A stretch of DNA of 64,000 bases from a virus (lineage: Duplodnaviria; Caudoviricetes). The first letter of the stretch is position 1. The number at the start of each line of letters is the position of its first letter. The notes beneath the pieces are model-generated. The model worked only from the letters and a program-made list of their open reading frames with translations. It ran no database searches and had not been told where the DNA came from. The translations under genes and the position numbers were made by a program. Location of the stretch: the IMG/VR virus record IMGVR_UViG_3300023178_000006; one strand, 5' to 3'. Positions 1 through 64,000 of this stretch are shown one piece after another.

Positions 1-497
1 GTAAGGGTGTAATTAAGAATGTTGTAAAACTTGCTTTCAACCCTAACAAAACACAAAGAGACCAATTATACTCTTCAGATGTTAACCCTGTAATGAGTCA
101 AGTAGGACAAGGAATTGTACTATTCGGTGATAAGACAGGTCTTGGTTTACCAAGTGCATTTGACAGAATCAATGTAAGAAGACTCTTTATTGCGGTTGAG
201 AAAGCAATTGCTAATGCAGCACAATCTTTCTTATTCGAACTTAACGATGAATTCTCACAGACTCAGTTCAAAAATATCGTTGAACCTTTCTTAAGAGAAA
301 TTCAAGGTAGACGTGGTATTATCGACTTTAGAGTAATTTCTGATACAACAGTAAATACTCCTGAAATCGTTGATGCTGGTAAGTTTAGAGCAAATATCTT
401 TATTAAACCTGCTAGAAGCATTAATGTTATTGAATTAACATTTGTTGCAACAAGAAGTGGTGTTGAATTTGAAGAAATTGTTGGCTCAATTGGTTAA
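1..497 (+). CDS. gp18: Tail sheath protein, C-terminal part (5' truncated by window edge)
   Basis: Frame is open from nt 3 (KGVIKNVVKLAFNP...RDQLY) and contains GIVLFGDKT, AFDRINVRRLF and IKPARSIN, typical of T4-like sheath; directly upstream of tail tube. Confidence 0.95.
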   Translation, partial: KGVIKNVVKLAFNPNKTQRDQLYSSDVNPVMSQVGQGIVLFGDKTGLGLPSAFDRINVRRLFIAVEKAIANAAQSFLFELNDEFSQTQFKNIVEPFLREIQGRRGIIDFRVISDTTVNTPEIVDAGKFRANIFIKPARSINVIELTFVATRSGVEFEEIVGSIG

Positions 498-528
498 TAA
501 ATAATTAGTAAAATAGGAGAACTAACAA

Positions 529-1062
529 ATGGCATTTAATATTAATGAGTTCAAATCCCAGCTAGTTGGTGGTGGTGCTCGACCTACGTTATTCCAATGT
601 CAAATCTTAAACCCTGTTGCTCCTGAAGCCGACTTTAAAGTTCCTTTCATGGTAAGAGCTGCGGGTATACCCGGCTCTTCCTTAGGTTCTTTCACAGCAC
701 CATACTTTGGTCGTCAGGTCAAGTATGCAGGTGATAGGGTATTTGAAGATTGGACAGTGACTGTTATTAACGATGAAGATTTCATTGTTAGAAACGGTTT
801 GGAAGCATGGTCAAATGCTATCAATACACATGATGGTAATTTACGCTCACTTCCATCTGATTACAAATCAAATGGTTTAATTACACAATATAGTAAAGAC
901 GGAGACGCAATTAGAACTTATGTGTTCGAAGGTATGTACCCAGTGACTATTGACCAAATCCAAATGGATTGGGGTACAACCGATACAATTGAAGAATTCT
1001 CAGTGACCTTCCAATATGACTTCTGGAGAGTCGAAGGTTCAACTGGAATTCCAACTACATAA
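529..1062 (+). CDS. gp19: Tail tube protein
   Basis: GGARPTLF, YFGRQVKYAGDRVFEDWTVTVINDEDF and IEEFSVTFQYDFW motifs; gp18-19-20 synteny. Confidence 0.95.
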   Translation: MAFNINEFKSQLVGGGARPTLFQCQILNPVAPEADFKVPFMVRAAGIPGSSLGSFTAPYFGRQVKYAGDRVFEDWTVTVINDEDFIVRNGLEAWSNAINTHDGNLRSLPSDYKSNGLITQYSKDGDAIRTYVFEGMYPVTIDQIQMDWGTTDTIEEFSVTFQYDFWRVEGSTGIPTT

Positions 1063-1079
1063 TAATAGGAATTTAAATA

Positions 1080-2609
1080 ATGAAGATTTTTGGCTTCGAA
1101 ATTAAGAGGCCTGAAGATGAGATAAAGAATGCTCCTATCTCATTTACAGAACCTCAAAATGATGATGGTGCGATTACCGTATCAGGTAACTCGCTAGGGG
1201 GCTTTTATAGTACTCTATTAGATATGGAAGGTTCAGCTAAGTCTGAATCCGAACTTATCACAAAGTATAGGAACATGGCCCTTCAGCCTGAGATTGCTCA
1301 GGCAGTTGATGATATAGTGAATGAAGCTATCTCGATTGAAATGGACGAAAGTGTCGTTAGCATAAGTTTAGGTGAAACTGATTTACCTGATAAAGTTAAA
1401 GACAAGATTGTAGAAGAATTTGATAACGTCGTATCTATGTTTGATATGTCAAACCAAGGATACGATATGTTCTATAAGTTTTATATCGACGGTCGATTGA
1501 ATTATCATATTATAATCGACCCCGATAACCTTAAAAGAGGTATTATAGAACTACGTTATTGTGACCCTCGAAAACTAAAACTAATTCGAGAGTTGGACAA
1601 GAAAAGTAAAGACAAGCACTCAGGTGCTCCAGTCAAAAAGATTAAGAATGAATACTATATGTATTCTGAAAATGGATTTGGAGCTACTAGTGCAAGCGGT
1701 TCAACTGTTGGTTTTAAAATTGCGAAGGACTCTATTGCTAGAGTAACTTCAGGATTGATGAATGAGAATAATAGTTTAGTATTATCTCACTTACATCCAG
1801 CAATTAAACCTTTAAATCAGTTGAGAATGCTAGAGGATGCTACAGTCATTTATACATTGACTAGAGCTCCTGAAAGAAGAATTTTTTATATTGATGTAGG
1901 TAATTTACCTAAGAATAAGGCGGAACAATATCTTAGAGATATGATGACTCGCCATAAGAATAAACTTCAATATAATTCGTCAACAGGTGAGATTACAGAT
2001 TCTCGTAAAATGTTGACAATGACTGAGGACTTTTGGTTCCCACGTCGTGGCGGTGAGCGTACCACAGAGGTTGATACATTAGCAGGTGGTAGTGCTCAAG
2101 GTTTAAGCAACGACGAAAACATGACGTATTTTCAACGTAAATTATATAAATCGTTGAAAGTACCTTTAACGCGTTTAGAGCCTGAAACAATGGCGAACTT
2201 TGGTAGAGTTTCAGAAATTACCAGAGACGAGTTAAAGTTTGGAAAGTTTATTAAACGTATTAGGTCACGTTTTTCTTGGATATTTAATATCGTATTAGAA
2301 AAACAACTAGTATTAAAGGGTATTCTTACTCCTGAAGAGTTTCAACAAATTCGAAACGATATTCGATATGAATTTGCAAAAGACAACTATTATGATGAGT
2401 TAAAACATGCAGAGATTCTTAAGGAAAGATTAGGAACCTTAAGAGATATTGAAGATTCGATTGGAAAATATTACTCGAAAGAATGGGTAATTAGAAACGT
2501 TCTTCAGATGAGTGAAGAGGAATTTAATGAAATGAATGACCAAATGGTCGCTGAAAAAGAAGCAGAACCTTCTGAAGACGGTGACGATATGGATTCAAAT
2601 CCTTTTTAA
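1080..2609 (+). CDS. gp20: Portal vertex protein
   Basis: FYIDGRL, LHPAIKPLNQLRMLEDA, RAPERRIFYIDVGNLPK and EDFWFPRRGG motifs. Confidence 0.97.
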   Translation: MKIFGFEIKRPEDEIKNAPISFTEPQNDDGAITVSGNSLGGFYSTLLDMEGSAKSESELITKYRNMALQPEIAQAVDDIVNEAISIEMDESVVSISLGETDLPDKVKDKIVEEFDNVVSMFDMSNQGYDMFYKFYIDGRLNYHIIIDPDNLKRGIIELRYCDPRKLKLIRELDKKSKDKHSGAPVKKIKNEYYMYSENGFGATSASGSTVGFKIAKDSIARVTSGLMNENNSLVLSHLHPAIKPLNQLRMLEDATVIYTLTRAPERRIFYIDVGNLPKNKAEQYLRDMMTRHKNKLQYNSSTGEITDSRKMLTMTEDFWFPRRGGERTTEVDTLAGGSAQGLSNDENMTYFQRKLYKSLKVPLTRLEPETMANFGRVSEITRDELKFGKFIKRIRSRFSWIFNIVLEKQLVLKGILTPEEFQQIRNDIRYEFAKDNYYDELKHAEILKERLGTLRDIEDSIGKYYSKEWVIRNVLQMSEEEFNEMNDQMVAEKEAEPSEDGDDMDSNPF

Positions 2610-2617
2610 TATAAATA
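2610..2617 (+). promoter_or_regulatory. T4-type late promoter TATAAATA
   Basis: Exact TATAAATA 35 nt upstream of ORF 2652. Confidence 0.7.
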
Positions 2618-2651
2618 AAATTAATATAGCAAAATAAATAGGGACTTAACA

Positions 2652-3563
2652 ATGAAAAACTTTAAAGATGTTCTCTCAGAAATCGCCCAACCAAAAAGTG
2701 GCGATGAGAAAAAGTTTAAAGACTTACATAAAATAGAATTAATCAAGCACCCAGTAGCACCTGATAATCAGTTTACTGGAGAGATTGATGGTGTGGAAAG
2801 GAAGGCAAGACCTGCTGACCAAGATGGCGATAAGAATTACGACCCACATCTCGATAAGAAAGATAAGCCATTTAAATTACCAAGAGATACAGGTGGTGGT
2901 GCATTAAGAAAAGAGAATACTGAAGTTTCTTTTAAAGATTTAATGAACAAAATCACATCAGAGGAAGACCTTCTTGAAAGTCCCCAAGAAGAAATTCCAA
3001 TGATGATGAAACAGCTTCATTATATTTGCTATGCTTGTGAAGACTTAATGGAATTCTTAGCAACTGACGAAATTGACCCAGAAGAATGGTGGCAAAATAA
3101 GTTGGCTCAAGTATTTGGTAACGTTAAATCATTACACGCTTATGCAAAAGGTAGTGAAAAAGCAGCTGAAGCAGAAAAAGACATTGACCTAGGTAGTGAT
3201 GATGTTGAAGAACAATATGAAAGTATTGATGAAGAAATAGCAGAACTTCTTCATGAAGAAAAATGTTCATGTTGTGGAAACGAAATTACTAAAGACGGAT
3301 GTGGATGCGATGAAGATTGCCCACACTGTGGTGGAAAGGGAAAAGTAGATGAAGCAGTCCAAGTTAAACCAATCAGGGCTGGGCAGTTGGTATTAGGTAA
3401 CAGAAAAAGAGTTTCTGTAAAACCTCAAGATGCAAAGTTATTAGACAAGATGTTTAAGACTTTAAGAGATAAAAAGAACAAGGAAGAAATGTACGAACTT
3501 TTAATGAGTAATGAAAGAGGGTACAACGAAATATTAGACTTTGCTAAAAAAGCAGGTATATAA
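2652..3563 (+). CDS. Probable head-internal/prohead-associated protein with Cys-rich segment
   Basis: Lies between gp20 and gp21; N-terminus MKNFKDVLSE; internal CSCCG...CGCDEDCPHCGG. Confidence 0.6.
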   Translation: MKNFKDVLSEIAQPKSGDEKKFKDLHKIELIKHPVAPDNQFTGEIDGVERKARPADQDGDKNYDPHLDKKDKPFKLPRDTGGGALRKENTEVSFKDLMNKITSEEDLLESPQEEIPMMMKQLHYICYACEDLMEFLATDEIDPEEWWQNKLAQVFGNVKSLHAYAKGSEKAAEAEKDIDLGSDDVEEQYESIDEEIAELLHEEKCSCCGNEITKDGCGCDEDCPHCGGKGKVDEAVQVKPIRAGQLVLGNRKRVSVKPQDAKLLDKMFKTLRDKKNKEEMYELLMSNERGYNEILDFAKKAGI

Positions 3564-3802
3564 TGGCATGGGTTTCAGTACCAGGTTCTAATGGAATTTG
3601 GGAATATGATAACGCAGCCACAGCATCAGATACTTATTCAGATGCTAATGGCACTACAACCGCAGGGGTAAGAACATATACTCCTCCGGGTGGAAATGCT
3701 CAATATATCTATGTAAAAGTTAGAAAAGTTGGGGAAACCGCAGAGCGGGGCGAATTATCAAAGAATTTCTACGATAATCGAAACGCAAACGGTATACCTT
3801 AA
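3563..3802 (+). CDS. Hypothetical protein in head gene cluster
   Basis: 79 aa, start overlaps the previous stop, upstream of gp21. Confidence 0.7.
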   Translation: MAWVSVPGSNGIWEYDNAATASDTYSDANGTTTAGVRTYTPPGGNAQYIYVKVRKVGETAERGELSKNFYDNRNANGIP

Positions 3803-3807
3803 ATGAA

Positions 3808-3815
3808 TATAAATA
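3808..3815 (+). promoter_or_regulatory. T4-type late promoter TATAAATA
   Basis: Exact motif upstream of gp21. Confidence 0.7.
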
Positions 3816-3841
3816 TTTAAAAGAATTATTAGGGTAGAAAC

Positions 3842-4525
3842 ATGAAATTAATTACTGAAGTTAACGAAACTTGCGAAGTATTAACCGAAGCTAAAGAGGA
3901 CGGAAAAAAGTCTTACTTTATCGAAGGTATCTTCATGCAAGGCGACATTAAAAATCGCAACGGAAGAATTTATCCATGCGACACTTTAGAGAATGAAATG
4001 AATCGTTATAACGAGCAATTCATTGAATCTAAAAGAGCGCTTGGTGAACTAGGACATCCTGACGGTCCTACGATTAACGGAGACCGTGTTTCTCATTTGA
4101 TAACTAATATGAAACGCGAAGGTAATGATTTTTACGGTAAAGCAAAAATCTTATCAACTCCAATGGGTGAGATTGTCAAAACTTTCATAGACGAGGGAGT
4201 TAAAATTGGCGTTTCAACAAGAGGTTTAGGCTCGGTAAAACAATTGAAGGATGGCGTTATGGAAGTTCAAAAAGATTTCCATTTAGCGACAGTGGACATT
4301 GTAACTGACCCTTCAGCTCCTAATGCTTTTGTAAATGGTATTATGGAGAATAGAGAGTATTACTACGACATCGCTTCTGCGTCTTGGAGAGCTCAGGAAG
4401 TAACTGAGGTAATCGAAGAGATTGTTGAAGAAGTTGAGAAAAAAATCAACCGAGTGGTACGTAAAATTGATGAAGAAACGGCAGCAAGAATGTTTAGTAC
4501 ATTCGTTCGTTCTTTGAGAAAATAA
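3842..4525 (+). CDS. gp21: Prohead protease
   Basis: IEGIFMQGDIKNRNGRIYP, ALGELGHP, GVSTRGLGS and DIVTDPSAPNAFV. Confidence 0.97.
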   Translation: MKLITEVNETCEVLTEAKEDGKKSYFIEGIFMQGDIKNRNGRIYPCDTLENEMNRYNEQFIESKRALGELGHPDGPTINGDRVSHLITNMKREGNDFYGKAKILSTPMGEIVKTFIDEGVKIGVSTRGLGSVKQLKDGVMEVQKDFHLATVDIVTDPSAPNAFVNGIMENREYYYDIASASWRAQEVTEVIEEIVEEVEKKINRVVRKIDEETAARMFSTFVRSLRK

Positions 4526-4592
4526 CTTTTTAATAAATAATTTGCAGTCAGATTTAATTTGTACTTAAACAATATTTAAAGGAGAAAACATT

Positions 4593-5585
4593 ATGGCAGA
4601 CGACAAAAATACATTCGTTGCTGACGACGGTATTTCAACTGTCCCACAACCGGCGAAGCCTGAGGGTGGTGAAGGTAATAGAAAGCCTAAAAAAGAAGAT
4701 AAGCCTAAAGAGGTAGGTGTAAAAACTCCTGGTCAAGAAAAAGCCGGTGAGAAAGTACCTACAGCTGAAGATGTCGAAGTAGAAGGAACTGAAACAATTG
4801 AAGAAACAGAAGAAACTGTGGAAGAAGTTGTAGTAGAATCTTCAATCGCTTCTATCATCGAAGGTGAAGAACTTTCTGAAGAATTCAAAAACAAAATTGA
4901 AGTTGTTTTTGAAGCAGCAGTTAACGAACAGGTCACAGCTCAAGTAGCAGCTATTAAAGAAGAGCTTGAAACTAAGCTCGAAAGCGAATTAGATGAATCA
5001 ATCGAAACTCGCATGAAAGACATCGTTGAAAACGTAGACAAGTATCTTGACTATGTAGTTGGCGAGTGGATGGAAGAGAACAAGATTGCAGTAGAAGCTG
5101 GCATTAAAGTAGAAATGGCAGAATCTCTCATGAATGGTCTTAAAGATTTATTCACTGAGCACAATGTATCTATCGACGAAGAAACTTTCGACGTAGTTGC
5201 AGAACTTGAAACACAAGTTTCTGATTTAGAAGAAAAATCAAATGCTTTAGTTAATGAGAATATCGAATTAGCTAAAACTATTTCTTCTATCAAAGCAGAA
5301 AAAGTTTTCGAAGAAATGACTGAAGGTCTTTCTGACAATCAGAAAGAAAGATTTAAAGTCCTTTCAGAAAAACTAGATGTTGAAGATTTAGAGTCTTATA
5401 CTGAAAATCTTCAAGTAATCAAGGAATCTTTCTTTAGTGAAGGCAAAGTTGCCACACCTAAAGTAGAAGAAGTCGAAGAAGACGAAATTATTCTAGAAGA
5501 ACAGGAAGTTAAAAAACCAGCTTCTGATTACGCTTCTGTAAATGCTCTTGTTGAAGCACTCGATGCGAGAAAAAAGAATAATTAA
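4593..5585 (+). CDS. gp22: Prohead core scaffolding protein
   Basis: Acidic coiled coil with LSEEFKNKIEVVFEAAV and VDKYLDYVVGEWMEEN; sits between gp21 and gp23. Confidence 0.93.
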   Translation: MADDKNTFVADDGISTVPQPAKPEGGEGNRKPKKEDKPKEVGVKTPGQEKAGEKVPTAEDVEVEGTETIEETEETVEEVVVESSIASIIEGEELSEEFKNKIEVVFEAAVNEQVTAQVAAIKEELETKLESELDESIETRMKDIVENVDKYLDYVVGEWMEENKIAVEAGIKVEMAESLMNGLKDLFTEHNVSIDEETFDVVAELETQVSDLEEKSNALVNENIELAKTISSIKAEKVFEEMTEGLSDNQKERFKVLSEKLDVEDLESYTENLQVIKESFFSEGKVATPKVEEVEEDEIILEEQEVKKPASDYASVNALVEALDARKKNN

Positions 5586-5602
5586 TTAAAAATTGGTTTT
5601 AT

Positions 5603-5610
5603 TATAAATA
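5603..5610 (+). promoter_or_regulatory. T4-type late promoter TATAAATA
   Basis: Exact motif upstream of gp23. Confidence 0.75.
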
Positions 5611-5643
5611 AAATTTACGTTAATTAAAAATAGGAGAGACATT

Positions 5644-6972
5644 ATGTCAAACTATCAACAACTCGTGGAAAAGTGGGAGCCAATTTTAGAGCACGACTCT
5701 TTTTCACCAATTAGCGATCAACATAGGAAAGCAGTAACAGCTACTATCCTAGAGAACACAGAAAGAGCACTTTCTGAAACAGGTGACTTGTCTGCAAACA
5801 TGACAAGCCTTCTTTCAGAAGCACCTACCAACGATGCTGGTACAGGTGGTTTCTCTGCAAGTGTATCTCCAGGAAATGCAGCAGCTGGTCCAACAGCTGG
5901 TTATGACCCTATCTTGATTTCATTAGTACGTAGAGCTATTCCTAACCTAATCGCTTACGATATCTGTGGTGTTCAGCCAATGACTGGCCCAACAGGTTTA
6001 ATCTTCGCGATGAGAGCACGTTACGGTTCTCAAGGTGGTGCGGAAGCTTTATATGCTGAAGCCGATACCGACTTTGGTGGTACTGGTACACACGCAAATA
6101 CTTTGCCAAACGCTAATACAACGCTTATTACAACTGGTACAGGTATGGACACAGCAGCGGCTGAAGCTTTAGGCGACGGTCAAGGTACAAACTTCGCAGA
6201 AATGGCATTCTCTATTGAGAAAGTTACTGTTGCTGCTAAGACACGTGCTTTAAAAGCTGAATACACAACTGAACTTGCTCAAGACTTAAGAGCAGTCCAC
6301 GGCCTAGACGCTGAAACAGAATTGGCTAACATTCTTCAATCTGAAATCTTAACAGAAATCAACCGTGAAGTTGTTAGAACAATCTACAAAACAGCTGAAG
6401 TAGGTGGTGACAATACTGCTGCTTCTGGAGTATTCGACTTAGACGTTGATGCAAACGGAAGATGGTCAGTTGAGAAGTTCAAAGGCTTAATGTTCCAAAT
6501 CGAACAAGAAGCTAACGCTATCGCAAAAGGAACTCGTAGAGGGAAAGGTAACATCGTTATTTGTTCTTCAGACGTAGCTTCTGCATTGCAAATGGCTGGT
6601 GTATTGGATTACGCTCCTGCCTTAAACTCTAACTCTTTAGAAGTTGATGACACAGGTAATACTTTTGCTGGTGTTCTTAACGGAAGATTCAGAGTATACG
6701 TTGACCCATTCGCAGGCGGCAACTACTTAGTAGTTGGTTATAAGGGTTCATCTGCATTTGATGCAGGTTTATTCTACTGCCCATACGTTCCTTTACAAAT
6801 GGTTCGTGCGGTTGGTGAGAACAGCTTCCAACCAAAAATTGGATTCAAGACTCGTTACGGAATGGTTGCAAACCCATTCGCTGAAGGTGACGTTTCTAAC
6901 CAAGGTTTGGGTGCTCTTACTCAAGACGTCAACAAGTACTACAGAAAAATTAGAGTCACAAACTTATTCTAA
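5644..6972 (+). CDS. gp23: Major capsid protein
   Basis: DPILISLVRR, GVQPMTGPTGLIFAMR, KTRALKAEYT and FQPKIGFKTRYG. Confidence 0.98.
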   Translation: MSNYQQLVEKWEPILEHDSFSPISDQHRKAVTATILENTERALSETGDLSANMTSLLSEAPTNDAGTGGFSASVSPGNAAAGPTAGYDPILISLVRRAIPNLIAYDICGVQPMTGPTGLIFAMRARYGSQGGAEALYAEADTDFGGTGTHANTLPNANTTLITTGTGMDTAAAEALGDGQGTNFAEMAFSIEKVTVAAKTRALKAEYTTELAQDLRAVHGLDAETELANILQSEILTEINREVVRTIYKTAEVGGDNTAASGVFDLDVDANGRWSVEKFKGLMFQIEQEANAIAKGTRRGKGNIVICSSDVASALQMAGVLDYAPALNSNSLEVDDTGNTFAGVLNGRFRVYVDPFAGGNYLVVGYKGSSAFDAGLFYCPYVPLQMVRAVGENSFQPKIGFKTRYGMVANPFAEGDVSNQGLGALTQDVNKYYRKIRVTNLF

Positions 6973-7020
6973 TTTTAAGTACTCCATAAAAATAAGAGTA
7001 GCATTCAGCTACCGAATTTT

Positions 7021-7050
7021 AAAGGGTCTCTTTCAGGGACCCTTTTTTTT
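7021..7050 (+). terminator. Rho-independent terminator after gp23, probably bidirectional
   Basis: AAAGGGTCTC-TTTCA-GGGACCCTTT hairpin followed by a T-run; convergent ORF ends here. Confidence 0.85.
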
Positions 7051-7282
7051 ACTTTGTTTTATGCTTATCGAAATACGAACGAATCAGGAAGATTCGTGTA
7101 TAAGCTACGACTGTCATTACACAAGTCACTAGCGTTCCCAGCGTGAGTGGGTCTGTGATTCCAAACTTATCAATAAAGATATACAATAAAGACAAGTTCA
7201 ATGGATAGTTGATAAGAAGACCGGTTGCAACTTGAGTGCCGGTTTCTTTATGAATTCGTTTTGTTCTTGTAGATAATTTCAT
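7049..7282 (-). CDS. Small membrane protein
   Basis: MKLSTR...QVATGLLINYPLNL...VVAYTRIFLIR with two hydrophobic segments; the track start at 7324 lies inside the tRNA, so the start was moved to 7282. Confidence 0.65.
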   Translation of the reverse strand: MKLSTRTKRIHKETGTQVATGLLINYPLNLSLLYIFIDKFGITDPLTLGTLVTCVMTVVAYTRIFLIRSYFDKHKTK

Positions 7283-7289
7283 AATAAAT

Positions 7290-7364
7290 TGGTAGCCCGT
7301 AGGAGAATCGAACTCCTGTTGCATGGATGAAAACCATGTGTCCTAACCACTAGACGAACGGGCC
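7290..7364 (-). tRNA. tRNA-Glu (anticodon TTC) with encoded CCA
   Basis: GGCCCGT/ACGGGCT acceptor stem, D-arm TAGTGGTTAGGA, anticodon arm CATGG-TTTTCAT-CCATG, T-loop GTTCGATTC, 3' ACCA. Confidence 0.95.
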
Positions 7365-7368
7365 GGAT

Positions 7369-7422
7369 AAAAAAACGGCAATCCTTCCATATACGCCTAT
7401 CAAAGGTATGTCAAGGATTGCC
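7369..7422 (-). terminator. Terminator-like hairpin between the large ncRNA and tRNA-Glu
   Basis: GGCAATCCTT...AAGGATTGCC 10-bp stem followed by 7 T on the - strand. Confidence 0.6.
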
Positions 7423-8140
7423 TAGGTATTGAATTTCAGTGTCACAATCGTCATTTGGTCTTACTGCCGGACTACCGGGCCCGTCGACTAAACGGGGATT
7501 TCAAACTACCTTAAAATCAAAATTTGGGGGGATGGATTTGTGTTAACGTAATTCGTTAAATAGTGTAGAATTGTTAATCGTAAATCCTGTCCCTACCCCG
7601 AGCTCGAAGCCCCTATTATTGAAACTGGTATAAAATCGCAGGTACGTCTCTCAGACTAACATGGTACTCGTTAATCCCAGTCTCGGTTGGTACCTAAGTA
7701 CCATCTCTGCCTAAAGGGAATAAAGCCTGGACCGCCGTCCTGTGTCCCTCGGTTTCCTTGCGGGGAATTTGAGGTTCTTCCTTTTCCATTGCGGACCTTC
7801 CGAGGGTCTAGTACTTCATCTTGTGTTTCCGCACCTCTTTGGTCTCTACAGTATCGAGCGTTTCTTCATACATGGAGACGCTTTCCCACCTGCTCTAATG
7901 ATTTTGTTGTCACCCGTATAATTACGTACTTTCCAGTACTGGCCTTCTCATTACTCTAACCTATCCTAGCTTGCAATCTTTGGACTCGGTTAGTTTCAGC
8001 TGCCAGTCGGGCGACTTTACTTCCTACACTTAAGACCTTCACGTTTGGTAAGAACGTCCATCAATCTAATTCTCTTCGCCGAATGTGACCACTATTTCAG
8101 ACACTTTCCCTTTCCGGCGGGGAGTATTCCGTCATTATGT
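7370..8140 (-). ncRNA. Candidate large structured ncRNA (ROOL/GOLLD-like)
   Basis: No credible ORF; GC elevated (93/180 counted in 7681-7860); several tetraloop hairpins; bounded by a sigma70 promoter and a terminator-like hairpin; adjacent to a tRNA. Confidence 0.7.
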
Positions 8141-8145
8141 TAGAT

Positions 8146-8205
8146 ATTATACCACAGCTTTTTGAAATTGTCAACTGTTTTTTGCAAAAAAGTTGCACTT
8201 TTTTT
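8146..8205 (-). promoter_or_regulatory. Sigma70-type promoter with upstream A6-GTTGCAC-T7 inverted repeat
   Basis: TTGACA (8174-8169), 17-nt spacer, TATAAT (8151-8146) preceded by TGG; inverted repeat at 8186-8205. Confidence 0.9.
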
Positions 8206-8212
8206 CAAGAGC

Positions 8213-8428
8213 TTATTTTGAGTTTACGAACTCATTCAGTTCAGAAGCTACAGAAATGATATCCTGTGCTGAAACTGAGGTTGTAGGTAATGATTTCTTA
8301 TCATCAGGGTGATTGTCGTTATGATTATACGTAGCGTCAATCTTCCTTTGTAAGTTATCGTATAGTATGGATTGAGCCATACTGAGTAGGTCGGCACGTA
8401 TCTCGTACCCAGATTTTCCGTTTGACAT
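8213..8428 (-). CDS. Hypothetical protein
   Basis: MSNGKSGYEIRADLLSMAQ, with GGAGGA ribosome-binding site. Confidence 0.8.
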   Translation of the reverse strand: MSNGKSGYEIRADLLSMAQSILYDNLQRKIDATYNHNDNHPDDKKSLPTTSVSAQDIISVASELNEFVNSK

Positions 8429-8465
8429 AATTTCCTCCTTGTGTGTATGTGTGTTTATGTCTTTA

Positions 8466-8774
8466 TTAAACTGTTAGGTATTCGTTAATTCTCCTAACAG
8501 TGTCTATTTCAGTTTGTGGATTATTCCACATCCTGTTTCTTGGACTTGGATGCGGTATCTTTAAATGAGACACCTCATTCTTATCCAACCAAGTAGAAGC
8601 GATATTTCCTAAAGCAATAACTTTATCATATCGTTTTACTAAGTTAATGTCATCGTATGAGCGGTTAGTCCAATCAAATTGCCTACCTACCCACTTGATA
8701 ACTCTGTTCTTTGTTGGTGATTTTTCTGGTGTTGTTTTACCAGGCGCTTCACCTACTATAATCAAAGATTCCAT
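8466..8774 (-). CDS. Minimal uracil-DNA glycosylase superfamily-like protein
   Basis: IIVGEAPG (motif A-like), VIALG and IPHPSPRN (motif B-like) within 102 aa. Confidence 0.65.
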   Translation of the reverse strand: MESLIIVGEAPGKTTPEKSPTKNRVIKWVGRQFDWTNRSYDDINLVKRYDKVIALGNIASTWLDKNEVSHLKIPHPSPRNRMWNNPQTEIDTVRRINEYLTV

Positions 8775-8938
8775 TATATACTTATACGTTCCATTGCAGT
8801 TCTATAACCATTTTTACGAACTCCACTTTCAAACATAATTGCTTCTTTCATGAATGTGAATACGTATTCCGCTTTGAGTACGTCATCAGCATCTTTAACG
8901 ATTACTTTAAATGCATTTTCTTTCTTATTCTTCTTCAT
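8774..8938 (-). CDS. Small hypothetical protein
   Basis: MKKNKKENAFKVIVKD; start moved to 8938 to remove a long overlap with the methyltransferase. Confidence 0.55.
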   Translation of the reverse strand: MKKNKKENAFKVIVKDADDVLKAEYVFTFMKEAIMFESGVRKNGYRTAMERISI

Positions 8939-9668
8939 TATCTTTCCTCGTGATGTATAACAACCAATAAGAATGACTTGGTCTAGCATTCTTGAGTAGA
9001 TGGTCTTGCCACATGAACAATCCATCAACCTCTCCAAACTGACTTCGTGTACGTACCTCGTGACGAGGTGAATCAACGAAGTGATTCAAAAAGTTATCTC
9101 TAAAATGAAAGAAGTCCTTTAAACCACCAGGTGTTGCTTGAGTATGAACTTCAACCACCATGTGCTTAACATTGTTGAGCATATAATCAAGGTTCTCTTC
9201 TGTAAATACATCGTATTCAGCACCTTCAATATCTGCTTTAAGGTAGTCAATATAATCTATATCATACCTTTCAACGAGTTGTTTAAAAGAAATCTTATCG
9301 ATATCTTCATTAGTTGTTTCATCATGAATAGTTTTGTATACACCATCAGCAGAACCAATAATTGCATTAATAGGAAATACAATAGGGTCTGGTTCGTTCA
9401 TCATAAACTCAGATACATTATCAATAGCGCATTTGAGTAGGTGTCTGTTACCTTCAACCATGTAAACTTTAGATGCACCACCATCACATGCTAGTGCTGA
9501 GAACATACCAACACAAGCACCAAGGTCAACTACTACATCACCAGGTTGTACTTTATACCACCATTCATATTCTTTTTCTTGAAAGAATTCAGTATAAAAA
9601 ACTGATATCATCTCAGATACCAGTCCGCCCATATTCATAACTTGATTGAGCGCCTTTTTTCTAATCAT
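8925..9668 (-). CDS. FkbM-family SAM-dependent methyltransferase
   Basis: GDVVVDLGACVGMFS and IDYLKADIEGAEY. Confidence 0.85.
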   Translation of the reverse strand: MIRKKALNQVMNMGGLVSEMISVFYTEFFQEKEYEWWYKVQPGDVVVDLGACVGMFSALACDGGASKVYMVEGNRHLLKCAIDNVSEFMMNEPDPIVFPINAIIGSADGVYKTIHDETTNEDIDKISFKQLVERYDIDYIDYLKADIEGAEYDVFTEENLDYMLNNVKHMVVEVHTQATPGGLKDFFHFRDNFLNHFVDSPRHEVRTRSQFGEVDGLFMWQDHLLKNARPSHSYWLLYITRKDNEEE

Positions 9669-9671
9669 AAC

Positions 9672-9854
9672 CTAAAGCTCGTTATATTTTACGATTTCCT
9701 GGTCGTCACCAAACCCTTTAGTTTTTAGATAACCATCAGCAATAAGCGAATCAATCACTAATGTGACCATACGCTTTCGGTTTGCTTGTAAACCCCAAAT
9801 ATATCCAATAACAGTAAATACAATCGCTGTAAACCAGAATTGTTCCATTGACAT
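9672..9854 (-). CDS. Small membrane protein
   Basis: N-terminal hydrophobic helix; tight operon spacing. Confidence 0.65.
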   Translation of the reverse strand: MSMEQFWFTAIVFTVIGYIWGLQANRKRMVTLVIDSLIADGYLKTKGFGDDQEIVKYNEL

Positions 9855-9857
9855 ACT

Positions 9858-10097
9858 TTAATCTCCGTGTCGTTGCAAAACTTTTTCGATAATGCGTTGA
9901 GTAGCATCGAGTTTTTCGAATTCTTTATCTTCTTTATCTTCATTAACAGCAATGAATCCTTCTTGAATTGCCATTTCATAAAGCGCATCTCTATTCTCTA
10001 CAAACAAAGTTTCAACAACTTTACGTAAGAATAAATCCTTACTTATTTTGCCTTCGTTTACTTCGGACAATAATTCTTCGACCAAATTATCGAGCAT
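9858..10097 (-). CDS. Hypothetical protein
   Basis: 79 aa, GGAG ribosome-binding site, operon packing. Confidence 0.7.
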   Translation of the reverse strand: MLDNLVEELLSEVNEGKISKDLFLRKVVETLFVENRDALYEMAIQEGFIAVNEDKEDKEFEKLDATQRIIEKVLQRHGD

Positions 10098-10136
10098 AGG
10101 TTTCTCCTTGATTTAGTTATAGTATAATTATAAAAG

Positions 10137-10703
10137 TTACGCACTCGCACCTTGATAACCTTGCCACCAATCAGGAGCTGGTCTACGCCATTCCCATTTA
10201 GCAAAAGGTTTGGATGCATGATAGTAATTCCTATAAGCTTCCACAGCATTTCCCTCAACTTTACATTCAGGAAAATGATTCATCGCCTGAGCGAATTCTG
10301 TTAGTCCTATGTCTGGTATATTCTTTGGTGGTTTAGATAATAGTACACCAAGTTTTAACCAGGTTGCGTGAGCTTTCCCACGTCGATATTCAAATTCGTT
10401 GGCCAACCCACGAAAATGTTCGTAGTGCCATTCATAGTTTGTCTTACTTTCTTTTGTCCAAGTTGTGCATGGGTGAAATTTATGTACAGCCAAATAGTAC
10501 ATGTCATCACGCTCATCACCGAATGAATAATATTGTTGTATTGTTTTACCAGACTTAGAAGGTCGTCTTTCAGGTGTACCATCAAGGAGTCGGTGAACCG
10601 TTGACAACATTTGAGCAGACTCAATAATCATTTTAGGAACGTGTCTGTCACAACACATTTGAGCTGCTGTTATAGGATTCTCATCTAGTACAAATATATT
10701 CAT
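10137..10703 (-). CDS. Pyrimidine-dimer DNA glycosylase (DenV-related) family protein
   Basis: MNIFVLD...CDRHVPKMIIESAQMLST, HPCTTW and AVEAYRNYY motifs. Confidence 0.75.
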   Translation of the reverse strand: MNIFVLDENPITAAQMCCDRHVPKMIIESAQMLSTVHRLLDGTPERRPSKSGKTIQQYYSFGDERDDMYYLAVHKFHPCTTWTKESKTNYEWHYEHFRGLANEFEYRRGKAHATWLKLGVLLSKPPKNIPDIGLTEFAQAMNHFPECKVEGNAVEAYRNYYHASKPFAKWEWRRPAPDWWQGYQGASA

Positions 10704-10918
10704 TCTTCAATATTGGCTAAGTGTTCATGCAATTCGTTAAGTTCAATAGAGAGCTTACGAATCTTTTCTTTATCTTGGTAGTATGCTTGTCCATCAGCAT
10801 ACGGTAAAAACTCATTTAGAGTTTCAATTTTATTTTGTCGCCAAGCAATTGCTTCTTCGATAGATTTTTTCGATACAATTTCATCGGCATCTACAACTGG
10901 TGCTAAAACGCGGTGCAT
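10700..10918 (-). CDS. Hypothetical protein
   Basis: GGAG ribosome-binding site; stop overlaps the next start. Confidence 0.7.
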   Translation of the reverse strand: MHRVLAPVVDADEIVSKKSIEEAIAWRQNKIETLNEFLPYADGQAYYQDKEKIRKLSIELNELHEHLANIEE

Positions 10919-10929
10919 TTGATTTCTCC

Positions 10930-11442
10930 TTATGCAGCTTCACAAAAATATTGTTTCAATTCGTCAGAAGATAGAATAAGTCCATCTTTCATAGTGAAAG
11001 AAGAAGAATAGAACTTCCTCTCGTTGTTTGGTAGCATAGTCCAAGTTTCAAATTTAGACTTAATCTCAGACCTCATATAACCAAACTCTTCGTTTGGAGT
11101 TTTCTTAGTGGCAATAAGACCATACTCAGCTGGAGTTATCATGATGGGAGTTTCCCAACCCTCGAAGTGGTCTTCCATTTTGAAGTCACACTCATCGAAC
11201 AACTCCATAGAAAGGATATACTCCTTCGAAGCATCGTTAGAATAACACACGTGGTCTTCCAGCATTTGCCAGAAATCTTTTGATTGCGCCTGTTCTAGGT
11301 TACAATCAACCACATACCCAGTACCACCCTTGTACTTCCAGTAGGCATCATCACCTGTACCAAGGTTGCCCTCAGCATCCCAAGCGTAGTTTTCCATGTA
11401 TTGTGTTTGAATAACGATTTTCATAATATTTCCTTTTCCCAT
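10930..11442 (-). CDS. Hypothetical early protein
   Basis: MKIVIQTQYMENY...YWKYKGG; directly downstream of a sigma70 promoter. Confidence 0.75.
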   Translation of the reverse strand: MGKGNIMKIVIQTQYMENYAWDAEGNLGTGDDAYWKYKGGTGYVVDCNLEQAQSKDFWQMLEDHVCYSNDASKEYILSMELFDECDFKMEDHFEGWETPIMITPAEYGLIATKKTPNEEFGYMRSEIKSKFETWTMLPNNERKFYSSSFTMKDGLILSSDELKQYFCEAA

Positions 11443-11453
11443 TTACGTTGACC

Positions 11454-11482
11454 ATTATACCACAGGTAATTGTAATTGTCAA
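11454..11482 (-). promoter_or_regulatory. Sigma70-type early promoter
   Basis: TTGACA-N17-TATAAT with TGG extension. Confidence 0.85.
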
Positions 11483-11511
11483 CTATTTTTTTAAACTTTT
11501 TTGTTATAAGG

Positions 11512-11829
11512 TTATTCCCAAACAAAGTTTTCCCAAGGTTCATAACAACCAGCAACTCCAATTGCTGAATTATCACAACCTCTGTTATCATCAAAAATCT
11601 CTAACTTGATTTTGTCAAACATATCTTTTGTCAGTTTGACCATGTTGACATTTTCCATAAAGATACATGATTCATAATCAATAGACATAGGCTTTACGTC
11701 GATATGATTTTCGCCAAACTCTTTAATCATTCCAACATATCTCTTACCATTCAGTAAAAACTGACACTGTTCGAAAGTATCACCAAATGTTTCTTCACCA
11801 AGTTTGGTCCATTTTTCAAATAATTTCAT
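11512..11829 (-). CDS. Hypothetical protein
   Basis: 105 aa ORF coupled to the upstream gene. Confidence 0.7.
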   Translation of the reverse strand: MKLFEKWTKLGEETFGDTFEQCQFLLNGKRYVGMIKEFGENHIDVKPMSIDYESCIFMENVNMVKLTKDMFDKIKLEIFDDNRGCDNSAIGVAGCYEPWENFVWE

Positions 11830-12128
11830 TAAGCAACCTCTCTATAACCAGCAGCTTTACCATAAAAGCCAAGTTTTTCTAATTTTAAAACAATTTCGTT
11901 AAAAGCCGCACCTTCAGAATCTTGCGGATAGATACCCACTGTCATTGGGTCATCAATGAATAATTGACATTGTTCCCAAGTTGGGTTTTGATTGATATAA
12001 TCGTTGATGATTTTCTTTCCTTTTTCAAAAAGATTCTCATCTCTAGTTCTGACCTCAAAGTCAGTGATTTCATAACCGTCCATAGTCAAAGATGGTTCCG
12101 GTTGGTTTCCTAATATTCTTATTTCCAT
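11829..12128 (-). CDS. Hypothetical early protein
   Basis: AAGGAG ribosome-binding site, directly downstream of a promoter. Confidence 0.75.
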   Translation of the reverse strand: MEIRILGNQPEPSLTMDGYEITDFEVRTRDENLFEKGKKIINDYINQNPTWEQCQLFIDDPMTVGIYPQDSEGAAFNEIVLKLEKLGFYGKAAGYREVA

Positions 12129-12158
12129 TTTTACTCCTTTTCCTTAATTTATATGTAT

Positions 12159-12218
12159 ATTATACCAAATCAAAGTGAATTTGTCAACTGTTTTTGTGAA
12201 AAAAGTGCAACTTTTTTT
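12159..12218 (-). promoter_or_regulatory. Sigma70-type promoter with inverted repeat in flipped orientation
   Basis: TTGACA-N17-TATAAT at 12187-12159; AAAAAAGTGCAACTTTTTTT at 12199-12218. Confidence 0.88.
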
Positions 12219-12345
12219 CAATTCCTTCATAGAAGCCTTTTAAAAAATGGAAGGTATTCTATATGGCTTGAGAATTATGTTCTATCTTGATGGTCTGAGG
12301 GCTTCGTATGATGCTATTATATTATCACTATGGTTCTTTAGTTAT

Positions 12346-12353
12346 TATAAATA
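12346..12353 (+). promoter_or_regulatory. T4-type late promoter upstream of the curli/cyclase island
   Basis: Exact TATAAATA 46 nt before ORF 12399. Confidence 0.65.
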
Positions 12354-12398
12354 GAACATGTATAACCCAGTAGGGCTAATACAAATAACAGGGATTAT

Positions 12399-12695
12399 AT
12401 GGAATCAGTACTACAATTAATATCCGAGCTAGGTTTACCTATTGCTGGTGCATTAATTATGGGATTCTTCATCTTCATTATTATTAAACAAATTTTTGAA
12501 GGAATCATTGATAGCATTAATACTTTAAATATGTTCTGTGAAAGCCTAGAGAATAGAGCGAGAACTATGTCTAATGAGGTAGTTAAAATCGATTTGCTCG
12601 TGTCTAGCGCACTTGGATTAAATCCCGACATCGAGCGTATAGCTCGGGCAGAAAATTTTATTGAAGACGGAAAACTCGACGTAAGGAGAGACTAA
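12399..12695 (+). CDS. Small membrane protein (N-terminal TM helix plus coiled coil)
   Basis: LISELGLPIAGALIMGFFIFIII; resembles ORF 12897. Confidence 0.8.
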   Translation: MESVLQLISELGLPIAGALIMGFFIFIIIKQIFEGIIDSINTLNMFCESLENRARTMSNEVVKIDLLVSSALGLNPDIERIARAENFIEDGKLDVRRD

Positions 12696-12910
12696 TGCTA
12701 TTTTGTGGTTATCACTTCAGTTTAAGTGCTGGAGGGGATTTACTGATTTTTGACGAAGGTGACGGAGAGTTAACCTTAGAAAAGTTTGAGTGGAAACCTG
12801 GTGATGAATTCATCGCTTCTCAAACTGAAAATGGTGCTGTAACACTTAGAAGAAAAGCAGACAGAATATATAATCCAAAACAACTGGATTTATTCGATGG
12901 AAGAATTTGA
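12695..12910 (+). CDS. Small hypothetical protein, possibly AbrB/MazE-like
   Basis: LEKFEWKPGDEF...GAVTLRR pattern resembles swapped-hairpin proteins. Confidence 0.45.
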   Translation: MLFCGYHFSLSAGGDLLIFDEGDGELTLEKFEWKPGDEFIASQTENGAVTLRRKADRIYNPKQLDLFDGRI

Positions 12911-13181
12911 TATTATAACACTCGTTAGTGAGTACGGGTTTCCTACAATTATGGTGATTGGGTTAGGATATTTCGTGTACTTTGTTTATAACTTTATACA
13001 AGAGAATATTTTACCAACAATCGATAAAATGCATTTTCAATTAATCAAAGTGATTGATAGAATGAGAATGCTAGACCAGGATTTAATTAGACTGCAAGAG
13101 AAGGTAGACGTAGTTTTAAAATATAAAGAAAATGAGAAACTGAGAGAGGCAGGTGAAAAACATGATAAAAAAGATAATTGA
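12897..13181 (+). CDS. Small membrane protein (N-terminal TM helix plus coiled coil)
   Basis: LVSEYGFPTIMVIGLGYFVYFVY; resembles ORF 12399. Confidence 0.8.
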   Translation: MEEFDIITLVSEYGFPTIMVIGLGYFVYFVYNFIQENILPTIDKMHFQLIKVIDRMRMLDQDLIRLQEKVDVVLKYKENEKLREAGEKHDKKDN

Positions 13182-13668
13182 TGTAATTTTATTATCCGTT
13201 CTAACAATTGGTATTGCAAATGCTGAGCCTATTGTTCACAAATTCAAAAATCCTAGTTTCAGTGGTGTTGGAACAGGTGCTCATTATCTCACTATTGAGA
13301 ATCAAGAACATTCACGTAAGAAAGCAATCAAAGATGCATTAGATGCAGCCGAGAGAGCAGCACAACGAGAAATTGATAATTCAACATTATCAAAATTTAT
13401 ACGAAATTTAGAGAGTAGGATTTACGCTCAGTTAGCAAAACAATTAGTAGACAATATGTTTTCTAACGACGACCCTGTAAGATTTGGGTCCTTTGTTTTA
13501 GAAGGGTCAACAGTTACATATGAAGTTATTACAAACGCTGACGGAACAGAATTTATTAAAATGACAATTGTAGATGAAGATGGTACTACAACTGTTATTG
13601 AAATACCAATTGGTTCAGGTAACTTTGGAAGTGATGGAGATACTGGTGGGGATGGTGACGGTGGCTAA
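13162..13668 (+). CDS. csgF: Curli assembly protein CsgF homologue
   Basis: Signal peptide followed by EPIVHKFKNPSFSG (CsgF-type FxNPxFGG motif) and FIRNLESRIYAQLAKQL; adjacent to csgG. Confidence 0.85.
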   Translation: MIKKIIDVILLSVLTIGIANAEPIVHKFKNPSFSGVGTGAHYLTIENQEHSRKKAIKDALDAAERAAQREIDNSTLSKFIRNLESRIYAQLAKQLVDNMFSNDDPVRFGSFVLEGSTVTYEVITNADGTEFIKMTIVDEDGTTTVIEIPIGSGNFGSDGDTGGDGDGG

Positions 13669-14629
13669 ACTTTTATCCGCTGTATTTTTATCACTATTAT
13701 TAGCAAGTTGTGCACAGATGCCACAATGGTCTGAAGGACCAGCATATTGTGAGTATGGTGAAGGAAGATATGCACAAGGATTTAATACCGATTTTGATAA
13801 TGATGGTATTATAAATGATGATGCTTTAAGTGTTGGAAAACAACTATATACTGGTACTCGTAAGTATATTGAAACAAAACAAATATGTGTTGAGGCACCA
13901 CAAGTTGTAAGGTTACCATCATATATTGATTTGCTTAATTTACCACCTGCTAAAAATAAGCCTGTGGTTGCTGTATATCAATTCCAAGATAAAACAGGAC
14001 AACGTAAAGATTCAGTTACAGGGCAAAGTTTCTCCACTGCGGTAACACAAGGTGGAACAGAATTATTAATTGACGCACTCAAAACCGCAGGTGATGGTAC
14101 ATGGTTTAGAGTAGTAGAAAGACAAGGTATTGATGCTTTAGTAAGAGAACGACAAATTATTCGTTCGGGCAGAGATGAAGCTGCAAAAGCATTAGATGTT
14201 GAACCACAAAAATTAGGACCACTTTTATTTGCAGGTATGATAATCGAAGGTGGTATTATTGGATATGATAGTAATATACAAACTGGTGGACGAGGAGCAA
14301 GAACTCTTGGGATTGGATTTAGTAAATCATACAGACAAGACCAAGTCACTGTTTCTTTAAGAGCAGTATCTGTTCTCACTGGTGAAGTACTATTAAATGT
14401 TCAAACTAAAAAGACAATTTTAAGTTATGGTTCCGGAGGAGATGTATTTAGATTCATAGAGCAAGGAACGCAATTGATAGAATATGAAGACGGTGTAGGA
14501 AATAATGAAAGTGTGACATACGCAGTACGAACAGCAATTGAAGCTGCCGTATTGGAAATGGTTTATCAAGGTAATCGTCGTGGATACTGGGAGATAGACT
14601 GGAATAAAAATGAAGAGGAAAAAGAATGA
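13652..14629 (+). CDS. csgG: Curli secretion channel CsgG homologue (outer-membrane lipoprotein)
   Basis: Lipobox LAS-C; PVVAVYQFQDKTGQ, FSTAVTQGG, WFRVVER, ERQIIRS and EGGIIGYDSN. Confidence 0.93.
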   Translation: MVTVAKLLSAVFLSLLLASCAQMPQWSEGPAYCEYGEGRYAQGFNTDFDNDGIINDDALSVGKQLYTGTRKYIETKQICVEAPQVVRLPSYIDLLNLPPAKNKPVVAVYQFQDKTGQRKDSVTGQSFSTAVTQGGTELLIDALKTAGDGTWFRVVERQGIDALVRERQIIRSGRDEAAKALDVEPQKLGPLLFAGMIIEGGIIGYDSNIQTGGRGARTLGIGFSKSYRQDQVTVSLRAVSVLTGEVLLNVQTKKTILSYGSGGDVFRFIEQGTQLIEYEDGVGNNESVTYAVRTAIEAAVLEMVYQGNRRGYWEIDWNKNEEEKE

Positions 14630-15360
14630 ATAAAAAACTTTTAGGCCTAAGTTTAGCTTTTATTATGATTCCATTTTTAACATTTGCTCAAGCAACTGAT
14701 GATAACGAAATCAACATCGAACAGGATGGTGATACTCTTACTTTGTATATCGACCAATACGGTTACGGTAACAAAATTGGAGCTGATGATTTTAGTTCAT
14801 CTTCAAGTGCTATGGTTATAACTGGTTCATCTGTAAATATGAACATTGACCAAATTGGTAACTCAAACTTATTATTTGGTCCATTAATTGCAGATAGCTA
14901 TGTTCTGAATCTATTATTTACTGGTGACAGTAACTCTTGGGATTGGGATATCGGTTATGTTGGTTCTTCAGATAGTTCTACAATGGATGTAGATATTACT
15001 GGTGATTCTAACACTATGGATTTTGACCAAGGATACAATGCAAGTGCGGAAAGATTGGATTTTGATTTAACAGTTATTGGAGACAGTAACATTTTTGATG
15101 TTGACATTGACGTTGACGACGCAGTTTGGAATTTCGATATTACTGGTGGAAGCAACAATATCAATACATTACAAAAGGACGGAGCGGAGCATGAGATTAA
15201 CTTGACTCACGTAGGTTCTTCTGCTGATATTGATATTAACCAAATCAGTGGTACATGTCCTACAGGTGTTTCTACTTGTAATGGCATAATTACGTTGGAT
15301 GTCGATAGTGAAAATGCAACAATTCAGATTAATCAAAAAGATTCATCTAACGATTCTTAG
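14626..15360 (+). CDS. Curlin-repeat (CsgA/CsgB-like) secreted protein 1
   Basis: Signal peptide and recurring Q/T-x-G-x-x-N repeats (QYGYGN, QIGNSN, TGDSN twice, IGDSN, TGGSN); follows csgG. Confidence 0.7.
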   Translation: MNKKLLGLSLAFIMIPFLTFAQATDDNEINIEQDGDTLTLYIDQYGYGNKIGADDFSSSSSAMVITGSSVNMNIDQIGNSNLLFGPLIADSYVLNLLFTGDSNSWDWDIGYVGSSDSSTMDVDITGDSNTMDFDQGYNASAERLDFDLTVIGDSNIFDVDIDVDDAVWNFDITGGSNNINTLQKDGAEHEINLTHVGSSADIDINQISGTCPTGVSTCNGIITLDVDSENATIQINQKDSSNDS

Positions 15361-16468
15361 CGCATTTCTTTTATTACTACCATTGGGTCTGTCTGCAGCA
15401 GACTCAATCGGTAGTATAATTGAACACAAGGGAAGTGCTTCACTTACTCGTGAACAGGGTGAAGAGCTTGTCGTGAGTGGTTCATTTATACCAGAAGTTG
15501 AAATGAACGACACGGCCGAAACAGAAAACGGTCGAATGCTTATCGAATTCTTAGATAAAGCAGAACTCAGTCTTACAGAAAACACAAAAGTATACATTGA
15601 TAGAGTATACTACGACCCAGACCCAAGCAAATCAAAAATGGCAATGAGAATGGCAATGGGAACTGCAAGGTTCGCATCAGGTCGTTTGGGTATGGTCAAC
15701 AAAAATAATATAGACATACAAACACCCACAGCTACCATATCAGTTCGTGGAACAGATTTTACAACAACCATAGATGAATTAGGAAGGTCACTGGTGATAC
15801 TTTTACCAGACCAATATGGTAATCCATCTGGCACAATAGAAGTTTCAAATTTAGGTGGTACGATTGTCTTAGAAGAGGCTTACGCGGCCACTATGGTATC
15901 TACATTAGATAGTCCACCGACTCCTAAAGTACAAATAACTAATATAACACCAGCGATGATTGATAACATGTTTATCGTTTCTCCTCCACCTGAAGTGAAA
16001 GAAGCAATTGACGAAGAAATGCAAGATGACGCAAATGAAGACCAAGGATTACTTGACATCGACTTTTTAGAATTCAATGAATTAGAAAAAGATTATCTTG
16101 AAGATGACGCATTAGAATTTACTGAACTAGACATTGATTTTCTTGATGTTGATTTCTTAACAGACGTTTTAGATGTCGTTGAAGAATTAATTAAAACAAC
16201 TGCAGCACTTGATGATAGAGCTATCTCAGGTACATCTTTAGGAGCTCAACTTAAAGGTGCAGCATTTGGACTTAATGCTGATTCTCAATATAATATTTAC
16301 GAAGACAGTGGTAAGATTATATTTTATAGAAACGTAGAAGGTACGATACAACTCGCATTTGCGGTAGATGCTTCAGTTAAAATCGATACTGAAGTGGACG
16401 GATATTCTGGTATCATTGACTTGAACCAAGGTCAAGATTCTGTAATAGTAATTAAACAAGGTGGATAA
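15314..16468 (+). CDS. FecR-domain periplasmic protein
   Basis: Signal/TM segment; D.AETENGRMLIEFLD and IQTPTATISVRGTDF; acidic C-terminal region. Confidence 0.85.
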   Translation: MQQFRLIKKIHLTILSAFLLLLPLGLSAADSIGSIIEHKGSASLTREQGEELVVSGSFIPEVEMNDTAETENGRMLIEFLDKAELSLTENTKVYIDRVYYDPDPSKSKMAMRMAMGTARFASGRLGMVNKNNIDIQTPTATISVRGTDFTTTIDELGRSLVILLPDQYGNPSGTIEVSNLGGTIVLEEAYAATMVSTLDSPPTPKVQITNITPAMIDNMFIVSPPPEVKEAIDEEMQDDANEDQGLLDIDFLEFNELEKDYLEDDALEFTELDIDFLDVDFLTDVLDVVEELIKTTAALDDRAISGTSLGAQLKGAAFGLNADSQYNIYEDSGKIIFYRNVEGTIQLAFAVDASVKIDTEVDGYSGIIDLNQGQDSVIVIKQGG

Positions 16469-16476
16469 ATAATAAA

Positions 16477-16701
16477 ATGGAAAAAGAAATACTTAAAATA
16501 ATTGCAAATCGATGTGATTGCTCTTTAGAAGAAGTCACAAACGAAAAACATATCGTAGATGATTTAAACGCGGATTCATTAAGTGTAGTAGAAATCATTA
16601 TGGACTTAGAAGCCGAATTTAATATTCAAATTACTGATGAAGAAGCCGAAGAATTATTAACAGTAAAACAGATTAAAGAATATGTCGAGGTGAATACCTA
16701 A
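16477..16701 (+). CDS. acpP: Acyl carrier protein
   Basis: DDLNADSLSVVEIIMDLEAEFNIQITDEEAE with the phosphopantetheine Ser in DSL. Confidence 0.9.
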   Translation: MEKEILKIIANRCDCSLEEVTNEKHIVDDLNADSLSVVEIIMDLEAEFNIQITDEEAEELLTVKQIKEYVEVNT

Positions 16702-17075
16702 TGGCAAGTATACATTATCTCAAAAGAACAGCTGGTGAAGCGGTCGTAAAGATTTACGAAACAAGTAGCAGCGGCGATACAATAGAATTAGATATTGCTA
16801 ATTTAATTTCAGATGGTCAAACATTTGATGCTAATTCAGCTAACGTCACAATTAAAGAAATCTTTTGGGGTGTAAAACATAACCACTATATTGACGTATC
16901 TCGTAAAGAACGAGGTGGTTCTAATGTTCATGGTCATTATTATTTAGTCAATGCAGGTTCATATGATTACGATGGATTTGTAGATGATGTATATTCAGAA
17001 AGAAACATACAAGTATTACTTGATGGACCTGGTCATGTCATACTTAAATTAAATAAAACAGCTGGTTATAGTTGA
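16701..17075 (+). CDS. Hypothetical protein, possibly virion-associated
   Basis: 124 aa beta-rich ORF, coupled to acpP by TAATG overlap. Confidence 0.65.
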   Translation: MASIHYLKRTAGEAVVKIYETSSSGDTIELDIANLISDGQTFDANSANVTIKEIFWGVKHNHYIDVSRKERGGSNVHGHYYLVNAGSYDYDGFVDDVYSERNIQVLLDGPGHVILKLNKTAGYS

Positions 17076-17812
17076 TGGACGAATTTGATAGAAAATTAGA
17101 TAAATGGTTATTAGGTTTCAGTTGGTGCCTATTGGGAATGTATTTTCTTTTGGCAACTGGTAAAGCTTATGCAGATAATGTTATAACCATTGAACAAACT
17201 GGTGATAATTTAAATTTAGAGATTCAGCAATATGGTGCTGATAACGAAATTAAAATGTTAGACCAATATTCGTATATTAACGCGTCATCGTTAGATTTAT
17301 TAGTTGTTCAATATAATACTGCAGGTAATGATAACACAATAGTATTTGATGAAATCAGTGGAACAGGTAACGAATTTAAATTGGGTCAAGGTGTTGCTTT
17401 TGATAACACCACACAAGGTTGGAACTATGATGGTGCCGAAGGCGGTGGTCATTATATGGAAATAGATTTATATGGTAATGATAACTTTGTTGAATGGCAT
17501 CAAACAAATCAAAGTGATGCAACTGACGGACATGATTTTAACTTACATGTTGCTGGGTCTGATAATTGGATAGATGGAAGACAACAATCTTCAGGCGCAA
17601 AAGAAGCAAACATTACACTTTATAATTCAGACAACGTTTTAACATTTAGACAGAAAGGAGCTAACGCAACTCACTCAGCAAATATTACCTTAGATGGTAT
17701 TTACGGAACGACAGCAACTATTAGACAAAATAGCACAACCAATCAAACATACAATTTATCAGTGGATTGTTATACAGTTGGTGGTTGCTCAGTGAATGTG
17801 CTACAAGAATAA
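17072..17812 (+). CDS. Curlin-repeat secreted protein 2
   Basis: Mature N-terminus DNVITIEQTGDNLNLEIQQYG matches protein 1 (DNEINIEQDGDTLTLYIDQYG); G-x-x-N repeats; C-terminal Cys pair. Confidence 0.7.
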   Translation: MMDEFDRKLDKWLLGFSWCLLGMYFLLATGKAYADNVITIEQTGDNLNLEIQQYGADNEIKMLDQYSYINASSLDLLVVQYNTAGNDNTIVFDEISGTGNEFKLGQGVAFDNTTQGWNYDGAEGGGHYMEIDLYGNDNFVEWHQTNQSDATDGHDFNLHVAGSDNWIDGRQQSSGAKEANITLYNSDNVLTFRQKGANATHSANITLDGIYGTTATIRQNSTTNQTYNLSVDCYTVGGCSVNVLQE

Positions 17813-18126
17813 TGCAAGAGTTAGATGATTTTGGAAATCCAGTAGGAACATTATATCCGGGTGATGAAGGTTGCCCTCAAGATATGATTTGTTTAACCGA
17901 AGAAGGATTTAACCAAATGCTTTCTGAAGCTGATATGTATTATAATACAGAAACATTCCAAGTTGAGCCGATGGGCGATGCTGAAGCAATTATAGATTTC
18001 ACAACGGATTTATTGTTCTTGGATATTTGGACTATTTTAAATATGGCAGTACCATTAACAATTTTCGCAGTATATGGTTTAACATTATATGCAGCAGTAA
18101 AGTATATCCAAAAGAAGTTTAGTTAA
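17812..18126 (+). CDS. Membrane protein
   Basis: Start by TAATG overlap at 17812; C-terminal TM helix. Confidence 0.65.
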   Translation: MQELDDFGNPVGTLYPGDEGCPQDMICLTEEGFNQMLSEADMYYNTETFQVEPMGDAEAIIDFTTDLLFLDIWTILNMAVPLTIFAVYGLTLYAAVKYIQKKFS

Positions 18127-18127
18127 A

Positions 18128-20170
18128 ATGAAATGGTTAACAAAGTGGTGGACGGTATTATTCACCATTGCTGGTTTTTCAGCGTTACAAATATCAAACC
18201 CAAATTTTATTCAAAGTATAGAGTATTCTTATTATGACTATCTCCATTCAAAAAAGGAAAAAATTGCGTCGGAGGATATCGTCCTCGTCAACATTGACGA
18301 AAGAGCTATCAGAGCACAAGGCCAATATCCTTGGCCTAGGGGGAACATTGCTGATTTCATTAATGCTGGTCCTGCTGATTCTCTTTATGTCTTAAACATA
18401 ATATATTCTGAAGAAGATAGATTTGGTGAAGATAACGAACTTGCAGAAGCACTGGCCAATAGAGCTGTTGTATTATCATCAGCACCCACACAACAAACAT
18501 CTGGTGGAATAGGAACCTTTGTAGGTGTTGCCACTTTTGGAGAACAAGATGAAAATTGGTTGTATGAATTTCCAGGCCTTTTGTACCCTATTGAATCTCT
18601 TTCTAATTGGGTTTTTGGTGTTGGGGCCACCGTTGCTATTCCTGATGAACCAACAGGTGTCGTGCGAAGAGCACCCCTCGTTGTTAAAGCAGCCGGGAAT
18701 CCTTATCCATCTCTCGCCCTTGACACACTACGAGTGTACACCGGAGAACCAAGCTATCAAATGAAAGTAGGCACCAATGGTGTCGAATGGATTCGCATGG
18801 GTCGACAAGACCCAATCACTACAAACTCCTTCGCAGAAGTCCCTATAGCTTTCTGGAATGAATTCGAACAAGTCAGTATATTAGACCCATTACCCGAAGG
18901 TAAAGTTTTAATCTTTGGTATTACAGCTGAAGGATATGCTAATCCAGTTGCAACCCCATTGGGTGCAGTGTATCCCCACGAAGTTCAAGGTCATTTAATT
19001 CAGACCGTTCTTTCAGGAGTCGAAATACAGATTCCCGACTGGAAGCCAATAGCCGAGCTCGGTCTTCTGGTGTTATTGAGTCTAGGTATCCTTGGAGCGG
19101 TCTATATCTTGCCCATAACTCTTGGGGTGATAAAGAGTCTAATTCTGATTTGCGGTTCTTATGGAGTATCATTGTATCTCTGGAATGATGCTTTAATCTT
19201 TGTTGACGCGACCTTAAGTTCATTTGCTTCCTTAGTAGTTTTTGCCCAATCAAGTTTTAACAAGTATTTTATCACATTTTTAGAGAAACGTCAACTAGCA
19301 AAACAGTTCGCTGGTTATGCTTCTCCTACAGTCGTTCGTTTACTCCAAGAGAATCCTTCTCTCGTTAAAGAGGGAATGAAAAAAGAAATTAGTATTTGTT
19401 TTTCTGATTTAAGAGGATTTACACCACTGGGTGAAAGCTTCGGAGATGACGTACAAGGATTAACGAAGTTAATGAATGGGTATATGGATTCAATCACTGA
19501 GCCTGTCCTTAACGCTGATGGAATGATTATAAAGTATATAGGCGATGCTTCGATGCACATACACAATGCGCCTATTGACGACCCTGAACATCCTAAAACT
19601 GCAGTACAAACTGGAATCAATATGCTAAGGAGTGTAGAAAAATTCAATGAAAAGATTACAGCAGAAGGTCGACCACCAATTGGCATGGGGGCTGGGATTA
19701 ACACTGGTCTTGGTTATCTTGGTGAGATGGGTTCTACAGAACGACACAGTTATGATGTACTTGGTGACAGCGTTTCAACTGCTGCACGAATTGAGTCAAA
19801 ATGTAAAGAATATGGTTGCTTATTATTAGTTGGCGAAGAAACAGTTAAACGATGTTCTCCTAATGATTTCTTTTTCCTTAAAGTAGACGACCTTGCAGTA
19901 AAAGGAAAAACAGTAGGAATTGGAATATACACAGTATTAGACCTTGATAAGAATAAATATATTAAACCGGCCGAGATGCATGAAGCAATGCATCAGAATT
20001 ACCGTAAACAAAACTTCGATAAAGCTATTAAAATATGTAACGACCTTATGGAATGTTTTGAAGGTCAGATGGAAGGTTACTACAAGATGTGGATTGAGCG
20101 TTGCGAATATATGAAAACGCAAGATTTACCGAAGGATTGGAACGGTGTCTTTATTGCTACGACTAAATAA
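18128..20170 (+). CDS. CHASE2-domain class III adenylate cyclase
   Basis: CHASE2 motifs DIVLVNIDE, GQYPWPR and YPSLAL; three TM helices; cyclase motifs FSDLRGFT, IKYIGDA, GINTG and DVLGDSVSTAARIES. Confidence 0.93.
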   Translation: MKWLTKWWTVLFTIAGFSALQISNPNFIQSIEYSYYDYLHSKKEKIASEDIVLVNIDERAIRAQGQYPWPRGNIADFINAGPADSLYVLNIIYSEEDRFGEDNELAEALANRAVVLSSAPTQQTSGGIGTFVGVATFGEQDENWLYEFPGLLYPIESLSNWVFGVGATVAIPDEPTGVVRRAPLVVKAAGNPYPSLALDTLRVYTGEPSYQMKVGTNGVEWIRMGRQDPITTNSFAEVPIAFWNEFEQVSILDPLPEGKVLIFGITAEGYANPVATPLGAVYPHEVQGHLIQTVLSGVEIQIPDWKPIAELGLLVLLSLGILGAVYILPITLGVIKSLILICGSYGVSLYLWNDALIFVDATLSSFASLVVFAQSSFNKYFITFLEKRQLAKQFAGYASPTVVRLLQENPSLVKEGMKKEISICFSDLRGFTPLGESFGDDVQGLTKLMNGYMDSITEPVLNADGMIIKYIGDASMHIHNAPIDDPEHPKTAVQTGINMLRSVEKFNEKITAEGRPPIGMGAGINTGLGYLGEMGSTERHSYDVLGDSVSTAARIESKCKEYGCLLLVGEETVKRCSPNDFFFLKVDDLAVKGKTVGIGIYTVLDLDKNKYIKPAEMHEAMHQNYRKQNFDKAIKICNDLMECFEGQMEGYYKMWIERCEYMKTQDLPKDWNGVFIATTK

Positions 20171-20816
20171 GTTATTAATTGGAGTTCTTTTATTAGCACT
20201 TCCAGCTGAAGCTTACATACCAAAACAAAAATTTTATCCAACTTACGTTGACCCTGCAATGATTGCAAAATTCAAAGCAGGTCATACCGCACCTTATGAT
20301 GACGCATATGTTCGTCGAGTTGTTGTAGGTAAAGCTCGAATAATGGAAAACGGTGCTATTATTACTTTACCACACGGACCAGAACTTGTTCCTCCTCTAA
20401 AAGATTTAATGCATCACCCAAAGTTTAAGGAAAAGAAACCAACCCCACAATTCTCAGAAAATAGTATAAATTTAAATCTTGACATGTCCTCTCCAGAATT
20501 TTATTGGAATGAAAGAGAAAAAAGATGGATTGATTTATTCTTTTGGACCACACAGATACTCGATGTATATTCAACTTATAAAGGTATGAAGTATTCTTGT
20601 TTAACTGAAGCGAATCCTTTATTACCTGAAGTTCCAGAAGTACATGAAATGGTCGGTTTAAAGTTAGGTGTTATTGGTGGAATAAAATTTGTTTTAGATG
20701 GTGATGATACCTTTTGGTATGATTGGAAATTAGGTGCAGGCGTTTCAACTGGACTTGTTGTAGCAAATAATTTTAGATTAATTAATAAAGCCGAGAGACA
20801 GTGCGAAAAAAGATAA
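20145..20816 (+). CDS. Hypothetical protein with C-terminal membrane domain (EANP motif)
   Basis: LDVYSTYKGM...EANPLL followed by hydrophobic helices; start uncertain. Confidence 0.6.
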   Translation: MSLLLRLNKLLIGVLLLALPAEAYIPKQKFYPTYVDPAMIAKFKAGHTAPYDDAYVRRVVVGKARIMENGAIITLPHGPELVPPLKDLMHHPKFKEKKPTPQFSENSINLNLDMSSPEFYWNEREKRWIDLFFWTTQILDVYSTYKGMKYSCLTEANPLLPEVPEVHEMVGLKLGVIGGIKFVLDGDDTFWYDWKLGAGVSTGLVVANNFRLINKAERQCEKR

Positions 20817-20836
20817 GGGAGCCTTTCGACTCCCTT
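20815..20836. terminator. Hairpin between convergent transcription units
   Basis: AAGGGAG-CCTTTCGA-CTCCCTT. Confidence 0.65.
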
Positions 20837-20860
20837 GTGTTCTGTGATTGCAGATAAAGT

Positions 20861-20977
20861 TTAGACAATGGTACTTATGCTATAAACCATCATTCCTAAA
20901 AAGATTGTGGTTAATAAGCACTCAACACAAAGCTCCCCATTTACACGCAACCACACTTTTTGTGCCATTGCTTTCAT
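20861..20977 (-). CDS. 38-aa single-TM peptide
   Basis: MKAMAQKVWLRVNGELCVECLLTTIFLGMMVYSISTIV with AAGGGA ribosome-binding site. Confidence 0.6.
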   Translation of the reverse strand: MKAMAQKVWLRVNGELCVECLLTTIFLGMMVYSISTIV

Positions 20978-20987
20978 AACAGTTCCC

Positions 20988-21116
20988 TTATTTGTTGTGT
21001 TTTTGTTTTTGAACTTCAGAGAGGTAGTTAGCAACTCTGATATCCCACATTGGAGCATACTTTAAAAAAAGGTATGATATAAACAGACCGAAAGGTATAA
21101 TAAAAAATAGTTCCAT
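20988..21116 (-). CDS. 42-aa single-TM peptide (not in ORF track)
   Basis: MELFFIIPFGLFISYLFLKYAPMWDIRVANYLSEVQKQKHNK; TAATG coupling to the upstream ORF. Confidence 0.55.
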   Translation of the reverse strand: MELFFIIPFGLFISYLFLKYAPMWDIRVANYLSEVQKQKHNK

Positions 21117-21205
21117 TATCTACCCGGATGCCATGGTTGTACCCAATATTTAAAGAACGTTCTAGTCCAACCACGGGTGAAGAACCTTTTTAACGCTTTA
21201 AACAT
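21116..21205 (-). CDS. 29-aa basic aromatic peptide (not in ORF track)
   Basis: MFKALKRFFTRGWTRTFFKYWVQPWHPGR; GGAG upstream; overlaps both neighbours. Confidence 0.5.
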   Translation of the reverse strand: MFKALKRFFTRGWTRTFFKYWVQPWHPGR

Positions 21206-21287
21206 TGGGATTTACTCCCATTAATGAAATGCAAAAAATACCAACGAGAACAAACAGTTCAACTCGTTCTTGCATCTTTTCTTTCAT
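21198..21287 (-). CDS. 29-aa single-TM peptide (not in ORF track)
   Basis: MKEKMQERVELFVLVGIFCISLMGVNPNV; AAGGAG ribosome-binding site and TAATG coupling. Confidence 0.6.
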   Translation of the reverse strand: MKEKMQERVELFVLVGIFCISLMGVNPNV

Positions 21288-21541
21288 TATTCTCCTTTAG
21301 GACAATTACTTCTAAAGATATACTGAGATGCTATTCTAGCTTCCTTTTTATCTAAATAAGAATCCTTGTTCTTATCGGCTGCTTTAAATAATCCATTCTT
21401 AACGGTACATCCCGCAGCTTTGAGTTCGGCTTTGCTGATTAGTTTGTCACCATCCAAATCGAATCGTTCCATCCTCCAGTCAGCATACGCTGGAGCAGCA
21501 ATAAAGCATGCTGCTATCGCTATCATAATTTTCTTATTCAT
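21287..21541 (-). CDS. Secreted EF-hand-pair protein
   Basis: Signal peptide (AYA-D); DLDGDKLISKAEL and DKNKDSYLDKKE loops. Confidence 0.8.
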   Translation of the reverse strand: MNKKIMIAIAACFIAAPAYADWRMERFDLDGDKLISKAELKAAGCTVKNGLFKAADKNKDSYLDKKEARIASQYIFRSNCPKGE

Positions 21542-21562
21542 TATATTCCAAGGTTGTGGATG

Positions 21563-21745
21563 TTATACTATGAAGTATTGAATCAGCGCCATACTACCTA
21601 GCATAAAACCAAGTACTAATACTTGGATAATCGATGCATAAGCAACTTGTTTCATTGGGTGGATTTCAACTAATTTTTCTACGACACTCTCACCAGGTGA
21701 AAGATTCGCGATTTTTAGTGCTGTTTCTTTTTTCAATTCGAACAT
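21563..21745 (-). CDS. 60-aa protein with C-terminal TM helix
   Basis: Hydrophobic C-terminus; first gene of the micropeptide chain. Confidence 0.65.
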   Translation of the reverse strand: MFELKKETALKIANLSPGESVVEKLVEIHPMKQVAYASIIQVLVLGFMLGSMALIQYFIV

Positions 21746-21857
21746 CCGTTGTTTCTAGTACAACTTCCCCATCGTTGTACGATACTATATATACATAGAA
21801 TTTATAATATATTATAAAAATTTAAAATAATTGCAATTATTTACAGAATTGTTACAA

Positions 21858-22139
21858 TTACTCGAACAAATCAGTTTGCAATGGCTCTGGAAACTGAGTT
21901 GAATTTCGATATTCCTCATTTTCCATTTGCACTTCATAATATTTTTTCAATTCATCATATGCATTTCTGATTTGAACTGGCATTACGCCACCGCTTTGAA
22001 TTACCCACTCAATTTCGTTTGCTAACTTTCTTGAGAGTTGTAGTTCAACAGCAGTTCCTCTACTATGAGATTCTGTTGAATCAGAATCATAAAGCACTTC
22101 ATCTTCTCCGCCAAACGGGTTTGGTGCTACTTTTTTCAT
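21858..22139 (-). CDS. Hypothetical protein
   Basis: 93 aa, directly after guaC. Confidence 0.7.
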   Translation of the reverse strand: MKKVAPNPFGGEDEVLYDSDSTESHSRGTAVELQLSRKLANEIEWVIQSGGVMPVQIRNAYDELKKYYEVQMENEEYRNSTQFPEPLQTDLFE

Positions 22140-22140
22140 A

Positions 22141-23298
22141 CTATACTCCTATTGTAGATGATTCATAAACTGAGTTATGTGTTTGAGTACAACGAACAAA
22201 CGTTGCACACTTATTTAAATGTTTAAGCTTTGCGGCCCCTGCATATGTACATGCACTACGTAAGCCACCTAAAATATCATTAATAGTATTTTGTACAGCA
22301 CCTCTATAAGGAACTCTTACTGTACGACCTTCACTCGCTCTATACTCTTTTAATCCACCAAAGTGTTTATCATTAGCAGATTTAGAACTCATACCATAAA
22401 ACTCTACAAATTGTTTCTCAATACGTTTACCAATCCCCGCGGACGTAGCGGGCGCCTGCACGTTTGAAATAATAGATTCAGTAATTACATTACCACCACC
22501 TTCATCATGTCCTGCGAGCATTCCACCCAACATTACAAAATCTGCTCCTGCGGCAAATGCTTTACATACATCACCAGGATTAGTACACCCACCGTCAGCA
22601 ATGATATGTCCTCCAAGACCATGCGCCGCGTCAGCACACTCGATGACCGCAGAGAGTTGAGGGTAACCCACCCCAGTCTGAATACGAGTAGTACATACAC
22701 TCCCAGGACCAATGCCGACTTTAACGATATCTGCTCCACTTAAAATTAACTCCTCTGTCATTTCTTTTGTTACTACGTTACCAGCAATAATGACGATGTT
22801 TGGTGCCTTTTCTCTGAGGGTTGCGATGAAATCTCTAAATCTACTACTATATCCATTTGCAACATCTACACAGACATACTTAATCGACTCTCTATTGTAT
22901 GTGTAAACCTTAATGAATTTAGTTAAATCTTCATCACTAATGCCCATGCTATATGCTACAAATTCAGTACGAAGAATTTGGTCGTCATTATAGAATGCAA
23001 TCAATTCATCTTCACTATATGTTTTCACTAGAGTGGTAAACAATCCTTGTTTCGAAAGAGTGTCAGCCATTTCCATCGTTCCTACTCCGTCCATATTGGC
23101 AGCCATAATAGGAATACCATAATAGTGCGGAGTTTCTCCAGACGCGCGGATAGATTCTATCGACATTTCTGGTGGTTCATAATTACGAAAAGTAAATCCA
23201 CGATATAAATCTACTTCTTTACGACTTCCAAGTGTTGACCGTTTTGGTTGAATTAAAACATCCTTATAGTCAAGCTTTATTTCGTTATCAATTCTCAA
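22141..23298 (-). CDS. guaC: GMP reductase
   Basis: [47 protein letters not shown] and YRASEGR. Confidence 0.93.
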
Positions 23299-23462
23299 CG
23301 AGACTCTCCTTAATCTCTCATAAATTCTTCAAGCAGTTCATCACCGTAGTTTTGAACAAACTCAGTTCCTTTGGCAATATACTTAATAGCATAATACCAA
23401 ACTGTCCACAATACAACAGGCACAATTACTAGTGCCACCTTTCCCCAGTACTTATAGTTCAT

Positions 23463-23669
23463 TTATGTGTTGTCTCCATCAGTGTATTTAACTTCACTCT
23501 TATCAAAAACTTTATGAAAAGTTTTATTTAAGAATCCGCCTTCTTCCCATGCGAGAGGAAGGTATTTTTTCTGTCTTTTTTCTTCGACAACATGATTAGA
23601 CATGTATGCGAAAATGAACATGAAAAACATTATTCCAATCACAAAGAGGGTTTCAAGAACTTCATACAT
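23463..23669 (-). CDS. Small membrane protein
   Basis: N-terminal TM helix; ATGA overlap with the upstream gene. Confidence 0.65.
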   Translation of the reverse strand: MYEVLETLFVIGIMFFMFIFAYMSNHVVEEKRQKKYLPLAWEEGGFLNKTFHKVFDKSEVKYTDGDNT

Positions 23670-23973
23670 TTTCAGCCTCCTTTAGATGTTTGCAAGTACC
23701 TCTGAACGTGAATCCAGGGCATGTACACTTGCCATTATTAATACTATAATAGTTTCCTTTTGAACCTTTCACTAAGATTGCAGTTGGTGCGACTGTCTCT
23801 GGTCTTTCACCAATCTTTTTAAACTTACGTCTTGTTTTTGAAAAGCCTTTAAGTGGATTTTTAAAGACTGTGTCGTTGTGCTGAACGAGTTGTCCAGCAC
23901 TATTAACATGGTATATTCCATTGGCAACTGGGGCATCACCCCAGTCAGTAATCTCCTGTAGAATCTCAATCAT
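23662..23973 (-). CDS. SWIM zinc-finger protein
   Basis: CTCPGFTFRGTCKHL. Confidence 0.8.
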   Translation of the reverse strand: MIEILQEITDWGDAPVANGIYHVNSAGQLVQHNDTVFKNPLKGFSKTRRKFKKIGERPETVAPTAILVKGSKGNYYSINNGKCTCPGFTFRGTCKHLKEAENV

Positions 23974-23982
23974 GAGAACCTC

Positions 23983-24264
23983 CTAGTCGATTAGAGTAAG
24001 AAGAGATGGAGATACTTTCCAACTACCTTTAGTTGTTTCAACAGCGATTGACTTCCTGTTGACTTTCGATACTGTACCAGTAATCACTTCGCCAGTCCTA
24101 GAGGTGAATTGAACAAGATTGCCCTTTTGAAACTGAGCAGCTTGATTTGCTGACTTCATGTTTTGAGCGTTCTTCCAGATTTGGATAAGAATTTTAGAAT
24201 CTTCAGTATCCATTTTGTTTACGATGTTAGTGAACTTCGTAATTTCAGCTTTTGTTAATGTCAT
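23983..24264 (-). CDS. Hypothetical early protein (SH3/KOW-like C-terminus)
   Basis: FQKGNLVQF...GTVSKVNRKSIAV...WKVSPSLL; promoter and ribosome-binding cassette upstream. Confidence 0.7.
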   Translation of the reverse strand: MTLTKAEITKFTNIVNKMDTEDSKILIQIWKNAQNMKSANQAAQFQKGNLVQFTSRTGEVITGTVSKVNRKSIAVETTKGSWKVSPSLLTLID

Positions 24265-24294
24265 AATTTACTCCTTTTCCCAATTAACTGTACC

Positions 24295-24323
24295 ATTATA
24301 CCAAATCAAAGTGAATTTGTCAA
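24295..24323 (-). promoter_or_regulatory. Sigma70-type early promoter
   Basis: TTGACA-N17-TATAAT, core identical to the 12159 promoter. Confidence 0.88.
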
Positions 24324-24344
24324 CTGTTTTTTTCACTTTTTTTA

Positions 24345-24452
24345 CTATTCGTCTTCTTCTTTTTGACGAATAGCTTCTACGAGGTCCATAAGAGACTGAA
24401 CTTCTTCAGCATCTCTTACGGTATCAAGTTCGATTTCTATTTTAATTTTCAT
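24345..24452 (-). CDS. 35-aa hypothetical peptide
   Basis: MKIKIEIELDTVRDAEEVQSLMDLVEAIRQKEEDE; start moved to remove overlap. Confidence 0.5.
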   Translation of the reverse strand: MKIKIEIELDTVRDAEEVQSLMDLVEAIRQKEEDE

Positions 24453-24783
24453 AGTAATAATTCCAATTCCTATGGATGTATAAATCCACTGCCCTAGCAT
24501 TAGCAATTCCACCAATGACGTCACCGCCCCAAGTGTAACCATTCAATCTGCCAGTTCTCCTATTGAGTACTTTATTGATTGGTTGTCTTGCTTTTAAATC
24601 AACTCTGTATCTAAGAGGTCTGCCTCTTTTACAAGTAGCGCCTGAAGCTTTCAAGTCTTTATTAAAGTTTTTTACTAGAGTTCTAATACTCTCAACTTCC
24701 ATCATATCACCAGCGCATTCAGTTGAGAATGTACCAACATAAGCTTCAGTTCTAGTTTTTCCTTTGTTATCAAATTTAATCAT
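24442..24783 (-). CDS. Hypothetical protein
   Basis: Start MIKFDNK with AAGGA ribosome-binding site. Confidence 0.7.
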   Translation of the reverse strand: MIKFDNKGKTRTEAYVGTFSTECAGDMMEVESIRTLVKNFNKDLKASGATCKRGRPLRYRVDLKARQPINKVLNRRTGRLNGYTWGGDVIGGIANARAVDLYIHRNWNYYYEN

Positions 24784-24820
24784 AATATTCCTTTTCCAAA
24801 AATAAAAAAATGGAAGCTGC

Positions 24821-25777
24821 TTACGCAGCCTCCGCCATTTCAACCGCAAGGTCAAGTGCATCGAGTTTTCTCTTTGCGTTAACACCATACCATGCTGAAG
24901 TAGCCCTTGCATCAGCAGTTCTACCTAATTCATGGTCAGTCATGTAAGTGACTGCGTTATAAGCATTCCACCATGAACCTGGCTTGAAGTGAGCACCTGG
25001 TTGAGTGTCTACAATTTCAAAAGCCCTTTCAGCTGTTCTACTTAAAACTTTATTGTCTTGCGAGGAAGTACCAAAAACTTTTCCAAGGAAAGTTTGGAAA
25101 GCTTCGTCTCCATATCTTTTTGAACCAAGGAACTCAGCAGCTTCTTTGAACTGTTGTACCCTTGTATGTGAAATACCAAGAAGTTCTTTAACCTTTTCAG
25201 CATCAAATTCGTTTCTGTGAGAAACTCTGATAGCAGGTTGACCTTTTTCAGTAAGTGCCATACTCAAAGTGTTGTTACATACAACCCTTGTCATAATGAA
25301 CTTAACGTCAATAGACCTTCCATAAACGTGAGGATTTGAGAAGAGAAGATAACCTTTCACTTCGTCACCGTTAAAGAGAGTGAATCCATCTTTAACATCA
25401 GCAGCGGCAAAGACGATTTGACCATCTTTTAAAGAGCCCGCAGTATCCATTACCATATCACCAGCATTTACGAACTCATTAAAGAATTCAAATGCTTGAG
25501 AGTTTTGGCAAGGATTCCACTTACCACCTACGTTTGTAAGAATTTTATTATCAGTCTTTCTTACAAGTGACTGTTGTCCAGTAGGGACGTTCTCACCATC
25601 AATATTGACGAAAGAATCTTTCAACTCAACTTCCCAATCAAGGTTAGCTGCTTTCATCATTTCGATGGGTGTCATATCATCATCAACTGGAACACCAAGG
25701 CCGTGCCAAGGTACACCTTTTGAGATTCTATAGGCCATTGAGGCTTGGCCGTTTACCATTTCTAATTCATGTGCCAT
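24821..25777 (-). CDS. DUF932-like phage/plasmid protein
   Basis: VPWHGLG...MMKAANLDWEV, TAGSLKDGQIVF, RVVCNNTL and GSWWNAYNAVTYMTDH. Confidence 0.85.
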   Translation of the reverse strand: MAHELEMVNGQASMAYRISKGVPWHGLGVPVDDDMTPIEMMKAANLDWEVELKDSFVNIDGENVPTGQQSLVRKTDNKILTNVGGKWNPCQNSQAFEFFNEFVNAGDMVMDTAGSLKDGQIVFAAADVKDGFTLFNGDEVKGYLLFSNPHVYGRSIDVKFIMTRVVCNNTLSMALTEKGQPAIRVSHRNEFDAEKVKELLGISHTRVQQFKEAAEFLGSKRYGDEAFQTFLGKVFGTSSQDNKVLSRTAERAFEIVDTQPGAHFKPGSWWNAYNAVTYMTDHELGRTADARATSAWYGVNAKRKLDALDLAVEMAEAA

Positions 25778-25820
25778 AATTTACTCCTTTCAATATGAAT
25801 TAATTTAATTTATGGGTACT

Positions 25821-25849
25821 ATTATACACCATTTCAAAGCGTTTGTCAA
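25821..25849 (-). promoter_or_regulatory. Sigma70-type early promoter
   Basis: TTGACA-N17-TATAAT. Confidence 0.85.
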
Positions 25850-26055
25850 CTGTTTTGTGCAATTAATTTCAATTTATTTTGATACTGAATCTCATAGAGG
25901 TCAACCTTGAGTTCAGAAAGCATTGCAAAAACTTCCTTACCGATTGACTCATTTCCTAGATGAGAATTAATTGCAGAACATGCTGCTTGCGCTGTTCCAA
26001 TAGAAGCGATTTTCGCTTCGATGTTTTTTACTTCAACGATTTCTTCGTTATACAT
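25846..26055 (-). CDS. Hypothetical protein
   Basis: 69 aa, operon packing. Confidence 0.65.
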   Translation of the reverse strand: MYNEEIVEVKNIEAKIASIGTAQAACSAINSHLGNESIGKEVFAMLSELKVDLYEIQYQNKLKLIAQNS

Positions 26056-26254
26056 TTTTGAACTTCTCCGTCCATGCTGTGAAAATTTCGAAAGCTTCTG
26101 CTTTCGTTAAACCAAACTCTTGTTGTAAAACTGAAGGTGCACCAAACATATTAATCGAGCCACCTTCGCGAAGAGCATCTAAAAAATCAAAATATTCTTG
26201 TAACTTCATTACTGTACCCATACGTGATTGTATTTTGAAGGATAGTTTTCGCAA
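26048..26254 (-). CDS. Small hypothetical protein
   Basis: YFDFLDALREGGSINMFGAPSVLQQEFGL; true start probably at MKLQEY. Confidence 0.7.
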   Translation of the reverse strand: MRKLSFKIQSRMGTVMKLQEYFDFLDALREGGSINMFGAPSVLQQEFGLTKAEAFEIFTAWTEKFKNV

Positions 26255-26409
26255 GTATAATCAAAACGCTCATCGTAATTAATTACCTTTACGCACTCTC
26301 CTGTCGTGTTTGAAATATGTACATCGGGCATATTTACTAAGCTAAGTGTACCCATGTAGAATCCAAAACCAAGTAGTGATGTAAAAAGAATTCCTGGAAG
26401 ATATTTCAT
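26209..26409 (-). CDS. Small membrane/secreted protein
   Basis: N-terminal hydrophobic helix and Cys pair. Confidence 0.65.
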   Translation of the reverse strand: MKYLPGILFTSLLGFGFYMGTLSLVNMPDVHISNTTGECVKVINYDERFDYTCENYPSKYNHVWVQ

Positions 26410-26762
26410 TATGCTACCTTATCAAATCCAAAGTCTGCACAGATGAAAGTCTCACCAGTGTCGTTATCGACAACTAAGTCACCAACTGATGTGCTGTGAC
26501 CTACGTTTAAAGTATGAACTAAATCTGGTTCGTCCCAGAGATTAGTGATTCTGAAAACATGTTCTAAGTCTTGAGCTTGAACTTCAAAGACTGGAGTGAA
26601 GTGCTCCAACATGTTTGATTCGAAAAGATTAGAATCCATTTGAAGGTCTAGTTTAACCTTCCACTTTGGGCATTTTTCCATAGCACCATTCCAACCTAGT
26701 TCGTTTGGAAGCTCACTTTCTGATTCAGTGAACTTGATTTGTTTAACTGTAAAATTCTTCAT
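26409..26762 (-). CDS. Hypothetical early protein
   Basis: HSTSVGDLVV...ICADFGF; cassette promoter upstream. Confidence 0.75.
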   Translation of the reverse strand: MKNFTVKQIKFTESESELPNELGWNGAMEKCPKWKVKLDLQMDSNLFESNMLEHFTPVFEVQAQDLEHVFRITNLWDEPDLVHTLNVGHSTSVGDLVVDNDTGETFICADFGFDKVA

Positions 26763-26790
26763 TTTGACTCCTTTTCCTATTTACTGTACC

Positions 26791-26849
26791 ATTATACCAA
26801 ATCAAAGCGAATTTGTCAACTGTTTTTTGCAAAAAAGTTGCACTTTTTT
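26791..26849 (-). promoter_or_regulatory. Sigma70-type promoter with A6-GTTGCAC-T6 inverted repeat
   Basis: TTGACA-N17-TATAAT; inverted repeat at 26831-26849. Confidence 0.9.
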
Positions 26850-26854
26850 CACTT

Positions 26855-27208
26855 TTAAAGTAAATCCATAGACTTAGCAGCTCGTTGGACATGCTTATCC
26901 ATAAGAGCGTCAGCTTTAGAAGAGATAGTATCCCAATCAGGATTATTGAAATTACGTCCACGAAGATGTTGCATTACACCTGGGAAGAATTTTGAAACTT
27001 TACGAGTATCGTTATTACCTCCACCATTGTTGAAGATGTCGTAGTATGCGTTGACAACTTGACGAAATGTGTCAAGAGGCTTATTGATTCCTGAAGTATC
27101 ATCATCAGGTATGTTGTAACAAGGACCAGATACTGGAACCATGTTTTGCATTTTATCGGCGAGGTCTTGAAACTTTCCTGTTCCACCCCAGTAAGAATAA
27201 TCAGCCAT
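26855..27208 (-). CDS. Hypothetical early protein
   Basis: YWGGTGKFQ...AYYDIFNNGGGN; cassette promoter upstream. Confidence 0.75.
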   Translation of the reverse strand: MADYSYWGGTGKFQDLADKMQNMVPVSGPCYNIPDDDTSGINKPLDTFRQVVNAYYDIFNNGGGNNDTRKVSKFFPGVMQHLRGRNFNNPDWDTISSKADALMDKHVQRAAKSMDLL

Positions 27209-27241
27209 AATTTAACTCCTTTTCCAATTGATTATGATACC

Positions 27242-27300
27242 ATTCTATACCATTTCAAAGCAAATGTCAACTGTTTTTTGCAAAAAAGTTGCACTTTTTT
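27242..27300 (-). promoter_or_regulatory. Sigma70-type promoter with A6-GTTGCAC-T6 inverted repeat
   Basis: TTGACA-N17-TAGAAT; inverted repeat at 27282-27300. Confidence 0.87.
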
Positions 27301-27343
27301 TATATCAATTTGTTATAAGGAACCAAAAATATGGCTAATTATG

Positions 27344-27877
27344 TTATTTAGAAGGCTCCCAAGCATCTGAGAGGATGGTTTGAGCTCTATCTAATAGTAT
27401 TGGGTCAGCCTTAGTCAATACTTTCAAGAGATACTGTTTCTCATGCTTGTAAGCTTTATGAAAGAATTTTTGGTCGTGAGGAATGATAGTTTCACTATTG
27501 TGTATCAAATCCGCAACCTTAATCGTTTGAGTCTCAGCTGGACCTAGCGCAAAATGGTCCGCATCCATTTTCTTACGAAATGCACGGTTTCCATCTTCCT
27601 TTTCTGAGACGTTCGTACAGTAGTGTACGTATTCAGCAACTGTTGAGCCGAACTTTTCTTTTACATCTTGGAAAGTTACAGGTGTATCTTCTACTACATC
27701 ATGTAATAGAGCTGCAACTATCATTTCATCAGTGTGCTCAACTGAGTCTTCAAGGATTTTCGCGACACCAACTGGGTGAACGATGTAAGGTTCACCTGTG
27801 TATTTTCTTCGTTGGTCTCCATGCGCTTTTACCGCAAACATAAGAGCTTCACTAATTAATTTTTTGTCTTTTGCCAT
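27344..27877 (-). CDS. Stand-alone HD-domain hydrolase of the RelA/SpoT (small alarmone hydrolase/Mesh1-like) type
   Basis: AHGDQRRKYTGEPYIVHP, AALLHDVVEDT and IKVADLIHN. Confidence 0.85.
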   Translation of the reverse strand: MAKDKKLISEALMFAVKAHGDQRRKYTGEPYIVHPVGVAKILEDSVEHTDEMIVAALLHDVVEDTPVTFQDVKEKFGSTVAEYVHYCTNVSEKEDGNRAFRKKMDADHFALGPAETQTIKVADLIHNSETIIPHDQKFFHKAYKHEKQYLLKVLTKADPILLDRAQTILSDAWEPSK

Positions 27878-27879
27878 CT

Positions 27880-28602
27880 TTATTTCTTTGTAAAATATAT
27901 CATAAACTCAGCGGGTAAATCTTCAGTATAGATTTTTTCATCTATCATCTTGTCGTTCCAAATAAACTCTCCATATTGGGGATGTTGGTAACGAACTTGT
28001 CCGCCTCGTTCTAGATATGGTTTTAAAAAATCATCTCTAAACTTTTTAAAATCCTTTGCACCACTTGGTCCATGTCGTCTATGAACTTCGAGTGCTATAT
28101 GATTTACATTATCGCAAATCCATTCAAAATTTTCTTTTGTGAGAATATCATATTCTCCACCTTCACAATCAATCTTTAAAAAATCTATATTATCTATTTT
28201 ATAAAAATCAATAAATTGGTCGAAACTAAATTTCAACCAACTACCAGAAGTATCTTCATTATAAATGTGTTGTACATGGTTATCATCTGAAAGAATCGCT
28301 GCATGTACTGGTACAACCTTTGATTCTGTCTCATTAATAACATAATCAGCAGTGTTTTTAATAGCAGTCATTAAAAGGTCTTTATTTGGTTCAATCATAT
28401 AAACCTTATCAGCACCTTTGTCTAATGCCATACATGAGAACATACCAACGCAAGCTCCCACATCAACAACTACATCACCAGTTTTAGGAGGGTTCCACCA
28501 TTCATAATCATTATGAACAAAGAACTCTTTATGCATGTTTGCAACGTGGTCCATATCCAAGTTGCCCATATCCATATTCTTATTCAAAGCTTCATGATTC
28601 AT
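27880..28602 (-). CDS. FkbM-family methyltransferase (paralogue of 8925-9668)
   Basis: GDVVVDVGACVGMFS and IDFLKIDCEGGEY. Confidence 0.85.
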   Translation of the reverse strand: MNHEALNKNMDMGNLDMDHVANMHKEFFVHNDYEWWNPPKTGDVVVDVGACVGMFSCMALDKGADKVYMIEPNKDLLMTAIKNTADYVINETESKVVPVHAAILSDDNHVQHIYNEDTSGSWLKFSFDQFIDFYKIDNIDFLKIDCEGGEYDILTKENFEWICDNVNHIALEVHRRHGPSGAKDFKKFRDDFLKPYLERGGQVRYQHPQYGEFIWNDKMIDEKIYTEDLPAEFMIYFTKK

Positions 28603-28629
28603 TTGTTAATTCACCTTCTTCAAAATCGT

Positions 28630-28658
28630 ATTATACCACAGCTTTTTGAAAATGTCAA
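28630..28658 (-). promoter_or_regulatory. Sigma70-type early promoter
   Basis: TTGACA-N17-TATAAT, nearly identical to the 8146 promoter. Confidence 0.87.
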
Positions 28659-28661
28659 CTG

Positions 28662-29021
28662 TTAATGAACAGTTTGATTTCCAGTTTCAAACATAACGTC
28701 AAGCATATCGTGACAGTGTTCTGTATAACCTGCCTTAATTATATCTACTACATGAGGAAATTCAGTATCTGTATCCACTTCAGCTACGAGTAAATCTCGT
28801 TTCTTTCCCGCGTGGAACATATCTTTTATATAGAAGTTTGCTGCCTTATCAGATTTGAAAGAACATGCGGTTGTCAATCCGAAAGGATTGTTAGCAGCAA
28901 AACACGCATAAATTCTATTATCATCTTCTCTTCCTAGTTCACGCCCATCGTAAGTGCCTAGGAATACACCCATGTCTTTATCAATTATTATGTACCTTTT
29001 CTTTTTCATAGAGGTTGGCAT
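28662..29021 (-). CDS. Hypothetical protein
   Basis: 119 aa ORF in operon. Confidence 0.7.
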   Translation of the reverse strand: MPTSMKKKRYIIIDKDMGVFLGTYDGRELGREDDNRIYACFAANNPFGLTTACSFKSDKAANFYIKDMFHAGKKRDLLVAEVDTDTEFPHVVDIIKAGYTEHCHDMLDVMFETGNQTVH

Positions 29022-29670
29022 ATGTCTCCCTAACCGCTTTGAAGTGTTCTATATAATCGTCTGGGTTGATAAAGAATTCTTGTGGTTCAGCGTCATCTAC
29101 CCCGATTAAAACTACTCCTTGTTCTACTTTTTGTCCTGTTCTTTCTTCAAATGCTTTCGCATAAAAAGACACTTGCATAAAATAGTTTTGTATTTGGTCA
29201 ACTGATTTTAATCTTCGAGAAGTTTTAAAATCAATAACCGAAAGTTTACCATCATATTCAGCGATACAATCTACTTGGCCCGCAGTTTGCAATTCGTCAG
29301 AATATAGAAAAGCTTCCTGGAACCATATATTATTTATCTTATTGTCAAGTAGTGGTTTCATAGTGTTAAACATAAAAAGATTAGCAGGTTGTACACCTTC
29401 TTTATAATCTTCTTTATTGTCTAAGTAGTTTTCACAGAGTTTATGAACTGCAGTACCTCGTCTAGCAGCTTGAGAAGAAATACGATTCGCTTCTTCTTCA
29501 CCTACACGTTTCCGCCAGGCCATTAATGAAGCTTTTCCTAGAATACCTAACACAGTTGTGACTGATGGGTATGCTTCACCTGTTGGTGTGAAGTATCTTC
29601 TTCCTTGTTCTGTTGTTTTTCTTGTTATGGGAGGTAAATCAATCCCGTGGTTGTGGTGTTCAAATAACAT
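28981..29670 (-). CDS. PD-(D/E)XK exonuclease
   Basis: YPSVTTVL, RGTAVHKLCE and AGQVDCIAEYDGKLSVIDFKTS. Confidence 0.88.
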   Translation of the reverse strand: MLFEHHNHGIDLPPITRKTTEQGRRYFTPTGEAYPSVTTVLGILGKASLMAWRKRVGEEEANRISSQAARRGTAVHKLCENYLDNKEDYKEGVQPANLFMFNTMKPLLDNKINNIWFQEAFLYSDELQTAGQVDCIAEYDGKLSVIDFKTSRRLKSVDQIQNYFMQVSFYAKAFEERTGQKVEQGVVLIGVDDAEPQEFFINPDDYIEHFKAVRETYANLYEKEKVHNN

Positions 29671-29688
29671 AATATAATATCCTTGAGC

Positions 29689-29991
29689 TTATGTGATGTC
29701 TACAGTTCTAGAATCTCCTATTTTCCATTGAGCTCTAAATTGTTCTGCAATATGAGGACTTTCAAAAAAGAAAGTATATTGTTGGTCTTCTGGGTTGAAT
29801 GAGTGAGACCAGACTTTTTCATCAAGTACTGATGTACACCATGCTAGGCATTCAGCACCTGAATCTTTAAGATTTTTTGGTAACTTAACTCGGTATGAGT
29901 TTTTAGTTAACCATTGTAATTTGTAATTGTCTACTGTTTCCTGTATCATAATTCTATTCTCTAAAAAGAATGGCGAGGTTGCCCTCGCCAC
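29689..29991 (-). CDS. Hypothetical protein
   Basis: ORF in operon; likely start at MIQETVD. Confidence 0.6.
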   Translation of the reverse strand: MARATSPFFLENRIMIQETVDNYKLQWLTKNSYRVKLPKNLKDSGAECLAWCTSVLDEKVWSHSFNPEDQQYTFFFESPHIAEQFRAQWKIGDSRTVDIT

Positions 29992-30002
29992 CTCGTCAAA
30001 AT

Positions 30003-30770
30003 TTAAGCCACCGCAAATTGGGGCGAAAACTTAGTGTTAATTGTCTCCTTTGCTATTATATATTCTTTAACTAAACCGCTTCTTACGATGTCATTTACAT
30101 TGAACTCAATTGTTCTGAAAGATTTATGCATCTTATTAATAACACTCATAAAGCCGTCTAATCCCGATACGTCGTTTCGATTTCTCGAATTCAACAAGTC
30201 ATCTTGTTTAGTATCTCCACAGAATATGATTCGTGAAGATTCACCTACTCTTGTGATGATACTATCAAGTTCATGATATGTCATTGATTGACATTCATCT
30301 ACTACAATAATAGAATTATCAAACGTCAATCCTCGTACAAAAGAAGAAGTCATAAATTTGACCTGGCGTTTTTGTTTGAGAATTTCCCAAGCATCGCCTC
30401 TCCCAAATAAATCACATGTGATGTCTGCATAAGGTGTAGAATAAACAGCTTCTTTTTGTGCCTGAGTACCTGGCATGAATCCTTGTTCCCGTGTTTGTAC
30501 AGCCGACCTTACGATAATTAATTGTTCGTATTGGTCTGATTCGAGAATGGATTTTAATCCTAAGTACATGGCGCACATAGTTTTTCCAGTCCCTGCTGTA
30601 CCGATTGCTGCTATATTATATCCCGCACGATATGAGTCAAACATATCTTCCTGTGTGATTGTAATGGGTTTTATCGGTCTCATACTGAATTTGGAATTTA
30701 GCGTTCCGGTCTTCAATTCACGTTCTAATCTTCGTCTCTCCTTTTGAGAAATACGACGTTGTTTCGACAT
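30003..30770 (-). CDS. phoH: PhoH-family ATPase
   Basis: GTAGTGKT, FVRGLTFDNSIIVVDECQ and FCGDTKQDDL. Confidence 0.93.
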   Translation of the reverse strand: MSKQRRISQKERRRLERELKTGTLNSKFSMRPIKPITITQEDMFDSYRAGYNIAAIGTAGTGKTMCAMYLGLKSILESDQYEQLIIVRSAVQTREQGFMPGTQAQKEAVYSTPYADITCDLFGRGDAWEILKQKRQVKFMTSSFVRGLTFDNSIIVVDECQSMTYHELDSIITRVGESSRIIFCGDTKQDDLLNSRNRNDVSGLDGFMSVINKMHKSFRTIEFNVNDIVRSGLVKEYIIAKETINTKFSPQFAVA

Positions 30771-30814
30771 ATATAACCTCCTTATGGCAAATCAACATCA
30801 TAATGTAAAGGTTA

Positions 30815-31057
30815 TTATTTCCAATCGTTGATTTTGTTTCCTGTGTAACTTTTATTGTTTTTCATCGACGAAAGCAAATCACGAAATCCTTGGTCGGGTT
30901 TCATTCGACCAAGACGCGCAGACTCAATCACGGTTTGTCCGCTAATAATTTGTTTAAGGTTGGGATTATCTTTGAGGAAGGCTTCCCTTTCCGAGATTTT
31001 GAGAATTTTCTCGAAGGTTTCACCTGTTTCTTTATCTTGAAATTCGTATGTTGGCAT
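30815..31057 (-). CDS. FmdB-like small protein (Cys ligands absent)
   Basis: MPTYEFQDKETGETFE N-terminus. Confidence 0.7.
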   Translation of the reverse strand: MPTYEFQDKETGETFEKILKISEREAFLKDNPNLKQIISGQTVIESARLGRMKPDQGFRDLLSSMKNNKSYTGNKINDWK

Positions 31058-31088
31058 TAAATAGTAATCCAGACTTTCATAAATTTAT

Positions 31089-31715
31089 TTATACGATATG
31101 TTCGTACAGTTCTTTCCAATTTTTAACTTTTGGAAAATTATCTGATTGGTAGTCTTTATTATGAGTGTGTTCAATCAGGAAGGGTCTCAGACCTAATTCA
31201 TGCCCTAGTTCTGCATTGACAGGTTTATCCTCCACCCAAATACATCCTGTGTTTCTGTATGGTTCCAGTGCATCGTCTTTATCAGCGCCACAAGGTAGGC
31301 AAACTACTTCTTCAAATATATTTTTACCAAATAGCTTTTCGAGGTTTCTTACTCTCAGTTTTTTAGCATAAGGGTCTGTGCTTAGAGAAGTAATACAATG
31401 GAATACGTATCCATGTTCTTCATGTAATTTTCTTACATACTTAACTGCATCTCTAAGAGAATGAAGGAAACCAATCTGTGCACTTTCATTAAATTGAATG
31501 ATTAATGATTTACCTTCAGCGTATGGTATACCAAAGCTTTCATTAATCTTATAATGACCAGGTTCTTTTACTTCATACCCTCTATTAATCATAAACTGAT
31601 AGAAGCTATATTCCCAATCAAGAAGAACACCATCACAATCGACAAGAATCACCTTGTCGCTTATATCCATTTCTCTAAACACGTTAGTGTTACTACCGTA
31701 AATTTTCATAATCAA
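31089..31715 (-). CDS. HAD-family 5'(3')-deoxyribonucleotidase-like protein
   Basis: ILVDCDGVLLDW and IWVEDKPVN. Confidence 0.8.
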   Translation of the reverse strand: MIMKIYGSNTNVFREMDISDKVILVDCDGVLLDWEYSFYQFMINRGYEVKEPGHYKINESFGIPYAEGKSLIIQFNESAQIGFLHSLRDAVKYVRKLHEEHGYVFHCITSLSTDPYAKKLRVRNLEKLFGKNIFEEVVCLPCGADKDDALEPYRNTGCIWVEDKPVNAELGHELGLRPFLIEHTHNKDYQSDNFPKVKNWKELYEHIV

Positions 31716-31720
31716 GTTGT

Positions 31721-31749
31721 ATTATAACACAGTTTTTTGCATTTGTCAA
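31721..31749 (-). promoter_or_regulatory. Sigma70-type promoter
   Basis: TTGACA-N17-TATAAT. Confidence 0.85.
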
Positions 31750-31957
31750 CTGTTGTCTGACCAATCTTTAAAATTTTTGAATTTTTCTGACCTGCGTTGA
31801 CGTCGAGTGTCACGTCTTTGTTTCTTCTTACGTTCAGACTTTCTATCTTCTCGTCTGTTATATTCGTTCCACTCTTCTTTATTTTTATCACGAAAGCTTC
31901 TAAAGCCTTTCCGAGACATCGAATCATTATCCTTAGGTCATATAGACCAAATCTAAT

Positions 31958-32395
31958 TTAGACTCTAATAGGGTCTGTGAAAATTGTTGGGAAAGCAGTT
32001 TCAACTGTTTTCTTAGTAAGTCCTTTCACTGCAGTGTGACTAATCATATTTTTTGCCAATAAGTCAGCGTCACCATTTTCAATATCTTCTAATAAAGAAA
32101 TGAATAGTGATTCTCTTTTGACTTGTGGTAAATCGTCATAGCCTCCTCCTTTAAAGAAAATACGCAGTCTACGAGCTTCTCTATAAAGTAGAGTTGTCGC
32201 ATCTGGAAAATTATTTTTCTTCCAAGGTGGTGGAGTGTCTGGTACTAAGAATTCGATATCTTCATCATAGATAAGTCTTAGTACAGTTCTTACTGGAACA
32301 GCATCATTTTGTTGAAGCCATTCTGCTTTTTCTTTTACTGATTTAAACTCTTTGCACTTATTCAGTACTTCAGAGATTGATAGTTTGATAGCCAT
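31958..32395 (-). CDS. Hypothetical protein
   Basis: ISEVL...LYREARRLRIFFKGG...KRESLFISLLE. Confidence 0.8.
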   Translation of the reverse strand: MAIKLSISEVLNKCKEFKSVKEKAEWLQQNDAVPVRTVLRLIYDEDIEFLVPDTPPPWKKNNFPDATTLLYREARRLRIFFKGGGYDDLPQVKRESLFISLLEDIENGDADLLAKNMISHTAVKGLTKKTVETAFPTIFTDPIRV

Positions 32396-32398
32396 AAT

Positions 32399-33259
32399 TT
32401 AAAAATCCTGTATATCTGTTATTAAGTTTTTTAATTTTTTCTTAACAAAGAAATTAAAGAGATGTTCTCTACCCACATTCTTTTCAGTGTGGTATGCTTC
32501 GAGAATTGTATCTTTATATTCTTGTGGAATTTCAGATAAGTCAATCATCTTCTTATTTCGATTGTATCGAAGTTTTGTTTCTTCGTCCATACATTCTGGT
32601 TCAGTTGTAAACGCAGTAATCTTTTTCTTAGTCATTGGTCTTTGACGTTCACCAATGGCGAGACAATTATCAGCACTAAGAATATTAGGAATACCGTCGC
32701 CTACATCACCTTTCAATATGTGTTCTGAAAGGTATTTATTTGGATTGTCATTCCTTACCCAACGCTTAAGAGTTGGATTGTACTGGTCTACATTCGCATA
32801 CTTATGTAATTGAATAAAGTCCTTATCACCAGAAAGAATTAAAAACCTTTCGCCACCAGTATTCAGTTCAGTACCTTCTTCGTGAATAATGGTTGCAATA
32901 ATATCGTCAGCTTCACACCTTTCGATATAGAGTACCTTATAAGGAAAGTACTCAGTAATTTCTTCTCTTATTTGATGAATAGCTTCGAAGAGCTTGTTCC
33001 AATCCATGTCGGATTCATCTCTACTCTTTTTCCTATTCGCTTTATAATAAGGGAAGTAGTCACGCCTCCATACGTCTTTATTATCGACACATAGGATAAT
33101 TTCACCATAATCTTCGTGAAACTTTTTCCTATTGAAGCGTAACGAGTTTAAGAACATATGCCTTAATAAGTTTTCATCAAGGTCAATGTCCGTATGATTA
33201 CCAATCTGTGCAAACAAAGATGAGAGCATCATTTGGTTATAATCTACTAAAATAGCCAT
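32399..33259 (-). CDS. rnh: T4-type RNase H (5'-3' exonuclease)
   Basis: ILVDYNQ, WRRDYFPYYKANRKK, EADDII, SGDKDFIQL and ILKGDVGDGIPN. Confidence 0.95.
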   Translation of the reverse strand: MAILVDYNQMMLSSLFAQIGNHTDIDLDENLLRHMFLNSLRFNRKKFHEDYGEIILCVDNKDVWRRDYFPYYKANRKKSRDESDMDWNKLFEAIHQIREEITEYFPYKVLYIERCEADDIIATIIHEEGTELNTGGERFLILSGDKDFIQLHKYANVDQYNPTLKRWVRNDNPNKYLSEHILKGDVGDGIPNILSADNCLAIGERQRPMTKKKITAFTTEPECMDEETKLRYNRNKKMIDLSEIPQEYKDTILEAYHTEKNVGREHLFNFFVKKKLKNLITDIQDF

Positions 33260-33292
33260 AATATAATTCCAATTTAATTTAATTCAGTGTAT

Positions 33293-33321
33293 ATTTTAAT
33301 CTATTTCTTCATCATTGTCAA
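33293..33321 (-). promoter_or_regulatory. Sigma70-type promoter upstream of rnh
   Basis: TTGACA-N17-TAAAAT. Confidence 0.7.
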
Positions 33322-33691
33322 CTGTTTTTTGCAAATCTTTTTTCAGACCGCCTACAGTTTGAGCTTCACCACTCTCCATTATAACTACATTTTCCTCTGC
33401 AAACCTTTGAAGAGGGTGGTCTAAGCCCATAGTTAATGAATGTAATGATTTGATGGATTCAAAAATTAAAATCATACTTGGAAAGTATTTGTCAATCTGT
33501 GAATCAAAATCACACCCTGCTCTGGTCATTTCACCCAGAACGTTTTCCCATAATATTTCTGCTAATTCTGTAGAATAGCTTTCTTTATATCTTAATAATC
33601 TGTCACTAACATCACTCGCACTAAGTGGAGGGTTGTCTATGTGTATGTTTGGAAATTGAACAACATTATCCGGCTTCTTGTTCTTTGCCAT
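33296..33691 (-). CDS. Hypothetical protein
   Basis: 131 aa, DNVVQFP N-terminus. Confidence 0.75.
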   Translation of the reverse strand: MAKNKKPDNVVQFPNIHIDNPPLSASDVSDRLLRYKESYSTELAEILWENVLGEMTRAGCDFDSQIDKYFPSMILIFESIKSLHSLTMGLDHPLQRFAEENVVIMESGEAQTVGGLKKDLQKTVDNDEEID

Positions 33692-34637
33692 GTATAATAT
33701 TCCTTAGAAGCGTTTCCCACATAACTTTAAATGAAGCGATATTATTTCGAGCTAAGTTGAAACGGTCCGAATAAGTGAAACCGTGGAAATAGTTAGAGTC
33801 TTGTTTCATACTCTGTAATACTTGTTTTGTCACTGCATAACAATAGTTTGCATGTGCCTGATTCACTTCATTAAAATCATACATGATTGTAGCGTTTGAA
33901 GCAGTCTCTGGTAATGCACCGTAATTTGGGTGAATACAAATCATCTGACTCTTAATTGCTTCAATCAACGCAATACAAGAAGTTTCTTTCCACACGTTGG
34001 GATACATGAAAATATGCGATTTGTCTAATGCTTCTAGTACTTCTTCATTCGAAACATTTCCATGGTAAGTCATATTGTCATGCGACTCTATAGTTTTAAA
34101 CAATCCTTGGTAAGGCTCATCTCTTTGTGGCCAACCGTAAATATCGAATGAACTATAAACATCCAAATGTATATTATCGAAATCATTACACAAAGCATCA
34201 AAGATTGGAACGACAAGTTCTAATCCACGATGAGGTGTTGTATGATAAACGAAACGGATTGTTTCCATATCTTTTTCTTTTGGTGAGTATTCTTTCTCAA
34301 CAGCATTATGAATAACTGAACACTTAGAATATGGAATACCAAATCTTAAGACATATTGGTCTCTTTGCCATGCTGATACAAAAACGAAATGGTCAAATTT
34401 TTTCCAACCATCGTCTAATAAGATTTTATTCTCTGGGTCTTCAGCTAAATCATGGCACCATAAAACATTAGGTACATCTTCATACATCTCTCTTGGTCTT
34501 GATAAATGTACTGCAACTTTCTCTAAAATACTTTTATCAACGTTATCAACGAAACGTTGACGCATCATTTCAGTTCCACCCTTTGAATTTTTGGATAGTT
34601 CTGAATCGATTACTTGACCTTTATATACTACACTCAC
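33666..34637 (-). CDS. Glycosyltransferase, GT-B/GT4-like
   Basis: FVYHTTPHRGLE, YPNVWKETSCIALIEA and YGALPET. Confidence 0.85.
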   Translation of the reverse strand: MSVVYKGQVIDSELSKNSKGGTEMMRQRFVDNVDKSILEKVAVHLSRPREMYEDVPNVLWCHDLAEDPENKILLDDGWKKFDHFVFVSAWQRDQYVLRFGIPYSKCSVIHNAVEKEYSPKEKDMETIRFVYHTTPHRGLELVVPIFDALCNDFDNIHLDVYSSFDIYGWPQRDEPYQGLFKTIESHDNMTYHGNVSNEEVLEALDKSHIFMYPNVWKETSCIALIEAIKSQMICIHPNYGALPETASNATIMYDFNEVNQAHANYCYAVTKQVLQSMKQDSNYFHGFTYSDRFNLARNNIASFKVMWETLLRNIIHGKEQEAG

Positions 34638-34819
34638 TTTACATACTCCTGAACATTAACAGTTTCATTATCGATTTCTTTTTCTAGTTGTTCTGCTCTA
34701 TTTTCCAATACACTAATTGTAGTATAGAAATGACCTTTTGCTTGACCACCTAGTTCACGTTTAAATTCTTCTACTAATTCCCAAATTGCTTTGAGTTTAT
34801 TTACTTTACTTAATCTCAT
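34634..34819 (-). CDS. Small hypothetical protein
   Basis: GHFYTTISVLENRAEQLE; overlaps both neighbours by 4 nt. Confidence 0.65.
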   Translation of the reverse strand: MRLSKVNKLKAIWELVEEFKRELGGQAKGHFYTTISVLENRAEQLEKEIDNETVNVQEYVK

Positions 34820-35592
34820 AATTTTGCATCTCCAAATATGTCATCTAATGATTTTTGACTTCCTTTCTTGTCCCACCAATCTGTTAAGTATTCATAAGAA
34901 TAAATCGCTGACGGCGTTTGTTCGTTATAACAATATATATTCTTCGAACGGAAGTCAGTGACGTTATGATTAAACAATGGGAATGTAATCACATCTCCAA
35001 ATCCGCATAATACATTATTTTCAAATGCGTTAGCGGAACCGAGTGGCATTCTAAAATGAAGTTTGCCTGGGAAAGCACCAAAATAATAGTCGAGTAATAC
35101 TTCAGCATACTTTCTTTTCAGTACATAAACTTGTAATCCGTGGTCCCATTCCGTACGCCTACGCGGGAACATGGGAGGATATTCATGCCAAACATCATAA
35201 GGATACTCAAATACTAATCCTAGTTGTAGAGCACCCCAATCATAATCATTACACCTTTCAATGTATTCACTTAACGTAAAATTCCAATGTTCTAAAGGTG
35301 TGAAGTCAACATCATCTTCTAAGAAAATACCATACTCTTCGTCAGTATTTTCGTACCACCACTTAATAGTTAAAAGGTGAGATGATGTAACACCTTTGGT
35401 ACATTTGCTAATTAAATCAGGGTCACCTTCAAAAGGAATACTGACTCCTTCTTCATATCTATCATAAACGTGTATCTTATAGTTGTCAACACCTAAGCGT
35501 TTGAATTCGCTTTCTGTTAACTCTTTTCTATCAGTACACTCTTTTAAGTTTATGACGTTAAGCGTCGGTAGGTTCTTCAGTCGATAAGTCAT
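34816..35592 (-). CDS. Glycosyltransferase family 25-like protein
   Basis: VINLKECTDRK, GVTSSHLLTIK and IFLEDDV. Confidence 0.8.
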   Translation of the reverse strand: MTYRLKNLPTLNVINLKECTDRKELTESEFKRLGVDNYKIHVYDRYEEGVSIPFEGDPDLISKCTKGVTSSHLLTIKWWYENTDEEYGIFLEDDVDFTPLEHWNFTLSEYIERCNDYDWGALQLGLVFEYPYDVWHEYPPMFPRRRTEWDHGLQVYVLKRKYAEVLLDYYFGAFPGKLHFRMPLGSANAFENNVLCGFGDVITFPLFNHNVTDFRSKNIYCYNEQTPSAIYSYEYLTDWWDKKGSQKSLDDIFGDAKL

Positions 35593-36211
35593 ATTGTAAT
35601 TTTAACTCACTATGTATGTCCATTAATGTATTGTGGAAATTTCTTAAAGAACCATTGTTATGAATTCGATATGTTTTAATATCGAACTTTTCATCTAAAA
35701 CAAAAGACTTTTCAATCGGTGTTTCATGACCAATTGTATATTCTTTAAAAAGTTTTCCGTCGAAGTATCTACGTGAATCAGTTGAGAAATCATGTCCCTC
35801 TCTTGTGATTTGAACAAGGACAATGTTTTCTTCACCTAATTTTTCGATTATTGGTTCTAACTCTTCGATGAATCCACCATCTGCAATAGCATAGCTTTTT
35901 CCATCTTCAATCTCTTCAGCAACCATGCGTCCAAAATAATCTTTTCCATTTTTTGGTTTGACTATATCTTCAGATACATGAATCATTGCTTCTCTACGAG
36001 ACATTTCTTTAAGAGCGAACTCTTTCTTTTCTTTTACTTCTCTATCGTCATAACCTTCCATAAACCAGTCTTTATCGACTTCGAAGTGATTAATTGTTTC
36101 TTTGAACAATTGGTATTTAAAACTCAGGTTACCGAAACCAAATACTTCTTTAAATAAAGAAGCAGCTTCGTCTTTACCTGAACCGGGCGGGCCATTGAAA
36201 ATTACTATCAT
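35558..36211 (-). CDS. Deoxynucleoside monophosphate kinase (gp1-like)
   Basis: FNGPPGSGKD P-loop, SRREAMIHVSE and DGGFIEE. Confidence 0.82.
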   Translation of the reverse strand: MIVIFNGPPGSGKDEAASLFKEVFGFGNLSFKYQLFKETINHFEVDKDWFMEGYDDREVKEKKEFALKEMSRREAMIHVSEDIVKPKNGKDYFGRMVAEEIEDGKSYAIADGGFIEELEPIIEKLGEENIVLVQITREGHDFSTDSRRYFDGKLFKEYTIGHETPIEKSFVLDEKFDIKTYRIHNNGSLRNFHNTLMDIHSELKLQYDLSTEEPTDA

Positions 36212-36774
36212 ACGTCTTTTTCCAAATTAAAAATCTGATGGAATCCAAATTTTGCCATATAGTATGAGTCGGCTATATCACTTATAGGATTCCACTGTTT
36301 GTTTATTATACCACATTTCTCGCGAATGTCAACCCCTGTTTCAGATTCAAAAGCTTCTATCATCATTTCTTTATTGCAATTCCCTTTGTCAGTGGCAAAT
36401 TTCTTTATCATTGTTGGTGCATAAATATCTACACCAATATGTTGTTCCCATAATTTATATTTTAGTAAGCCAGCATTCTCAGCAATTTGAAATACTCTTC
36501 CAACTGCACCAAATGCATAACCTTCTAGTGAAACTATATCTACACCTCGATTTAAACAAGTACTTATAGACCATTCTGCAAGTCTGTCAAATCTCTCCAT
36601 ATCTTCTCTATATTGAGGATATAGAGTTGGTAAGTATTGAGAGTCCTCTGTATTCAAAAACTTTTCTTTACTTACTAAATAGTAAAAAGTGCAATTCTTA
36701 TAATCCCACTCTTTACCTTCGTGAACACAAATAGCAGGGCTACTTAAACTGTAATCTATTCCTGCAATAACCAT
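36208..36774 (-). CDS. RuvC-like nuclease/resolvase
   Basis: IAGIDYS, LEGYAFG, IKKFATDKGN and DIADSY. Confidence 0.75.
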   Translation of the reverse strand: MVIAGIDYSLSSPAICVHEGKEWDYKNCTFYYLVSKEKFLNTEDSQYLPTLYPQYREDMERFDRLAEWSISTCLNRGVDIVSLEGYAFGAVGRVFQIAENAGLLKYKLWEQHIGVDIYAPTMIKKFATDKGNCNKEMMIEAFESETGVDIREKCGIINKQWNPISDIADSYYMAKFGFHQIFNLEKDV

Positions 36775-36812
36775 AACATATCTCTTGTTTCACTGTACAT
36801 AGAGATATTTAT

Positions 36813-37370
36813 TCATTCTTGACGGTAAAATATATGAGTTCCTATCGTTCCTACTTGTTGTAATGTAGGAGCCCAATAAGGACTTACCCATGTCGTGTGA
36901 TAATGTGTTGCACCTTCTGTTAATCCACGGTACTTATTATTTTTAATAACATGATAAGCGATGTTAAGTGATTCATTCCAAGAGTCAGTATCAAGTGGGT
37001 CATCACTCTTACCATCACAATACCAACTAAACTGACATGCATTCCTTATTGGTACGAGCCTCTCTGGGTCTTTCCAAGAAGGTTTGTGCTTCCCTTGGTA
37101 TATTACACCACATATATCATTAGGGTACCTGTCGTCTCTTACTCTATTTAAAACAACATCAGCAACTGCATATTTACCTGCTAAGTTTTCTGAACGTGAT
37201 TCGTGATAAATGTTTAATGCTAGACAATGTTCTTCTTTTGATACTACCCAATCGTAATCAATACCAGGCTCAGCTTTCACTTCACTTGACCATAATATAA
37301 AAATCATGAATATAAGGGTCACGTATAGAGGACTCATATTTAAATGAAAGTTTTTATCGAATTTGCTCAT
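36813..37370 (-). CDS. SleB-like cell wall hydrolase
   Basis: CLALNIYHESRSE, AVADVVLNRV, CQFSWYCDG and GATHYH. Confidence 0.9.
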   Translation of the reverse strand: MSKFDKNFHLNMSPLYVTLIFMIFILWSSEVKAEPGIDYDWVVSKEEHCLALNIYHESRSENLAGKYAVADVVLNRVRDDRYPNDICGVIYQGKHKPSWKDPERLVPIRNACQFSWYCDGKSDDPLDTDSWNESLNIAYHVIKNNKYRGLTEGATHYHTTWVSPYWAPTLQQVGTIGTHIFYRQE

Positions 37371-37666
37371 GCTAATAATGCTTGAGTTTGAGAAGGCGTT
37401 ACCTTTCTTTGGTAATCGTCAATAAGTGCATCACCATCAAGCTTCTCACCAAATGTATGAATCACCTTTCCGTTTTTCTCTCTCACGATTAAACCACTAT
37501 TATACGTAGTATCAGTTACATACTGATTGTCTGCCGTATCTTCTGGTCTATCATCATACCACATACTATTTAAAGAATGTACGTGTATACCTTCTACTCC
37601 TTTTGCCCATTTCTCAGCGGCAATGAGTAGTCTTTGTCTTTCGACTTTATCGTTATATTGCGTCAT
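37367..37666 (-). CDS. Hypothetical protein
   Basis: HSLNSMWYDDRP; operon packing. Confidence 0.7.
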   Translation of the reverse strand: MTQYNDKVERQRLLIAAEKWAKGVEGIHVHSLNSMWYDDRPEDTADNQYVTDTTYNSGLIVREKNGKVIHTFGEKLDGDALIDDYQRKVTPSQTQALLA

Positions 37667-37669
37667 ATA

Positions 37670-37873
37670 TTACTCCCAGCGTATTTGCTCTTCGATTGCA
37701 TGTTGTACACCTTGTAAAAAGTCTCTATCCTCTTCACTAAGCACACTCCAAAATTTTGTAATGTCTGTTGTAAAATCCATTGCTGCTTCCGCATGACCAA
37801 TGTGTTTATTTTCTTTCATTAACTTTTCAAGCTTATCCAATCTTTCTTGAATACGTGTTTCTAAATCACTCAT
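37670..37873 (-). CDS. Hypothetical protein
   Basis: KFWSVLSEEDRDF; ATGA coupling. Confidence 0.7.
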   Translation of the reverse strand: MSDLETRIQERLDKLEKLMKENKHIGHAEAAMDFTTDITKFWSVLSEEDRDFLQGVQHAIEEQIRWE

Positions 37874-38037
37874 CTCTCAGGTCCTCTGTGTACGGCATGA
37901 CCTTTCAAACTACATTCAGGTCCGCAATACACTTGAGAATGATAACCATTCTTTTCTACTTTATAATATACTAGGTTTGTAAACGCTTTCCCACATATGT
38001 CGCAGGAAAATTTATGAATAGGATAGTCAATTTTCAT
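37870..38037 (-). CDS. 55-aa zinc-finger protein (not in ORF track)
   Basis: MKIDYPIHKFSCDICGKAF...YCGPECSLKGH; ATGA overlaps at both ends. Confidence 0.7.
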   Translation of the reverse strand: MKIDYPIHKFSCDICGKAFTNLVYYKVEKNGYHSQVYCGPECSLKGHAVHRGPER

Positions 38038-38453
38038 CGTGCCATCCTGCTGATATCTTCAGCTTCTTTTTGATTAATAACTGGAACTGCATTGGATTTA
38101 TGCATTGTTGCAATACCCTTTACAAGAGTCCCAGTATATTTAGGTGAATCTTTAGCAGTACCACGTCCATCAGACTCAGTTAAAGGTGCTGATGGATAGA
38201 GTTCACGATGATTGTCAACTCGCCATGTTGTAGTTGGTGTGTAAGGTTTGAATTCTGTTTGGATTTTTGTACGACCATAACAATAATCGATGTATTGTTG
38301 AAGTGTGTCATATCTTAAATCGTGCATACCTTTACGTTTCATATCACGATTATGTTGTCTCCACTGAAGTTCAAGTTCAGCGTATTTTGCTTTTGTGATT
38401 TTTAGTTTACGCTTACGAGTGTTAAGCGTAGACAATCCTCTAGCTAATCCCAT
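38034..38453 (-). CDS. Hypothetical protein
   Basis: KYTGTLVKGIATMHKSNAVPV. Confidence 0.75.
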   Translation of the reverse strand: MGLARGLSTLNTRKRKLKITKAKYAELELQWRQHNRDMKRKGMHDLRYDTLQQYIDYCYGRTKIQTEFKPYTPTTTWRVDNHRELYPSAPLTESDGRGTAKDSPKYTGTLVKGIATMHKSNAVPVINQKEAEDISRMAR

Positions 38454-38471
38454 AATATAAATCTCAATTAA

Positions 38472-38768
38472 TTAATATCTTCTAAAGCCTCTTGGCAAAT
38501 TACTCATTGCCATCTCTTTGGCACGAGCTTTTTGATGCCTTTTAATACCTTCAGCTTTTTTTCTATTTCTTTTAATTGAAGGTTTTTCATAGAACTCTCT
38601 TTTCTTGAGTTCTTTAAGAATCCCAGCCTTTTCAACCGCTTTCTTAAACTTTCTCATCGCTACATCAAATGGCATAGCTTGAGGTGGTCTTTTATCTCTA
38701 GGATGTCTTTTTCGTGGTGCCAAAATAACGGTAGTACCACTTACCGCATTATCAAATCTTTTTCTCAT
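38472..38768 (-). CDS. rpsU: Ribosomal protein bS21 with N-terminal extension
   Basis: [32 protein letters not shown] matches the bS21 core. Confidence 0.9.
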
Positions 38769-38775
38769 ACTGTAT

Positions 38776-38804
38776 AATATACCACAGTTTGACGGAATTG
38801 TCAA
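38776..38804 (-). promoter_or_regulatory. Sigma70-type promoter ending 7 nt before the rpsU ATG
   Basis: TTGACA-N17-TATATT with TGG extension. Confidence 0.8.
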
Positions 38805-38848
38805 CTGTTTTTTTCATTTTTTTCGCAAATATTTCCATTTACTTGACT

Positions 38849-38877
38849 ATTATAACAGGTTTTATTGCATTTGTCAA
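38849..38877 (-). promoter_or_regulatory. Second tandem sigma70-type promoter upstream of rpsU
   Basis: TTGACA-N17-TATAAT. Confidence 0.82.
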
Positions 38878-38880
38878 CTG

Positions 38881-39687
38881 TTATTTGAAATAACTTTCGA
38901 TATCCCAGGTGTCTACCTGTTCGTTGATGACGTCCATATCGAGTTCAGATTCCCAAGTAATCTCTCTATTATATGGTTTATATTTTTCTTTTTGAAAATA
39001 ATCTTCATAGCAAACGAGTTCACCAGGAAATTCTTTCCACATTCTACCCATTACTTTATAATTGTAGACGAGTTGCCAAACCATACGAGTAAGATTTAAA
39101 TCGTGACCTTGACCGTGGTTGACTCCTTTCGAGGGATTGATGGATGCTTTATAAGGTTCTTCTTTATCTCCAAATACACCTCTATGAATACCGTGCATTC
39201 TCTTGACGTATATTTCTTCAACGTGCATCCAAGACTCGCGCCAAGATTTTCCGTCAGTATTTTCTGGGTATGCTTTAAACCCAGTTTCTGCCCAAGAACC
39301 AGTAAGACGTGCTGCAACCCAACTTTCGATTTGTTTCATAAAATCTCTTCGATAGAGATAGTAGACTTTATCGGCTTGACCAATAACTGTACGAAGTTGA
39401 AGGTGTTCTTTATCATCACCGAAATGATTCGGCATAATTTTATAACAAGCAGGGTGACCATTACGCAATTGTTGGAAAAAGTTCCAACGACTTAAAGCTT
39501 GTCTCCCTACTTTAGGATTAGAAAAAATGAATGCATCTCTCTTAATACTTTCAAGTTCACCTAAACCAAAAGGTATTTCGTGAGAAAACAATTCACCTTT
39601 ATAAGGTAACTGATGTTCTTCAGATTTTTCTAGTGTGAATGATGTACTTCCGGTACGAAAGTTTGTTAAGACACAAACATTTTCCAT
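38881..39687 (-). CDS. Sulfotransferase-like protein
   Basis: N-terminal LTNFRTGSTSF (5'-PAPS-binding-like), YLYRRDF...SW and VCYED. Confidence 0.6.
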   Translation of the reverse strand: MENVCVLTNFRTGSTSFTLEKSEEHQLPYKGELFSHEIPFGLGELESIKRDAFIFSNPKVGRQALSRWNFFQQLRNGHPACYKIMPNHFGDDKEHLQLRTVIGQADKVYYLYRRDFMKQIESWVAARLTGSWAETGFKAYPENTDGKSWRESWMHVEEIYVKRMHGIHRGVFGDKEEPYKASINPSKGVNHGQGHDLNLTRMVWQLVYNYKVMGRMWKEFPGELVCYEDYFQKEKYKPYNREITWESELDMDVINEQVDTWDIESYFK

Positions 39688-39703
39688 AATATAAAAAGGA
39701 CCT

Positions 39704-40174
39704 TTAGTTATTAATTAATTTTTCGTATTTTGCTCTATCAACAACACCTTCTTTTAATAACTTATCTCTATTCTTTAAGTGTTGTTCTTCGACATCATCT
39801 TTACTTCCACCAGTGTAAGGTACACCATGTCCTTCGTGGAACATAATTTCTGTAACTAAACACCAACGGTCTTGTTCTGGATAATAGACATTAAAGTCAC
39901 CAAGGATTCTACCAAATTTACCTTTAGCATCTTCTCCACCACGACCTTTAAATGTTTTTAGAATGATATCCTTTGTTAATAATTCTTTTAATCTTTTCTT
40001 TGCAGCGAGGCCAAATAATTTTTCAATCTTATTCCTAGTTCTGGACTCTGGTGTATCAATTCCCATAATACGAACACGCTCATTACGCATCCAAATACCA
40101 AACCCCAAATCAATATCGACATCTACGGTATCTCCGTCTACTACTTTAATTAATTTTGCTTTATACTCATACAT
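39704..40174 (-). CDS. Thermonuclease (SNase-like)
   Basis: KVVDGDTVDV, RVRIMGIDTPES and GKFGRILG. Confidence 0.88.
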   Translation of the reverse strand: MYEYKAKLIKVVDGDTVDVDIDLGFGIWMRNERVRIMGIDTPESRTRNKIEKLFGLAAKKRLKELLTKDIILKTFKGRGGEDAKGKFGRILGDFNVYYPEQDRWCLVTEIMFHEGHGVPYTGGSKDDVEEQHLKNRDKLLKEGVVDRAKYEKLINN

Positions 40175-40176
40175 CT

Positions 40177-40623
40177 TTAATCTTCCTTTATGGTCATCTT
40201 TTCTAACCATGTTTCATTGCGACCTGCTTTCTTTTCTTCCCAATCTTGGATAGCACGTTTGATTGAATCTTCGGCCAACACTGAACAATGAATTTTGATT
40301 GGAGGTAATTCTAAAGCATCCGCAATTTCTTTATCTTTAATATTCTTCGCTTCTTCAATGGTTTTACCAATTAACATTTCAACGAACATACTGCTTGAAG
40401 CGATAGCAGAACCACATCCATAAGTTTTAAATTTAACATCTTCGATGACCTCAGTTTCTGGATTTAATTTTAAATCCAATTTCATAACATCACCACATGC
40501 AGGTGCACCCGTAAGTCCCGTTGCAACGTTTGGGTCATTAGGGTCAAACCTTCCGACACCATGTGCAGCAGGGTTATTGGTCACTGCTTCGAATCTTTCT
40601 ATAACTTTCTTTGAGTATGGCAT
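40177..40623 (-). CDS. iscU: Fe-S cluster scaffold IscU
   Basis: GAPACGDVMKL, FKTYGCGSAIASSS and PPIKIHCSVLAED (three Cys plus His). Confidence 0.93.
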   Translation of the reverse strand: MPYSKKVIERFEAVTNNPAAHGVGRFDPNDPNVATGLTGAPACGDVMKLDLKLNPETEVIEDVKFKTYGCGSAIASSSMFVEMLIGKTIEEAKNIKDKEIADALELPPIKIHCSVLAEDSIKRAIQDWEEKKAGRNETWLEKMTIKED

Positions 40624-40711
40624 GGATAGTATTTATCTTCGTTTACACCATACACGTACCCACCATTTAAAATATCTTCTTCCTTCACCATAAGCTGCTG
40701 AAGCTAATCGA

Positions 40712-41305
40712 TTATAAATCATAAAATTTTATTTTACTCTTATAGAATTGCTTAATATCATTTCTTTCTTTTACCCAGATTTCTCTTGGTGTAGAATTTT
40801 CATATCCCTCAGTTTGTTGATAAACATTCTGAGCTCCTATACCATCGAATCCAAGTAAATGGATTTCATTAAATCCTAATTCACATGCTAATAATAATGC
40901 TCTTGAACCAGAGCTGATTGGAATTTCAAGTAATTTTTGTACTGAATCTTCTTCTTCAGTCCAAGTTACATACGTGAAATTTTCTGTACCGTTAACAACA
41001 CAACTCATTCTATTATCTCTATCATTTGAAATAACAGGTTTACCTAATTGTTTTGCTAAGTTATAACCTTCATCACCGGGAAGAGTTTCCCATTCAGAAA
41101 AGTAACAAAGGTTGTCTTTGCAATATCCGGTTTTATAAATCAGATGTTGCATATAAACATCTGTACATATTAAAAAATCTGGAGATTCTCTATACGCTCC
41201 ATTACAACCGAACACAGTCGCATTTGGAAACTTTTCTCTGTAGTTGTATCCTAAACGAGATTCTCCGTTTCCTAATATGATTGCTTGTTTATTTTCCTTG
41301 ACCAC
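40712..41305 (-). CDS. Sialyltransferase/MAF-like Rossmann-fold protein
   Basis: AIILGNGES, FGCNG and IHLLGFD pattern. Confidence 0.55.
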   Translation of the reverse strand: MVKENKQAIILGNGESRLGYNYREKFPNATVFGCNGAYRESPDFLICTDVYMQHLIYKTGYCKDNLCYFSEWETLPGDEGYNLAKQLGKPVISNDRDNRMSCVVNGTENFTYVTWTEEEDSVQKLLEIPISSGSRALLLACELGFNEIHLLGFDGIGAQNVYQQTEGYENSTPREIWVKERNDIKQFYKSKIKFYDL

Positions 41306-41415
41306 GATATTTTTTAAATGACCGTTTTTTAGACTTGTTCATTGTAGCACGACTCTTTGGATTCTTTCCAATAGATGTGCCTTTTTTAATACCATTGTGG
41401 GTACTCGCGTAAGCT

Positions 41416-41622
41416 TTACTTTTCGTCGCCATCTTTCTCCTCTATATCACTTTCATAAATTGGAAGACCGTGATAGGTGTATCCAATTATTTTTTTATCA
41501 TCTTCAAACAACGAATATACAGCTGAACCAATTAACACTGTCCACAATATAACACCACTCCAAAGAAGAAGTATAGTTGCTTTATACGCTAACTTATCTA
41601 AATACGACTCTTGCTTTTCCAA
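41416..41622 (-). CDS. Small membrane protein
   Basis: Single TM helix. Confidence 0.6.
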   Translation of the reverse strand: MEKQESYLDKLAYKATILLLWSGVILWTVLIGSAVYSLFEDDKKIIGYTYHGLPIYESDIEEKDGDEK

Positions 41623-41809
41623 CTTTATTTCGTCTCACTAATTCGTTTTTAATTTTTTGTTTTTTCTTAGGGATTGTTCCTGAAGCATTGTACATATCAA
41701 TCAATTCACCGTTTGATTTTGTTTTTATATATTCATGTGTATATTCGAAACTTGGTCTACTCGCTCCTCTTACAACTTTCCTTACTGATTTTCCTATCTT
41801 TACTGGCAT
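41594..41809 (-). CDS. Small basic hypothetical protein
   Basis: KKKQKIKNELVRR. Confidence 0.65.
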   Translation of the reverse strand: MPVKIGKSVRKVVRGASRPSFEYTHEYIKTKSNGELIDMYNASGTIPKKKQKIKNELVRRNKVGKARVVFR

Positions 41810-42189
41810 TATAACCTCTTTACCATTTCTACAATCCTGTCCACATCAGGGTCGTTTAGATAACCATAAATGCCTTCATCGGCTTTATGATAGTCATCTA
41901 ATATATTTTCCATTCTATCCGCAGGTGGGTCTACGAATGTTTTTAAATCTTTATCTATAATAGCAAGTTCCCACTTATTTTCTTTATATCCATAAGAACC
42001 CGTAAATTTTACAGCCGAAATGATGTATCCATTATCCAAGTTCCATTCTATTCTCTCACCATCGTGCCATGGTGTTCTTTTAGGCCATTTTGCCATTATG
42101 TCATTCTCCCAATAATAAATCCTAACCAAAATACAAAGATGTCTATAACGAAATGTAATGCAAAACTCAAAGCAAAGATTTCTTTCCAA
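41809..42189 (-). CDS. Hypothetical protein
   Basis: GSYGYKENKWELAI; start probably at MAKWPK. Confidence 0.6.
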   Translation of the reverse strand: MERNLCFEFCITFRYRHLCILVRIYYWENDIMAKWPKRTPWHDGERIEWNLDNGYIISAVKFTGSYGYKENKWELAIIDKDLKTFVDPPADRMENILDDYHKADEGIYGYLNDPDVDRIVEMVKRL

Positions 42190-42204
42190 TGAATCTTACA
42201 AATA

Positions 42205-42459
42205 TTAAACCATTCTATTATCTTGTCTTTTAGCATTTTGTTCCCAAATATATTCTTTCAGACTATTATAACATCCTATGTAGTGTTTGTCAACTGTTAT
42301 GTGTGGTATTTTTGTCATATCAACACCGAGTTGTTCGCATTCTATATAATGCTGTCTGAAACTTACGTCTTTATACCTGAATGTAAGGTTATTTTTTCGA
42401 CATAAATTAATTGCATTAATGCAAGCACCGCAAGATGCGGTTCCATAAATTGTTATCAT
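42205..42459 (-). CDS. Glutaredoxin-like protein
   Basis: ITIYGTASCGAC, KIPHI and YIGCY. Confidence 0.75.
   Translation of the reverse strand: MITIYGTASCGACINAINLCRKNNLTFRYKDVSFRQHYIECEQLGVDMTKIPHITVDKHYIGCYNSLKEYIWEQNAKRQDNRMV
42265..42293 (-). promoter_or_regulatory. Intragenic sigma70-type promoter
   Basis: AACAGTTGACA-N17-TATAAT. Confidence 0.7.
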
Positions 42460-42776
42460 TCTTTAATTATTTTCTTTAAATGAGGATATCTTGTGTAAGC
42501 TGGGTGAGCATACTTACTCATAACGTCTGCTGCATCATCAACAGCTGAAGGTGGTGAAGGTTCAAAAGGTCTTTCTAAAGGATTGTCAGATTCGTAATTC
42601 AAATCTTTTTTCTCTTTATTAAAAATCCTGTCCCATTCAGAATCAAATTTTTTCATGTCTTTTATAGGACGAGGTTTACTACCTTTTCCACCATGCCACT
42701 TACTCATCTGCTTTCTTCTTCCCTTTAGCAATTGGGTCTTCCCAGTCATTAATCCAATCAACGACTTGAGCGTCAC
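42456..42776 (-). CDS. Hypothetical protein
   Basis: MSKWHGGKGSKPRP is the likely true start. Confidence 0.6.
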   Translation of the reverse strand: MTLKSLIGLMTGKTQLLKGRRKQMSKWHGGKGSKPRPIKDMKKFDSEWDRIFNKEKKDLNYESDNPLERPFEPSPPSAVDDAADVMSKYAHPAYTRYPHLKKIIKE

Positions 42777-43047
42777 TCATTTCTTTTGAATAATCTGGGT
42801 TTTGTTTTCGAAACTGTTTGATTGCTTGTTCAGTATTGATTATACTTTTATCAAATACATTTTCACCAATCCATTGTTGTGCGAGTTCTTTTATTTCCTC
42901 ACACATAACACTTTCTTCTGCCCACTGTAATGCGAGCTCATCAGTCAACTGAACTTTCGTATTCATTTCCTGTAATGCTTCATACGGAATTACGTATGTT
43001 TGTCTAAACGACGATATCAATTCCACTTTCACGAACTTATCTGCCAT
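42700..43047 (-). CDS. Hypothetical protein
   Basis: GGAG ribosome-binding site, 115 aa. Confidence 0.7.
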   Translation of the reverse strand: MADKFVKVELISSFRQTYVIPYEALQEMNTKVQLTDELALQWAEESVMCEEIKELAQQWIGENVFDKSIINTEQAIKQFRKQNPDYSKEMSDAQVVDWINDWEDPIAKGKKKADE

Positions 43048-43173
43048 AATAAATCACTCCACTTATATAAAAATCAAAATACCTAAAACTAATCCTATAT
43101 TAAATCCTATCGAACATACAAATACAAAATCTCTTGCAAAGCTTTTTCTTTGATATTCTATTACTCTCAAGTA

Positions 43174-43362
43174 TTAATCTTGTTCCATGCTCCAAGTTTT
43201 GCTCTGGTTACGAGCCGACTCGAATTCGTTAGAACTCTCCTTTTCAACTCCATTGTTGTATGGTCTTTTAGTTTCAACTAAAACTCTCTCAGTATATGGC
43301 GCACCAAATGGTCTTCTATATACTGTTTTTCCTCTATCAGGACTCTCAAAAATGTCTGTCAT
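43174..43362 (-). CDS. Small hypothetical protein
   Basis: IFESPDRGKTVYRRPFG. Confidence 0.7.
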   Translation of the reverse strand: MTDIFESPDRGKTVYRRPFGAPYTERVLVETKRPYNNGVEKESSNEFESARNQSKTWSMEQD

Positions 43363-43567
43363 TATATAATCTCCTTAAGATTTTTTGTATGATATAGTCT
43401 GCTTCTGGATATTCTCCTTCCATCATATCGACTATTGCATCAATCTGGTCTAAAGTTTCCAATTCATCAGCAATTTTATGTGCATAATGCATTCTATGTA
43501 ATGCTTGATAAAACTGGTGCGGTGTCATCTTAGGAAGCTTATCTGGTTCTCTAAAATTTTCCGACAT
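43346..43567 (-). CDS. Hypothetical protein
   Basis: GGAG ribosome-binding site; YPEADYII. Confidence 0.65.
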   Translation of the reverse strand: MSENFREPDKLPKMTPHQFYQALHRMHYAHKIADELETLDQIDAIVDMMEGEYPEADYIIQKILRRLYNDRHF

Positions 43568-43577
43568 ACTATTCTCC

Positions 43578-43994
43578 TTACTTGAATAGACCTATTTTCT
43601 TTCCTTCTTTCACACGTTGGTCGTACTCTTCTGGACTAGAAGGATATTGCCAACCCCACCATGCACCGAGTGCCATAAAGGTACCAGAATACATAACTGC
43701 TTTCCAATTACCTGTTGTGACAATCATTAAGATTAAAGCAATTGCCATAAATCCTAACATTCCATATTTTGCTTTTAATGGAAATACTTTCTTTGTTTCC
43801 CAGTTTGTTAAAAATGGTCCAAAGATTTTATGGTTGTATAACCACTTGTGCATTCTATCTGAACTTCTTGCAAAGCAATAAGCAGCAAATACTGCGGGGA
43901 TTGAGAAAGGAATACCTGGCATAACTACCCCTATGTATGCGATTCCTAGTAATATTAGTCCTGCGACGAACCATAGACTTCTTTTTATATTCAT
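43578..43994 (-). CDS. ybaN: YbaN/DUF454 inner-membrane protein
   Basis: GVVMPGIP, AAYCFARSSDRMHKWLYNHKIFGPFL.NW and LKAK. Confidence 0.85.
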   Translation of the reverse strand: MNIKRSLWFVAGLILLGIAYIGVVMPGIPFSIPAVFAAYCFARSSDRMHKWLYNHKIFGPFLTNWETKKVFPLKAKYGMLGFMAIALILMIVTTGNWKAVMYSGTFMALGAWWGWQYPSSPEEYDQRVKEGKKIGLFK

Positions 43995-43995
43995 A

Positions 43996-44874
43996 TTATA
44001 TTGGTCTTCTATTTAATGTTGTACTTAATCCACCTGAGTCTTGAGACTTAGATGGTGTTTTCTTTGGAGCACGGTCCCAGTCAATTTCATCTGACTGTTT
44101 CTTTTTATCCATTCTATGAATTTGTTCTTCATCTACGAGTGGATTCATTTGCTCTCTATCTCTCTTGAACGCTGCGGTTGATACAATCAACAACATAATT
44201 GCAAGAGGGTCAAATACAAATATGATTGTGAGTATTACCCAACGGACTGCATTGTCGTAGAACGACTCCGCATCTTCTCCGTAAATCATATCTGCAATAT
44301 ATTTTACTGGACCTAATTCAGCTTCTTGTTCAAGTTGAAGTTTTTGAATAGGCATTTTTTGTTCATTCAATTCTACGATGTCGGCGACTAAGTTATCAAT
44401 ATCTAAATTGATTTCATTACGTTCTTCTGTTTGTACTCTGTTAACGTAATTTCTATCTTCTGGTCTACTTGTTTGTAGTACATAATCCAAGTTTTCTAAA
44501 CGACCAGTTAAGTTGTCTAGTTGAAGTTGTTTACCTTCTAATCTTTTATCCACTATGCTTGCTTCAAGTGAATAACTGTCTGATGTAATTGAACTATCAA
44601 TATGAGCCTTGGAAAGGAATCCAAAAATACCCATTGAAGTTATTAACATCAATACCACGACTGCTGTCGTGAAATATGCACGTACTAAATTATTAATACG
44701 TTCCCATTCGTAGTGTAGCCAAGCAGCACTCACAATTTTTCCAAATTCTAATACTGAAGCCATAACTAAAATGCTCAACGCTGCACCACTGAAAATAGTC
44801 ATCAATCCTATGATGCTAAAATACGCTGCAGTTGATGCTAGCGTTAGTGATGTAAATAGTGTTAACCATTTCAT
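43996..44874 (-). CDS. Membrane protein with coiled-coil domain
   Basis: Three N-terminal TM helices, coiled coil, GPVKYIA and [10 protein letters not shown]. Confidence 0.75.
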
Positions 44875-46070
44875 AATTCTTTAAACGTCTCCTTCAATGC
44901 AGATACGAGGTCTTCCATCATACCATTGGTGTGTAATGGTGTTGGTGTAATTCTAAGTCGTTCAGTACCAACATCGACTGTTGGATAATTAATTGGTTGA
45001 ATATAAATTCCATACTCGTTTAATAACCTATCTGACATTGCTTTAGTTCTTTTTGCATCTCTTACCATCACTGGAAGAATATGCGTTGTAGATGCTTCAT
45101 GCACCTCTATATTATTATCTATAAAAAGTTCACGTAGCGTTTGAGCTCGTTCTTGATGTTGTTCTCTAAGTTCGTTGTGTTCTTTTAACCATCTTATTGA
45201 AGCAATAGCACCTGCACACATAACAGGACTTAACGATGTGGTGAATATAAATCCACTGGCGACACTTCTAATGGCATCTAAGACAATATCTTCTCCAACA
45301 ATATAACCACCATGGCCACCAAAAGCCTTGCCTAGAGTGCCATTTATGATATCGACTCTATCAGATAGACCTAATTTTTCACAATATCCAGCACCTGTAT
45401 TACCATATAAACCAACTGCATGTACTTCGTCAATATATGTAATTGCATTATACTTATCTGCTAAATCGCATATTTCTTTAATCGGCGCAACATCACCGTC
45501 CATACTATACACTGATTCAAAAACAATACAAGGAACTTGATTGCTCATTTGAGCTGTCTGTAATGCCAACTCTAATTCGTCCATGTTATTATGTTCCCAG
45601 ATAATTTTTTCAGCACGACTATGTTTAATACCCATAATCAATGATGCGTGATTTTTATTATCTGATACGAAACAAATATTTGGAATGATTCGTGATAGTG
45701 CAATCATCGTCCATTCATTAGCAACATAAGCTGATGTGAACAATAATCCTTTTTCTTTTTTATGGAGTTTTGCTAGTGTTCTTTCGAGAGTAACGTGATA
45801 GTGAGATGTTCCACCAATATTTCTTGTACCACCACTTCCCGAACCTGTCTTGTCGAGCGCGGTTTGCATAGCATCAATAACATATTTGTTTTGACCCATG
45901 CACAAGTAATCGTTGGAACACCAGTTAACTATTGTTTTTGGAGAATATTTAGAATACCAGGTTGCCTTAGGAAAGTTGCCTCTTTCACGCACTATGTCGT
46001 TAAAGACTCTATATTTTCCTTCGTCTTTTAATGTATCAATAACATTCTGAAAATATGCTTTTTCAATCAT
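44871..46070 (-). CDS. hemA: 5-aminolevulinate synthase (PLP-dependent, C4 pathway)
   Basis: [42 protein letters not shown] and FIFTTSL. Confidence 0.92.
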
Positions 46071-46081
46071 CGCTCACCTTT

Positions 46082-47287
46082 TTAGGCGTAAGCTTCGTCC
46101 CAGTTCCCTTGTAATCCAGCAACTTCATATTCAGTTACACGATTTTCAAAGAAGTTTGTATGGTCAGCACCATTCAATACCCATTCTAACCAAGGAAGAG
46201 GATTATCCTTTACCTTAAAGTTAGTCTTCATACCAAGTTGAAGCAGCCTTCTGTCTGTAATATATCTTATATATTCTTTTACTTCAGATTTCTGGAGACC
46301 ATCGATTTCTCCCATTTCATAAGCTAAATCAATAAACTTATCTTCAAGGTCAACGATATCTTTTGACATCTCATAGATTTCTTTCTTAAACGAATCATCA
46401 ACTACACGACTGTGTTCTTTACAAAATGTTTTGAATAGTTTTGAGTTACCTTCAACATGAATACTTTCATCACGAATACTCCACTCTACAACTTTACCCA
46501 TACCTTTCATCTTTCCAAATCTTTGGAAATTCAACAGCATTACGAAAGATGCGAATAGAGCAACTCCCTCGTTGAATACAGATTTAGCAAGAGATAAACC
46601 AAGACCTCTTAATGTATTAACATCTGCTTTTCTCATGTACTCAATTTTGTCAGCCATTTCAGAATACTCTAGGAATGCGTGATATTCACTGTCTGGTAAA
46701 CCTAGTGTTTCATTTAATAAAGCATAAGCACGTTGGTGAATACCTTCACGAGCTGCAAAGGAACCTAACATATTACGTACTTCGTTATTCTTAAACTTAG
46801 GAATAAATTGGTCATAATAGTTTTGACCAACTGCAACATCAGATTGAGTAAACAATCTTAAGATGTTTGTAATATATTCTTTTTCAGTAGGTGTAATCTT
46901 ACCACCTTTCCAATCAGATACATCTTCAGACAAGTCAAGTTCATCTTCAATCCAATGTGCTTTTTCGTGTCTTGTTGTAATTTGGACTGCCCAAGGATAA
47001 TGGAATGGCTTATATGTTTCAGAGAATTCTAATAATCCACCTTGCTTCTTAATCAGTGTATCACTTACTTCCATAAGGTCGTTGTAAGTTCCAATATGTT
47101 TATCATCAATAAAAATTTGTGGTACTGAGTTTACAGTTTTACCATTTGAGAATTTTTGATAAAAAGCTAATCTTTGTTCTTCATCATCTAAGATGATTTG
47201 AGTATAGCTCATACCATGTTGAGTAAACCAAGCTTTTGCCTTTTCGCAAAAAGGGCAGTTTGATTTAGTATAAATTGTTATATCCAT
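46082..47287 (-). CDS. nrdB: Ribonucleotide reductase class Ia beta subunit with N-terminal glutaredoxin fusion
   Basis: CPFC glutaredoxin with SVPQIFID, followed by HWIEDE, EGIHQRAY and SIRDESIH di-iron motifs. Confidence 0.95.
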   Translation of the reverse strand: MDITIYTKSNCPFCEKAKAWFTQHGMSYTQIILDDEEQRLAFYQKFSNGKTVNSVPQIFIDDKHIGTYNDLMEVSDTLIKKQGGLLEFSETYKPFHYPWAVQITTRHEKAHWIEDELDLSEDVSDWKGGKITPTEKEYITNILRLFTQSDVAVGQNYYDQFIPKFKNNEVRNMLGSFAAREGIHQRAYALLNETLGLPDSEYHAFLEYSEMADKIEYMRKADVNTLRGLGLSLAKSVFNEGVALFASFVMLLNFQRFGKMKGMGKVVEWSIRDESIHVEGNSKLFKTFCKEHSRVVDDSFKKEIYEMSKDIVDLEDKFIDLAYEMGEIDGLQKSEVKEYIRYITDRRLLQLGMKTNFKVKDNPLPWLEWVLNGADHTNFFENRVTEYEVAGLQGNWDEAYA

Positions 47288-47291
47288 TTTT

Positions 47292-49082
47292 CTATCCTTG
47301 ACAAGCAACGCACTCATCTTGACTCTCCTCTGAACCGTTGTTGAATTTTACTGCGTCTGGGTTAATAATATCATCTAACTTTTCTCTTTCAATTTTCTGT
47401 GCTACATTCTCTGCTCTGTTAGATGTTTCTGTTCTTAAATAATATAATCCTTTACATCCTTGTTTCCACGCTTGATAGTGGACTTGATGTAAAGTTTTCT
47501 TATCACACCCTGCAGGGAAGAAGATGTTTAGTGATTGACCTTGACATAGGTACTTTTGTCTTTCACCTGCTAATCTGATAAGTGCTAATTGATTTAATTC
47601 AATTGCTGTTAAAAATACTTCTTTCACGTGGTCATGTAAAAAATCAAGATGTTGTACACTACCACCGTTTGTAATAATTGAAGACCAAACCTCTTCGTTA
47701 TTCTTTCCAATCTTTTCAAGCTCGGCTTCGAGGTATGGATTTTTATTTAGGTGAGAACCTACTCTTGTACGAGAAGTAAATGCATTTGCTTTCCAAGGTT
47801 CAATACTTGGAGATGTATTTACAATCATAGAAGAGTTTGCATTTGGAGCAATAGCTAACATATGTGCATTACGTCTTCCAGTACCTTTCATATCTGGAGC
47901 CTCACCTCGACGTTTACCCATTTCTAATGTTGCTGCTAATGCTTCATCTTTAATGTGTTTAAATATTCTTTCATTCAATCCTGATGCGTACTCGCAATCA
48001 AATGGTACTGAATGTTTTTGTAGATACGAATGGAAACCCATCGCACCTAAACCTAATGACCTTTCTTGTTGAGCGGAATATCTTGCTTTACTAATTTCAT
48101 CACCAGCATTGTCAATAAAGAATTGAAGAACATTATCTAAAAATACAGTTAAGTCTTTTACCATAGGTGTACTTACCCATTCATCAAACTTTTCAAGATT
48201 AACTGATGATAAACAACAAACTGCTGTGCGTTCTTCGTTGGTCACAAGGTGAATCTCATTACACAGATTAGACCCCTTAATTTTTAAACCCATTGCTTTC
48301 TGTGCGTCAGGTAAAGCACGGTTTGCAGTATCAATAAAGTTTAAGTAAGGTTCACCTGTTCTATATCTTGTTTCTAAAATATGTTCCCAAAGTTTACGTG
48401 CTGGCATAGTATCACGTACTGATTTATCATTAGGGTCTAATAATTCCCATTCAGCACCTGCTTCAACTGCTTCCATAAACTTGTCTGTAATATTAACTGC
48501 ATGGTGTAAGTTTAAATTCTTTCGATTCACATCACCAGTTGGAATACGCATATTAATAAACTCAACGATATCTGGGTGGTCAACATCCATGTATGCCGCG
48601 TACGAACCCTTACGTGTACGTCCCTGTCTATATGCAACCATGTCAGCATCAACTGTATGAAGGAAAGGCATAGGACCTGGTGCTTTCTTTGAAACAGCAC
48701 GAATGTCGTTCCAATGTCCACCAACACCTCCACCTTTTACAGACAACCAACGAAGTTCTGCTGTGTGGTCTATAAGACCATCTAATGTATCTGGTACATA
48801 AGTAAGGAAACAACTAATAGGTAATGCTTTAACCTCTTCTCCCTTGATTGGTGCATTCGAAAGAACAGGACTTGCATACATAAACCAACCTTTAGAAACG
48901 TAATCATATATTCTCTGTGCGAGTTTTAGATTACCACCACAAAAAGCGACAGCTGCTCGTGCATATGCCATCTGAGGAGATTTCTCGTCCTCCCTACAAT
49001 AATAGTCTTTTAGTAATTTAAAAGACTGTTCAGAGAGAATCTTATCTCTTTTACTGTCGATTTCTATGCCCAAATGTTGCAT
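47292..49082 (-). CDS. nrdA: Ribonucleotide reductase class Ia alpha subunit (short, no ATP cone seen)
   Basis: ASPVLSN, ISCF, GSNLCNEI, IAPNANSS and C-terminal CVAC. Confidence 0.95.
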   Translation of the reverse strand: MQHLGIEIDSKRDKILSEQSFKLLKDYYCREDEKSPQMAYARAAVAFCGGNLKLAQRIYDYVSKGWFMYASPVLSNAPIKGEEVKALPISCFLTYVPDTLDGLIDHTAELRWLSVKGGGVGGHWNDIRAVSKKAPGPMPFLHTVDADMVAYRQGRTRKGSYAAYMDVDHPDIVEFINMRIPTGDVNRKNLNLHHAVNITDKFMEAVEAGAEWELLDPNDKSVRDTMPARKLWEHILETRYRTGEPYLNFIDTANRALPDAQKAMGLKIKGSNLCNEIHLVTNEERTAVCCLSSVNLEKFDEWVSTPMVKDLTVFLDNVLQFFIDNAGDEISKARYSAQQERSLGLGAMGFHSYLQKHSVPFDCEYASGLNERIFKHIKDEALAATLEMGKRRGEAPDMKGTGRRNAHMLAIAPNANSSMIVNTSPSIEPWKANAFTSRTRVGSHLNKNPYLEAELEKIGKNNEEVWSSIITNGGSVQHLDFLHDHVKEVFLTAIELNQLALIRLAGERQKYLCQGQSLNIFFPAGCDKKTLHQVHYQAWKQGCKGLYYLRTETSNRAENVAQKIEREKLDDIINPDAVKFNNGSEESQDECVACQG

Positions 49083-49094
49083 TTGTTTCTCCTG

Positions 49095-49790
49095 TTAGTG
49101 TACGTAATTAGCGGCCATAGGAAAGATTCTTGTAATTACACAAGCGATTTCCCTTGCCAATTCGATATGTTCTTTTTGAGTTCCATTCCCACTTCGTAAT
49201 TCGATGAAATGTATCCAAGAACGTAATGTTCCGTTTACATATAATCTCGAAACTGTGAGACCTTCTGGTAGTACTGCACGTGCTTGTTCTTTTGCAATAC
49301 CTTGTTCAATTGCCCAATTATATAATTCTTTTGATTGTCGGATAAAAGCCTTTTGTTTCATTCGAAAATTCTCATTGATTCGTCTGTGTGTTTCATCATT
49401 CGAATCTATATCTATACTATTTTGTCTGTTGGTTTTATCCTGTAGTCTTGCATCCCTCGTTACGAATTCTAAATCTTCTGTAGGGTCTGCATATCTTTGA
49501 CTAAATTCTTGAAACGAAAAAGACCTATGACGTAATAATTGACGTGCGATGTCTCTTGTTGTTTCGACTTCGATACAAGCACTAGTCATCTCGAAAGGTG
49601 ACCAATGTTTGTGTTTAGCTAAGTAGTTAAGAAGCTTTTCACTTGTTTCAGTGTTAAGCTGATTTGAGGGATTTGATACTCTAGCACAAAACGCGATTAA
49701 GTCTTGTACATTATGTAATCCTTCTTTGAGGACCTCTTCCGAGGGTTGCGAATAACTAACCAATTTAGCATGCATTAAAGTTTTCTCCAT
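49095..49790 (-). CDS. thyX: Flavin-dependent thymidylate synthase
   Basis: HWSPFE and RHRSFSFQEFSQRY. Confidence 0.95.
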   Translation of the reverse strand: MEKTLMHAKLVSYSQPSEEVLKEGLHNVQDLIAFCARVSNPSNQLNTETSEKLLNYLAKHKHWSPFEMTSACIEVETTRDIARQLLRHRSFSFQEFSQRYADPTEDLEFVTRDARLQDKTNRQNSIDIDSNDETHRRINENFRMKQKAFIRQSKELYNWAIEQGIAKEQARAVLPEGLTVSRLYVNGTLRSWIHFIELRSGNGTQKEHIELAREIACVITRIFPMAANYVH

Positions 49791-50788
49791 TCAGTGAATT
49801 TCAGTTTAGCTTCTAAGCCTTTATAGATGTTGTCGATAATAAAATCTTCAACATTTGTAAGACCATTAAGAAACATTTCATTGATGTCCTTACCAGGAAC
49901 ATCGTTGGGCCATATACAAATCTTATAGCCCTGTTCTATAATTTTTTCCATGCGTTTATGAATCTCTTTATTTCGAGGTTCCGCATCGAAAACGAATATC
50001 GCATTCTCTTTTGCATGTTTGAGCGCAGATGTATTTCCTTCCGCTCCTGCCATCGCAACAGAATTTCTGAGGAACATGCTGTCTAAAGCACCTTCCGTGA
50101 CCATGTATGGTCGTTTAAAGTCAACCTTATCTAATCCGAAGATTTTAGGTCTATCTTCAAACATAATTGTGATGTACCTGATACCATCGGGGTCAAACCC
50201 TCTGGCTGATACACCAAATATTTTTTTGTGTTCATCTAAAAAAGGAATCACTAATCGAGGTTCGTCTTTATCTATATTCGAGAACTTATCTGGTATAATA
50301 CCATTAATCCATGCCTTAAATTTCGGCGCATAATAAAGACGATAATGATGATTCGAAGGAATCTTCCTCTTATCTATATAGGTTTTTACTGGGTGATTAT
50401 GAGATAATTGTGATACTTTTTTAATCTTTTTTAGTGTTGAGTTGCTAGCAAAAGTGGGTTGTTCAAACTTCATTCCCTCTAATACAGGCATCTCCTTCTT
50501 TTTGTGTTTATTAATAAATTTTTCAGATGTGTAATCTTTGAACGCAAGAGGGTCGACTGTCTTGAGAAAGTAGGAAAAGGATTGACTTGCTCCGCAATTA
50601 TGACAATAGTAGAACAAGTTATTGTCTTTCTCAAGGAGCCAACCCCTTGCTTTTGTTTTTGATTTTTGTGAGTCACCACAAAGTGGACATCTGAAATTAA
50701 TCTTATATGGATTAGTGGACCTAATACGAAACCTGTCTAGGCGGCCACCTAATGTCTGTGCATATTGTATATCAACAAAATCAATCAT
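49775..50788 (-). CDS. gp61: DNA primase
   Basis: RCPLCGDS and YYCHNCG zinc ribbon; EGALDSMF; FDAEPRNKEI. Confidence 0.95.
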   Translation of the reverse strand: MIDFVDIQYAQTLGGRLDRFRIRSTNPYKINFRCPLCGDSQKSKTKARGWLLEKDNNLFYYCHNCGASQSFSYFLKTVDPLAFKDYTSEKFINKHKKKEMPVLEGMKFEQPTFASNSTLKKIKKVSQLSHNHPVKTYIDKRKIPSNHHYRLYYAPKFKAWINGIIPDKFSNIDKDEPRLVIPFLDEHKKIFGVSARGFDPDGIRYITIMFEDRPKIFGLDKVDFKRPYMVTEGALDSMFLRNSVAMAGAEGNTSALKHAKENAIFVFDAEPRNKEIHKRMEKIIEQGYKICIWPNDVPGKDINEMFLNGLTNVEDFIIDNIYKGLEAKLKFTEWRKL

Positions 50789-50821
50789 ATTATAAATCTA
50801 TCTGTGGAATGAGTTGGGTAT

Positions 50822-50850
50822 ATTATACCACAAGGATACTGAAATGTCAA
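50822..50850 (-). promoter_or_regulatory. Sigma70-type promoter upstream of primase
   Basis: TTGACA-N17-TATAAT. Confidence 0.85.
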
Positions 50851-50853
50851 CCG

Positions 50854-51480
50854 TTATTTTACGGTTTTGACTCTACCCGTTTTAGGGTCTACTAGATATG
50901 CGAAATATTCGACTTCAGGAAATTCTTTCTTAAGGCTTAGAAGAGCTTTTAAGTTATCTAAATGGTCATCAAACAGACGTATTCTTCCATACTCTCCTGT
51001 CTTTAGATACTTTCGAAACACCACTTTCTTATTTTCAGCAGCGTTTCTTCCACCAAGATTACCAGCACGCTCAACATATACACCTTCTCTACGATTTCCT
51101 AAAGGTATTCCGTGAGCTTCAAACGTTTTCATAAAGAGATTCTTATCGTCCATGTCAGCACGTGCTGTAACAATAATAACTCTACTACCAGTTTTCGTGG
51201 CATTCTTTATGATAGCTTTTGCTTTTTGGATTATTTTTCCGATAGGTGTTGCGGTTTGATAGAATATTTTTGACGATTTAAATTCACCGTAGTCCCATTC
51301 CTCACCAGACTTTAATTTATAATCGTTATATTCTTTAGGAGTAAGAGATTTAACCTGTTTGGTTTTCTTATTAAGAACACGTACACGAGCTTTAGATACA
51401 AACATCGTATCATCGACGTCAAAGATTGTCAATCCTTTCGAACCTCTTTTCTCTATCAAATATTCTTCGAATCTTTTCAT
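50854..51480 (-). CDS. HAD-superfamily protein with capsid-targeting-like N-terminus
   Basis: MKRFEEYLIE, then IFDVDDT, IIVTAR and LFDD. Confidence 0.75.
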   Translation of the reverse strand: MKRFEEYLIEKRGSKGLTIFDVDDTMFVSKARVRVLNKKTKQVKSLTPKEYNDYKLKSGEEWDYGEFKSSKIFYQTATPIGKIIQKAKAIIKNATKTGSRVIIVTARADMDDKNLFMKTFEAHGIPLGNRREGVYVERAGNLGGRNAAENKKVVFRKYLKTGEYGRIRLFDDHLDNLKALLSLKKEFPEVEYFAYLVDPKTGRVKTVK

Positions 51481-51490
51481 ATCATGTACT

Positions 51491-51519
51491 ATTATATACT
51501 AGTTTTATTGAATTGTCAA
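51491..51519 (-). promoter_or_regulatory. Sigma70-type promoter
   Basis: TTGACA-N17-TATAAT. Confidence 0.82.
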
Positions 51520-52055
51520 CTGTTTAGATGAAACATTGATACGTCTAAGAATTGCACTATGAAAGTGATAACTGCTATAGCACCTATCAACCACCATTTT
51601 AAGTTCTCAATATTTCTTATTCTTTCTTCTTGTCCGTCAACTTTTTCGTTTAAATCTTTTGCAATATTTTCGATGAGTCGTATTGTTTCTCTATGTCTAT
51701 CTTCATGCCATTCACGACTACGTTCATTTACTTCTGCGTGTTTATTTCTTGCGTCTTCCATTGCTCTTACCATATCTGTTTTAAAATTCTGTTTATGGTC
51801 ATCTAGTTCTTCTTTCAGCGCAAATCGAGCTTCAACGTTAATACGAGCTTGAGTATCTATCTTTTCTTCTAGGTAATCGAGTTTCTGGTCAAATCTTTCT
51901 ATGATTTGTTGTTGCACAGCCATGCCTTTCGACAAGTCTGAAATCTCGTCTATAACTCCATCAACTTTATCAAAAAATCTTTCGATTTGTTTGAGGTCAT
52001 TTTTTATGAGGGCTATATCTGTTTTGATGTGGTTTACAGTATCGTCTGACACCAT
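51516..52055 (-). CDS. Coiled-coil protein with C-terminal TM helix (possible holin/lysis-associated)
   Basis: Heptad-rich body ending in LKWWLIGAIAVITFIVQF; next to spanins. Confidence 0.55.
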   Translation of the reverse strand: MVSDDTVNHIKTDIALIKNDLKQIERFFDKVDGVIDEISDLSKGMAVQQQIIERFDQKLDYLEEKIDTQARINVEARFALKEELDDHKQNFKTDMVRAMEDARNKHAEVNERSREWHEDRHRETIRLIENIAKDLNEKVDGQEERIRNIENLKWWLIGAIAVITFIVQFLDVSMFHLNS

Positions 52056-52152
52056 GCCTCCAAGTTTTATAAGTTAATTAAACAACTAGCGCATGATTTA
52101 CAATAGTATTTATCCACAGGATTTCCTACTGTCAACATTGGAGAGAAATTAA

Positions 52153-52689
52153 TTAATCTTTTTTCTGAAACTCAGCGCCGACTGCTTGTTCATCATTTAT
52201 GGTTACATTGCGGTAGTACACGACCACCTCTCCGAGTTCACGTATGTACCTACGAAGCTCTTGCATGTTTCCACTCATTAGTTCATAATCCTTTATAGTC
52301 GTTGCAACGAAGAGGGTGTCTCCTCCATTTGCCGCTTTGATGTCATCTATGAATTTATCAAAATAAGTGTAACCGACTGGCCAATCTGGGTTTTCTCTAT
52401 CTTCTAAAGAACATTCTTTGGGACGTTTTAATGTCTCTACACCTTCATCATTAAATCGAGGTGGGTCGAAAGGAATCGACCTCTTACATGGATTAACAAT
52501 TACCGCCTCAGAAACTACGTACCATTTAGGCTCTTCGAGTTCTATAGGTCTTGGTAATGTTGGTTGAATGATTTGAATTTGAACTGGTTTACTAACTATC
52601 TCGACTTCTTTAGTAAAGAAACCGCCTAATGTAGAACAACCACTAATTAGAAGGAGTGCCAGAGAGCTCGCTAATAGCTTTACTGTCAT
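52153..52689 (-). CDS. Probable o-spanin (lipoprotein)
   Basis: Lipobox ISG-C, Pro-rich segment; start overlaps the i-spanin 3' end. Confidence 0.7.
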   Translation of the reverse strand: MTVKLLASSLALLLISGCSTLGGFFTKEVEIVSKPVQIQIIQPTLPRPIELEEPKWYVVSEAVIVNPCKRSIPFDPPRFNDEGVETLKRPKECSLEDRENPDWPVGYTYFDKFIDDIKAANGGDTLFVATTIKDYELMSGNMQELRRYIRELGEVVVYYRNVTINDEQAVGAEFQKKD

Positions 52690-53026
52690 TTTCAATCTCC
52701 TCAAATACTGCTTTGGTTTCGTTATTCACTCGAGTCTCAATCAAGCCCGGCTTCATCAGCGCGAGCTTGTCGAGATTATGTCTTCTGAAAATATCGAGAT
52801 AACGGTCTTTTTCTGCCTCTATTTCGGCAGTCCTACGAGATAGGTCATTAAGAGCTTGACCTTGTTTCTCATAAGATTCTTTCATTGCGTTGAATGCAGC
52901 AGCTTGCTCTTCAATCGCACTTTCAAGTTTGACATTATTTTCTTTTAATGTCTGGTTCTCATTAAAAAGCCAATAACTCGTACCACCAAGTACGAGTATC
53001 AATGTTAAAAATATCTGGTTAAACAC
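52643..53026 (-). CDS. Probable i-spanin
   Basis: N-terminal TM helix, long coiled coil, KPGLIETRVN. Confidence 0.7.
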   Translation of the reverse strand: MFNQIFLTLILVLGGTSYWLFNENQTLKENNVKLESAIEEQAAAFNAMKESYEKQGQALNDLSRRTAEIEAEKDRYLDIFRRHNLDKLALMKPGLIETRVNNETKAVFEEIENDSKAISELSGTPSN

Positions 53027-53029
53027 AGA

Positions 53030-53557
53030 TTATTCTTCGTCCTTGACTTCGTATCCTGCAGCCTTTGCTAACTTAGGATGTATATCAGCTGCTTCTTCTT
53101 CATCATTATGATAATGATTTACAGCAAACTTCCATAAGTCTTTTGCATCACCAGATACATCGGCAGTGTCGTCACCGGTCTTCTTAATTTTAATTCTATA
53201 TTTCTTTTCGGCGTCAGCTTTATGTTTGTCATCACCAATATAGTCGATATCGATTACTTCTTCACTTAACACGTGAGACCAATCAATCGTTATTGTGTGC
53301 TCGCTAACTTTTTTTTTAGCTTTAGACTCTTCTTCGTCAGACTCGTCTTCGTCCTCATCTTCCTCTTCGTCAGATTCGTCCTCGTCCTCGTCTTCCTCAT
53401 CTTCGTCTTCGTCTTCTTTGACTTTGCCTTCAGTCATTTCTTTGTACTTTTCTTCTAAAGAAGCGCGAATTCTAGAATTCATTTCCTCTTCAAAAGCCTC
53501 TTTCATTTTAAGAGGATTGTTATCAATTGCTTCCGCAATTATTTTTTCAATAGACAT
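53030..53557 (-). CDS. Probable prohead core/internal protein with acidic tract
   Basis: AIDNNPLKMKEAFEEEM N-terminus shared with 53572-54435; poly-D/E tract. Confidence 0.6.
   Translation of the reverse strand: MSIEKIIAEAIDNNPLKMKEAFEEEMNSRIRASLEEKYKEMTEGKVKEDEDEDEEDEDEDESDEEEDEDEDESDEEESKAKKKVSEHTITIDWSHVLSEEVIDIDYIGDDKHKADAEKKYRIKIKKTGDDTADVSGDAKDLWKFAVNHYHNDEEEAADIHPKLAKAAGYEVKDEE
53330..53415. repeat. Imperfect ~33-bp tandem duplication encoding an acidic tract
   Basis: EDEDEDESDEE occurs twice in the protein. Confidence 0.7.
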
Positions 53558-53571
53558 TACTATTCTCCTAT

Positions 53572-54435
53572 TTAAATTAACTTAGCTCTGTATGTAAAAC
53601 CCGAACCACCTGGTTGAATTATATCTTCTAATAAAGCGTTATAGTATAACACATCGTAACCAATGTTTTTATCATCGTCATCATCTGGACTCCAGTTGGT
53701 AACGTTTCCACCAGTCTTTATATGTGCACTTATACGTTTCGAAGTATAATCTGATAATTTAGTTCGGTAATCACATCTTTGTTGAATTTCTCTTAATCCG
53801 TCTTCATTTTCGAATGAACTAGGATATACAACTGTATCACCACCCTTATATTCTGGGTCTTCATCACCAGGGTCAAATCCTAGCATTTCATCTAAAGGTA
53901 CTTCACCTTCTTCATTCATAGCTTCCACTATCTTCTTAAGGTTTACTGCACCTGCAACTTGGATTGCAACTTGTTTCATGTCCTCTGGGTCTGGACCATC
54001 GTAATCATCAGAATCATCAGAACCAGAGTCATCAGCTGGTGATGCTTTGTCAGAATCAGGTGTTTCACCTTCATCATCATCTTTAGAATCAACATCAGAG
54101 AAAACCCTTGGGTGTTTCTTTTTTGCTTCTTCTTCATCACCATAATGTTTTGCTAAAAAGTCAGCAACCTTTTTATGGTCACCAGTTACAGCGGACTTTC
54201 CATCTTTGTTCGGGGCGCCAATCTTGATTCCATATTTTTCTGAATCAGATTCACGCTGCTTGTCACTACCTTTATATTCGATTTCCACTTTATCAGTGTC
54301 GACTGCTTCATTAATCCCGTTGTATGCTTCTTCTAAAGCAACACGAAGACGTGAAGTCATTTCGTCTTCAAAGGCTTCTTTCATCTTCAACGGATTGTTG
54401 TCAATCGCGTGTTGAATAATTTTATGTAATGACAT
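53572..54435 (-). CDS. Probable prohead core/internal protein, paralogue of 53030-53557
   Basis: AIDNNPLKMKEAFEDEM and a shared second domain ending HY...EEEA...HP. Confidence 0.6.
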   Translation of the reverse strand: MSLHKIIQHAIDNNPLKMKEAFEDEMTSRLRVALEEAYNGINEAVDTDKVEIEYKGSDKQRESDSEKYGIKIGAPNKDGKSAVTGDHKKVADFLAKHYGDEEEAKKKHPRVFSDVDSKDDDEGETPDSDKASPADDSGSDDSDDYDGPDPEDMKQVAIQVAGAVNLKKIVEAMNEEGEVPLDEMLGFDPGDEDPEYKGGDTVVYPSSFENEDGLREIQQRCDYRTKLSDYTSKRISAHIKTGGNVTNWSPDDDDDKNIGYDVLYYNALLEDIIQPGGSGFTYRAKLI

Positions 54436-54469
54436 TTTTATTCCTATAAATGCTTGTTTTGTTTATTTA

Positions 54470-54925
54470 TTAAACTTCTTCCATCCGTGACATGAGGCGC
54501 TCTGCTCTGTTTGTCACTTGACGATACCATTTGGAATCTCTACCTTCAACTGCGGCAGTTTTCCAATCACCTTCTAATAATGCAGCATTAAATTTTTTGA
54601 ATCCACTCAAACGAGTACGACCCATGTTAAACATCATGTTAACCAAGATTTGCTGGACTTCGCCGGGAAAGTCTCCAAAGTTCCCTTCTCCGTATAGAGC
54701 GTGACATTCTCCGAGGGCAATGTCAAAATCTCTGTCGAAACACGTCCTAACTCTTTCCTCACTAACTTCTGTACCAACTGGTTTTCCAAATTCCTCGTCA
54801 CTGTCGAGGATAAGATGACCGACTCCAAAAGTGGGATACCCGAGGTGGTCGTTATAGATGGCATAGACAACTCCTTCGTCGATTTTTAGTTGTTCGAATA
54901 CTGCTTCTTTATCTTCAATTTTCAT
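54470..54925 (-). CDS. Endolysin, GH24 T4-lysozyme-like
   Basis: LKIDEG...DHLGYPTFGVGHL, NMMFNMG and SKWYRQVTNRA. Confidence 0.9.
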   Translation of the reverse strand: MKIEDKEAVFEQLKIDEGVVYAIYNDHLGYPTFGVGHLILDSDEEFGKPVGTEVSEERVRTCFDRDFDIALGECHALYGEGNFGDFPGEVQQILVNMMFNMGRTRLSGFKKFNAALLEGDWKTAAVEGRDSKWYRQVTNRAERLMSRMEEV

Positions 54926-55607
54926 TTTCTGACATCCTTGACATAAAGTCAATAAAATTTTTCTTTTTATATTTACCTTGAGCTTTCTTAGACACGCCAG
55001 GTTCACCTGACGCACCTACACCCAAACCTGCAATAGCACCGCCACCGACTCCGGTGACTTCTTCAACATCGTCCATATATCCTTTTTCATTAAGCCATTT
55101 CTCAACTGCTTGTCTTATATCATAAGAAGATGAGTTTGCTGTTTTTAAATCGAGTAATAATTTACGAAGTTCTCCTTTATCATCTTTAGAAACTTTTTTC
55201 TTAGCTTCATCTAATTTGATTTCTTGTTCTTCGATAATGTCTGCATATTCCTCGACGAATCGATTCATAGCATTCTCAATATACTCTTCATCTATTTCAG
55301 CACTTTCAAAAAGAGTACCAGTTTTATTTTGGTATTCTTCAGATTCTTTAATTAACCAAAGTGCTGCAGCATAACTCGCTAACCTTGTTTGGCCGCCTGG
55401 TAATTTAGCTAGTAGTTTTTTAAGATTTAAAATAAGTTGGTCAAATATACCAAATGCTTTCCTTTGAGATGCTTTCGTAAAGTCACGTCGACGCACAAGT
55501 ATATTACCTTTTGCATCGATAATTCCTTCTTTAAAAGCAGCCCATTTATTAAAAGGCGTAACTAGCCTCTTAATAAAACTAAAAACTAAAAATAAATCAA
55601 CTACCAT
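54915..55607 (-). CDS. Hypothetical protein
   Basis: FIKRLVTPFNKWAAFKEGIIDAKG...YAAALWLIKE. Confidence 0.75.
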   Translation of the reverse strand: MVVDLFLVFSFIKRLVTPFNKWAAFKEGIIDAKGNILVRRRDFTKASQRKAFGIFDQLILNLKKLLAKLPGGQTRLASYAAALWLIKESEEYQNKTGTLFESAEIDEEYIENAMNRFVEEYADIIEEQEIKLDEAKKKVSKDDKGELRKLLLDLKTANSSSYDIRQAVEKWLNEKGYMDDVEEVTGVGGGAIAGLGVGASGEPGVSKKAQGKYKKKNFIDFMSRMSENEN

Positions 55608-55982
55608 TTAAATTCCTTTTAACCTCTCCATAATAAGCTCATCACTTATTATACTGTCAGCGTTGATACTAATATCATCGTATCCTATGACTGGTGGCAT
55701 AAAGTTTAAGTATTCAACAAAAGGTTTTAAATACTCGTGATACTCATGCAACCTCATAAACAACATATTAGTAGCAATTGGTCCAAACACATTGAATATT
55801 ACAATGAGATGGTTTAAAATCAACCTTTCTTTCAGTTCACCTTCTGCTCTGTATCGACTGAATAATTTTCTGAGGTATTGGAACCTCTTCATATCTTCTT
55901 CAAACTCTGACATCTCAGTACACTGAGGATTGTCATAATGCTTCATTGCATATAGCAGAAAGGTTGATTCTGTTAACTTCAT
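55608..55982 (-). CDS. Hypothetical protein
   Basis: FLLYAMKHYDNPQC...LKERLILNH. Confidence 0.8.
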   Translation of the reverse strand: MKLTESTFLLYAMKHYDNPQCTEMSEFEEDMKRFQYLRKLFSRYRAEGELKERLILNHLIVIFNVFGPIATNMLFMRLHEYHEYLKPFVEYLNFMPPVIGYDDISINADSIISDELIMERLKGI

Positions 55983-56012
55983 AATGAAAAAAGGTTTATG
56001 TTGTTGCTAATA

Positions 56013-56330
56013 TTAGCTGTCAGCTACGATTGTGTCTTCAACCGCTGTATTTCCTGTAACACCTAAGTCACCAGCATCAGATTGAGATACCTTCATTACT
56101 ACGATGTTTTCAGCTTTGTGACGCGTATTTCCATTTTGGTCTGTGTATGTGTTATACAAGTTCCAACCTGGAGTCTTAAGACCTTTTGCTCTGTTAGATG
56201 CAACACCTGCCTCTGTCAAGTCAACGAATACTGCGTTGTCTTTGTCGTGAGACTTATTAGTGTTATTTACATCGTCTTCGAGCCACTTAGGTATGCTGCC
56301 AGCAGCGTCTGTTTTTCCCCATAGTGCCAT
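56013..56330 (-). CDS. Probable structural protein
   Basis: MALWGKTD N-terminus; TPGW; RHKAE. Confidence 0.65.
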   Translation of the reverse strand: MALWGKTDAAGSIPKWLEDDVNNTNKSHDKDNAVFVDLTEAGVASNRAKGLKTPGWNLYNTYTDQNGNTRHKAENIVVMKVSQSDAGDLGVTGNTAVEDTIVADS

Positions 56331-56372
56331 TGTTATTCTCCTGTTTAATTTAACGTTAAATTATAACAAAAA

Positions 56373-56639
56373 TTACTTCAATGCTTCTTTTGAAGCTTTA
56401 TAAACTGTATCTACTAATTCAGCTTTTTTCTTTCTTTTATCAAGTTCGATACCGAGGACTCTACCTTCTTCCTCAAGCTGAGCTTTAGTTAATTTATTTA
56501 ATTTAGCTTTAGTAAAAGCGGGTGCCTTTTTAGGTGCAACCTTCTTCACAACTGGTTTCACAACCGGTTTTTCAACTTTCTTGTTTAAACCAAAAAAGTC
56601 TTTTAGCCATTCAATTAGTGCTTTCATAATATCTCCCAT
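56373..56639 (-). CDS. Small basic protein with Rho-N/HeH-like C-terminus
   Basis: LNKLTKAQLEEEGRVLGIELDKRKKKAELV. Confidence 0.65.
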   Translation of the reverse strand: MGDIMKALIEWLKDFFGLNKKVEKPVVKPVVKKVAPKKAPAFTKAKLNKLTKAQLEEEGRVLGIELDKRKKKAELVDTVYKASKEALK

Positions 56640-56670
56640 ATTTTTATTACTAATTAATTATATATTAAGA

Positions 56671-57411
56671 TTATCTTGGTGTCGGTTGACTCAAGATTCT
56701 ATCTTTTTCTGAATCAGAAATCTCTTTAGCTTTATCTCTATATCTTTCACCCTCGCCATAAGACATTCTGTCGTATCGAGCTTGACCACCAGCTAATGCA
56801 ATTGCAATTCTGTGATAATCATGAGAAGAATAGCCGTCTTTGCCTTTTTCTAATCCACCTTTGATGTGTTCATCAACTTTTTTTTTCACTTTAGCTTTTG
56901 CAGCTGATTTAAGATAATTAGCGTTTAAAGAATCGCATCCACCTTCTTTAACTTCTTCGCCGTCATCATCTTTACCTTCTTTATCTTTTGCGATGGCTTT
57001 CTTAATTGCTTTACGCTTCTTGTGTAGGTACTCATCTGAATCATCTACATCACCATCATTGTCGATATCTGCATCTGCTTGACCGACTGGGTCCATTTTC
57101 TTAGCTTCATCCTTTTGGTTTTTATATAATATAATACCTGCTTGAGGATGATAAACATCGTCTTTAACATCGTTAACTGTTTCAGCGTCCTCGTCTGCAC
57201 CTAAGTATTTTTTAGCATAAGAAACGATAGCTTTCTCATCACCTTGTAAAATTACTACGGCGCCAGGATTAGAACTCCCAATCTTTTTCATAGTAAAACC
57301 TTTCTTATCTGCGATTTTACCAGTGAAGTGGCTAACTTTTAAATTAGCTTCAACTAATGGTTTACGGACGGATGCTTCCATAAACATATCAATTTTATCT
57401 TTAAATGACAT
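56671..57411 (-). CDS. Probable head-internal modular protein
   Basis: MSFKDKIDMFME; KMDPVGQADADIDNDGDVDDSDEYL module. Confidence 0.6.
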   Translation of the reverse strand: MSFKDKIDMFMEASVRKPLVEANLKVSHFTGKIADKKGFTMKKIGSSNPGAVVILQGDEKAIVSYAKKYLGADEDAETVNDVKDDVYHPQAGIILYKNQKDEAKKMDPVGQADADIDNDGDVDDSDEYLHKKRKAIKKAIAKDKEGKDDDGEEVKEGGCDSLNANYLKSAAKAKVKKKVDEHIKGGLEKGKDGYSSHDYHRIAIALAGGQARYDRMSYGEGERYRDKAKEISDSEKDRILSQPTPR

Positions 57412-57439
57412 TTCAGTCTCCCTTATAAAATATTTTAAA

Positions 57440-57697
57440 CTATTTATCTTTTGGAGTTATCTTAATTATTAAATTATTAACTCCCTTTATTATTCTGTGG
57501 TACTCGTTTTCCTTAATCGTAAACTTCATACCAGGTTTTAATAACCAAGGTAATGCACCTTCCCATTGAAATTGCCAACCATCTCCTTCGAGAATTTCAA
57601 TTTCACGCGTTTCATTATCTCTATGCCAAACGAACTCTTCGTCTGGTTTATCAACAAAAAACACCCGACGGTCTTGCACGTCAAGGTAAGGATTCAT
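57440..57697 (-). CDS. Cupin-like small protein
   Basis: EFVWHRD...EILEG.GWQFQ...YHRIIKG. Confidence 0.7.
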   Translation of the reverse strand: MNPYLDVQDRRVFFVDKPDEEFVWHRDNETREIEILEGDGWQFQWEGALPWLLKPGMKFTIKENEYHRIIKGVNNLIIKITPKDK

Positions 57698-57708
57698 TCT
57701 TTGTTCCT

Positions 57709-57927
57709 CTATTTAATTAAACCAGCAATTAGCTTAACACCATCAATAATTTTCTGTGCTAAGATTTTGTTTTCTTCTAATTCTAAATCTGCATCTATCT
57801 TAGAAAGGTCAACTAAATCTTCTACTAATTCTTCGTATTCTGACTGATTTAAATCTCCGTCTTCTAAAAGACTTTTGTACTCAAGAACTTTTTGTTCTAT
57901 TTCAACTTGCCATACTTCTAAGCTCAT
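57709..57927 (-). CDS. Small acidic hypothetical protein
   Basis: 72 aa, coupled to the upstream lipoprotein. Confidence 0.7.
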   Translation of the reverse strand: MSLEVWQVEIEQKVLEYKSLLEDGDLNQSEYEELVEDLVDLSKIDADLELEENKILAQKIIDGVKLIAGLIK

Positions 57928-58310
57928 TTCCTATCTCCAAATGTTTCCAATGCTGTAGATGTTATATCATGTATGTTTGTTCTTTTAATCTTACAATATG
58001 CTTCGCTTGGTTCATCACGCTCTACTAACTCAGATGTTAATCCGTGAATACCAGCGTATATATCTACAATATTAGAATTTAATCTGTGTTCTGCATAAGT
58101 ATGCAAGTACATAGCTCTATAATTCATTTGACTTAATGTAGATTTAGTACACCAACTTGATTGAGGCATAATAGAAATCACATTTAATTCTACTAATTTG
58201 CCATATTCAACGTTATCAAATTCGCTAGGTAAATATTTACCTACGTTAGCACAACTACTTAATAATAATGCTAATGTTCCTATTAAAAAATATTTCATAG
58301 TGTTTACCAA
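57924..58310 (-). CDS. Lipoprotein
   Basis: Lipobox LSS-C after a hydrophobic signal. Confidence 0.75.
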   Translation of the reverse strand: MVNTMKYFLIGTLALLLSSCANVGKYLPSEFDNVEYGKLVELNVISIMPQSSWCTKSTLSQMNYRAMYLHTYAEHRLNSNIVDIYAGIHGLTSELVERDEPSEAYCKIKRTNIHDITSTALETFGDRK

Positions 58311-58684
58311 AAATATGAGCCGCCACCTTTAAGTCCTAATGATTTTGCGTATTTAGGCAATCTACATGCCCAATAACCAGGACTTAATTTATCTGTTTTT
58401 GTATCACAATTATGTCGAGCAGCGAATGACCTTGCAGCGTCTCTATCATTAATTTTAGAGGTCAACCCACCTTTCTCGTCACCGAATTGAATCTTCTTAA
58501 CATTACCTGTTTGAGGATTGCGTACATATACAACATACTTTTTATCACCAGAACTTCGCTTCGGTTTGTTTAGTTCTGGTTCTTTTTCTTCCTCAAACTC
58601 AATCATTGGTTGTTCTAAAGGAACTGTAACTCCTTCATACAAACCAAAGTTTGATTCATTTAAAAAATCATGAAATCCTTTCAT
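58304..58684 (-). CDS. Hypothetical protein with capsid-targeting-like N-terminus
   Basis: MKGFHDFLNE; KKYVVYV...FAARHNC...GYWAC. Confidence 0.75.
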   Translation of the reverse strand: MKGFHDFLNESNFGLYEGVTVPLEQPMIEFEEEKEPELNKPKRSSGDKKYVVYVRNPQTGNVKKIQFGDEKGGLTSKINDRDAARSFAARHNCDTKTDKLSPGYWACRLPKYAKSLGLKGGGSYFW

Positions 58685-60432
58685 TAGACTTTAATGCTCG
58701 CTCTCTTCAGAGATGCTAAGACGTTCTTAAATACTTTTTTGTCCATGTGAAGAACATCAGCCATACCTGTAATTGGAGCACCTTCTAAATTTTTTGGAAT
58801 AGAATTACCAGATGCAGTCATTGCTCCACCCTTTGATACTTTTCTATCCATTACGATAGCAACATCATTTCCGCTAACACATACTTTAAACTCAGGTGAT
58901 GCGAATACACACTTAAGATTAGAATCTGTGAGGCTGAAATTTTCTTCTAAATCTACACTTTCATCAACGCCAGCAGCCTTTTTAATCTGACTAATTTCGT
59001 CTCTTAATCTGTCAGCTAAAATTTCATGGTCTTTAATTTTCTGTCTCAGTTTACCAACTTTATCCTTGTCGGCATCACTTAATTTGGCGTTACCATATTT
59101 GTCTGTTAGCTTTTCTTCTAAACTTTCAGGTAGGGAAACTTTCTTAGCGCGTTTTCTCATTTTATCGAGTAAGTTACGTGCCATAGTTTTCATTCTACCT
59201 AATAAAGCTTTTTCTTCAAGTTCTTCCCAACCTTCGATTTGTGCTTCTTCTCTATAATCTTTACGAATATGTTGAATTGCTCTCCACAATTCTTCACGAG
59301 TCATTGTATCACCAGCACCAACATTAGAATATCTTGTCATGCTGAACATCTTTTCCATTTCGTTGTAAATAGCTTCGTTGTCTAATTTACTCTTTGCATA
59401 TTTTCTTAATTCGCGGTTTGCTTCAGCATTGAGCTTTGCATTTTCTCTTTCACTGTCTCCAATAAAAGCAAAGTAATAATCACCGTCATAGACTGGGTAT
59501 GATAGAGATAACCAAGACTTCTTCAACGCACTATTGTTATGATACTTTTTAAATGAATCTTCGTTATCAATAATCCATTGTTGTTCTTGCTTATTAACAC
59601 CTACTGCTCTTGCGTAATCTTCAATGGATTGTGGTTTTGACATTGCTGCTTCATTAATTGTTTCTTCATTTGTACCACAATATTGTGCATATAGTTCGTT
59701 GAATTTAGCTTCACTACAACCATATTTTTCTTTTATCTTTTCATACATTTCATGTTTAGCACAACCTGATGCATGAAGTTTTTGCATTTCTTTAACACAA
59801 GAACCTTCGTTATATTCTTGTAAACCTTTAATCTTTGGTAAACCATACCAATCGTAAGTAGCGAATCGAGCGATACTCTCTGCGGATTCTTTAATCTTTT
59901 CGTTATAAGCATAACCTTTTAAAGGCTCATCTGCTTTAACTCCAGCTGGTTTCTTTTTCTTTTTACCAACAGAAATATCATCAACTTCTACTTCAACTGT
60001 ATCTTTTTCTGACTCTTTTGTATTCTTTTTTAATACATTAGGACTTACTTCGTGAGTTTCATCACCGATACCAATTTTAACATAGTCTTTTCCATTTCCT
60101 AGTACCGTTGCTTTCTTCCCTTTGTATGTAACAGTTGAACGCTCAGGAAATTCAGAGGCAATCCTAGCGATATCTGATTTTAAACTTTCATCGATACATT
60201 GTTGTAATTCTTCTTTTGATTCAAATGGTACTTCTTTATAACCTTGACTCTTAAGGTCAGCAATCTTCTTCTCATTACCTTTACGCTTCATTGAAGCACG
60301 ATGATGTCCACTTGCATCGTCTTTAGCTAACTTAATATACAGGTGTCTATCCTTTTTAGGTGTAGACCATTTCTTGACTAAGTCGTCTCGGCCATAGAAT
60401 GAGCCTTCAGTATGTTGTTTGAAACTTTTCAT
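58684..60432 (-). CDS. Large modular probable head-internal protein
   Basis: Start MKSFKQHTE with GGAG-like site; modules bounded by IDE/INE/LEE. Confidence 0.7.
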   Translation of the reverse strand: MKSFKQHTEGSFYGRDDLVKKWSTPKKDRHLYIKLAKDDASGHHRASMKRKGNEKKIADLKSQGYKEVPFESKEELQQCIDESLKSDIARIASEFPERSTVTYKGKKATVLGNGKDYVKIGIGDETHEVSPNVLKKNTKESEKDTVEVEVDDISVGKKKKKPAGVKADEPLKGYAYNEKIKESAESIARFATYDWYGLPKIKGLQEYNEGSCVKEMQKLHASGCAKHEMYEKIKEKYGCSEAKFNELYAQYCGTNEETINEAAMSKPQSIEDYARAVGVNKQEQQWIIDNEDSFKKYHNNSALKKSWLSLSYPVYDGDYYFAFIGDSERENAKLNAEANRELRKYAKSKLDNEAIYNEMEKMFSMTRYSNVGAGDTMTREELWRAIQHIRKDYREEAQIEGWEELEEKALLGRMKTMARNLLDKMRKRAKKVSLPESLEEKLTDKYGNAKLSDADKDKVGKLRQKIKDHEILADRLRDEISQIKKAAGVDESVDLEENFSLTDSNLKCVFASPEFKVCVSGNDVAIVMDRKVSKGGAMTASGNSIPKNLEGAPITGMADVLHMDKKVFKNVLASLKRASIKV

Positions 60433-60439
60433 TTCCGTT

Positions 60440-61111
60440 CTATCCTCCGAATTCGTGTCCTGCAACACGTTTCATTTGTTTGTTAAATTCTTCTTGTGAA
60501 GGTTTGTCTTTATATAACTTAATTGTGAGGTGAGCTTTTTCTTTGCCCTTAATTCTCCAATTATAACCTTTCTCTTTATGTTCTGGTTTGGTTGTTTTTA
60601 CAACTCGTCTTTTATAACCTGCTTCCCAAGTTTCTGATTTCTTTTCTTCAAGCTCATTCTCTTCATTCTTTAATCGAGCATGACCTTTACGTTTAAAATC
60701 AGTTTCTACTTTTTTCTTAATTAAACTAGCAACCACATTAACATCGTGTAGTTTACCTTTTTGTAAATCGTCATTTAACTTACGACTTATTAATTTAAGT
60801 AAACTCGCAACGATTGCAGAATTTGATGCTGCTAAAGTTGCTTCATCTAAATCCTCACCCATAACCAGTGTCTGTAATTGAGAAATCATAGTGTTCAATA
60901 CTGGCAATGGAAGTGTTTGAAGAACCTGAGCCTGTTTAGACGTTAATCCTTTAATCTTACTTATTGCCTTCTTAATATCTATACGTTTTTCATCAAGGGT
61001 TTCTTCTGGTACACAATTAGGAACCATTTTCTTCCCTTTCTTTTTCATACCGACTTGTTTATAACCGTCCCAACAAGTCTTTTCGTATTGATATTCCAGA
61101 AAGCTTTTCAC
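60440..61111 (-). CDS. Modular probable head-internal protein
   Basis: MKSFLEYQYE; CWDGYKQVGMKKKGKKMVPNCVP module; LDE/LEE junctions. Confidence 0.7.
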   Translation of the reverse strand: MKSFLEYQYEKTCWDGYKQVGMKKKGKKMVPNCVPEETLDEKRIDIKKAISKIKGLTSKQAQVLQTLPLPVLNTMISQLQTLVMGEDLDEATLAASNSAIVASLLKLISRKLNDDLQKGKLHDVNVVASLIKKKVETDFKRKGHARLKNEENELEEKKSETWEAGYKRRVVKTTKPEHKEKGYNWRIKGKEKAHLTIKLYKDKPSQEEFNKQMKRVAGHEFGG

Positions 61112-63376
61112 TTATTTCTTTCCTTTTAAATCTCTTATTTGGTCTCTTATATCTTGGATTTTCATCATTTGCTTCTGTGCCAGTTCTTCTTGCTCATCAG
61201 CACGTCTTTCATTAGCTTCAACACCTGAGTGACCTTTTTTCCTTCCTTCCGAAGCAGCTTTTCTGTATTTACGTTCTGCCTCGTCGTGAACAGCTTGTTG
61301 ATTATAATGAAATTCTAATTTCTTTTTCAATCTTTCAAGTTCTGGTTCTTGTTTTGGTTTTGAGACTACTCTTGGTCCTTGGTTTCCATCGTTACTGTTA
61401 TCTCTATAACCAAAGTGCATACCACGAAGTCCCTCAAAGATTTTTTGTAACTTCATATACTCTCTGTCAATAACAAAATCTCTATCTACAGGAACAGTTC
61501 TCTTACCACCATTATATGTAAATGTAATTTTCTTATCGTCAGTTTCTGGTCTTATGATTTTTCCACCATTGCTTCGTATTTGTTTTTCTACTGTAGAAAC
61601 TGCAACTGCACCTTCCATTATTTCTTCATCGATAGCAAGGTCTTCATCAAATAAACCAGCATCTCTCATTTGTTTTTGAGCATCTCTTTTCGCTCTTGCA
61701 TCCCATTTAGCACTTGCCTTCTGTCTCTTTTCAGCGGCTTTCTTAATCATTAAATAACGTTTTGCTTTTTGGTCTGCAGTCATTGCTTCAGGTAATACGT
61801 CGAAATCGAAGTTTTCAGTAATACCATCATTGATATGTCTTCCTGCTTGGAGATTAGAGATTTGTCTTTGATACTTTTGAATATCTTTCTTTTTCTCTTG
61901 TGCCTTTTGTCTCCATTCATTACCTGTATGAGCACCGAACTTTTCATTACCTTGTGCTGCACTAGCTAATTTCTCGAATTTTCTAGCACGTTCTTGAGCG
62001 CGTTGGATTTTTTCTTTAATCTCTGCGATTTTTTCCATTGCTCTACCTCTATCACCAGAAGCATCTCTACGTCCTTCAGGAGTTTTAGCAAATCTTCTCT
62101 CATAAGATGATAGTGAACCTCTGTAGTATCCATCTTCTTCCATAAGAGCATCTACGATGTCACACTGATGTTCTTCATTCGCTCGTCTTAAAGCATCTGC
62201 AACTCGAGGATGTTTTTGTAAACCTTTTTTCAATCTTGAGATTTTTTGATAAGCTGCACTATAATTACCCTGCTTATATCTTGGGTCATTAGCAATACCT
62301 ATTGCCATTTTAATATCTTTAGATGTAATAGGACTATCGAAATCGTCTCTTTCTTTTTTCTTATCGAGTTTTGCTTGCGCAGTATTGACACCAGAAATTC
62401 TTTTATTTAACCTTGAGGCAGCGTCAGGATTGCCCTTCGTCATGTCGCCGGACGCTTTACCTGCGTCACTTGTTGCCTTCGCCACATATTTTCTTAGTTT
62501 ATCCTGTGAGATTTCATCTAAATTAGACTCTGGTAAAGACATAATAAATTTAGATACCTTTTGCTTAGGTCCTTCTACGGATATATCTAAACCGCCACTT
62601 CTTGATTTTTTACTGTGTGGTTGTAGCCCAGCTTTCTTAGCGAGTTGAACTGCGACTCTTGCTGTGTCTGCGTCCATATCCACTAACTGAAATTTTTCAT
62701 GACCTTCTTCTAATTCTTCACCAATACCAGCACCGCGGTATTTACTATGGAAACTACTACCAGGTTTTGCATAACTTCTTGCGAGTTGAATCTTATCTTT
62801 TTGGTCTTGTTTTGCAGTACTACCTAATCGAATATGTCTTGCGGCTGCTTGCATACAAGATTTTTCAGAACTGTAGATACCTAATTCTTTACCATCAACA
62901 GTACATTTCCATTTTCCACCTTGTGGAACTACTCTTACCTTTTTACCATCAATATTATACTCATTAGGTCTTATAGTTTTAGTTTGACTTGTTGGTTTTA
63001 ATTCTTCTTCTACTGGCTTTTCAGGTTGAGTTCTTTTAAGCCACTTTTGAATGTCTGTAAATTTACCAGAAATGTGGAGCAACCACATCTTATTACCTTT
63101 AACTTTTTCAGATTTTGCATCGAGATTCATTGCCATTGCTTTACGTTCAGCCTTTGCAGCATCTTGTAATGTTTCAAACTTAAATGATACTGTCATTTCT
63201 AATAGATTAATATTAGTATTGTCAGCTGCAATCTCTGATAAACCTTTCTTTTTCTTTAATGGTTGTTCAGCAGTTTTACCTTGACCAGGTGTGTCTGATG
63301 CAAGTTTATCTTTTGCTGAAGTGGTTCCCCAGAAACCTGCTCCATGCTCTTCGAATAAATTTTTAAATTTCTTCAT
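61112..63376 (-). CDS. 754-aa modular probable head-internal protein
   Basis: MKKFKNLFEE; basic modules separated by L/I-x-E linkers. Confidence 0.75.
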   Translation of the reverse strand: MKKFKNLFEEHGAGFWGTTSAKDKLASDTPGQGKTAEQPLKKKKGLSEIAADNTNINLLEMTVSFKFETLQDAAKAERKAMAMNLDAKSEKVKGNKMWLLHISGKFTDIQKWLKRTQPEKPVEEELKPTSQTKTIRPNEYNIDGKKVRVVPQGGKWKCTVDGKELGIYSSEKSCMQAAARHIRLGSTAKQDQKDKIQLARSYAKPGSSFHSKYRGAGIGEELEEGHEKFQLVDMDADTARVAVQLAKKAGLQPHSKKSRSGGLDISVEGPKQKVSKFIMSLPESNLDEISQDKLRKYVAKATSDAGKASGDMTKGNPDAASRLNKRISGVNTAQAKLDKKKERDDFDSPITSKDIKMAIGIANDPRYKQGNYSAAYQKISRLKKGLQKHPRVADALRRANEEHQCDIVDALMEEDGYYRGSLSSYERRFAKTPEGRRDASGDRGRAMEKIAEIKEKIQRAQERARKFEKLASAAQGNEKFGAHTGNEWRQKAQEKKKDIQKYQRQISNLQAGRHINDGITENFDFDVLPEAMTADQKAKRYLMIKKAAEKRQKASAKWDARAKRDAQKQMRDAGLFDEDLAIDEEIMEGAVAVSTVEKQIRSNGGKIIRPETDDKKITFTYNGGKRTVPVDRDFVIDREYMKLQKIFEGLRGMHFGYRDNSNDGNQGPRVVSKPKQEPELERLKKKLEFHYNQQAVHDEAERKYRKAASEGRKKGHSGVEANERRADEQEELAQKQMMKIQDIRDQIRDLKGKK

Positions 63377-64000
63377 TAGTCCTTACCTTTATGTTGTTTC
63401 CACAAATCCGCGTCTGTTGTTTTTTGTGTTTTACCCCCGGTGGCAAAACTATTAACTCTTGCCAATCCCCACTGAGTAGGAGTAGTTCCGGGTCTGTGAC
63501 CGGTTCTCCATGCAGCAACACCTCTATCGAATACTTTTTTAAGGATTCCATAAGGGATTCCAGTTTTTTCAGCCTTTTTCTTAAGAGATTTTTTAGGATT
63601 GCTTTCAAAGATGAAATCAAGTTCTTCCCCTATTTGCTCAAGTTCTTTAATTTTTGCACTACGTTCTGCTGCTATTTCTTCAGCTTTTTTATTAATTTTA
63701 AAACGTTTATCAACAACTACTGAACCATTACGTGCTAATAACATATGAGGTCTTTTCAAACCTGCTCTTTCGTAATTAGTTTCACCAAACATCTTTTTAA
63801 AATTTTTGGTGTGTTGACTTGGTTTTGTTTCTGCTGTAGCATCACCAGGTGCGGGTTGATATGCTTTAGGATTATCATCGTCCATCTTAGCTTGTTTCTT
63901 AAATTGAGCTTTACGTTTGTCAGCTGTTGACTTTGCTAACCCAGTGTGATATGTTGGGCCTTCATTCATGCGTTGTTCTAATGTATATTCTTTATATGAG
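63376..64000 (-). CDS. Probable head-associated protein, 5' truncated by window edge
   Basis: Frame is open to the edge (SYKEYTLEQR precedes the track Met); contains SLKKKAEKTGIPYGILKKVFDRGVAAW...QWGLARVNSF. Confidence 0.7.
   Translation of the reverse strand, partial: SYKEYTLEQRMNEGPTYHTGLAKSTADKRKAQFKKQAKMDDDNPKAYQPAPGDATAETKPSQHTKNFKKMFGETNYERAGLKRPHMLLARNGSVVVDKRFKINKKAEEIAAERSAKIKELEQIGEELDFIFESNPKKSLKKKAEKTGIPYGILKKVFDRGVAAWRTGHRPGTTPTQWGLARVNSFATGGKTQKTTDADLWKQHKGKD

Follow-up and report, generated by a model that had tools for sequence, protein, structure and literature searches.

A phage CHASE2 class III cyclase with a coupled Asp/Ser active-site pair, and its candidate FecR partner, in a viral curli-like secretion cluster

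Gene content of the locus

The window, the whole 64,000-nucleotide stretch of DNA analysed here, comes from an uncultured T4-like marine myophage, and the records nearest to it are those of its relatives Methylophilales phage Melnitz and Pelagibacter phage HTVC008M. Strong PHROG matches for portal, major head protein, RNR, and primase establish its phage nature and, together with the related viral loci, bear out the original prediction that the cluster described here (Table 1) is phage-encoded. The combination of a curli pore, FecR, and an adenylate cyclase has already been published and is not a new discovery. Viral type VIII secretion (T8SS; curli) clusters with the same genes in the same order are known from pelagiphages, comprising HTVC008M-type myophages, Melnitz, and HTVC023P-type podophages (PMC9599517, PMC7029224, PMC9004378), and the HTVC008M and Melnitz records already annotate CsgF-CsgG-curlin-FecR-curlin-cyclase. 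The description in PMC9599517 includes FecR and the cyclase and reports transcripts. The RNA evidence consists of contigs from RNA libraries, in which DNA may also be present. The shared order is two small membrane proteins, CsgF, CsgG, a curlin-like protein, FecR, a second curlin-like protein, and the cyclase, and it is identical in all related viral loci with sufficient flank; the window differs from the pelagiphage clusters in its extra ORF124 and ORF119. The features that define the cluster were recognized by homology, so chance is not an issue. None of the three papers mentions CHASE2, the catalytic residues, two catalytic types, or domain shuffling.

Table 1. Features of the T8SS cluster and of the cyclase P0001, in coordinates of the window
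Feature	Position	Strand	Remarks
T4-late-promoter-like motif TATAAATA	12346..12353	+	46 nt 5' of the gene that opens the co-directional block
Two paralogous small membrane proteins, 98 and 94 aa	12399..13181	+	N-terminal hydrophobic segment and charged helical tail in each
CsgF homologue	13153..13668	+	Pfam PF10614, 61.2 bits
CsgG homologue, outer-membrane lipoprotein pore	13574..14629	+	Pfam PF03783, 189.9 bits
Curlin-like repeat protein 1	14626..15360	+	Curlin_rpt 18.8 bits, weak, under cut-off
Secreted FecR-domain protein	15314..16468 (ORF 15299/15314-16468)	+	Pfam FecR 37.7 bits, cut-off 24; phrog_37870 231.8 bits
ORF124	16701..17075	+	Insert, only in the window's version of the cluster
Curlin-like repeat protein 2	17072..17812	+	N-terminal motif ITIEQTGDNLNLEIQQYG like that of protein 1; position conserved
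ORF119, small protein with C-terminal hydrophobic segment	17767..18126	+	Only in closest relatives of the window
P0001, CHASE2 receptor class III cyclase, 680 aa	18128..20170	+	Pfam, HMMER alignments
P0001, N-terminal part	18188-19084 (CHASE2)		TM1; periplasmic CHASE2 aa 21-319; three hydrophobic segments aa ~320-390
P0001, C-terminal part	19376-19912 (catalytic domain)		Catalytic domain aa 417-595; conserved C-terminal extension aa 596-680
His477-x-His479	19556..19564	+	Clade-specific; replace Ala and Trp just past the second metal Asp, D473
Derived pair Asp543 and Ser550 inside YDVLGDSVSTAAR	19754..19777	+	D543 GAT 19754-19756; S550 TCA 19775-19777
ORF223, signal peptide and C-terminal membrane domain	20145..20816	+	Weak DUF5658 match

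The paralogous membrane proteins, for which no Pfam or NCBIfam family was found, are probably the 'HK' genes of PMC9599517, as csgF is preceded by a comparable pair of ~93-aa ORFs in both HTVC008M and Melnitz. The true start of CsgG is likely Met27 at 13652, which is followed in the translation by a lipobox-like LLASC. Curlin-like repeat protein 1 has weak NCBIfam matches to CsgA/CsgB, and its place is kept in all related loci. ORF124 had no tblastn match in any of 75 related loci and no Pfam, PHROG, or PADLOC family, and no Pfam or PHROG family was found for ORF119, which is 95% identical in related loci L002 and L003, 67% in L063, and 37% in L007. ORF223 (68-71% identity in L002, L004, and L062, about 35% in L005 and L007) may be translationally coupled to the cyclase gene, because its start overlaps the end of that gene. 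All four plus-strand copies of the late-promoter-like motif in the window lie 30-45 nt 5' of ORFs, the other three before structural genes that include the major head gene, and their total number is no higher than chance; from its single 8-nt copy, the block would be expressed late.

An Asp/Ser pair in the cyclase active site

Pfam assigns residues 21-319 of P0001 to CHASE2 (100.6 bits) and residues 417-595 to Guanylate_cyc (60.2 bits), and the protein is 52% identical to the Melnitz cyclase and 33% to that of HTVC008M. Its motifs are FSDLRGFT (425-432), IKYIGDA (468-474), and YDVLGDSVSTAAR (542-554), with D427, K469, D473, D543, and R554 intact. The original prediction, that both metal-binding Asp motifs and the Lys of IKY are present and that Ser stands in place of the transition-state Asn, is confirmed as an observation: in HMMER alignments, Ser550 aligns exactly with the catalytic Asn of solved class III cyclases, with 'vlgdsvstaaries' in P0001 against 'vvgaqvnltyries' (6fht/2w01), 'iigrevnlasrles' (CyaB 3r5g), and 'aigpsvniaarlq' (CyaC 1wc0). 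The ATP-selecting pair Lys469 and Asp543 is present, but it belongs to the derived state: Asp543 is coupled to Ser550, which the original prediction overlooked, and the nearest relatives of this Asp/Ser (D/S) type are Lys/Thr or Lys/Ser enzymes.

The change from Asn to Ser is clade-wide, a point that the original prediction had raised, and is perfectly coupled to the change from Thr/Ser to Asp at 543. Of the 150 closest representatives of 50%-identity clusters, 14 combine Asp with Ser and 135 combine Thr/Ser with Asn, with no case of Asp with Asn or of Thr/Ser with Ser; the one remaining representative lacks the Arg too. In contrast to P0001, the best 80 homologues retrieved from GTDB species genomes all have Thr/Ser with Asn (0/80 D/S). 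All 57 phage homologues keep D427, K469, D473, and R554, and 54 have D543 with S550; the cyclase of HTVC008M is of the canonical Asn type (Lys/Ser/Asn), whereas those of Melnitz and the window are of the D/S type. Five more positions mark this type, namely G435, V442, P459, H477, and H479, each of the two histidines being present in 13/13 D/S representatives, while Asn-type representatives have Ala in 132 and Trp, Phe, or Tyr in 132 at the respective sites. Ser-type cyclases have been seen only on phage-type DNA, within phage gene clusters in all cases with readable context.

The catalytic domain is under purifying selection, with an NG86 dN/dS of 0.04-0.06 (pS 0.47-0.70) compared with 0.13-0.21 for CHASE2, and of the distinct viral sequences, 26 use an AGY and 21 a TCN codon for Ser550. 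As dN/dS is ~0.05 and both Ser codon families are in use, Ser550 is maintained by selection and is not decaying; the outcome named as adverse to the original prediction, a relaxation of selection at catalytic residues, is not what these values indicate. In the catalytic-domain tree, D/S enzymes form one clade (SH-aLRT 99), showing a single origin. The CHASE2 tree is incongruent with it: D/S sensors are mixed among Asn types, the starred branches require at least five changes, and D/S monophyly is rejected (AU test, p = 3e-73). In one relative (L165), the cyclase gene is split by a homing-endonuclease gene that lies exactly between the CHASE2 part and the part encoding the TM segments and catalytic domain.

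FecR domains beside CHASE2 receptors

The N-terminus of the FecR-domain protein is signal-peptide-like and is followed by a beta domain resembling the FecR/PupR CCSSD (about residues 38-230), an acidic linker (about residues 245-315) with LDIDFL twice, and a small C-terminal beta domain closing with a conserved 'xIxIxQ'. In VIA-align, its AF2 model (pLDDT 75) gave Z 15.2 to the PupR CCSSD 6ovk (rmsd 2.6, 136 residues) and Z 14 to 4m0n. A FecR protein with a repetitive acidic tail had been predicted upstream of the cyclase; the FecR domain, the repeat, and the position stand, but the acidic stretch is an internal linker rather than a tail.

FecR domains neighbour CHASE2 receptors in bacteria as well. 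Of 80 bacterial loci with a CHASE2 cyclase, 23 have a FecR-domain ORF at most 8 kb away, which in at least 12 cases lies directly upstream of the cyclase gene on the same strand; none of the 80 retrieved bacterial homologues adjoins CsgG/CsgF. The bacterial FecR domain frequently forms the N-terminal end of a giant adhesin, as in four of six examined neighbours (L084, L087, L089, and L107), where it is followed by cadherin-like/Big_9 repeats, with RTX repeats in three and a VWA domain in one. FecR-domain and CHASE2 distances correlate (r 0.80; partial r 0.61 given CsgG, versus 0.07 for CsgG and CHASE2 given FecR), although this mirror-tree correlation may in part reflect fecR lying physically closer than csgG to the cyclase gene. 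The Sinorhizobium meliloti proteins CyaD1, CyaD2, and CyaK resemble P0001 in combining CHASE2 with a class III cyclase and belong to an alphaproteobacterial-type family; there, the CHASE2 cyclases perceive a protein signal via the outer-membrane protein NsrA (PMC13001267), and Clr, the cAMP regulator downstream of these cyclases, has the FecR-domain periplasmic protein SMc02177 among its targets (PMC5498481). The Burkholderia 'BiofilmReg' operon, tied to a surface or biofilm phenotype, encodes a response regulator, a LysM/FecR protein, a CHASE2 histidine kinase, and DUF4136 (PMC5192318). As in the phage, the gene for a secreted FecR-domain protein is directly upstream of that for the CHASE2 receptor, but the output is a histidine kinase rather than a cyclase, and the FecR protein has LysM where that of the phage has an acidic linker and a C-terminal beta domain. 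It is thus plausible, from these neighbourhoods and the distance correlation, that FecR and CHASE2 form a periplasmic sensing pair, and to this extent the trans-envelope sensing of the original prediction is upheld.

Proposed function and alternative explanations

We favor, with a probability of about 0.6, the reading that the part at 15314-20170 is the signalling half of the viral type VIII secretion (curli-like) cluster conserved among marine T4-like phages, with FecR/CHASE2 sensing and an active, remodelled D/S cyclase; the original interpretation as a whole is partly supported. P0001 would be an inner-membrane receptor whose periplasmic CHASE2, with one membrane segment before it and three after it, drives the cytoplasmic class III domain, with the secreted FecR-domain protein as its periplasmic partner. 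The two genes may represent a sensor cassette of a kind found in many proteobacteria, where the FecR domain would often be the cell-retained N-terminal end of a giant secreted adhesin, joined in the phage with the CsgG/CsgF pore and two curlin-like fibre subunits. By contact with CHASE2, the FecR protein could report the state of the secreted fibre, pore, or envelope, and the cyclase would then, at a late stage of infection, raise the cell's level of a cyclic nucleotide, most probably cAMP given Lys469/Asp543. Effects on host cAMP/CRP regulation or immune signalling, as put forward in the original prediction, are hypothetical; no cNMP-binding domain was found in five related phage genomes searched, so any receptor would be the host's or of another type. 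Ser550 would be no defect but would belong to a set of selected changes remodelling the substrate pocket (G435, V442, P459, H477, H479, D543, and S550) that arose once from a Lys/Thr/Asn ancestor and was later recombined between different sensor domains. The same Asn-to-Ser change in a mammalian adenylyl cyclase reportedly reduced kcat by a factor of 30 to 100 (Yan et al., 1997); if this holds, the phage enzyme may be weakly active unless its other changes make up for the loss.

These seven coupled positions, which span the triphosphate (S435G), metal-proximal (A477H and W479H), base (T/S543D), and ribose (N550S) regions, could instead mean that the chemistry of the clade has changed, toward another nucleotide or product (e.g., cGMP, a cyclic pyrimidine, or a non-3',5' product), or that His477/His479 have made it dependent on metal or pH in a new way. 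The very strong constraint on a combination found in 0/80 bacterial homologues and 0/135 neighbouring clusters fits such a change, but we consider it rather unlikely, as Lys469/Asp543 corresponds to the pair by which class IIIa enzymes classically specify ATP and neither a Pycsar-like effector or receptor gene nearby nor, in the five genomes above, a cNMP-binding domain accompanies it. The domain has generic matches to Pycsar cyclase models (56.5 bits), which mean no more than that pyrimidine cyclases can be built on this fold, and the PycC score does not exceed that of the generic Pfam family (60.2 bits). More doubtful still is a pseudo-enzyme that binds nucleotide and dimerises without cyclisation, serving the secretion cluster as scaffold or nucleotide sensor. 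The transition-state Asn is absent, and purifying selection alone does not tell catalysis from binding; however, pseudo-cyclases have usually lost their metal ligands, whereas both metal Asp residues, the Lys, the transition-state Arg, and the VKGK phosphate motif are invariant in the phage homologues, with Asp543 and Ser550 together in 54/57. Moreover, Asn-type and Ser-type domains swap behind closely related sensors, which suggests equivalent output. Mycobacterium tuberculosis Rv1900c is likewise a natural class III cyclase without this Asn, although it has His instead of Ser, is soluble, and is not close kin; its substrate Lys is absent too. PMC4886424 cites it as evidence that the Asn is dispensable for adenylyl cyclase activity, and because Rv1900c has His there, a residue other than Asn is by itself no evidence of altered activity.

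The reading in PMC9599517, an iron or ferric-citrate regulator independent of the cyclase, draws on the Pfam family name and on surface-ocean iron limitation, which that paper discusses, and appears very improbable to us. The phage protein shares the periplasmic beta-domain fold of the FecR/PupR cell-surface signalling anti-sigma factors (PDB 6ovk), but a signal peptide replaces their cytoplasmic anti-sigma domain and membrane anchor, and the ORFs scanned from 10137 to 23298 contain no match to an ECF-sigma or TonB-dependent receptor (transducer) family. FecR divergence follows CHASE2 divergence specifically, and in bacteria FecR-domain genes adjoin CHASE2 receptors without iron genes, often as an adhesin N-terminus. 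FecR here is most probably not an iron regulator but the usual periplasmic partner of CHASE2 receptors.

If the chemistry of the D/S clade did prove to be changed, the phage would make a messenger foreign to the normal repertoire of its host. The D/S enzymes represent a branch of cyclases in which the catalytic Asn has given way to a strictly conserved Ser, always accompanied by Asp at the base-recognising position.

The viral curli-like secretion cluster

The window belongs to a T4-like myophage, with strong PHROG matches for the portal, the major head protein, both ribonucleotide reductase subunits, and the primase. Its GC content is 36%, and the closest deposited genomes are those of Methylophilales phage Melnitz and Pelagibacter phage HTVC008M, both Kyanoviridae. 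The cyclase gene lies in a block of co-directional genes (see table) with the composition of the viral type VIII secretion (T8SS) cluster of pelagiphages, in which CsgF, CsgG, curlin-like, FecR, (curlin-like), and adenylate cyclase genes run in one direction on a phage genome (PMC9599517). The cluster itself is thus already known, as the annotations of HTVC008M and Melnitz give the same gene order and PMC9599517 explicitly describes it, with its curlin-like genes, FecR, and adenylate cyclase, in podo- and myo-pelagiphages. That study found the cluster ocean-wide, with transcripts in metatranscriptomes and with viral curli and FecR genes at 65 of the 65 GOV2.0 stations surveyed, and read FecR as an iron regulator; CHASE2 and the catalytic residues do not appear in it. 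Two other studies discuss CsgG and CsgF alone and never mention the cyclase or FecR (PMC7029224; PMC9004378). What is new here is the coupled Asp/Ser (and His-x-His) catalytic type of the cyclase, the strong selection on it, and the shuffling of sensor and output domains, together with an apparent restriction of this type to phage DNA.

Genes of the co-directional block in window coordinates
Feature	Coordinates	Strand	Remarks
Co-directional block	12399-20816	+	ORF translations and Pfam
Two small paralogous membrane proteins	12399-13181		First in block; ~95 aa, N-terminal membrane segment and charged coiled tail
CsgF	13153-13668		
CsgG	13574-14629		Start probably 13652, ahead of lipobox
Curlin-like protein 1	14626-15360		
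FecR-domain protein	15314-16468		Secreted
ORF124	16701-17075		Between fecR and second curlin-like gene
Curlin-like protein 2	17072-17812		
ORF119			Between curlin-like protein 2 and cyclase gene
CHASE2 class III cyclase P0001	18128-20170	+	680 aa
ORF223			Last gene of block, after cyclase

Several features of the neighborhood vary or stand apart. ORF124 has a counterpart in 0 of 75 related loci and no family match, which marks it as a lineage-specific insert in the cluster. Pairs like the two small membrane proteins are kept in HTVC008M and Melnitz; no kinase family match was obtained for the paralogues of the window, and PMC9599517 seemingly names such genes "histidine kinases." In three viral loci (L019, L021, and L022), the stretch from CsgF to the second curlin-like gene is inverted relative to the cyclase gene, and this divergent arrangement indicates that co-transcription of the cyclase with the secretion genes is not obligatory. 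A gene of the IMP dehydrogenase/GMP reductase family (225 bits) lies near the cluster at 22141-23298 on the minus strand; as an auxiliary gene of purine-nucleotide metabolism, it could influence nucleotide pools. In a related locus, L077, a 133-aa gene two ORFs past the cyclase (L077:10348-10749) has a weak precomputed Pfam match to Tad3, a name that suggests an anti-defence protein.

The Asp543/Ser550 catalytic type

The catalytic domain of P0001 scores 60.2 bits against the class III cyclase profile PF00211 (cut-off 21.9) and matches solved cyclases at E values of 8e-22 to 3e-20. The metal-binding Asp pair (D427 and D473) is invariant in 57 of 57 phage homologues, as are the Lys of the ATP-selecting pair and the transition-state Arg (R554); the lysines of the VKGK phosphate motif (K592 and K594) are also invariant among phage homologues. 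The motifs quoted in the original prediction are all present in P0001, and its central observation, a Ser in place of the transition-state Asn, is confirmed by alignments to solved cyclases, which set Ser550 opposite the catalytic Asn of 6fht, 3r5g, 2w01, and 1wc0. Judged from sequence, the absence of the canonical Asn weakens the status of P0001 as a canonical enzyme, not its homology-based membership in class III. Several established cyclases lack this Asn, and Rv1900c, with a His at the site, has been cited as evidence that adenylyl cyclase activity does not need it (PMC4886424).

The Ser does not occur alone. Among 57 full-length viral homologues, 54 combine Asp543 with Ser550 (the D/S type), while the remaining three (HTVC008M and the loci L074 and L014) carry Ser543 with Asn550. 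Each type has a cultivable representative, with Melnitz (grown on OM43 H5P1) being of the D/S type and HTVC008M (grown on HTCC1062) of the Asn type. Whether the change from Asn to Ser is clade-wide, a question raised together with the original observation, can be answered affirmatively from these counts and from the catalytic-domain tree, in which the D/S type forms a single clade (SH-aLRT 99). An exhaustive HMMER search with the catalytic half of P0001 over 1.84 billion cluster representatives gave, among the best 150 matches, 14 with Asp and Ser, 135 with Thr or Ser and Asn (the Asn type), and one other, which also lacked the Arg; neither Asp with Asn nor Thr/Ser with Ser was found among these 150. 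In GTDB species genomes, the best 80 homologues, mostly from Alpha-, Beta-, and Gammaproteobacteria, had Thr/Ser with Asn in 80 of 80 cases. With Asp543 and Ser550, P0001 falls outside the class IIIb-like Lys/Thr(Ser) type, defined by Thr or Ser at the second substrate position together with Asn. The description of the ATP-selecting residues as intact therefore holds for the presence of the motif but not for its ancestry, as the closest relatives are Lys/Thr(Ser) enzymes and the Lys/Asp pair is itself derived. Five further positions separate the types, namely G435 (Ser in the Asn type), V442 (Pro), P459 (Ile/Val), H477 (Ala), and H479 (Trp/Phe), so that the Ser type reads GDASMHIHNAP and the Asn type GDAxMAFWNAP. 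On these alignments, the predicted substrate-pocket residues have changed together. A mammalian adenylyl cyclase with the same Asn-to-Ser change (N1025S) reportedly shows a kcat reduced 30- to 100-fold, and the companion substitutions of the D/S type may therefore be compensatory, or its chemistry may be different.

Relaxed selection on the catalytic residues, the outcome that would have counted against the original prediction, is contradicted by the data. The dN/dS ratio is 0.04-0.06 for the catalytic domain versus 0.13-0.21 for CHASE2, and the Ser550 codon belongs to the AGY family in 26 distinct viral sequences and to the TCN family in 21. A switch between these codon families requires two substitutions via a non-Ser intermediate, and the use of both at one site is a classical mark of long-standing selection for Ser. 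Catalytic domains are 76-96% identical in protein sequence between phages whose CHASE2 domains are only ~35% identical, and recent homogenisation is excluded as the cause because synonymous differences are near saturation, with pS of 0.47-0.70 even for the closest relatives.

Wherever their context was readable, D/S genes belonged to the viral cluster or to fragments of it with low GC. Examples are the related loci L077 (thyX ... CsgF-CsgG-x-FecR-cyclase), L164 (CsgF-CsgG-x-FecR-x-cyclase), L080 (curlin-FecR-cyclase), and, more tentatively, L079, a 3.9-kb fragment with the cyclase followed by FecR. None was found in a clearly bacterial context among the loci with readable context in this non-exhaustive search. 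The sister of the D/S clade is a Thr/Asn group, whose one checked member, the protein P0125, lies on phage-like contigs.

Sensor exchange and a probable FecR partner

The sensor half of P0001 has the layout of a CHASE2 receptor, with CHASE2 (PF05226, 100.6 bits, cut-off 26.3, residues 21-319) placed between N-terminal and further hydrophobic segments (~5-22 and 320-390, read from the translation) and upstream of the output domain. The history of this half differs from that of the catalytic domain. In the CHASE2 tree, D/S proteins are interleaved with Asn types, the sensor of the window is sister to those of L074 and L014, both of the Asn type, with a support of 100, and the starred branches require at least five type changes. 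An AU test on the CHASE2 tree rejects monophyly of the D/S type (p = 3e-73), and catalytic-domain pairwise distances show no correlation with CHASE2, FecR, or CsgG distances (r about 0.2). The incongruent trees and uncorrelated distances indicate that sensor and output have recombined repeatedly. A possible agent is seen in the metagenomic contig L165, where a D/S gene (L165:1497-4183) is broken into two ORFs, one for CHASE2 and one for the transmembrane-plus-catalytic part. The gene between the halves is a homing endonuclease (NUMOD3, 32.2 bits, cut-off 20.4; phrog_314 and phrog_655) and occupies the very domain boundary at which the trees point to recombination.

In its model (pLDDT 75), the FecR-domain protein (37.7 bits in Pfam, cut-off 24) starts with a signal helix that leads into a beta domain (38-230); an acidic/helical linker of poor order connects this domain to a second, small beta domain (320-389). 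The repetitive acidic tail first attributed to it does contain two copies of LDIDFL, but the acidic stretch is an internal linker rather than the end of the protein. The larger beta domain has the fold of the periplasmic cell-surface-signaling domain of PupR (CCSSD, 6ovk; Z 15.2) and also matches a Bacteroides anti-sigma factor (Z 14). FecR/PupR anti-sigma regulators, however, have a cytoplasmic anti-sigma part and a membrane anchor, whereas in the window protein, the signal-peptide-like helix is directly followed by the beta domain; no ECF sigma or TonB-dependent transducer families were found in the ORFs Pfam-scanned between 10137 and 23298. Two adhesin-related candidates were discarded: the adhesin anchoring domain 5ix9, proposed by Foldseek for the FecR protein, matched residues 34-131 of its N-terminal region rather than its C-terminal domain in VIA-align, with a middling Z of 6.5, and the NCBIfam identity "Lsa33 adhesin" (28.6 bits versus a cut-off of 420) is a mere FecR-domain resemblance.

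Pairing of FecR with CHASE2 extends to bacteria. A FecR-domain ORF lies within 8 kb in 23 of 80 bacterial CHASE2-cyclase loci, immediately upstream on the same strand in at least 12, and CsgG or CsgF occurs in 0 of these 80. In four of six such neighbors scanned, the FecR domain is the N-terminus of a very large protein with cadherin-like/Big_9 repeats (4/4), RTX repeats (3/4), or a VWA domain (1/4); given their repeats, the RTX-bearing proteins look like type I-secreted adhesins. In Burkholderia, FecR has been reported to pair with CHASE2 kinases, within an operon for biofilm switching (PMC5192318). The cAMP regulator Clr of Sinorhizobium meliloti, whose place is downstream of the CHASE2 cyclases CyaD1, CyaD2, and CyaK, has the FecR-domain protein SMc02177 among its targets (PMC5498481), and these CHASE2 cyclases perceive a protein signal via an outer-membrane protein (PMC13001267). 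Across 23 phage loci, FecR-domain divergence tracks that of CHASE2 (r 0.80; partial r 0.61 controlling for CsgG), while the value for CsgG and CHASE2, once FecR is controlled for, is 0.07. Such a pattern would fit two proteins that co-evolve through a contact, although closer gene linkage may also play a part. Complex prediction for CHASE2 (22-322) and the FecR domain (36-250) from 23-row alignments gave a median score of 0.01, with one run at 0.33, values that speak neither for nor against a contact. An N/S-x-I/V-x-I-x-Q strand is conserved at the C-terminal end of all 23 phage FecR proteins (window 16380-16465; about columns 405-426 of the FecR alignment A2) and resembles the Q/N-ladder strands of the neighboring curlin-like proteins, which hints that the C-terminal domain could dock onto fibre subunits.

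Expression, receptors, and proposed working

The motif TATAAATA lies upstream of the block and also ahead of three structural genes in the window, which suggests from shared sequence that the block is expressed late; scans of the block region for sigma-70 promoters and terminators gave chance-level results. Contigs from metatranscriptomes (four libraries, four studies) map to parts of 12300-20900, among them short stretches of the cyclase gene. Their strand and level are not readable, DNA carry-over is possible, and uncovered parts are uninformative, so they lend weak support to the expression reported in PMC9599517. The cyclic-nucleotide-binding domain PF00027 is present in 61 of 61 genomes sampled from the family to which L152 (titled Methylotenera) belongs, including genomes of 1.3 Mb, and hosts of such a kind could conceivably have a receptor; PF00027 was found in none of five related phage genomes. 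In L088, a SAR86 MAG of the streamlined marine kind (1.4 Mb), the sole match to this domain lies ~2 kb downstream of its CHASE2 cyclase (about 12100-12400 in locus coordinates), a compact cyclase-receptor neighborhood in a possible host-type organism. The viral locus differs from Pycsar systems, as matches of P0001 to the PycC profile are generic (56.5 bits) and the neighbors of the cyclase are T8SS and FecR genes, with no Pycsar-type cyclic-nucleotide-binding effector (transmembrane or TIR) beside it.

The envelope sensing circuit originally proposed is supported in part. We propose as most likely that the phage joined a bacterial FecR/CHASE2 sensor cassette, which in bacteria often stands alongside surface adhesins, to a T8SS pore and curlin-like subunits. 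The state of the fibre, pore, or envelope would probably reach CHASE2 through the FecR protein, and the cyclase would then supply the infected cell with a cyclic nucleotide, cAMP being the likeliest. Our fullest reading goes further and is unlikely, with a probability of roughly 0.15. It holds that the Asp543/Ser550 (and His477/His479) domain would be a phage-confined invention with a different messenger or control than the Asn-type domains with which it alternates, and that FecR would be a tether reporting the state of the phage-made curli-like fibre or CsgG pore to the cyclase. Infected cells would in this way sense the condition of their surface (attachment, aggregation, or superinfection) and tune the late phase of infection, e.g., lysis timing, and marine phage populations would maintain alternative output "alleles" behind sensors that can be exchanged, with homing endonucleases assisting the swaps.

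Taking FecR and CHASE2 as a sensor pair, rather than as an iron regulator and an unrelated cyclase, would give the cluster a testable logic, in which a surface fibre or pore is linked with a second messenger in the cytoplasm. For the way in which phages re-wire sensors and outputs, the incongruent domain trees offer an illustration, as does the homing endonuclease at the junction. The coupled Asp/Ser site is also an experiment of nature on a residue considered catalytic in class III cyclases. As the site is strictly selected, found here only in phage-type DNA, and interchangeable in nature with canonical domains, it provides matched pairs of D/S and Asn-type enzymes for testing the true role of the Asn and the possibility that phages produce non-standard cyclic nucleotides.

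Follow-up and report, generated by a model that had tools for sequence, protein, structure and literature searches.

The window analysed here is a 64,000-nucleotide stretch of DNA from an uncultured marine T4-like phage. A leader peptide that closely resembles the capsid targeting sequence (CTS) of T4 begins six ORFs in the region 50854-63376 and one ORF of the head operon (2652). The six lie on the minus strand in a cluster that occupies the interval between the helicase gp41 and primase gp61 genes and also includes lysis genes (lysozyme, spanins). Two further proteins encoded just outside the window, a DUF6267 protein and a P-loop kinase, carry this leader as well. The gene content of the cluster varies among 24 related contigs, phage Melnitz and cyanophages including Syn9. 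Its genes are mostly under T4-type late promoters, and the late promoter TATAAATA precedes the first gene after gp41.

The HAD-superfamily phosphatase (208 aa; 50854-51480, minus strand) begins with MKRFEEYLIE (51451-51480) and has a mature pI of 9.9. It carries DxDxT at residues 21-25, matches Pfam Acid_phosphat_B and a polynucleotide kinase PHROG (phosphatase part), and shows a weak fold likeness to class B acid phosphatases and the phosphatase domain of T4 Pnkp. The family comprises 1629 homologous clusters, and nearly all of the best 120 of these 1629 begin with MKKFNEFLAE (about 100 clusters). A perfect sigma-70-type promoter (51491-51519, minus strand; 12 of 12 positions) precedes the gene, implying that this particular cargo gene is transcribed early. 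This early promoter counts against the explanation favored below.

The remaining leader-bearing ORFs of the cluster are likewise on the minus strand. The 246-aa protein (56671-57411) has MSFKDKIDMFME|A (57376-57411) as its leader, which is atypical, and contains a DxDxDG-type acidic module; nATAAATA is present at 57447, and the ortholog begins with MSFKEKIDMVME. The 126-aa basic protein (58304-58684) couples MKGFHDFLNE (58655-58684) to a two-Cys module, which elsewhere forms the C-terminal module of large mosaic proteins. The 582-aa basic mosaic protein (58684-60432) begins with MKSFKQHTE (60406-60432), which matches weakly; its ATG is preceded by GGAGG at a distance of 11 nt, and its length is the same in public gene calls. 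The GTG start of the 223-aa basic protein (60440-61111) immediately follows the upstream stop and is needed to include the conserved CW module, since the next Met comes only after it; the leader of this protein, MKSFLEYQYE (61082-61111), is followed by a CWxGYK..VPNCV module. The 754-aa basic, Lys/Glu-rich mosaic protein (61112-63376) begins with MKKFKNLFEE (63347-63376), and its ortholog with MKKLTDLINE|SGAGFWGT. The proteins had been described in the initial annotation as otherwise unrelated, and pairwise BLAST among the leader-bearing proteins of the window indeed returned no hits.

The ORF at the window edge (63376-64000, minus strand) was identified from contigs 99.8-99.9% identical to the window as the C-terminal 207 aa of an 801-aa protein consisting of a leader, a cytidylyltransferase/NMNAT-like domain, a basic region and DUF5824. 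SYKEYTLE, one of eight N-termini originally proposed, was rejected as an N-terminus: it corresponds to residues 594-601 of the 801-aa protein, whose true start, MSQTFQEFLD, lies outside the window and is preceded by the TATAAATA late promoter. The other seven are N-termini of real ORFs. Asp occupies position 10 of the 801-aa leader, a residue that blocks processing in T4 (PMC9026906), but LDE|A follows at residue 19 and resembles the 19-residue propeptide of T4 IPI. Within the same protein are the leader-like SYKEYTLE|Q (63976-63999) and the junction LDFIFE|S (63604-63621). An earlier statement that the tagged proteins have no assigned functions does not hold for the HAD phosphatase, the NMNAT-like-DUF5824 edge protein or, outside the window, the P-loop kinase and DUF6267 protein.

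A strict regular expression taken from T4 IPII/IPIII, ^MK.[FY].[ED][FY][IL].E, matched 2 of the 106 called N-termini, compared to an expectation of 0.0002 (Poisson P ~2e-8). With a looser expression, chosen after the data had been seen, five N-termini matched versus 0.08 expected, and none of 465 internal Met positions did. Enrichment of the motif, proposed beforehand as a check, was observed with both expressions. The same ORFs received T4-weighted scores of 7.5-8.5 (mean 1.9, sd 1.8), with a lower value of 5.5 for the 754-aa ORF. No ORF outside the cluster and head operon scored at least 6, the highest being gp23 (5.25) and the ORF at 11512-11829 (5.0). By this score, leaders on a 137-kb contig of a relative were likewise confined to the cluster and head operon.

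The T4 background assumed in the initial annotation was accurate: IPII and IPIII begin with MKTYQEFIAE and IPI with MKTFKEF, and gp21 removes the 10-residue CTS after Glu (PMC9026906). In T4 the CTS is carried by IPI, IPII, IPIII and the Alt propeptide and is removed by prohead protease gp21 (Mullaney and Black 1996, reviewed in PMC9026906 and PMC3012670), and mutational work has shown that positions 4 and 7 matter for targeting and positions 8 and 10 for processing (PMC9026906). The leaders of the window match the targeting determinants, an aromatic residue at 4 and an aromatic or hydrophobic residue at 7, and part of them also match the processing determinants, Leu/Ile at 8 and Glu at 10. 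Position 4 is F in six of seven leaders, and five have Y, F, Y, L or V at position 7. Leu/Ile 8 and Glu 10 occur in clean form in three leaders (MKRFEEYLIE, MKGFHDFLNE and MKNFKDVLSE), as well as in MKKFKNLFEE if it is read as LFE|E. The T4 pattern is fitted weakly by MKSFKQHTE, with His at position 7 and at P3, and by MSFKDKIDMFME, which is out of register and has no aromatic residue at position 4; P3 of MKSFLEYQYE is Gln. These deviations, like the Asp of the 801-aa leader, speak against a T4-type mechanism.

The same residues (F at 4, F/Y at 7, L/I at 8, E at 10) are kept in the consensus of 60 distinct leaders, and leaders in relatives include MKTFKEFKNINE and MKTFREFLEE. Orthologs retain the leader while their bodies diverge. 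Synonymous codons vary between leaders, indicating conservation at the peptide level. Not every module requires the leader: in some relatives the 126-aa ortholog keeps a truncated form, MKRFNE|S, and one module is encoded there as a leaderless ORF (MSGAGDWGT). After maturation the cargo proteins have basic pI values of 8.6-9.9, except for the neutral 246-aa protein with its weak leader (pI 7.2); acidic values are found for the core-like proteins. This pattern matches T4, in which internal proteins are basic and core proteins acidic.

The leader-bearing gene of the head operon (2652-3563, plus strand) encodes a Cys-rich, acidic (pI 4.9) 303-aa protein beginning with MKNFKDVLSE (2652-2681). A TATAAATA late promoter lies at 2610-2617, and the ortholog of a relative begins with MKNFKDILSE. 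The gene is flanked by those for portal gp20 and protease gp21, where T4 has gp67/gp68, and its product is a probable prohead-core component. The leader initially reported for this protein is present; the role of injected cargo proposed for it is less likely than one in the prohead core. The adjacent gp21-type prohead protease (3842-4525, plus strand; Pfam Peptidase_S77, E 2.7e-36) is 41% identical to T4 gp21, retains the GELxHP and SxRGLGS motifs, and is the enzyme expected to remove the leaders. The major capsid protein gp23 (5644-6972, plus strand) has 37% identity to T4 gp23, and its predicted maturation site, LLSE|A (5806-5820), is in register with T4 FLTE|A. Two acidic paralogs of 175 and 287 aa (53030-54435, minus strand; pI 4.3-4.4) show a tentative likeness to T4 gp67 in profile comparison (hhalign E 3.7e-4, probability 36%, 30 columns in register), while BLASTP was not significant. 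They have an acidic tail, are 78-85 aa long in relatives, and carry no CTS-type leader.

Modules located inside larger proteins of one phage were seen with a leader of their own in another. Their junctions keep hydrophobic-x-Glu (phi-x-E) in 17 of 19 non-redundant cases compared to a background of 0.19, a count uncorrected for shared ancestry. The same nucleotidyltransferase domain is preceded by IIE|A in Melnitz versus VDE|A, VTE|A, LDE|A and LKE|A. In the window, the 582-aa protein has an internal junction ETINE|A (59650-59664), and the 223-aa protein has NELEE|K (60644-60658) ahead of a module with its own leader in a relative. An internal ELLE-type sequence ahead of the 126-aa module could be part of a domain rather than a cleavage site. 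Since the site that follows the leaders also parts modules in larger proteins, the mosaic proteins are probably polyproteins cut by the protease inside the head.

Members of one of the cargo families have been reported as virion proteins in a T4-like cyanophage. In cyanophage S-SCSM1, the products of syntenic ORFs 89-93, 95 and 97 were identified as virion proteins by mass spectrometry of mature, CsCl-purified particles (PMC9602691), and a cytidylyltransferase, ORF154, was found in S-CREM2 virions (PMC10665884). The nucleotidyltransferase domain of these cyanophage enzymes is homologous to that of the window (41% identity). ORF91, the NMNAT-like homologue of the 801-aa protein, begins with MKSFLQFLKE|A, and Syn9 gp184 with MKKFSAFLSE|A. 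The virion NMNAT-like proteins of cyanophages share the gp41-gp61 interval and the leader type with the window protein, which differs in being fused to a basic region and DUF5824. Both papers report virion detection without a loading mechanism or mention of a leader (PMC9602691, PMC10665884).

Approximately 10 unrelated proteins of this phage, several of them enzymes, are tagged nearly as in T4, and we consider it quite probable that its head is loaded with proteins by the T4 mechanism. The leader of approximately 10 residues, with the consensus M-K-x-F-x-[E/D]-[F/Y]-[L/I]-x-E, would dock each protein on the scaffolding core during assembly. Cutting after the leader Glu by the gp21-type prohead protease would follow, leaving the mature, mostly basic protein inside the head alongside the DNA, from where it would probably be ejected into the host. 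Cargo would include the HAD phosphatase, the NMNAT-like nucleotidyltransferase, the mosaic short-module proteins and, from outside the window, the P-loop kinase and DUF6267 protein. The protease, the gp23 site, the module junctions and the S-SCSM1 virion homologues together make packaging of the leader-bearing proteins likely; docking, cleavage and injection in this phage we infer.

The shared features with T4 are an N-terminal peptide of approximately 10 residues ending in Glu, the same key positions, unrelated and mostly basic bodies, a gp21 homologue, a conserved gp23 site, a hypervariable locus, and a lysozyme gene near the tagged genes (T4 ipII and ipIII adjoin gene e). Unlike that of T4, the predicted system of this phage lies between gp41 and gp61, and includes HAD, nucleotidyltransferase, kinase and DUF6267 enzymes as well as large mosaic proteins in which sites of this type also occur internally. 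The cargo set is larger than that of T4, as first suggested, but modestly so (~10-12 tagged genes versus 4-7). In the giant phages phiKZ, 201phi2-1 and SPN3US, many head proteins, among them inner-body and ejection proteins, are likewise cut after Glu at short motifs, with multi-site propeptides and large sets of packaged and ejected proteins (PMC9026906, PMC5694885). Those phages differ in their diverged gp21-type protease, their S/A-x-E motif with a small P3 compared to hydrophobic-x-Glu in the window, their ordered inner body and their lack of a T4-like MKxF leader, whereas the window belongs to a T4-like myovirus of ordinary size.

It is distinctly improbable that the leaders are instead propeptides of prohead-core or scaffold-type assembly factors, which would be built into the prohead, cut up by the protease and then expelled ahead of DNA packaging. 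Such a role would fit the 303-aa head-operon protein and the two gp67-like paralogs, which are acidic like T4 core proteins, and in T4 this protease also processes gp67, gp68 and gp22 (PMC9026906); the many phi-x-E sites in the large proteins could also serve degradation as well as release. The cluster proteins, however, are basic, folded enzymes are among them, mature S-SCSM1 virions contain the NMNAT-like homologue and its neighbours, and the CTS-bearing IPs and Alt remain in the T4 head.

Very little probability is given to the shared N-terminus being a translation-start or recombination cassette, that is, a favorable 5' coding sequence or shuffling hotspot with no targeting role. MK is a common start in the window (16/106 ORFs), and the cluster is highly mosaic with the shuffling boundary at the leader/body junction. 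Against this, conservation is position-specific in amino acids while codons differ, phi-x-E also occurs at internal junctions without a translation start, gp21 is present, and the motif is limited to basic cluster proteins save the acidic 303-aa protein and matches the functionally mapped T4 residues (PMC9026906). That the leader directs proteins to the membrane, periplasm or tail/baseplate assembly, or marks them for regulated degradation, is hardly credible, even with lysozyme and spanins in the same cluster and an early-transcribed HAD gene. The leader is amphipathic and charged, has no signal-peptide features, looks different from the real lipoprotein signals of the cluster, and closely matches the T4 CTS. 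We know of no precedent for any of these uses of such a leader.

Capsid targeting in T4 is a textbook mechanism that has been described mainly in T-even coliphages. A near-identical peptide is conserved in marine T4-like phages despite a capsid protein just 37% identical to that of T4, and, if the T4 loading mechanism operates here as preferred above, the leaders offer a sequence-based prediction of the packaged protein set in some of the most abundant viruses of the sea. Leader tags probably explain how such enzymes enter the particles of related ocean phages, offering a mechanism for the repeated and unexplained presence of NMNAT-like cytidylyltransferases and kinases in cyanophage virion proteomes. 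A direct test of this idea is at hand in existing mass-spectrometry data, which can be re-searched for N-termini after the leader Glu. Cargo polyproteins are suggested by the cut-site pattern conserved where modules join. The enzymes that carry the tag may manipulate hosts of the SAR11, OM43 or cyanobacterium type in an immediate-early manner and are candidates for that role. A more speculative and on balance unlikely proposal is that abundant ocean myoviruses related in type to pelagiphages, methylophages and cyanophages deliver an enzyme kit with their DNA (NMNAT-like nucleotidyltransferase, P-loop kinase, HAD phosphatase, DUF6267) as CTS-tagged polyproteins cut by the head protease and acting in the first seconds of infection, T4 gene 61.1 being a relic of the locus. 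Were this true, the kit might serve, for example, NAD+/nucleotide pool restoration or RNA repair against host defences.

The initial annotation had read a set of peptides of about ten residues as N-terminal signals of the T4 capsid-targeting type, and all but one of them lie at true ORF starts. On the minus strand, these belong to a 208-aa HAD protein (50854-51480, leader MKRFEEYLIE), a 246-aa protein (56671-57411), and proteins of 126 aa (58304-58684, MKGFHDFLNE), 582 aa (58684-60432, MKSFKQHTE), 223 aa (60440-61111, MKSFLEYQYE) and 754 aa (61112-63376, MKKFKNLFEE). The remaining one starts a 303-aa plus-strand ORF in the head operon (2652-3563, MKNFKDVLSE). The exception, SYKEYTLE, is internal and was rejected as an N-terminal signal: the edge ORF (63376-64000, minus) encodes just the final 207 residues of a protein of 801 aa that starts MSQTFQEFLD, 1.8 kb past the window end and ~50 nt downstream of a TATAAATA late promoter.

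The motif is more frequent among N-termini of this phage than chance would allow. A strict regular expression derived solely from T4 IPII and IPIII, using conservative residue classes, matched 2 of 106 called N-termini against 0.0002 expected, while a looser expression matched 5 of 106 (0.08 expected) and none of 465 internal Met residues. By a T4-weighted score, the 208-, 126-, 223- and 303-aa ORFs reached 7.5-8.5 against a mean of 1.9, and the 754-aa ORF ranked fifth at 5.5; all five are cluster or head-operon ORFs. The same pattern was observed on a 137-kb contig of a close relative. Two window leaders fit the T4 pattern poorly, and in some relatives the leader is shortened or the module occurs without one. 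The bearers are otherwise unrelated, as had been stated, with no detectable similarity between their bodies within the window, and synonymous codons differ between the leaders. Read from sequence, this is a conserved and statistically solid T4-type capsid-targeting system of which one member had been miscalled.

That T4 internal proteins carry a ~10-residue targeting peptide of the MKTYQEFIAE type was confirmed by the T4 sequences themselves, in which IPII and IPIII start with this peptide, and by published work (PMC9026906). In T4, ten residues are enough for loading, targeting depends on positions 4 and 7 and processing on positions 8 and 10, and with Asp at position 10 a protein is still loaded but no longer processed (PMC9026906). 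The window leaders retain Phe at position 4 and mostly have an aromatic or hydrophobic residue at position 7, Leu at 8 and Glu at 10; the consensus of 60 distinct leaders of the phage group is M-K-x-F-x-E/D-F/Y-L/I-x-E. Leaders nearly identical to those of T4 occur in some relatives, among them MKTFKEFKNINE, in which residues 1-7 are the same as in T4 IPI, and MKTFREFLEE. Among the best 120 of 1629 sequence clusters homologous to the HAD protein, the start MKKFNEFLAE occurs in ~100 and MLKYQEFIEE once. In the 801-aa protein, position 10 is Asp, yet LDE↓A (↓, predicted cut after Glu by a gp21-type protease) lies at residue 19, as in T4 IPI, which starts MKTFKEFTS... and has a propeptide of 19 residues. 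A second N-terminal class, MxRL[RN]SLIKE↓VLS followed by KKKDC, was found in many large mosaic homologues of the 126-aa protein (58304-58684; sequences P0193-P0254). With Leu at positions 4 and 7, it is closer to the T4 Alt propeptide, which starts MELITELFDE, than to the IP type.

The window is part of the genome of an uncultured marine T4-like myovirus. Its capsid protein shares no more than 65% identity with those of cultured phages (65% for Sinorhizobium phiM12/phiN3; ~62% for the methylophage Melnitz, pelagiphage HTVC008M and cyanophages), and 37% with that of T4. The plus strand encodes the tail sheath, tail tube, portal (Pfam Portal_T4), the 303-aa ORF, a 79-aa ORF, a gp21-type protease (Peptidase_S77, E 2.7e-36), the gp22 scaffold (T4_CASP) and gp23. 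The protease is 41% identical to T4 gp21 with the GELxHP and SxRGLGS motifs retained, and in the gp23 alignment LLSE↓A of the window falls exactly on T4 FLTE↓A, the known maturation site. The retained motifs and the aligned site argue that hydrophobic-x-Glu specificity is likely retained in this phage, and packaging, cleavage and injection of the leader-bearing proteins are predicted. The 303-aa protein (2652-3563, plus) also contains a DnaJ-type CxxCxGxG zinc-finger-like stretch and has 9 Cys, and a similar Cys-rich stretch is present in the leader-bearing gp186 of cyanophage Syn9.

Public-assembly contigs 99.8-99.9% identical to the window reach past its end; they were found through an identity search with the 754-aa protein, and an exact-match search with the window end in IMG/VR and JGI metagenome contigs returned nothing. 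With this extension, the cluster occupies the whole interval from helicase gp41 to primase gp61. A TATAAATA late promoter lies immediately past gp41; then come a 461-aa ORF starting MKNFSDFRSE, a P-loop kinase (Zeta_toxin/AAA_33) starting MYKRFETWRESIEE and a DUF6267 protein starting MITFKQYLSE↓A, followed by a 302-aa ORF and several DNA/sugar modification genes without leaders. A second TATAAATA promoter precedes the genes for the 801-aa protein and the 754-, 223-, 582- and 126-aa proteins. Beyond these lie small conserved genes, of which one belongs to a PHROG annotated as 'head protein'; then DUF7207, lysozyme, two acidic gp67-like paralogs and spanins; and finally the HAD gene and primase. 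The kinase, DUF6267 and 461-aa proteins, all with the same leader type, lie just past the window end (L030:179-2121 and L053:5623-7008 in our sequence set), bringing the count to about nine clear and two or three weak leaders plus the head-operon ORF.

Perfect 12/12 sigma-70 promoters (TTGACA-17-TATAAT) stand before the HAD gene (51491-51519, minus) and the primase gene (50822-50850, minus), which for the HAD protein points to early production, while late promoter motifs of the TATAAATA type (nATAAATA) are found in the rest of the cluster (57447, 54470 and 52113, minus). The lysis genes, encoding a T4 e-like lysozyme, i-spanin and o-spanin (52153-53026 and 54470-54925, minus), lie within the cargo cluster, much as ipII and ipIII of T4 adjoin lysozyme gene e.

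The gp41-gp61 interval is hyperplastic elsewhere, varying in 24 IMG/VR contigs. Leaders in the same interval include MQGFKTFLSE, MKKFSELTSELIE, MKKFSEIIE↓A and MKNFKNHIAE in Melnitz, and those of gp184 (MKKFSAFLSE↓A) and gp186 (MLTFKQLSE) in Syn9. Megablast of the cluster, and tblastn of the HAD and 582-aa proteins, gave no match among cultured phages. T4 gene 61.1, a 54-aa 'hypothetical protein' immediately upstream of primase gene 61 (NC_000866 18966-19130, minus; L052:67-231 in our sequence set), is syntenic with the window cluster and its product starts MKTFKEFIKE, a perfect CTS; a literature search returned no statement on this gene.

Internal proteins of T4 are basic and its core proteins acidic. 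With the leader removed, the five cluster proteins with clear leaders are basic (pI 8.6-9.9), with Lys and Arg making up ~20% of residues; the 246-aa protein, whose leader is weak, has a neutral pI of 7.2. Acidic values (pI 4.3-4.9) were obtained for the 303-aa protein of the head operon and for the gp67-like pair. This pair (53030-53557 and 53572-54435, minus) shares the N-terminus MSxxKIIxxAIDNNPLKMKEAF... and an Asp/Glu-rich tail resembling T4 gp67. Profile comparison with T4 gp67 gave E 3.7e-4 at 36% probability, and BLASTP of T4 gp67 against the pair was not significant. Related phages carry versions of 78-85 aa, and Melnitz has a similar 61-aa ORF in the portal-protease gap. A HAD phosphatase with a DxDxT motif, the 208-aa protein is weakly linked by Pfam, PHROG and fold comparison to class B acid phosphatases and to the phosphatase domain of T4 Pnkp. 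Its predicted model is of moderate quality (pLDDT 71), and since the fold matches are weak (TM ~0.4) it was assigned to the superfamily only, without a substrate. Neither Pfam nor PHROGs matched the 582-, 754- or 303-aa protein or the gp67-like pair, and a PDB sequence search gave nothing useful for the HAD, 801-aa and DUF6267 proteins. Together with the HAD phosphatase and the nucleotidyltransferase, the P-loop kinase, DUF6267 and 461-aa proteins possibly form an enzyme kit for nucleotide or RNA-end chemistry.

Modules shift from protein to protein. In Melnitz, a single 650-aa chain (gene 18) combines a nucleotidyltransferase, a CWxxxK..VPNCV module, DUF5824 and the module found in the 126-aa protein. 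In the window these are distributed over three ORFs, each with its own leader; the 801-aa protein carries the nucleotidyltransferase together with DUF5824. A module that comes after a leader in one phage has homologues within larger proteins, and these are preceded by hydrophobic-x-Glu at the matching junction: IIE↓A corresponds to VDE↓A, VTE↓A, LDE↓A or LKE↓A before the nucleotidyltransferase, FITE↓G to LDE↓G or LSE↓G before the WEDGYKRR module, and FLNE↓S to ELLE↓G before the 126-aa module. Hydrophobic-x-Glu was present at 17 of 19 non-redundant junctions, compared with 19% of 10-residue windows drawn at random from these proteins, a comparison uncorrected for shared ancestry. Rather than a cut site, the internal ELLE preceding the 126-aa module may be part of the fold. 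This module, found in 3250 clusters in a search of 1.8 billion representative proteins, is almost always C-terminal in proteins of 80-1053 aa, many of which have a leader at the start and a nucleotidyltransferase immediately after it. An atlas look-up of the 126-aa protein returned unnamed viral clusters only.

In cyanophage S-SCSM1, ORFs 89, 90, 91, 92, 93, 95 and 97, all located in the helicase-primase interval, are virion proteins by mass spectrometry (GenBank record and PMC9602691). ORF91, annotated as NMNAT, begins with MKSFLQFLKE↓A and shares 41% identity with the nucleotidyltransferase domain of the 801-aa protein; ORF89 begins with MDSKTFNSLSE↓A. The virion-detected ORF93 (69 aa; L050:36627-36836 in our sequence set) has a leader-like C-terminal end, ...RTFKEFLEYIE, and its body is the module that comes after leader MLTFSDYLGE in IMG/VR relatives. 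A cytidylyltransferase was reported in virions of cyanophage S-CREM2, along with 'frequent detection' of cytidylyltransferases and kinases in cyanophage virions, for which no mechanism was offered and contamination was allowed for (PMC10665884). A targeting sequence is unmentioned in the S-SCSM1 (PMC9602691), S-CREM2 (PMC10665884) and Melnitz papers and in a 26-genome comparison, and no description of a CTS in marine T4-like phages came up in a literature search. T4-type capsid targeting is itself a known mechanism; what is added here are the conserved cut-site linkers, a putative enzyme cargo and a tie to unexplained virion proteomics results.

Follow-up and report, generated by a model that had tools for sequence, protein, structure and literature searches.

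What does a T4-like phage gain from putative late genes whose products are strings of small, unrelated domains? The question is raised by the marine T4-like phage from which the window comes (the whole stretch of DNA that was analysed, 64,000 nucleotides of IMG/VR record IMGVR_UViG_3300023178_000006). As read from its sequence, a putative late gene cluster of this phage encodes chains of small, mostly basic modules linked by a conserved Leu/Ile-x-Glu motif and, because this linker motif fits the cutting site of the head protease, packaging of the cluster proteins in the capsid, followed by cleavage into many small proteins, is probable. The cluster begins with an 801-aa gene, followed by the 754-, 223-, 582- and 126-aa genes (Table 1), and its content varies between close relatives. 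The start of the 582-aa gene differs from the first-pass annotation, which had opened this frame at a GTG (58684-60468); the frame stands, but the ATG at 60432 (MKSFKQHTE...) is the most likely start; it lies behind a GGAGG and 7 nt past the stop of the 223-aa gene. That annotation did not include the N-terminal leader, the promoter or the first cluster gene, most of which lies outside the window.

Cultured phages gave no match to the region in megablast, nor was any found by tblastn with the 223-, 246- and 582-aa proteins. The ESM Atlas feature search returned viral hypothetical proteins only, and all Pfam and PHROGs matches of the cluster proteins were to DUFs or other uncharacterised families (in Pfam, DUF5824 and a weak cytidylyltransferase-like match), with no match in either to effector or enzymatic domains (ART, MPTase, nucleases, kinases and others). 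The published accounts of pelagimyophages and of Melnitz do not discuss the cluster.

Table 1. Features of the head genes and the putative late cluster (nucleotide positions in the window unless marked as residues; a slash marks a predicted cut)
Feature	Position	Strand	Remarks
303-aa acidic protein, portal-protease interval (T4 gp67/gp68 position)	2652..3563	+	leader MKNFKDVLSE/
gp21-type prohead serine protease (Peptidase_S77), proposed processing enzyme	3842..4525	+	PF03420, E 2.7e-36; aligned with T4 gp21
Predicted maturation cleavage site, major capsid protein	5812..5823	+	LLSE/A; aligns with T4 gp23 FLTE/A
246-aa protein	56671..57411	-	different conserved leader
126-aa protein	58304..58684	-	leader and 'HVA1-like' basic module
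Candidate 582-aa precursor	58684..60432	-	ATG at 60432
Candidate 223-aa precursor	60440..61111	-	GTG start
Candidate 754-aa mosaic precursor	61112..63376	-
First cluster gene, C-terminal 197-207 residues	63376..64000	-	full gene 801 aa, L010 4688-7093
754-aa protein, leader	N-terminus		MKKFKNLFE/E
754-aa protein, modules, first half	residues		M1 1-48, M2 61-118, M3 139-200, M4 226-283, M5/M6 289-413
754-aa protein, modules, second half	residues		M7 439-521, M8 531-584, M9 589-648, M10 656-754
754-aa protein, [LI]xE site ends, first eight	residues		9, 48, 60, 220, 224, 283, 288, 413
754-aa protein, [LI]xE site ends, last seven	residues		452, 455, 521, 530, 584, 588, 648
754-aa protein, module-end motifs listed earlier	residues		GLSE 45-48, LLE 58-60, VEEE 122-125, LEE 222-224, LPE 281-283 and 528-530, LDE 286-288, ANE 399-401, LMEE 411-414, ITE 519-521, IDEEIME 582-588, IFE 646-648
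754-aa protein, site examples on DNA	63197-63205		LLE
	62705-62713		LEE
	62513-62521		LDE
	61613-61621		IME
	61433-61441		IFE
582-aa protein, modules	residues		N1 10-79, N3 146-188, N4 207-258, N5 262-397, N6 408-452, N7 498-582
582-aa protein, junction sites	residues		IDE 82, LQE 206, INE 261, LEE 407, LEE 497
223-aa protein, junctions	residues		LDE(41)/; LDE(90)/ before the ATLAA module; LEE(156)/ before the basic C-terminal module

Mosaic proteins built from mobile modules

About ten modules that fold independently make up the 754-aa ORF (K+R 20%, D+E 15%), a mosaic whose modules are each found elsewhere in another order or standing alone. The first-pass annotation had read it as a chain of modules that end at a series of acidic motifs, all of which are indeed present, and the chain itself is real: phmmer matches it segment by segment, and AlphaFold gives separate, confident mini-domains joined by low-confidence linkers (pTM 0.29), in the manner of beads on a string, as the structure prediction suggested at that stage to check for independent folding would require. 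Foldseek comparisons of the 754-aa model and of the N5 domain with PDB and AFDB gave nothing significant, only weak ferredoxin/KH-like rows. The 801-aa protein is similarly composite: it combines a weak cytidylyltransferase-like region, an M6-like module, DUF5824 and five [LI]xE sites at residues 320-352 that precede a very Arg/Lys-rich module.

The supposition that modules are shuffled between genes is seen directly in the architectures of homologues. A phmmer search with the 754-aa ORF against 1.84 billion representatives returned 804 matches, each covering one or a few segments and differing in their positions and orders, and the C-terminal module of the 223-aa protein has, in related phages, a gene and a leader to itself. 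Between near-identical orthologues, cassette insertions and deletions start immediately past the junction Glu, with LxE or IxE at the borders of most of them. DNA microhomology was sought at the junctions and none was found; the codons at the sites differ.

The motif at the junctions

If the proteins are cut between their modules, is the motif concentrated there? The 754-aa ORF has 15 [LI]xE motifs where shuffles give 6.6 +/- 2.3 (p about 0.001), and the excess sits entirely at the module junctions: the junction zones of the AlphaFold model hold 10 motifs where 2.9 are expected (0 of 5000 within-zone shuffles reach 10) and the module interiors 5 where 3.8 are expected. Part of the sites are paired (48/60, 220/224, 283/288, 521/530 and 584/588). 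The same pattern had been claimed for other ORFs of the region, and the 582-, 223-, 126- and 246-aa proteins do fit the scheme, but over their full lengths the motif is not in excess (9 against 7.0 in the 582/594-aa ORF, 3 against 3.0 in the 223-aa and 1 against 1.8 in the 246-aa one). These counts, equal to expectation, and the shortness of [LI]xE are what could be said for the pattern as a chance product of a Glu-, Leu- and Ile-rich composition. Such an origin is nevertheless disfavoured and highly improbable in view of the junction-zone shuffles, of the frequency of [LI]xE at two residues or less from unbiased alignment starts (23%, against 5.9% at control positions) and of the conservation across 64 distinct junction contexts, collected from homologues of seven modules, in which P1 is Glu in 50 (78%) and P3 is Leu or Ile in 39 (61%), while P2 varies. 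For the five modules with a clean register, [LI]xE stands exactly at P3-P1 in 36 of the 45 contexts; CWxGY, M4 and the local M6 subtype have no exact [LI]xE ahead of them.

By its residues, the junction motif matches the site of T4 gp21, and the conservation of P3 and P1 fits the published gp21 specificity (PMC9026906), in agreement with the first-pass proposal that the linkers are gp21-like sites. As far as motif and exposure go, the arrangement is that of viral polyproteins, with independently folding units between conserved, exposed motifs of the cognate protease. Could the motif, however, simply travel with the modules? These may be ordinary, uncleaved multidomain late proteins, in which the hydrophobic-x-Glu would either belong to a mobile 'linker plus module' cassette or be a relic of former leaders kept after gene fusions, with no protease at work. 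The modules do move as cassettes, one fusion (L014) retains an entire former leader internally, three ORFs lack the overall excess, and several modules are present also in phages without gp21 and are therefore not intrinsically capsid proteins. However, P3 and P1 are conserved ahead of five unrelated modules where P2, P4-P8 and the codons are variable, most internal junctions retain [LI]xE only, without the MK.F of a leader, and the motif fits the specificity of a protease that the phage itself encodes; uncleaved proteins are rather unlikely on this balance.

Leaders, late-promoter motifs and a proposed route through the head

In T4, the capsid-targeting sequence (CTS) reads MKTYQEFIAE in the T4 record, and targeting rests mainly on its residues 4 and 7, processing on 8 and 10 (PMC9026906). 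Full CTS-like leaders are found in the 126-aa protein (MKGFHDFLNE/, which like the T4 CTS is aromatic at position 4 and has Phe 7, Leu 8 and Glu 10) and in the 303-aa protein, and approximate ones in the 754-aa (MKKFKNLFEE), 801-aa (MSQTFQEFLDS...AQLDE/A), 582-aa (MKSFKQHTE/) and 223-aa proteins (MKSFLEYQYE/, followed by the CWxGY module). The 246-aa protein starts with MSFKDKID...PLVE/A, and its only site is at residue 21. Where modules stand alone, they have MK.FK..[LI].E/ leaders, of the T4-CTS-like form MK.F...L.E, in the same register. In the non-T4-like phages CRP-902 and Kolga, by contrast, the same modules have no leader, and the 'HVA1-like' module of the 126-aa protein, too, occurs without such a leader in non-T4-like phages. 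MK.[FY] starts are common (10/104 ORFs of the phage), so that, judged from the window by itself, the leaders are only a modest signal.

Regarding transcription, an exact match to the T4 late promoter, TATAAATA, begins at L010 4642, 39 nt upstream of the 801-aa ATG (about 65820 in window numbering, beyond the window itself), and is kept at the cluster head in three relatives, Melnitz and two metagenomic ones. The same TATAAATA motif stands at 2610-2617, ahead of the 303-aa gene, whereas the 246-aa gene has its own late-promoter-like GATAAATA at 57441-57448; NATAAATA is found upstream of the 246-aa and 287-aa genes. As a counter-example, one leader-bearing protein, a HAD phosphatase, has a perfect sigma-70 promoter.

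The window also encodes scaffold, portal and capsid protein beside the gp21-type (S77) protease, whose specificity, judging from the alignments, would be L/I-x-E; the capsid protein of Melnitz has the same LSE/A as that predicted here. In locus L078, a protein made of leader and M6 is immediately upstream of gp21-gp22-gp23. With moderate confidence, the cluster proteins are interpreted as head-cargo precursors, loaded by their leaders and cleaved by gp21 at the junctions. The first-pass proposal, of small effectors or DNA-binding peptides released inside the capsid, is supported in part. The 801-, 754-, 223-, 582- and 126-aa genes would form a late-transcribed cluster of such precursors, with the 246-aa gene as part of the same cargo system, and their products would act like T4 internal proteins, yet be built as polyproteins. 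Each T4-CTS-like leader would carry its precursor into the prohead scaffolding core, where the protease, to judge from the conservation of the motif, would cut after Glu in exposed [LI]-x-E, removing the leader and splitting the modules. For the 754-aa protein, the predicted products are short acidic spacers and some nine basic polypeptides (39-160 aa; pI 9.2-10.2), among them all large fragments. By analogy with T4, the basic pieces may be retained with the packaged DNA and follow it into the host. Because cutting would fall at the junctions, the mature product of a module would be the same whether it is encoded by its own gene behind a leader or fused behind another module, which would explain the free movement of modules between genes.

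Loading and cutting could also serve the head itself, if the proteins were assembly or core components (space-filling, charge-neutralising or size-determining) whose fragments are expelled or are inert counter-ions of the DNA, like T4 gp22, gp67 and gp68. The core proteins of T4 have many cleavage sites (PMC9026906), head genes or late promoters accompany a leader protein (as in L078) and acidic paralogues, and the fragments are simply basic. Nonetheless, this role is improbable, given that close relatives differ in what the cluster contains, as would be unexpected of assembly components, and that the modules are predicted as folded domains of 50-135 aa and not as simple peptides.

Relation to known head cargo

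T4 IPI, IPII, IPIII and Alt are CTS-tagged, gp21-processed, injected head proteins. The system proposed here shares with them a T4-type phage, a gp21 protease and the late promoter motif, leaders of about 10 residues (aromatic at 4, hydrophobic at 7-8, Glu at 9-10) and hypervariable, basic bodies behind a conserved leader (K+R 18-21%, with a composition resembling IPII and IPIII), although no search run gave sequence similarity to the bodies of T4 internal proteins. Unlike them, with a single body and one N-terminal cut, the proteins described here comprise up to about ten unrelated mini-domains, each with its own site, in up to 801 aa. T4 gp22, gp67 and gp68 have many L/I-x-E sites too (cut by gp21 in T4) and, in part, CTS-like N-termini (gp22 MLKEQLIAE/A), but they are acidic, conserved, encoded beside gene 21 and mostly expelled, in contrast to the basic, hypervariable products of a separate, putatively late cluster. 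In giant phages (phiKZ, 201phi2-1, SPN3US), gp21-like proteases cut inner-body and ejection proteins after Glu at several sites, often redundant ones, and paired sites are predicted here too; however, the giant-phage motif is S/A-x-E and most cuts take a long propeptide off a single mature body, whereas here P3 is preferentially L/I, as in T4, and the sites separate many modules. With the polyvalent proteins that Iyer et al. 2017 (PMC5512222) describe from phages and conjugative elements, and for which packaging and delivery are likewise predicted, the cluster shares many unrelated, shuffled domains per polypeptide, within the range of 2-15 distinct domains that characterises that class. Polyvalent proteins have recognisable enzymatic or effector domains and often their own MPTase peptidase, in contrast to the tiny modules of unknown families found here and to the proposed role of the prohead protease, which would process them at sites conserved in the linkers.

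A broader and only tentative extension is that ocean T4-like phages may run a combinatorial cargo, in which one leader would bring a whole string of modules into the capsid, the protease would free them at universal junction sites, and new injected effectors would arise as site-bounded cassettes are inserted, deleted or exchanged among neighbouring genes; the phages concerned may be the abundant pelagimyophage/methylophage clade and its relatives, out to the phiM12 group. Were this so, the cargo would be a mechanism of delivery and diversification absent from the phage literature searched, and the T4 internal-protein paradigm would widen from single small proteins to multi-module precursors. 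The rule of a leader plus [LI]-x-E junctions would then predict mature products, and, applied to phages of SAR11, OM43 and related hosts, the same rule would find candidates for anti-defence or host takeover. Cultured relatives (Melnitz, HTVC008M and the phiM12 group) make the system open to test. Much marine viral 'dark matter' would become readable as capsid-delivered cargo, with over 800 representative proteins in the phmmer search; in IMG/VR, a locus search with the M6 alignment as the query confirmed, for this one module alone, at least 545 of at least 598 candidate stretches.

Modular build of the proposed precursors

The window comes from a marine T4-like myophage. The genes of the cluster follow one another along its minus strand (Table), and it also carries genes of T4-like type (tail sheath and tube, gp20 portal, gp21-type protease, gp22 scaffold and gp23 capsid protein) and replication-type genes (ribonucleotide reductase, primase and others). 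By capsid protein, the Sinorhizobium phiM12 group, DLP6 and Methylophilales phage Melnitz come closest among cultured phages (62-65% identity), and the same region recurs on a 157-kb metagenomic contig, locus L010. The 594-aa mechanical ORF call, from the GTG at 60468, overlaps the 223-aa gene; judging from the ATG 7 nt past the preceding stop, with GGAGG upstream, the start is most likely that ATG.

Features of the modular cluster and its surroundings (/ marks a predicted cut after Glu)
Feature	Coordinates	Strand	Leader	Remark
gp20 portal	1080-2609			
10-nt string GGACTTAACA	2642-2651	+		right before 303-aa start codon
303-aa gene			MKNFKDVLSE	acidic; between portal and protease
gp21-type protease	3842-4525			Peptidase_S77
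HAD-type phosphatase	50854-51480	-	MKRFEEYLIE	weak Pfam hits; FDVDDT motif
175- and 287-aa paralogues	53030-54435	-	MSIEKIIAE/A (one of the two)	acidic; 287-aa one D+E 24%
DUF7207 (124 aa) and 230-aa protein	54915-55982	-		230-aa protein is phrog_18642
246-aa gene	56671-57411	-		further along from 126-aa gene
Lipoprotein-like gene	57924-58310	-		small; MKYFLIGTLALLLSSC...
126-aa gene	58304-58684	-	MKGFHDFLNE	
Module N5 of 582-aa protein	59197-59670	-		acidic, 135 residues
582-aa gene	ATG at 60432	-	MKSFKQHTE	
223-aa gene	60440-61111	-	(M)KSFLEYQYE	GTG start
754-aa gene	61112-63376	-	MKKFKNLFEE	
801-aa gene	63376-63969	-	MSQTFQEFLDS	last 197 codons in window; full gene in L010
10-nt string GGACTTAACA	L010 4675-4684			right before 801-aa start codon
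171-aa leader-M6 gene	L078 403-918		MISFKNFRTEINE/	IMG/VR contig

Queried with phmmer against 1.84 billion cluster representatives, the 754-aa protein matched 804 proteins and, two near-orthologues aside, each match covers one or a few of its segments, at a variable position in the target. The alignment starts and ends delimit modules at about 1-48, 61-118, 139-200, 226-283, 289-413, 439-521, 531-584, 589-648 and 656-754, and the 582-aa protein splits likewise into modules N1 to N7. The first-pass annotation had read these proteins as chains of mini-domains that might fold independently, and the predicted structures agree: the AlphaFold model of the 754-aa protein (mean pLDDT 74, pTM 0.29) consists of confident mini-domains divided by segments with pLDDT <50 rather than of one continuous fold across the linkers. 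Its units are two of beta-alpha-beta-beta-alpha type, a small beta-sheet domain, helical units and hairpins, and a mixed helix/three-strand unit. N5, well conserved with 29 invariant columns among 37 sequences, is modelled as a compact domain (pLDDT 85.5, pTM 0.77) with disordered INE and LEE junctions beside it; since this confident model has no Foldseek match in PDB or AFDB clusters, it may represent an undescribed fold. Pfam and PHROG searches of the modules returned no informative family, and Foldseek gave two modules a weak ferredoxin/KH-like resemblance only.

The shuffling of modules between genes, suggested in that annotation, can be seen directly as cassette gains and losses in orthologues and as module redistribution. 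P0001, a 99%-identical orthologue of the 754-aa protein, lacks residues 289-341, the gap opening exactly past LDE288. Among orthologues of the 582-aa protein, P0155 (94% identical) carries a 71-residue insert bounded by LDE and LSE, and P0152 a 50-residue insert that begins past YNE and stops ahead of I-x-KE (IVKE). Locus L014 has a syntenic cluster in which the modules found here in the 754-, 223- and 582-aa proteins are spread over genes of 161, 445, 124 and 397 aa.

Glutamate sites at the junctions

All the tripeptides named in the first-pass annotation are present. [LI]xE (P3-P1 of the site) is in excess in the 754-aa protein (15 vs 6.6 +/- 2.3 in shuffles, p ~0.001), whereas the remaining three ORFs carry about as many as shuffling predicts. 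Enrichment is also seen in gp22 and in gp21 itself, both known substrates of the protease. In the 754-aa model, 10 of the 15 motif glutamates lie at most 3 residues from a low-confidence segment, where shuffling inside these zones predicts 2.9 (10 was reached in 0 of 5000 shuffles), and the module interiors hold 5 motifs vs 3.8 expected. When unbiased phmmer alignment starts of divergent homologues were taken as reference points, 23% of 167 distinct cases had an [LI]xE cut position at most 2 residues away, vs 5.9% when random positions of these proteins were used.

For seven modules, the upstream residues (64 distinct contexts, from phmmer hits and 80 IMG/VR loci) were compiled into a junction logo, with Glu at P1 in 50/64, Leu or Ile at P3 in 39/64, and P2 and P4-P8 variable; for the five modules with a clean register, [LI]xE stands exactly at P3-P1 in 36 of 45 contexts. 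The site codons differ among junctions, so the conserved element is not DNA microhomology. T4 gp21 cuts behind the Glu of L/I-x-E and depends on few further determinants (PMC9026906), and at the level of sequence the junction logo is this published specificity. It is reasonable to expect that the specificity is kept in this phage, since its gp21 homologue aligns with T4 gp21 over the conserved core and the T4 gp23 maturation site, FLTE/AEIG, is aligned to LLSE/APTN (FLSE/AAPT in Melnitz).

Leaders and predicted cargo

A T4-like leader stands at the start of five consecutive genes and of the 303-aa gene (Table). The T4 capsid-targeting sequence (CTS), MKTYQEFIAE/A as it stands in ipII and ipIII in the T4 record, depends mostly on residues 4 and 7 for targeting and on residues 8 and 10 for processing (PMC9026906). 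Since 10 of 104 window ORFs begin with MK.[FY], a common start here, the signal in the window alone is modest, and comparison across sequences provides stronger evidence. In other phages, stand-alone genes of these same modules start MK.FK..[LI].E, and the module comes next at exactly the register that an internal [LI]xE has in the fused form. For example, module M4 follows MKSFKQISEE/ as a stand-alone gene and ...LEEGHE/ in the 754-aa protein; the module that closes the 223-aa protein (85-94% identity) follows MKSFKEFISE/ in locus L024 and ...NELEE/ in this phage; and the Arg-rich module is preceded by MKKFSELTSELIE/ in Melnitz, by ...DLIGE/ in the present phage and by ...ELGE/ in phiM12. Further recurrent leader classes, MSFKDKID...L.E and M[ST]RY.KTM.EAL.E[VI].E, each close with hydrophobic-x-Glu. 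No such leader precedes the 'HVA1-like' module homologues of siphophage Kolga and Roseobacter phage CRP-902, or the Kolga CWxGY mini-gene.

Cutting the 754-aa protein in silico at every [LI]xE yields nine or ten polypeptides, each 39-160 aa long with a pI of 9.2-10.2, and acidic spacers of 3-12 residues between paired sites; paired, redundant sites have also been described in giant-phage head proteins (PMC9026906). T4 internal proteins IPII and IPIII have a composition similar to that of the present proteins (K+R 18-21%, D+E 14-17%). The best explanation, to which we give somewhat better than even chances, would be that of cargo polyproteins: the precursors would be loaded into the head by the CTS-like leader, and the gp21-type protease would process them into cargo. 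The first-pass observation is borne out, and its reading as protease-processed cargo is supported in part. Certain modules have no exact [LI]xE upstream. The systems closest to this one are the CTS-bearing T4 internal proteins, the multi-site processing of T4 core and giant-phage inner-body proteins (PMC9026906, PMC10052503) and the so-called polyvalent proteins (Iyer et al., PMC5512222), in none of whose descriptions do mini-domain strings connected through prohead-protease sites appear for marine T4-like phages. The cluster goes unmentioned in the genome papers on pelagimyophages and on Melnitz, and literature searches for a link between such phages and CTS or polyprotein gave no result.

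Candidate late promoters and neighbourhood

On the plus strand of the window, exact TATAAATA occurs four times, always before late-gene starts (303-aa gene, gp21, gp23 and curli operon), and a fifth exact copy lies on the minus strand. In L010 it stands 39 nt 5' of the 801-aa gene (intergenic gap, 37 nt), and this cluster-head box is also kept in Melnitz and two metagenomic relatives; NATAAATA boxes lie 30-37 nt 5' of the 246-aa and 287-aa genes. The string GGACTTAACA, shared by the 303- and 801-aa genes, has no further exact copy in the window and a single 1-mismatch match, at 45226. By its sequence, the HAD-type phosphatase departs from the late-cluster pattern: it has a CTS-like start behind a perfect sigma-70 promoter (TTGACA-17-TATAAT), a misfit with a purely late, packaged role.

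Neighbours common to this region accompany 60 of the 80 IMG/VR loci that carry module M6 of the 754-aa protein, most often the DUF7207 and 230-aa pair, which is tied to modular M6 genes in most of them. Homologues of the 230-aa gene occur in the phiM12 group, DLP6, HTVC008M and Melnitz; in all three phages checked (phiM12, HTVC008M and Melnitz), DUF7207 adjoins it. In locus L078, the leader-M6 gene lies directly upstream of gp21-gp22-gp23, the position of core genes 67/68 in T4.

Regarding the two acidic paralogues, the start of one is close to the cleavage context of T4 gp22 and internal proteins, and AATAAATA lies ~30 nt 5' of the 287-aa gene; both paralogues may be prohead-core proteins of the gp67/gp68 kind. 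The lipoprotein-like gene within the cluster, kept in the relatives L014 and L024, may encode a superinfection-exclusion or envelope protein.
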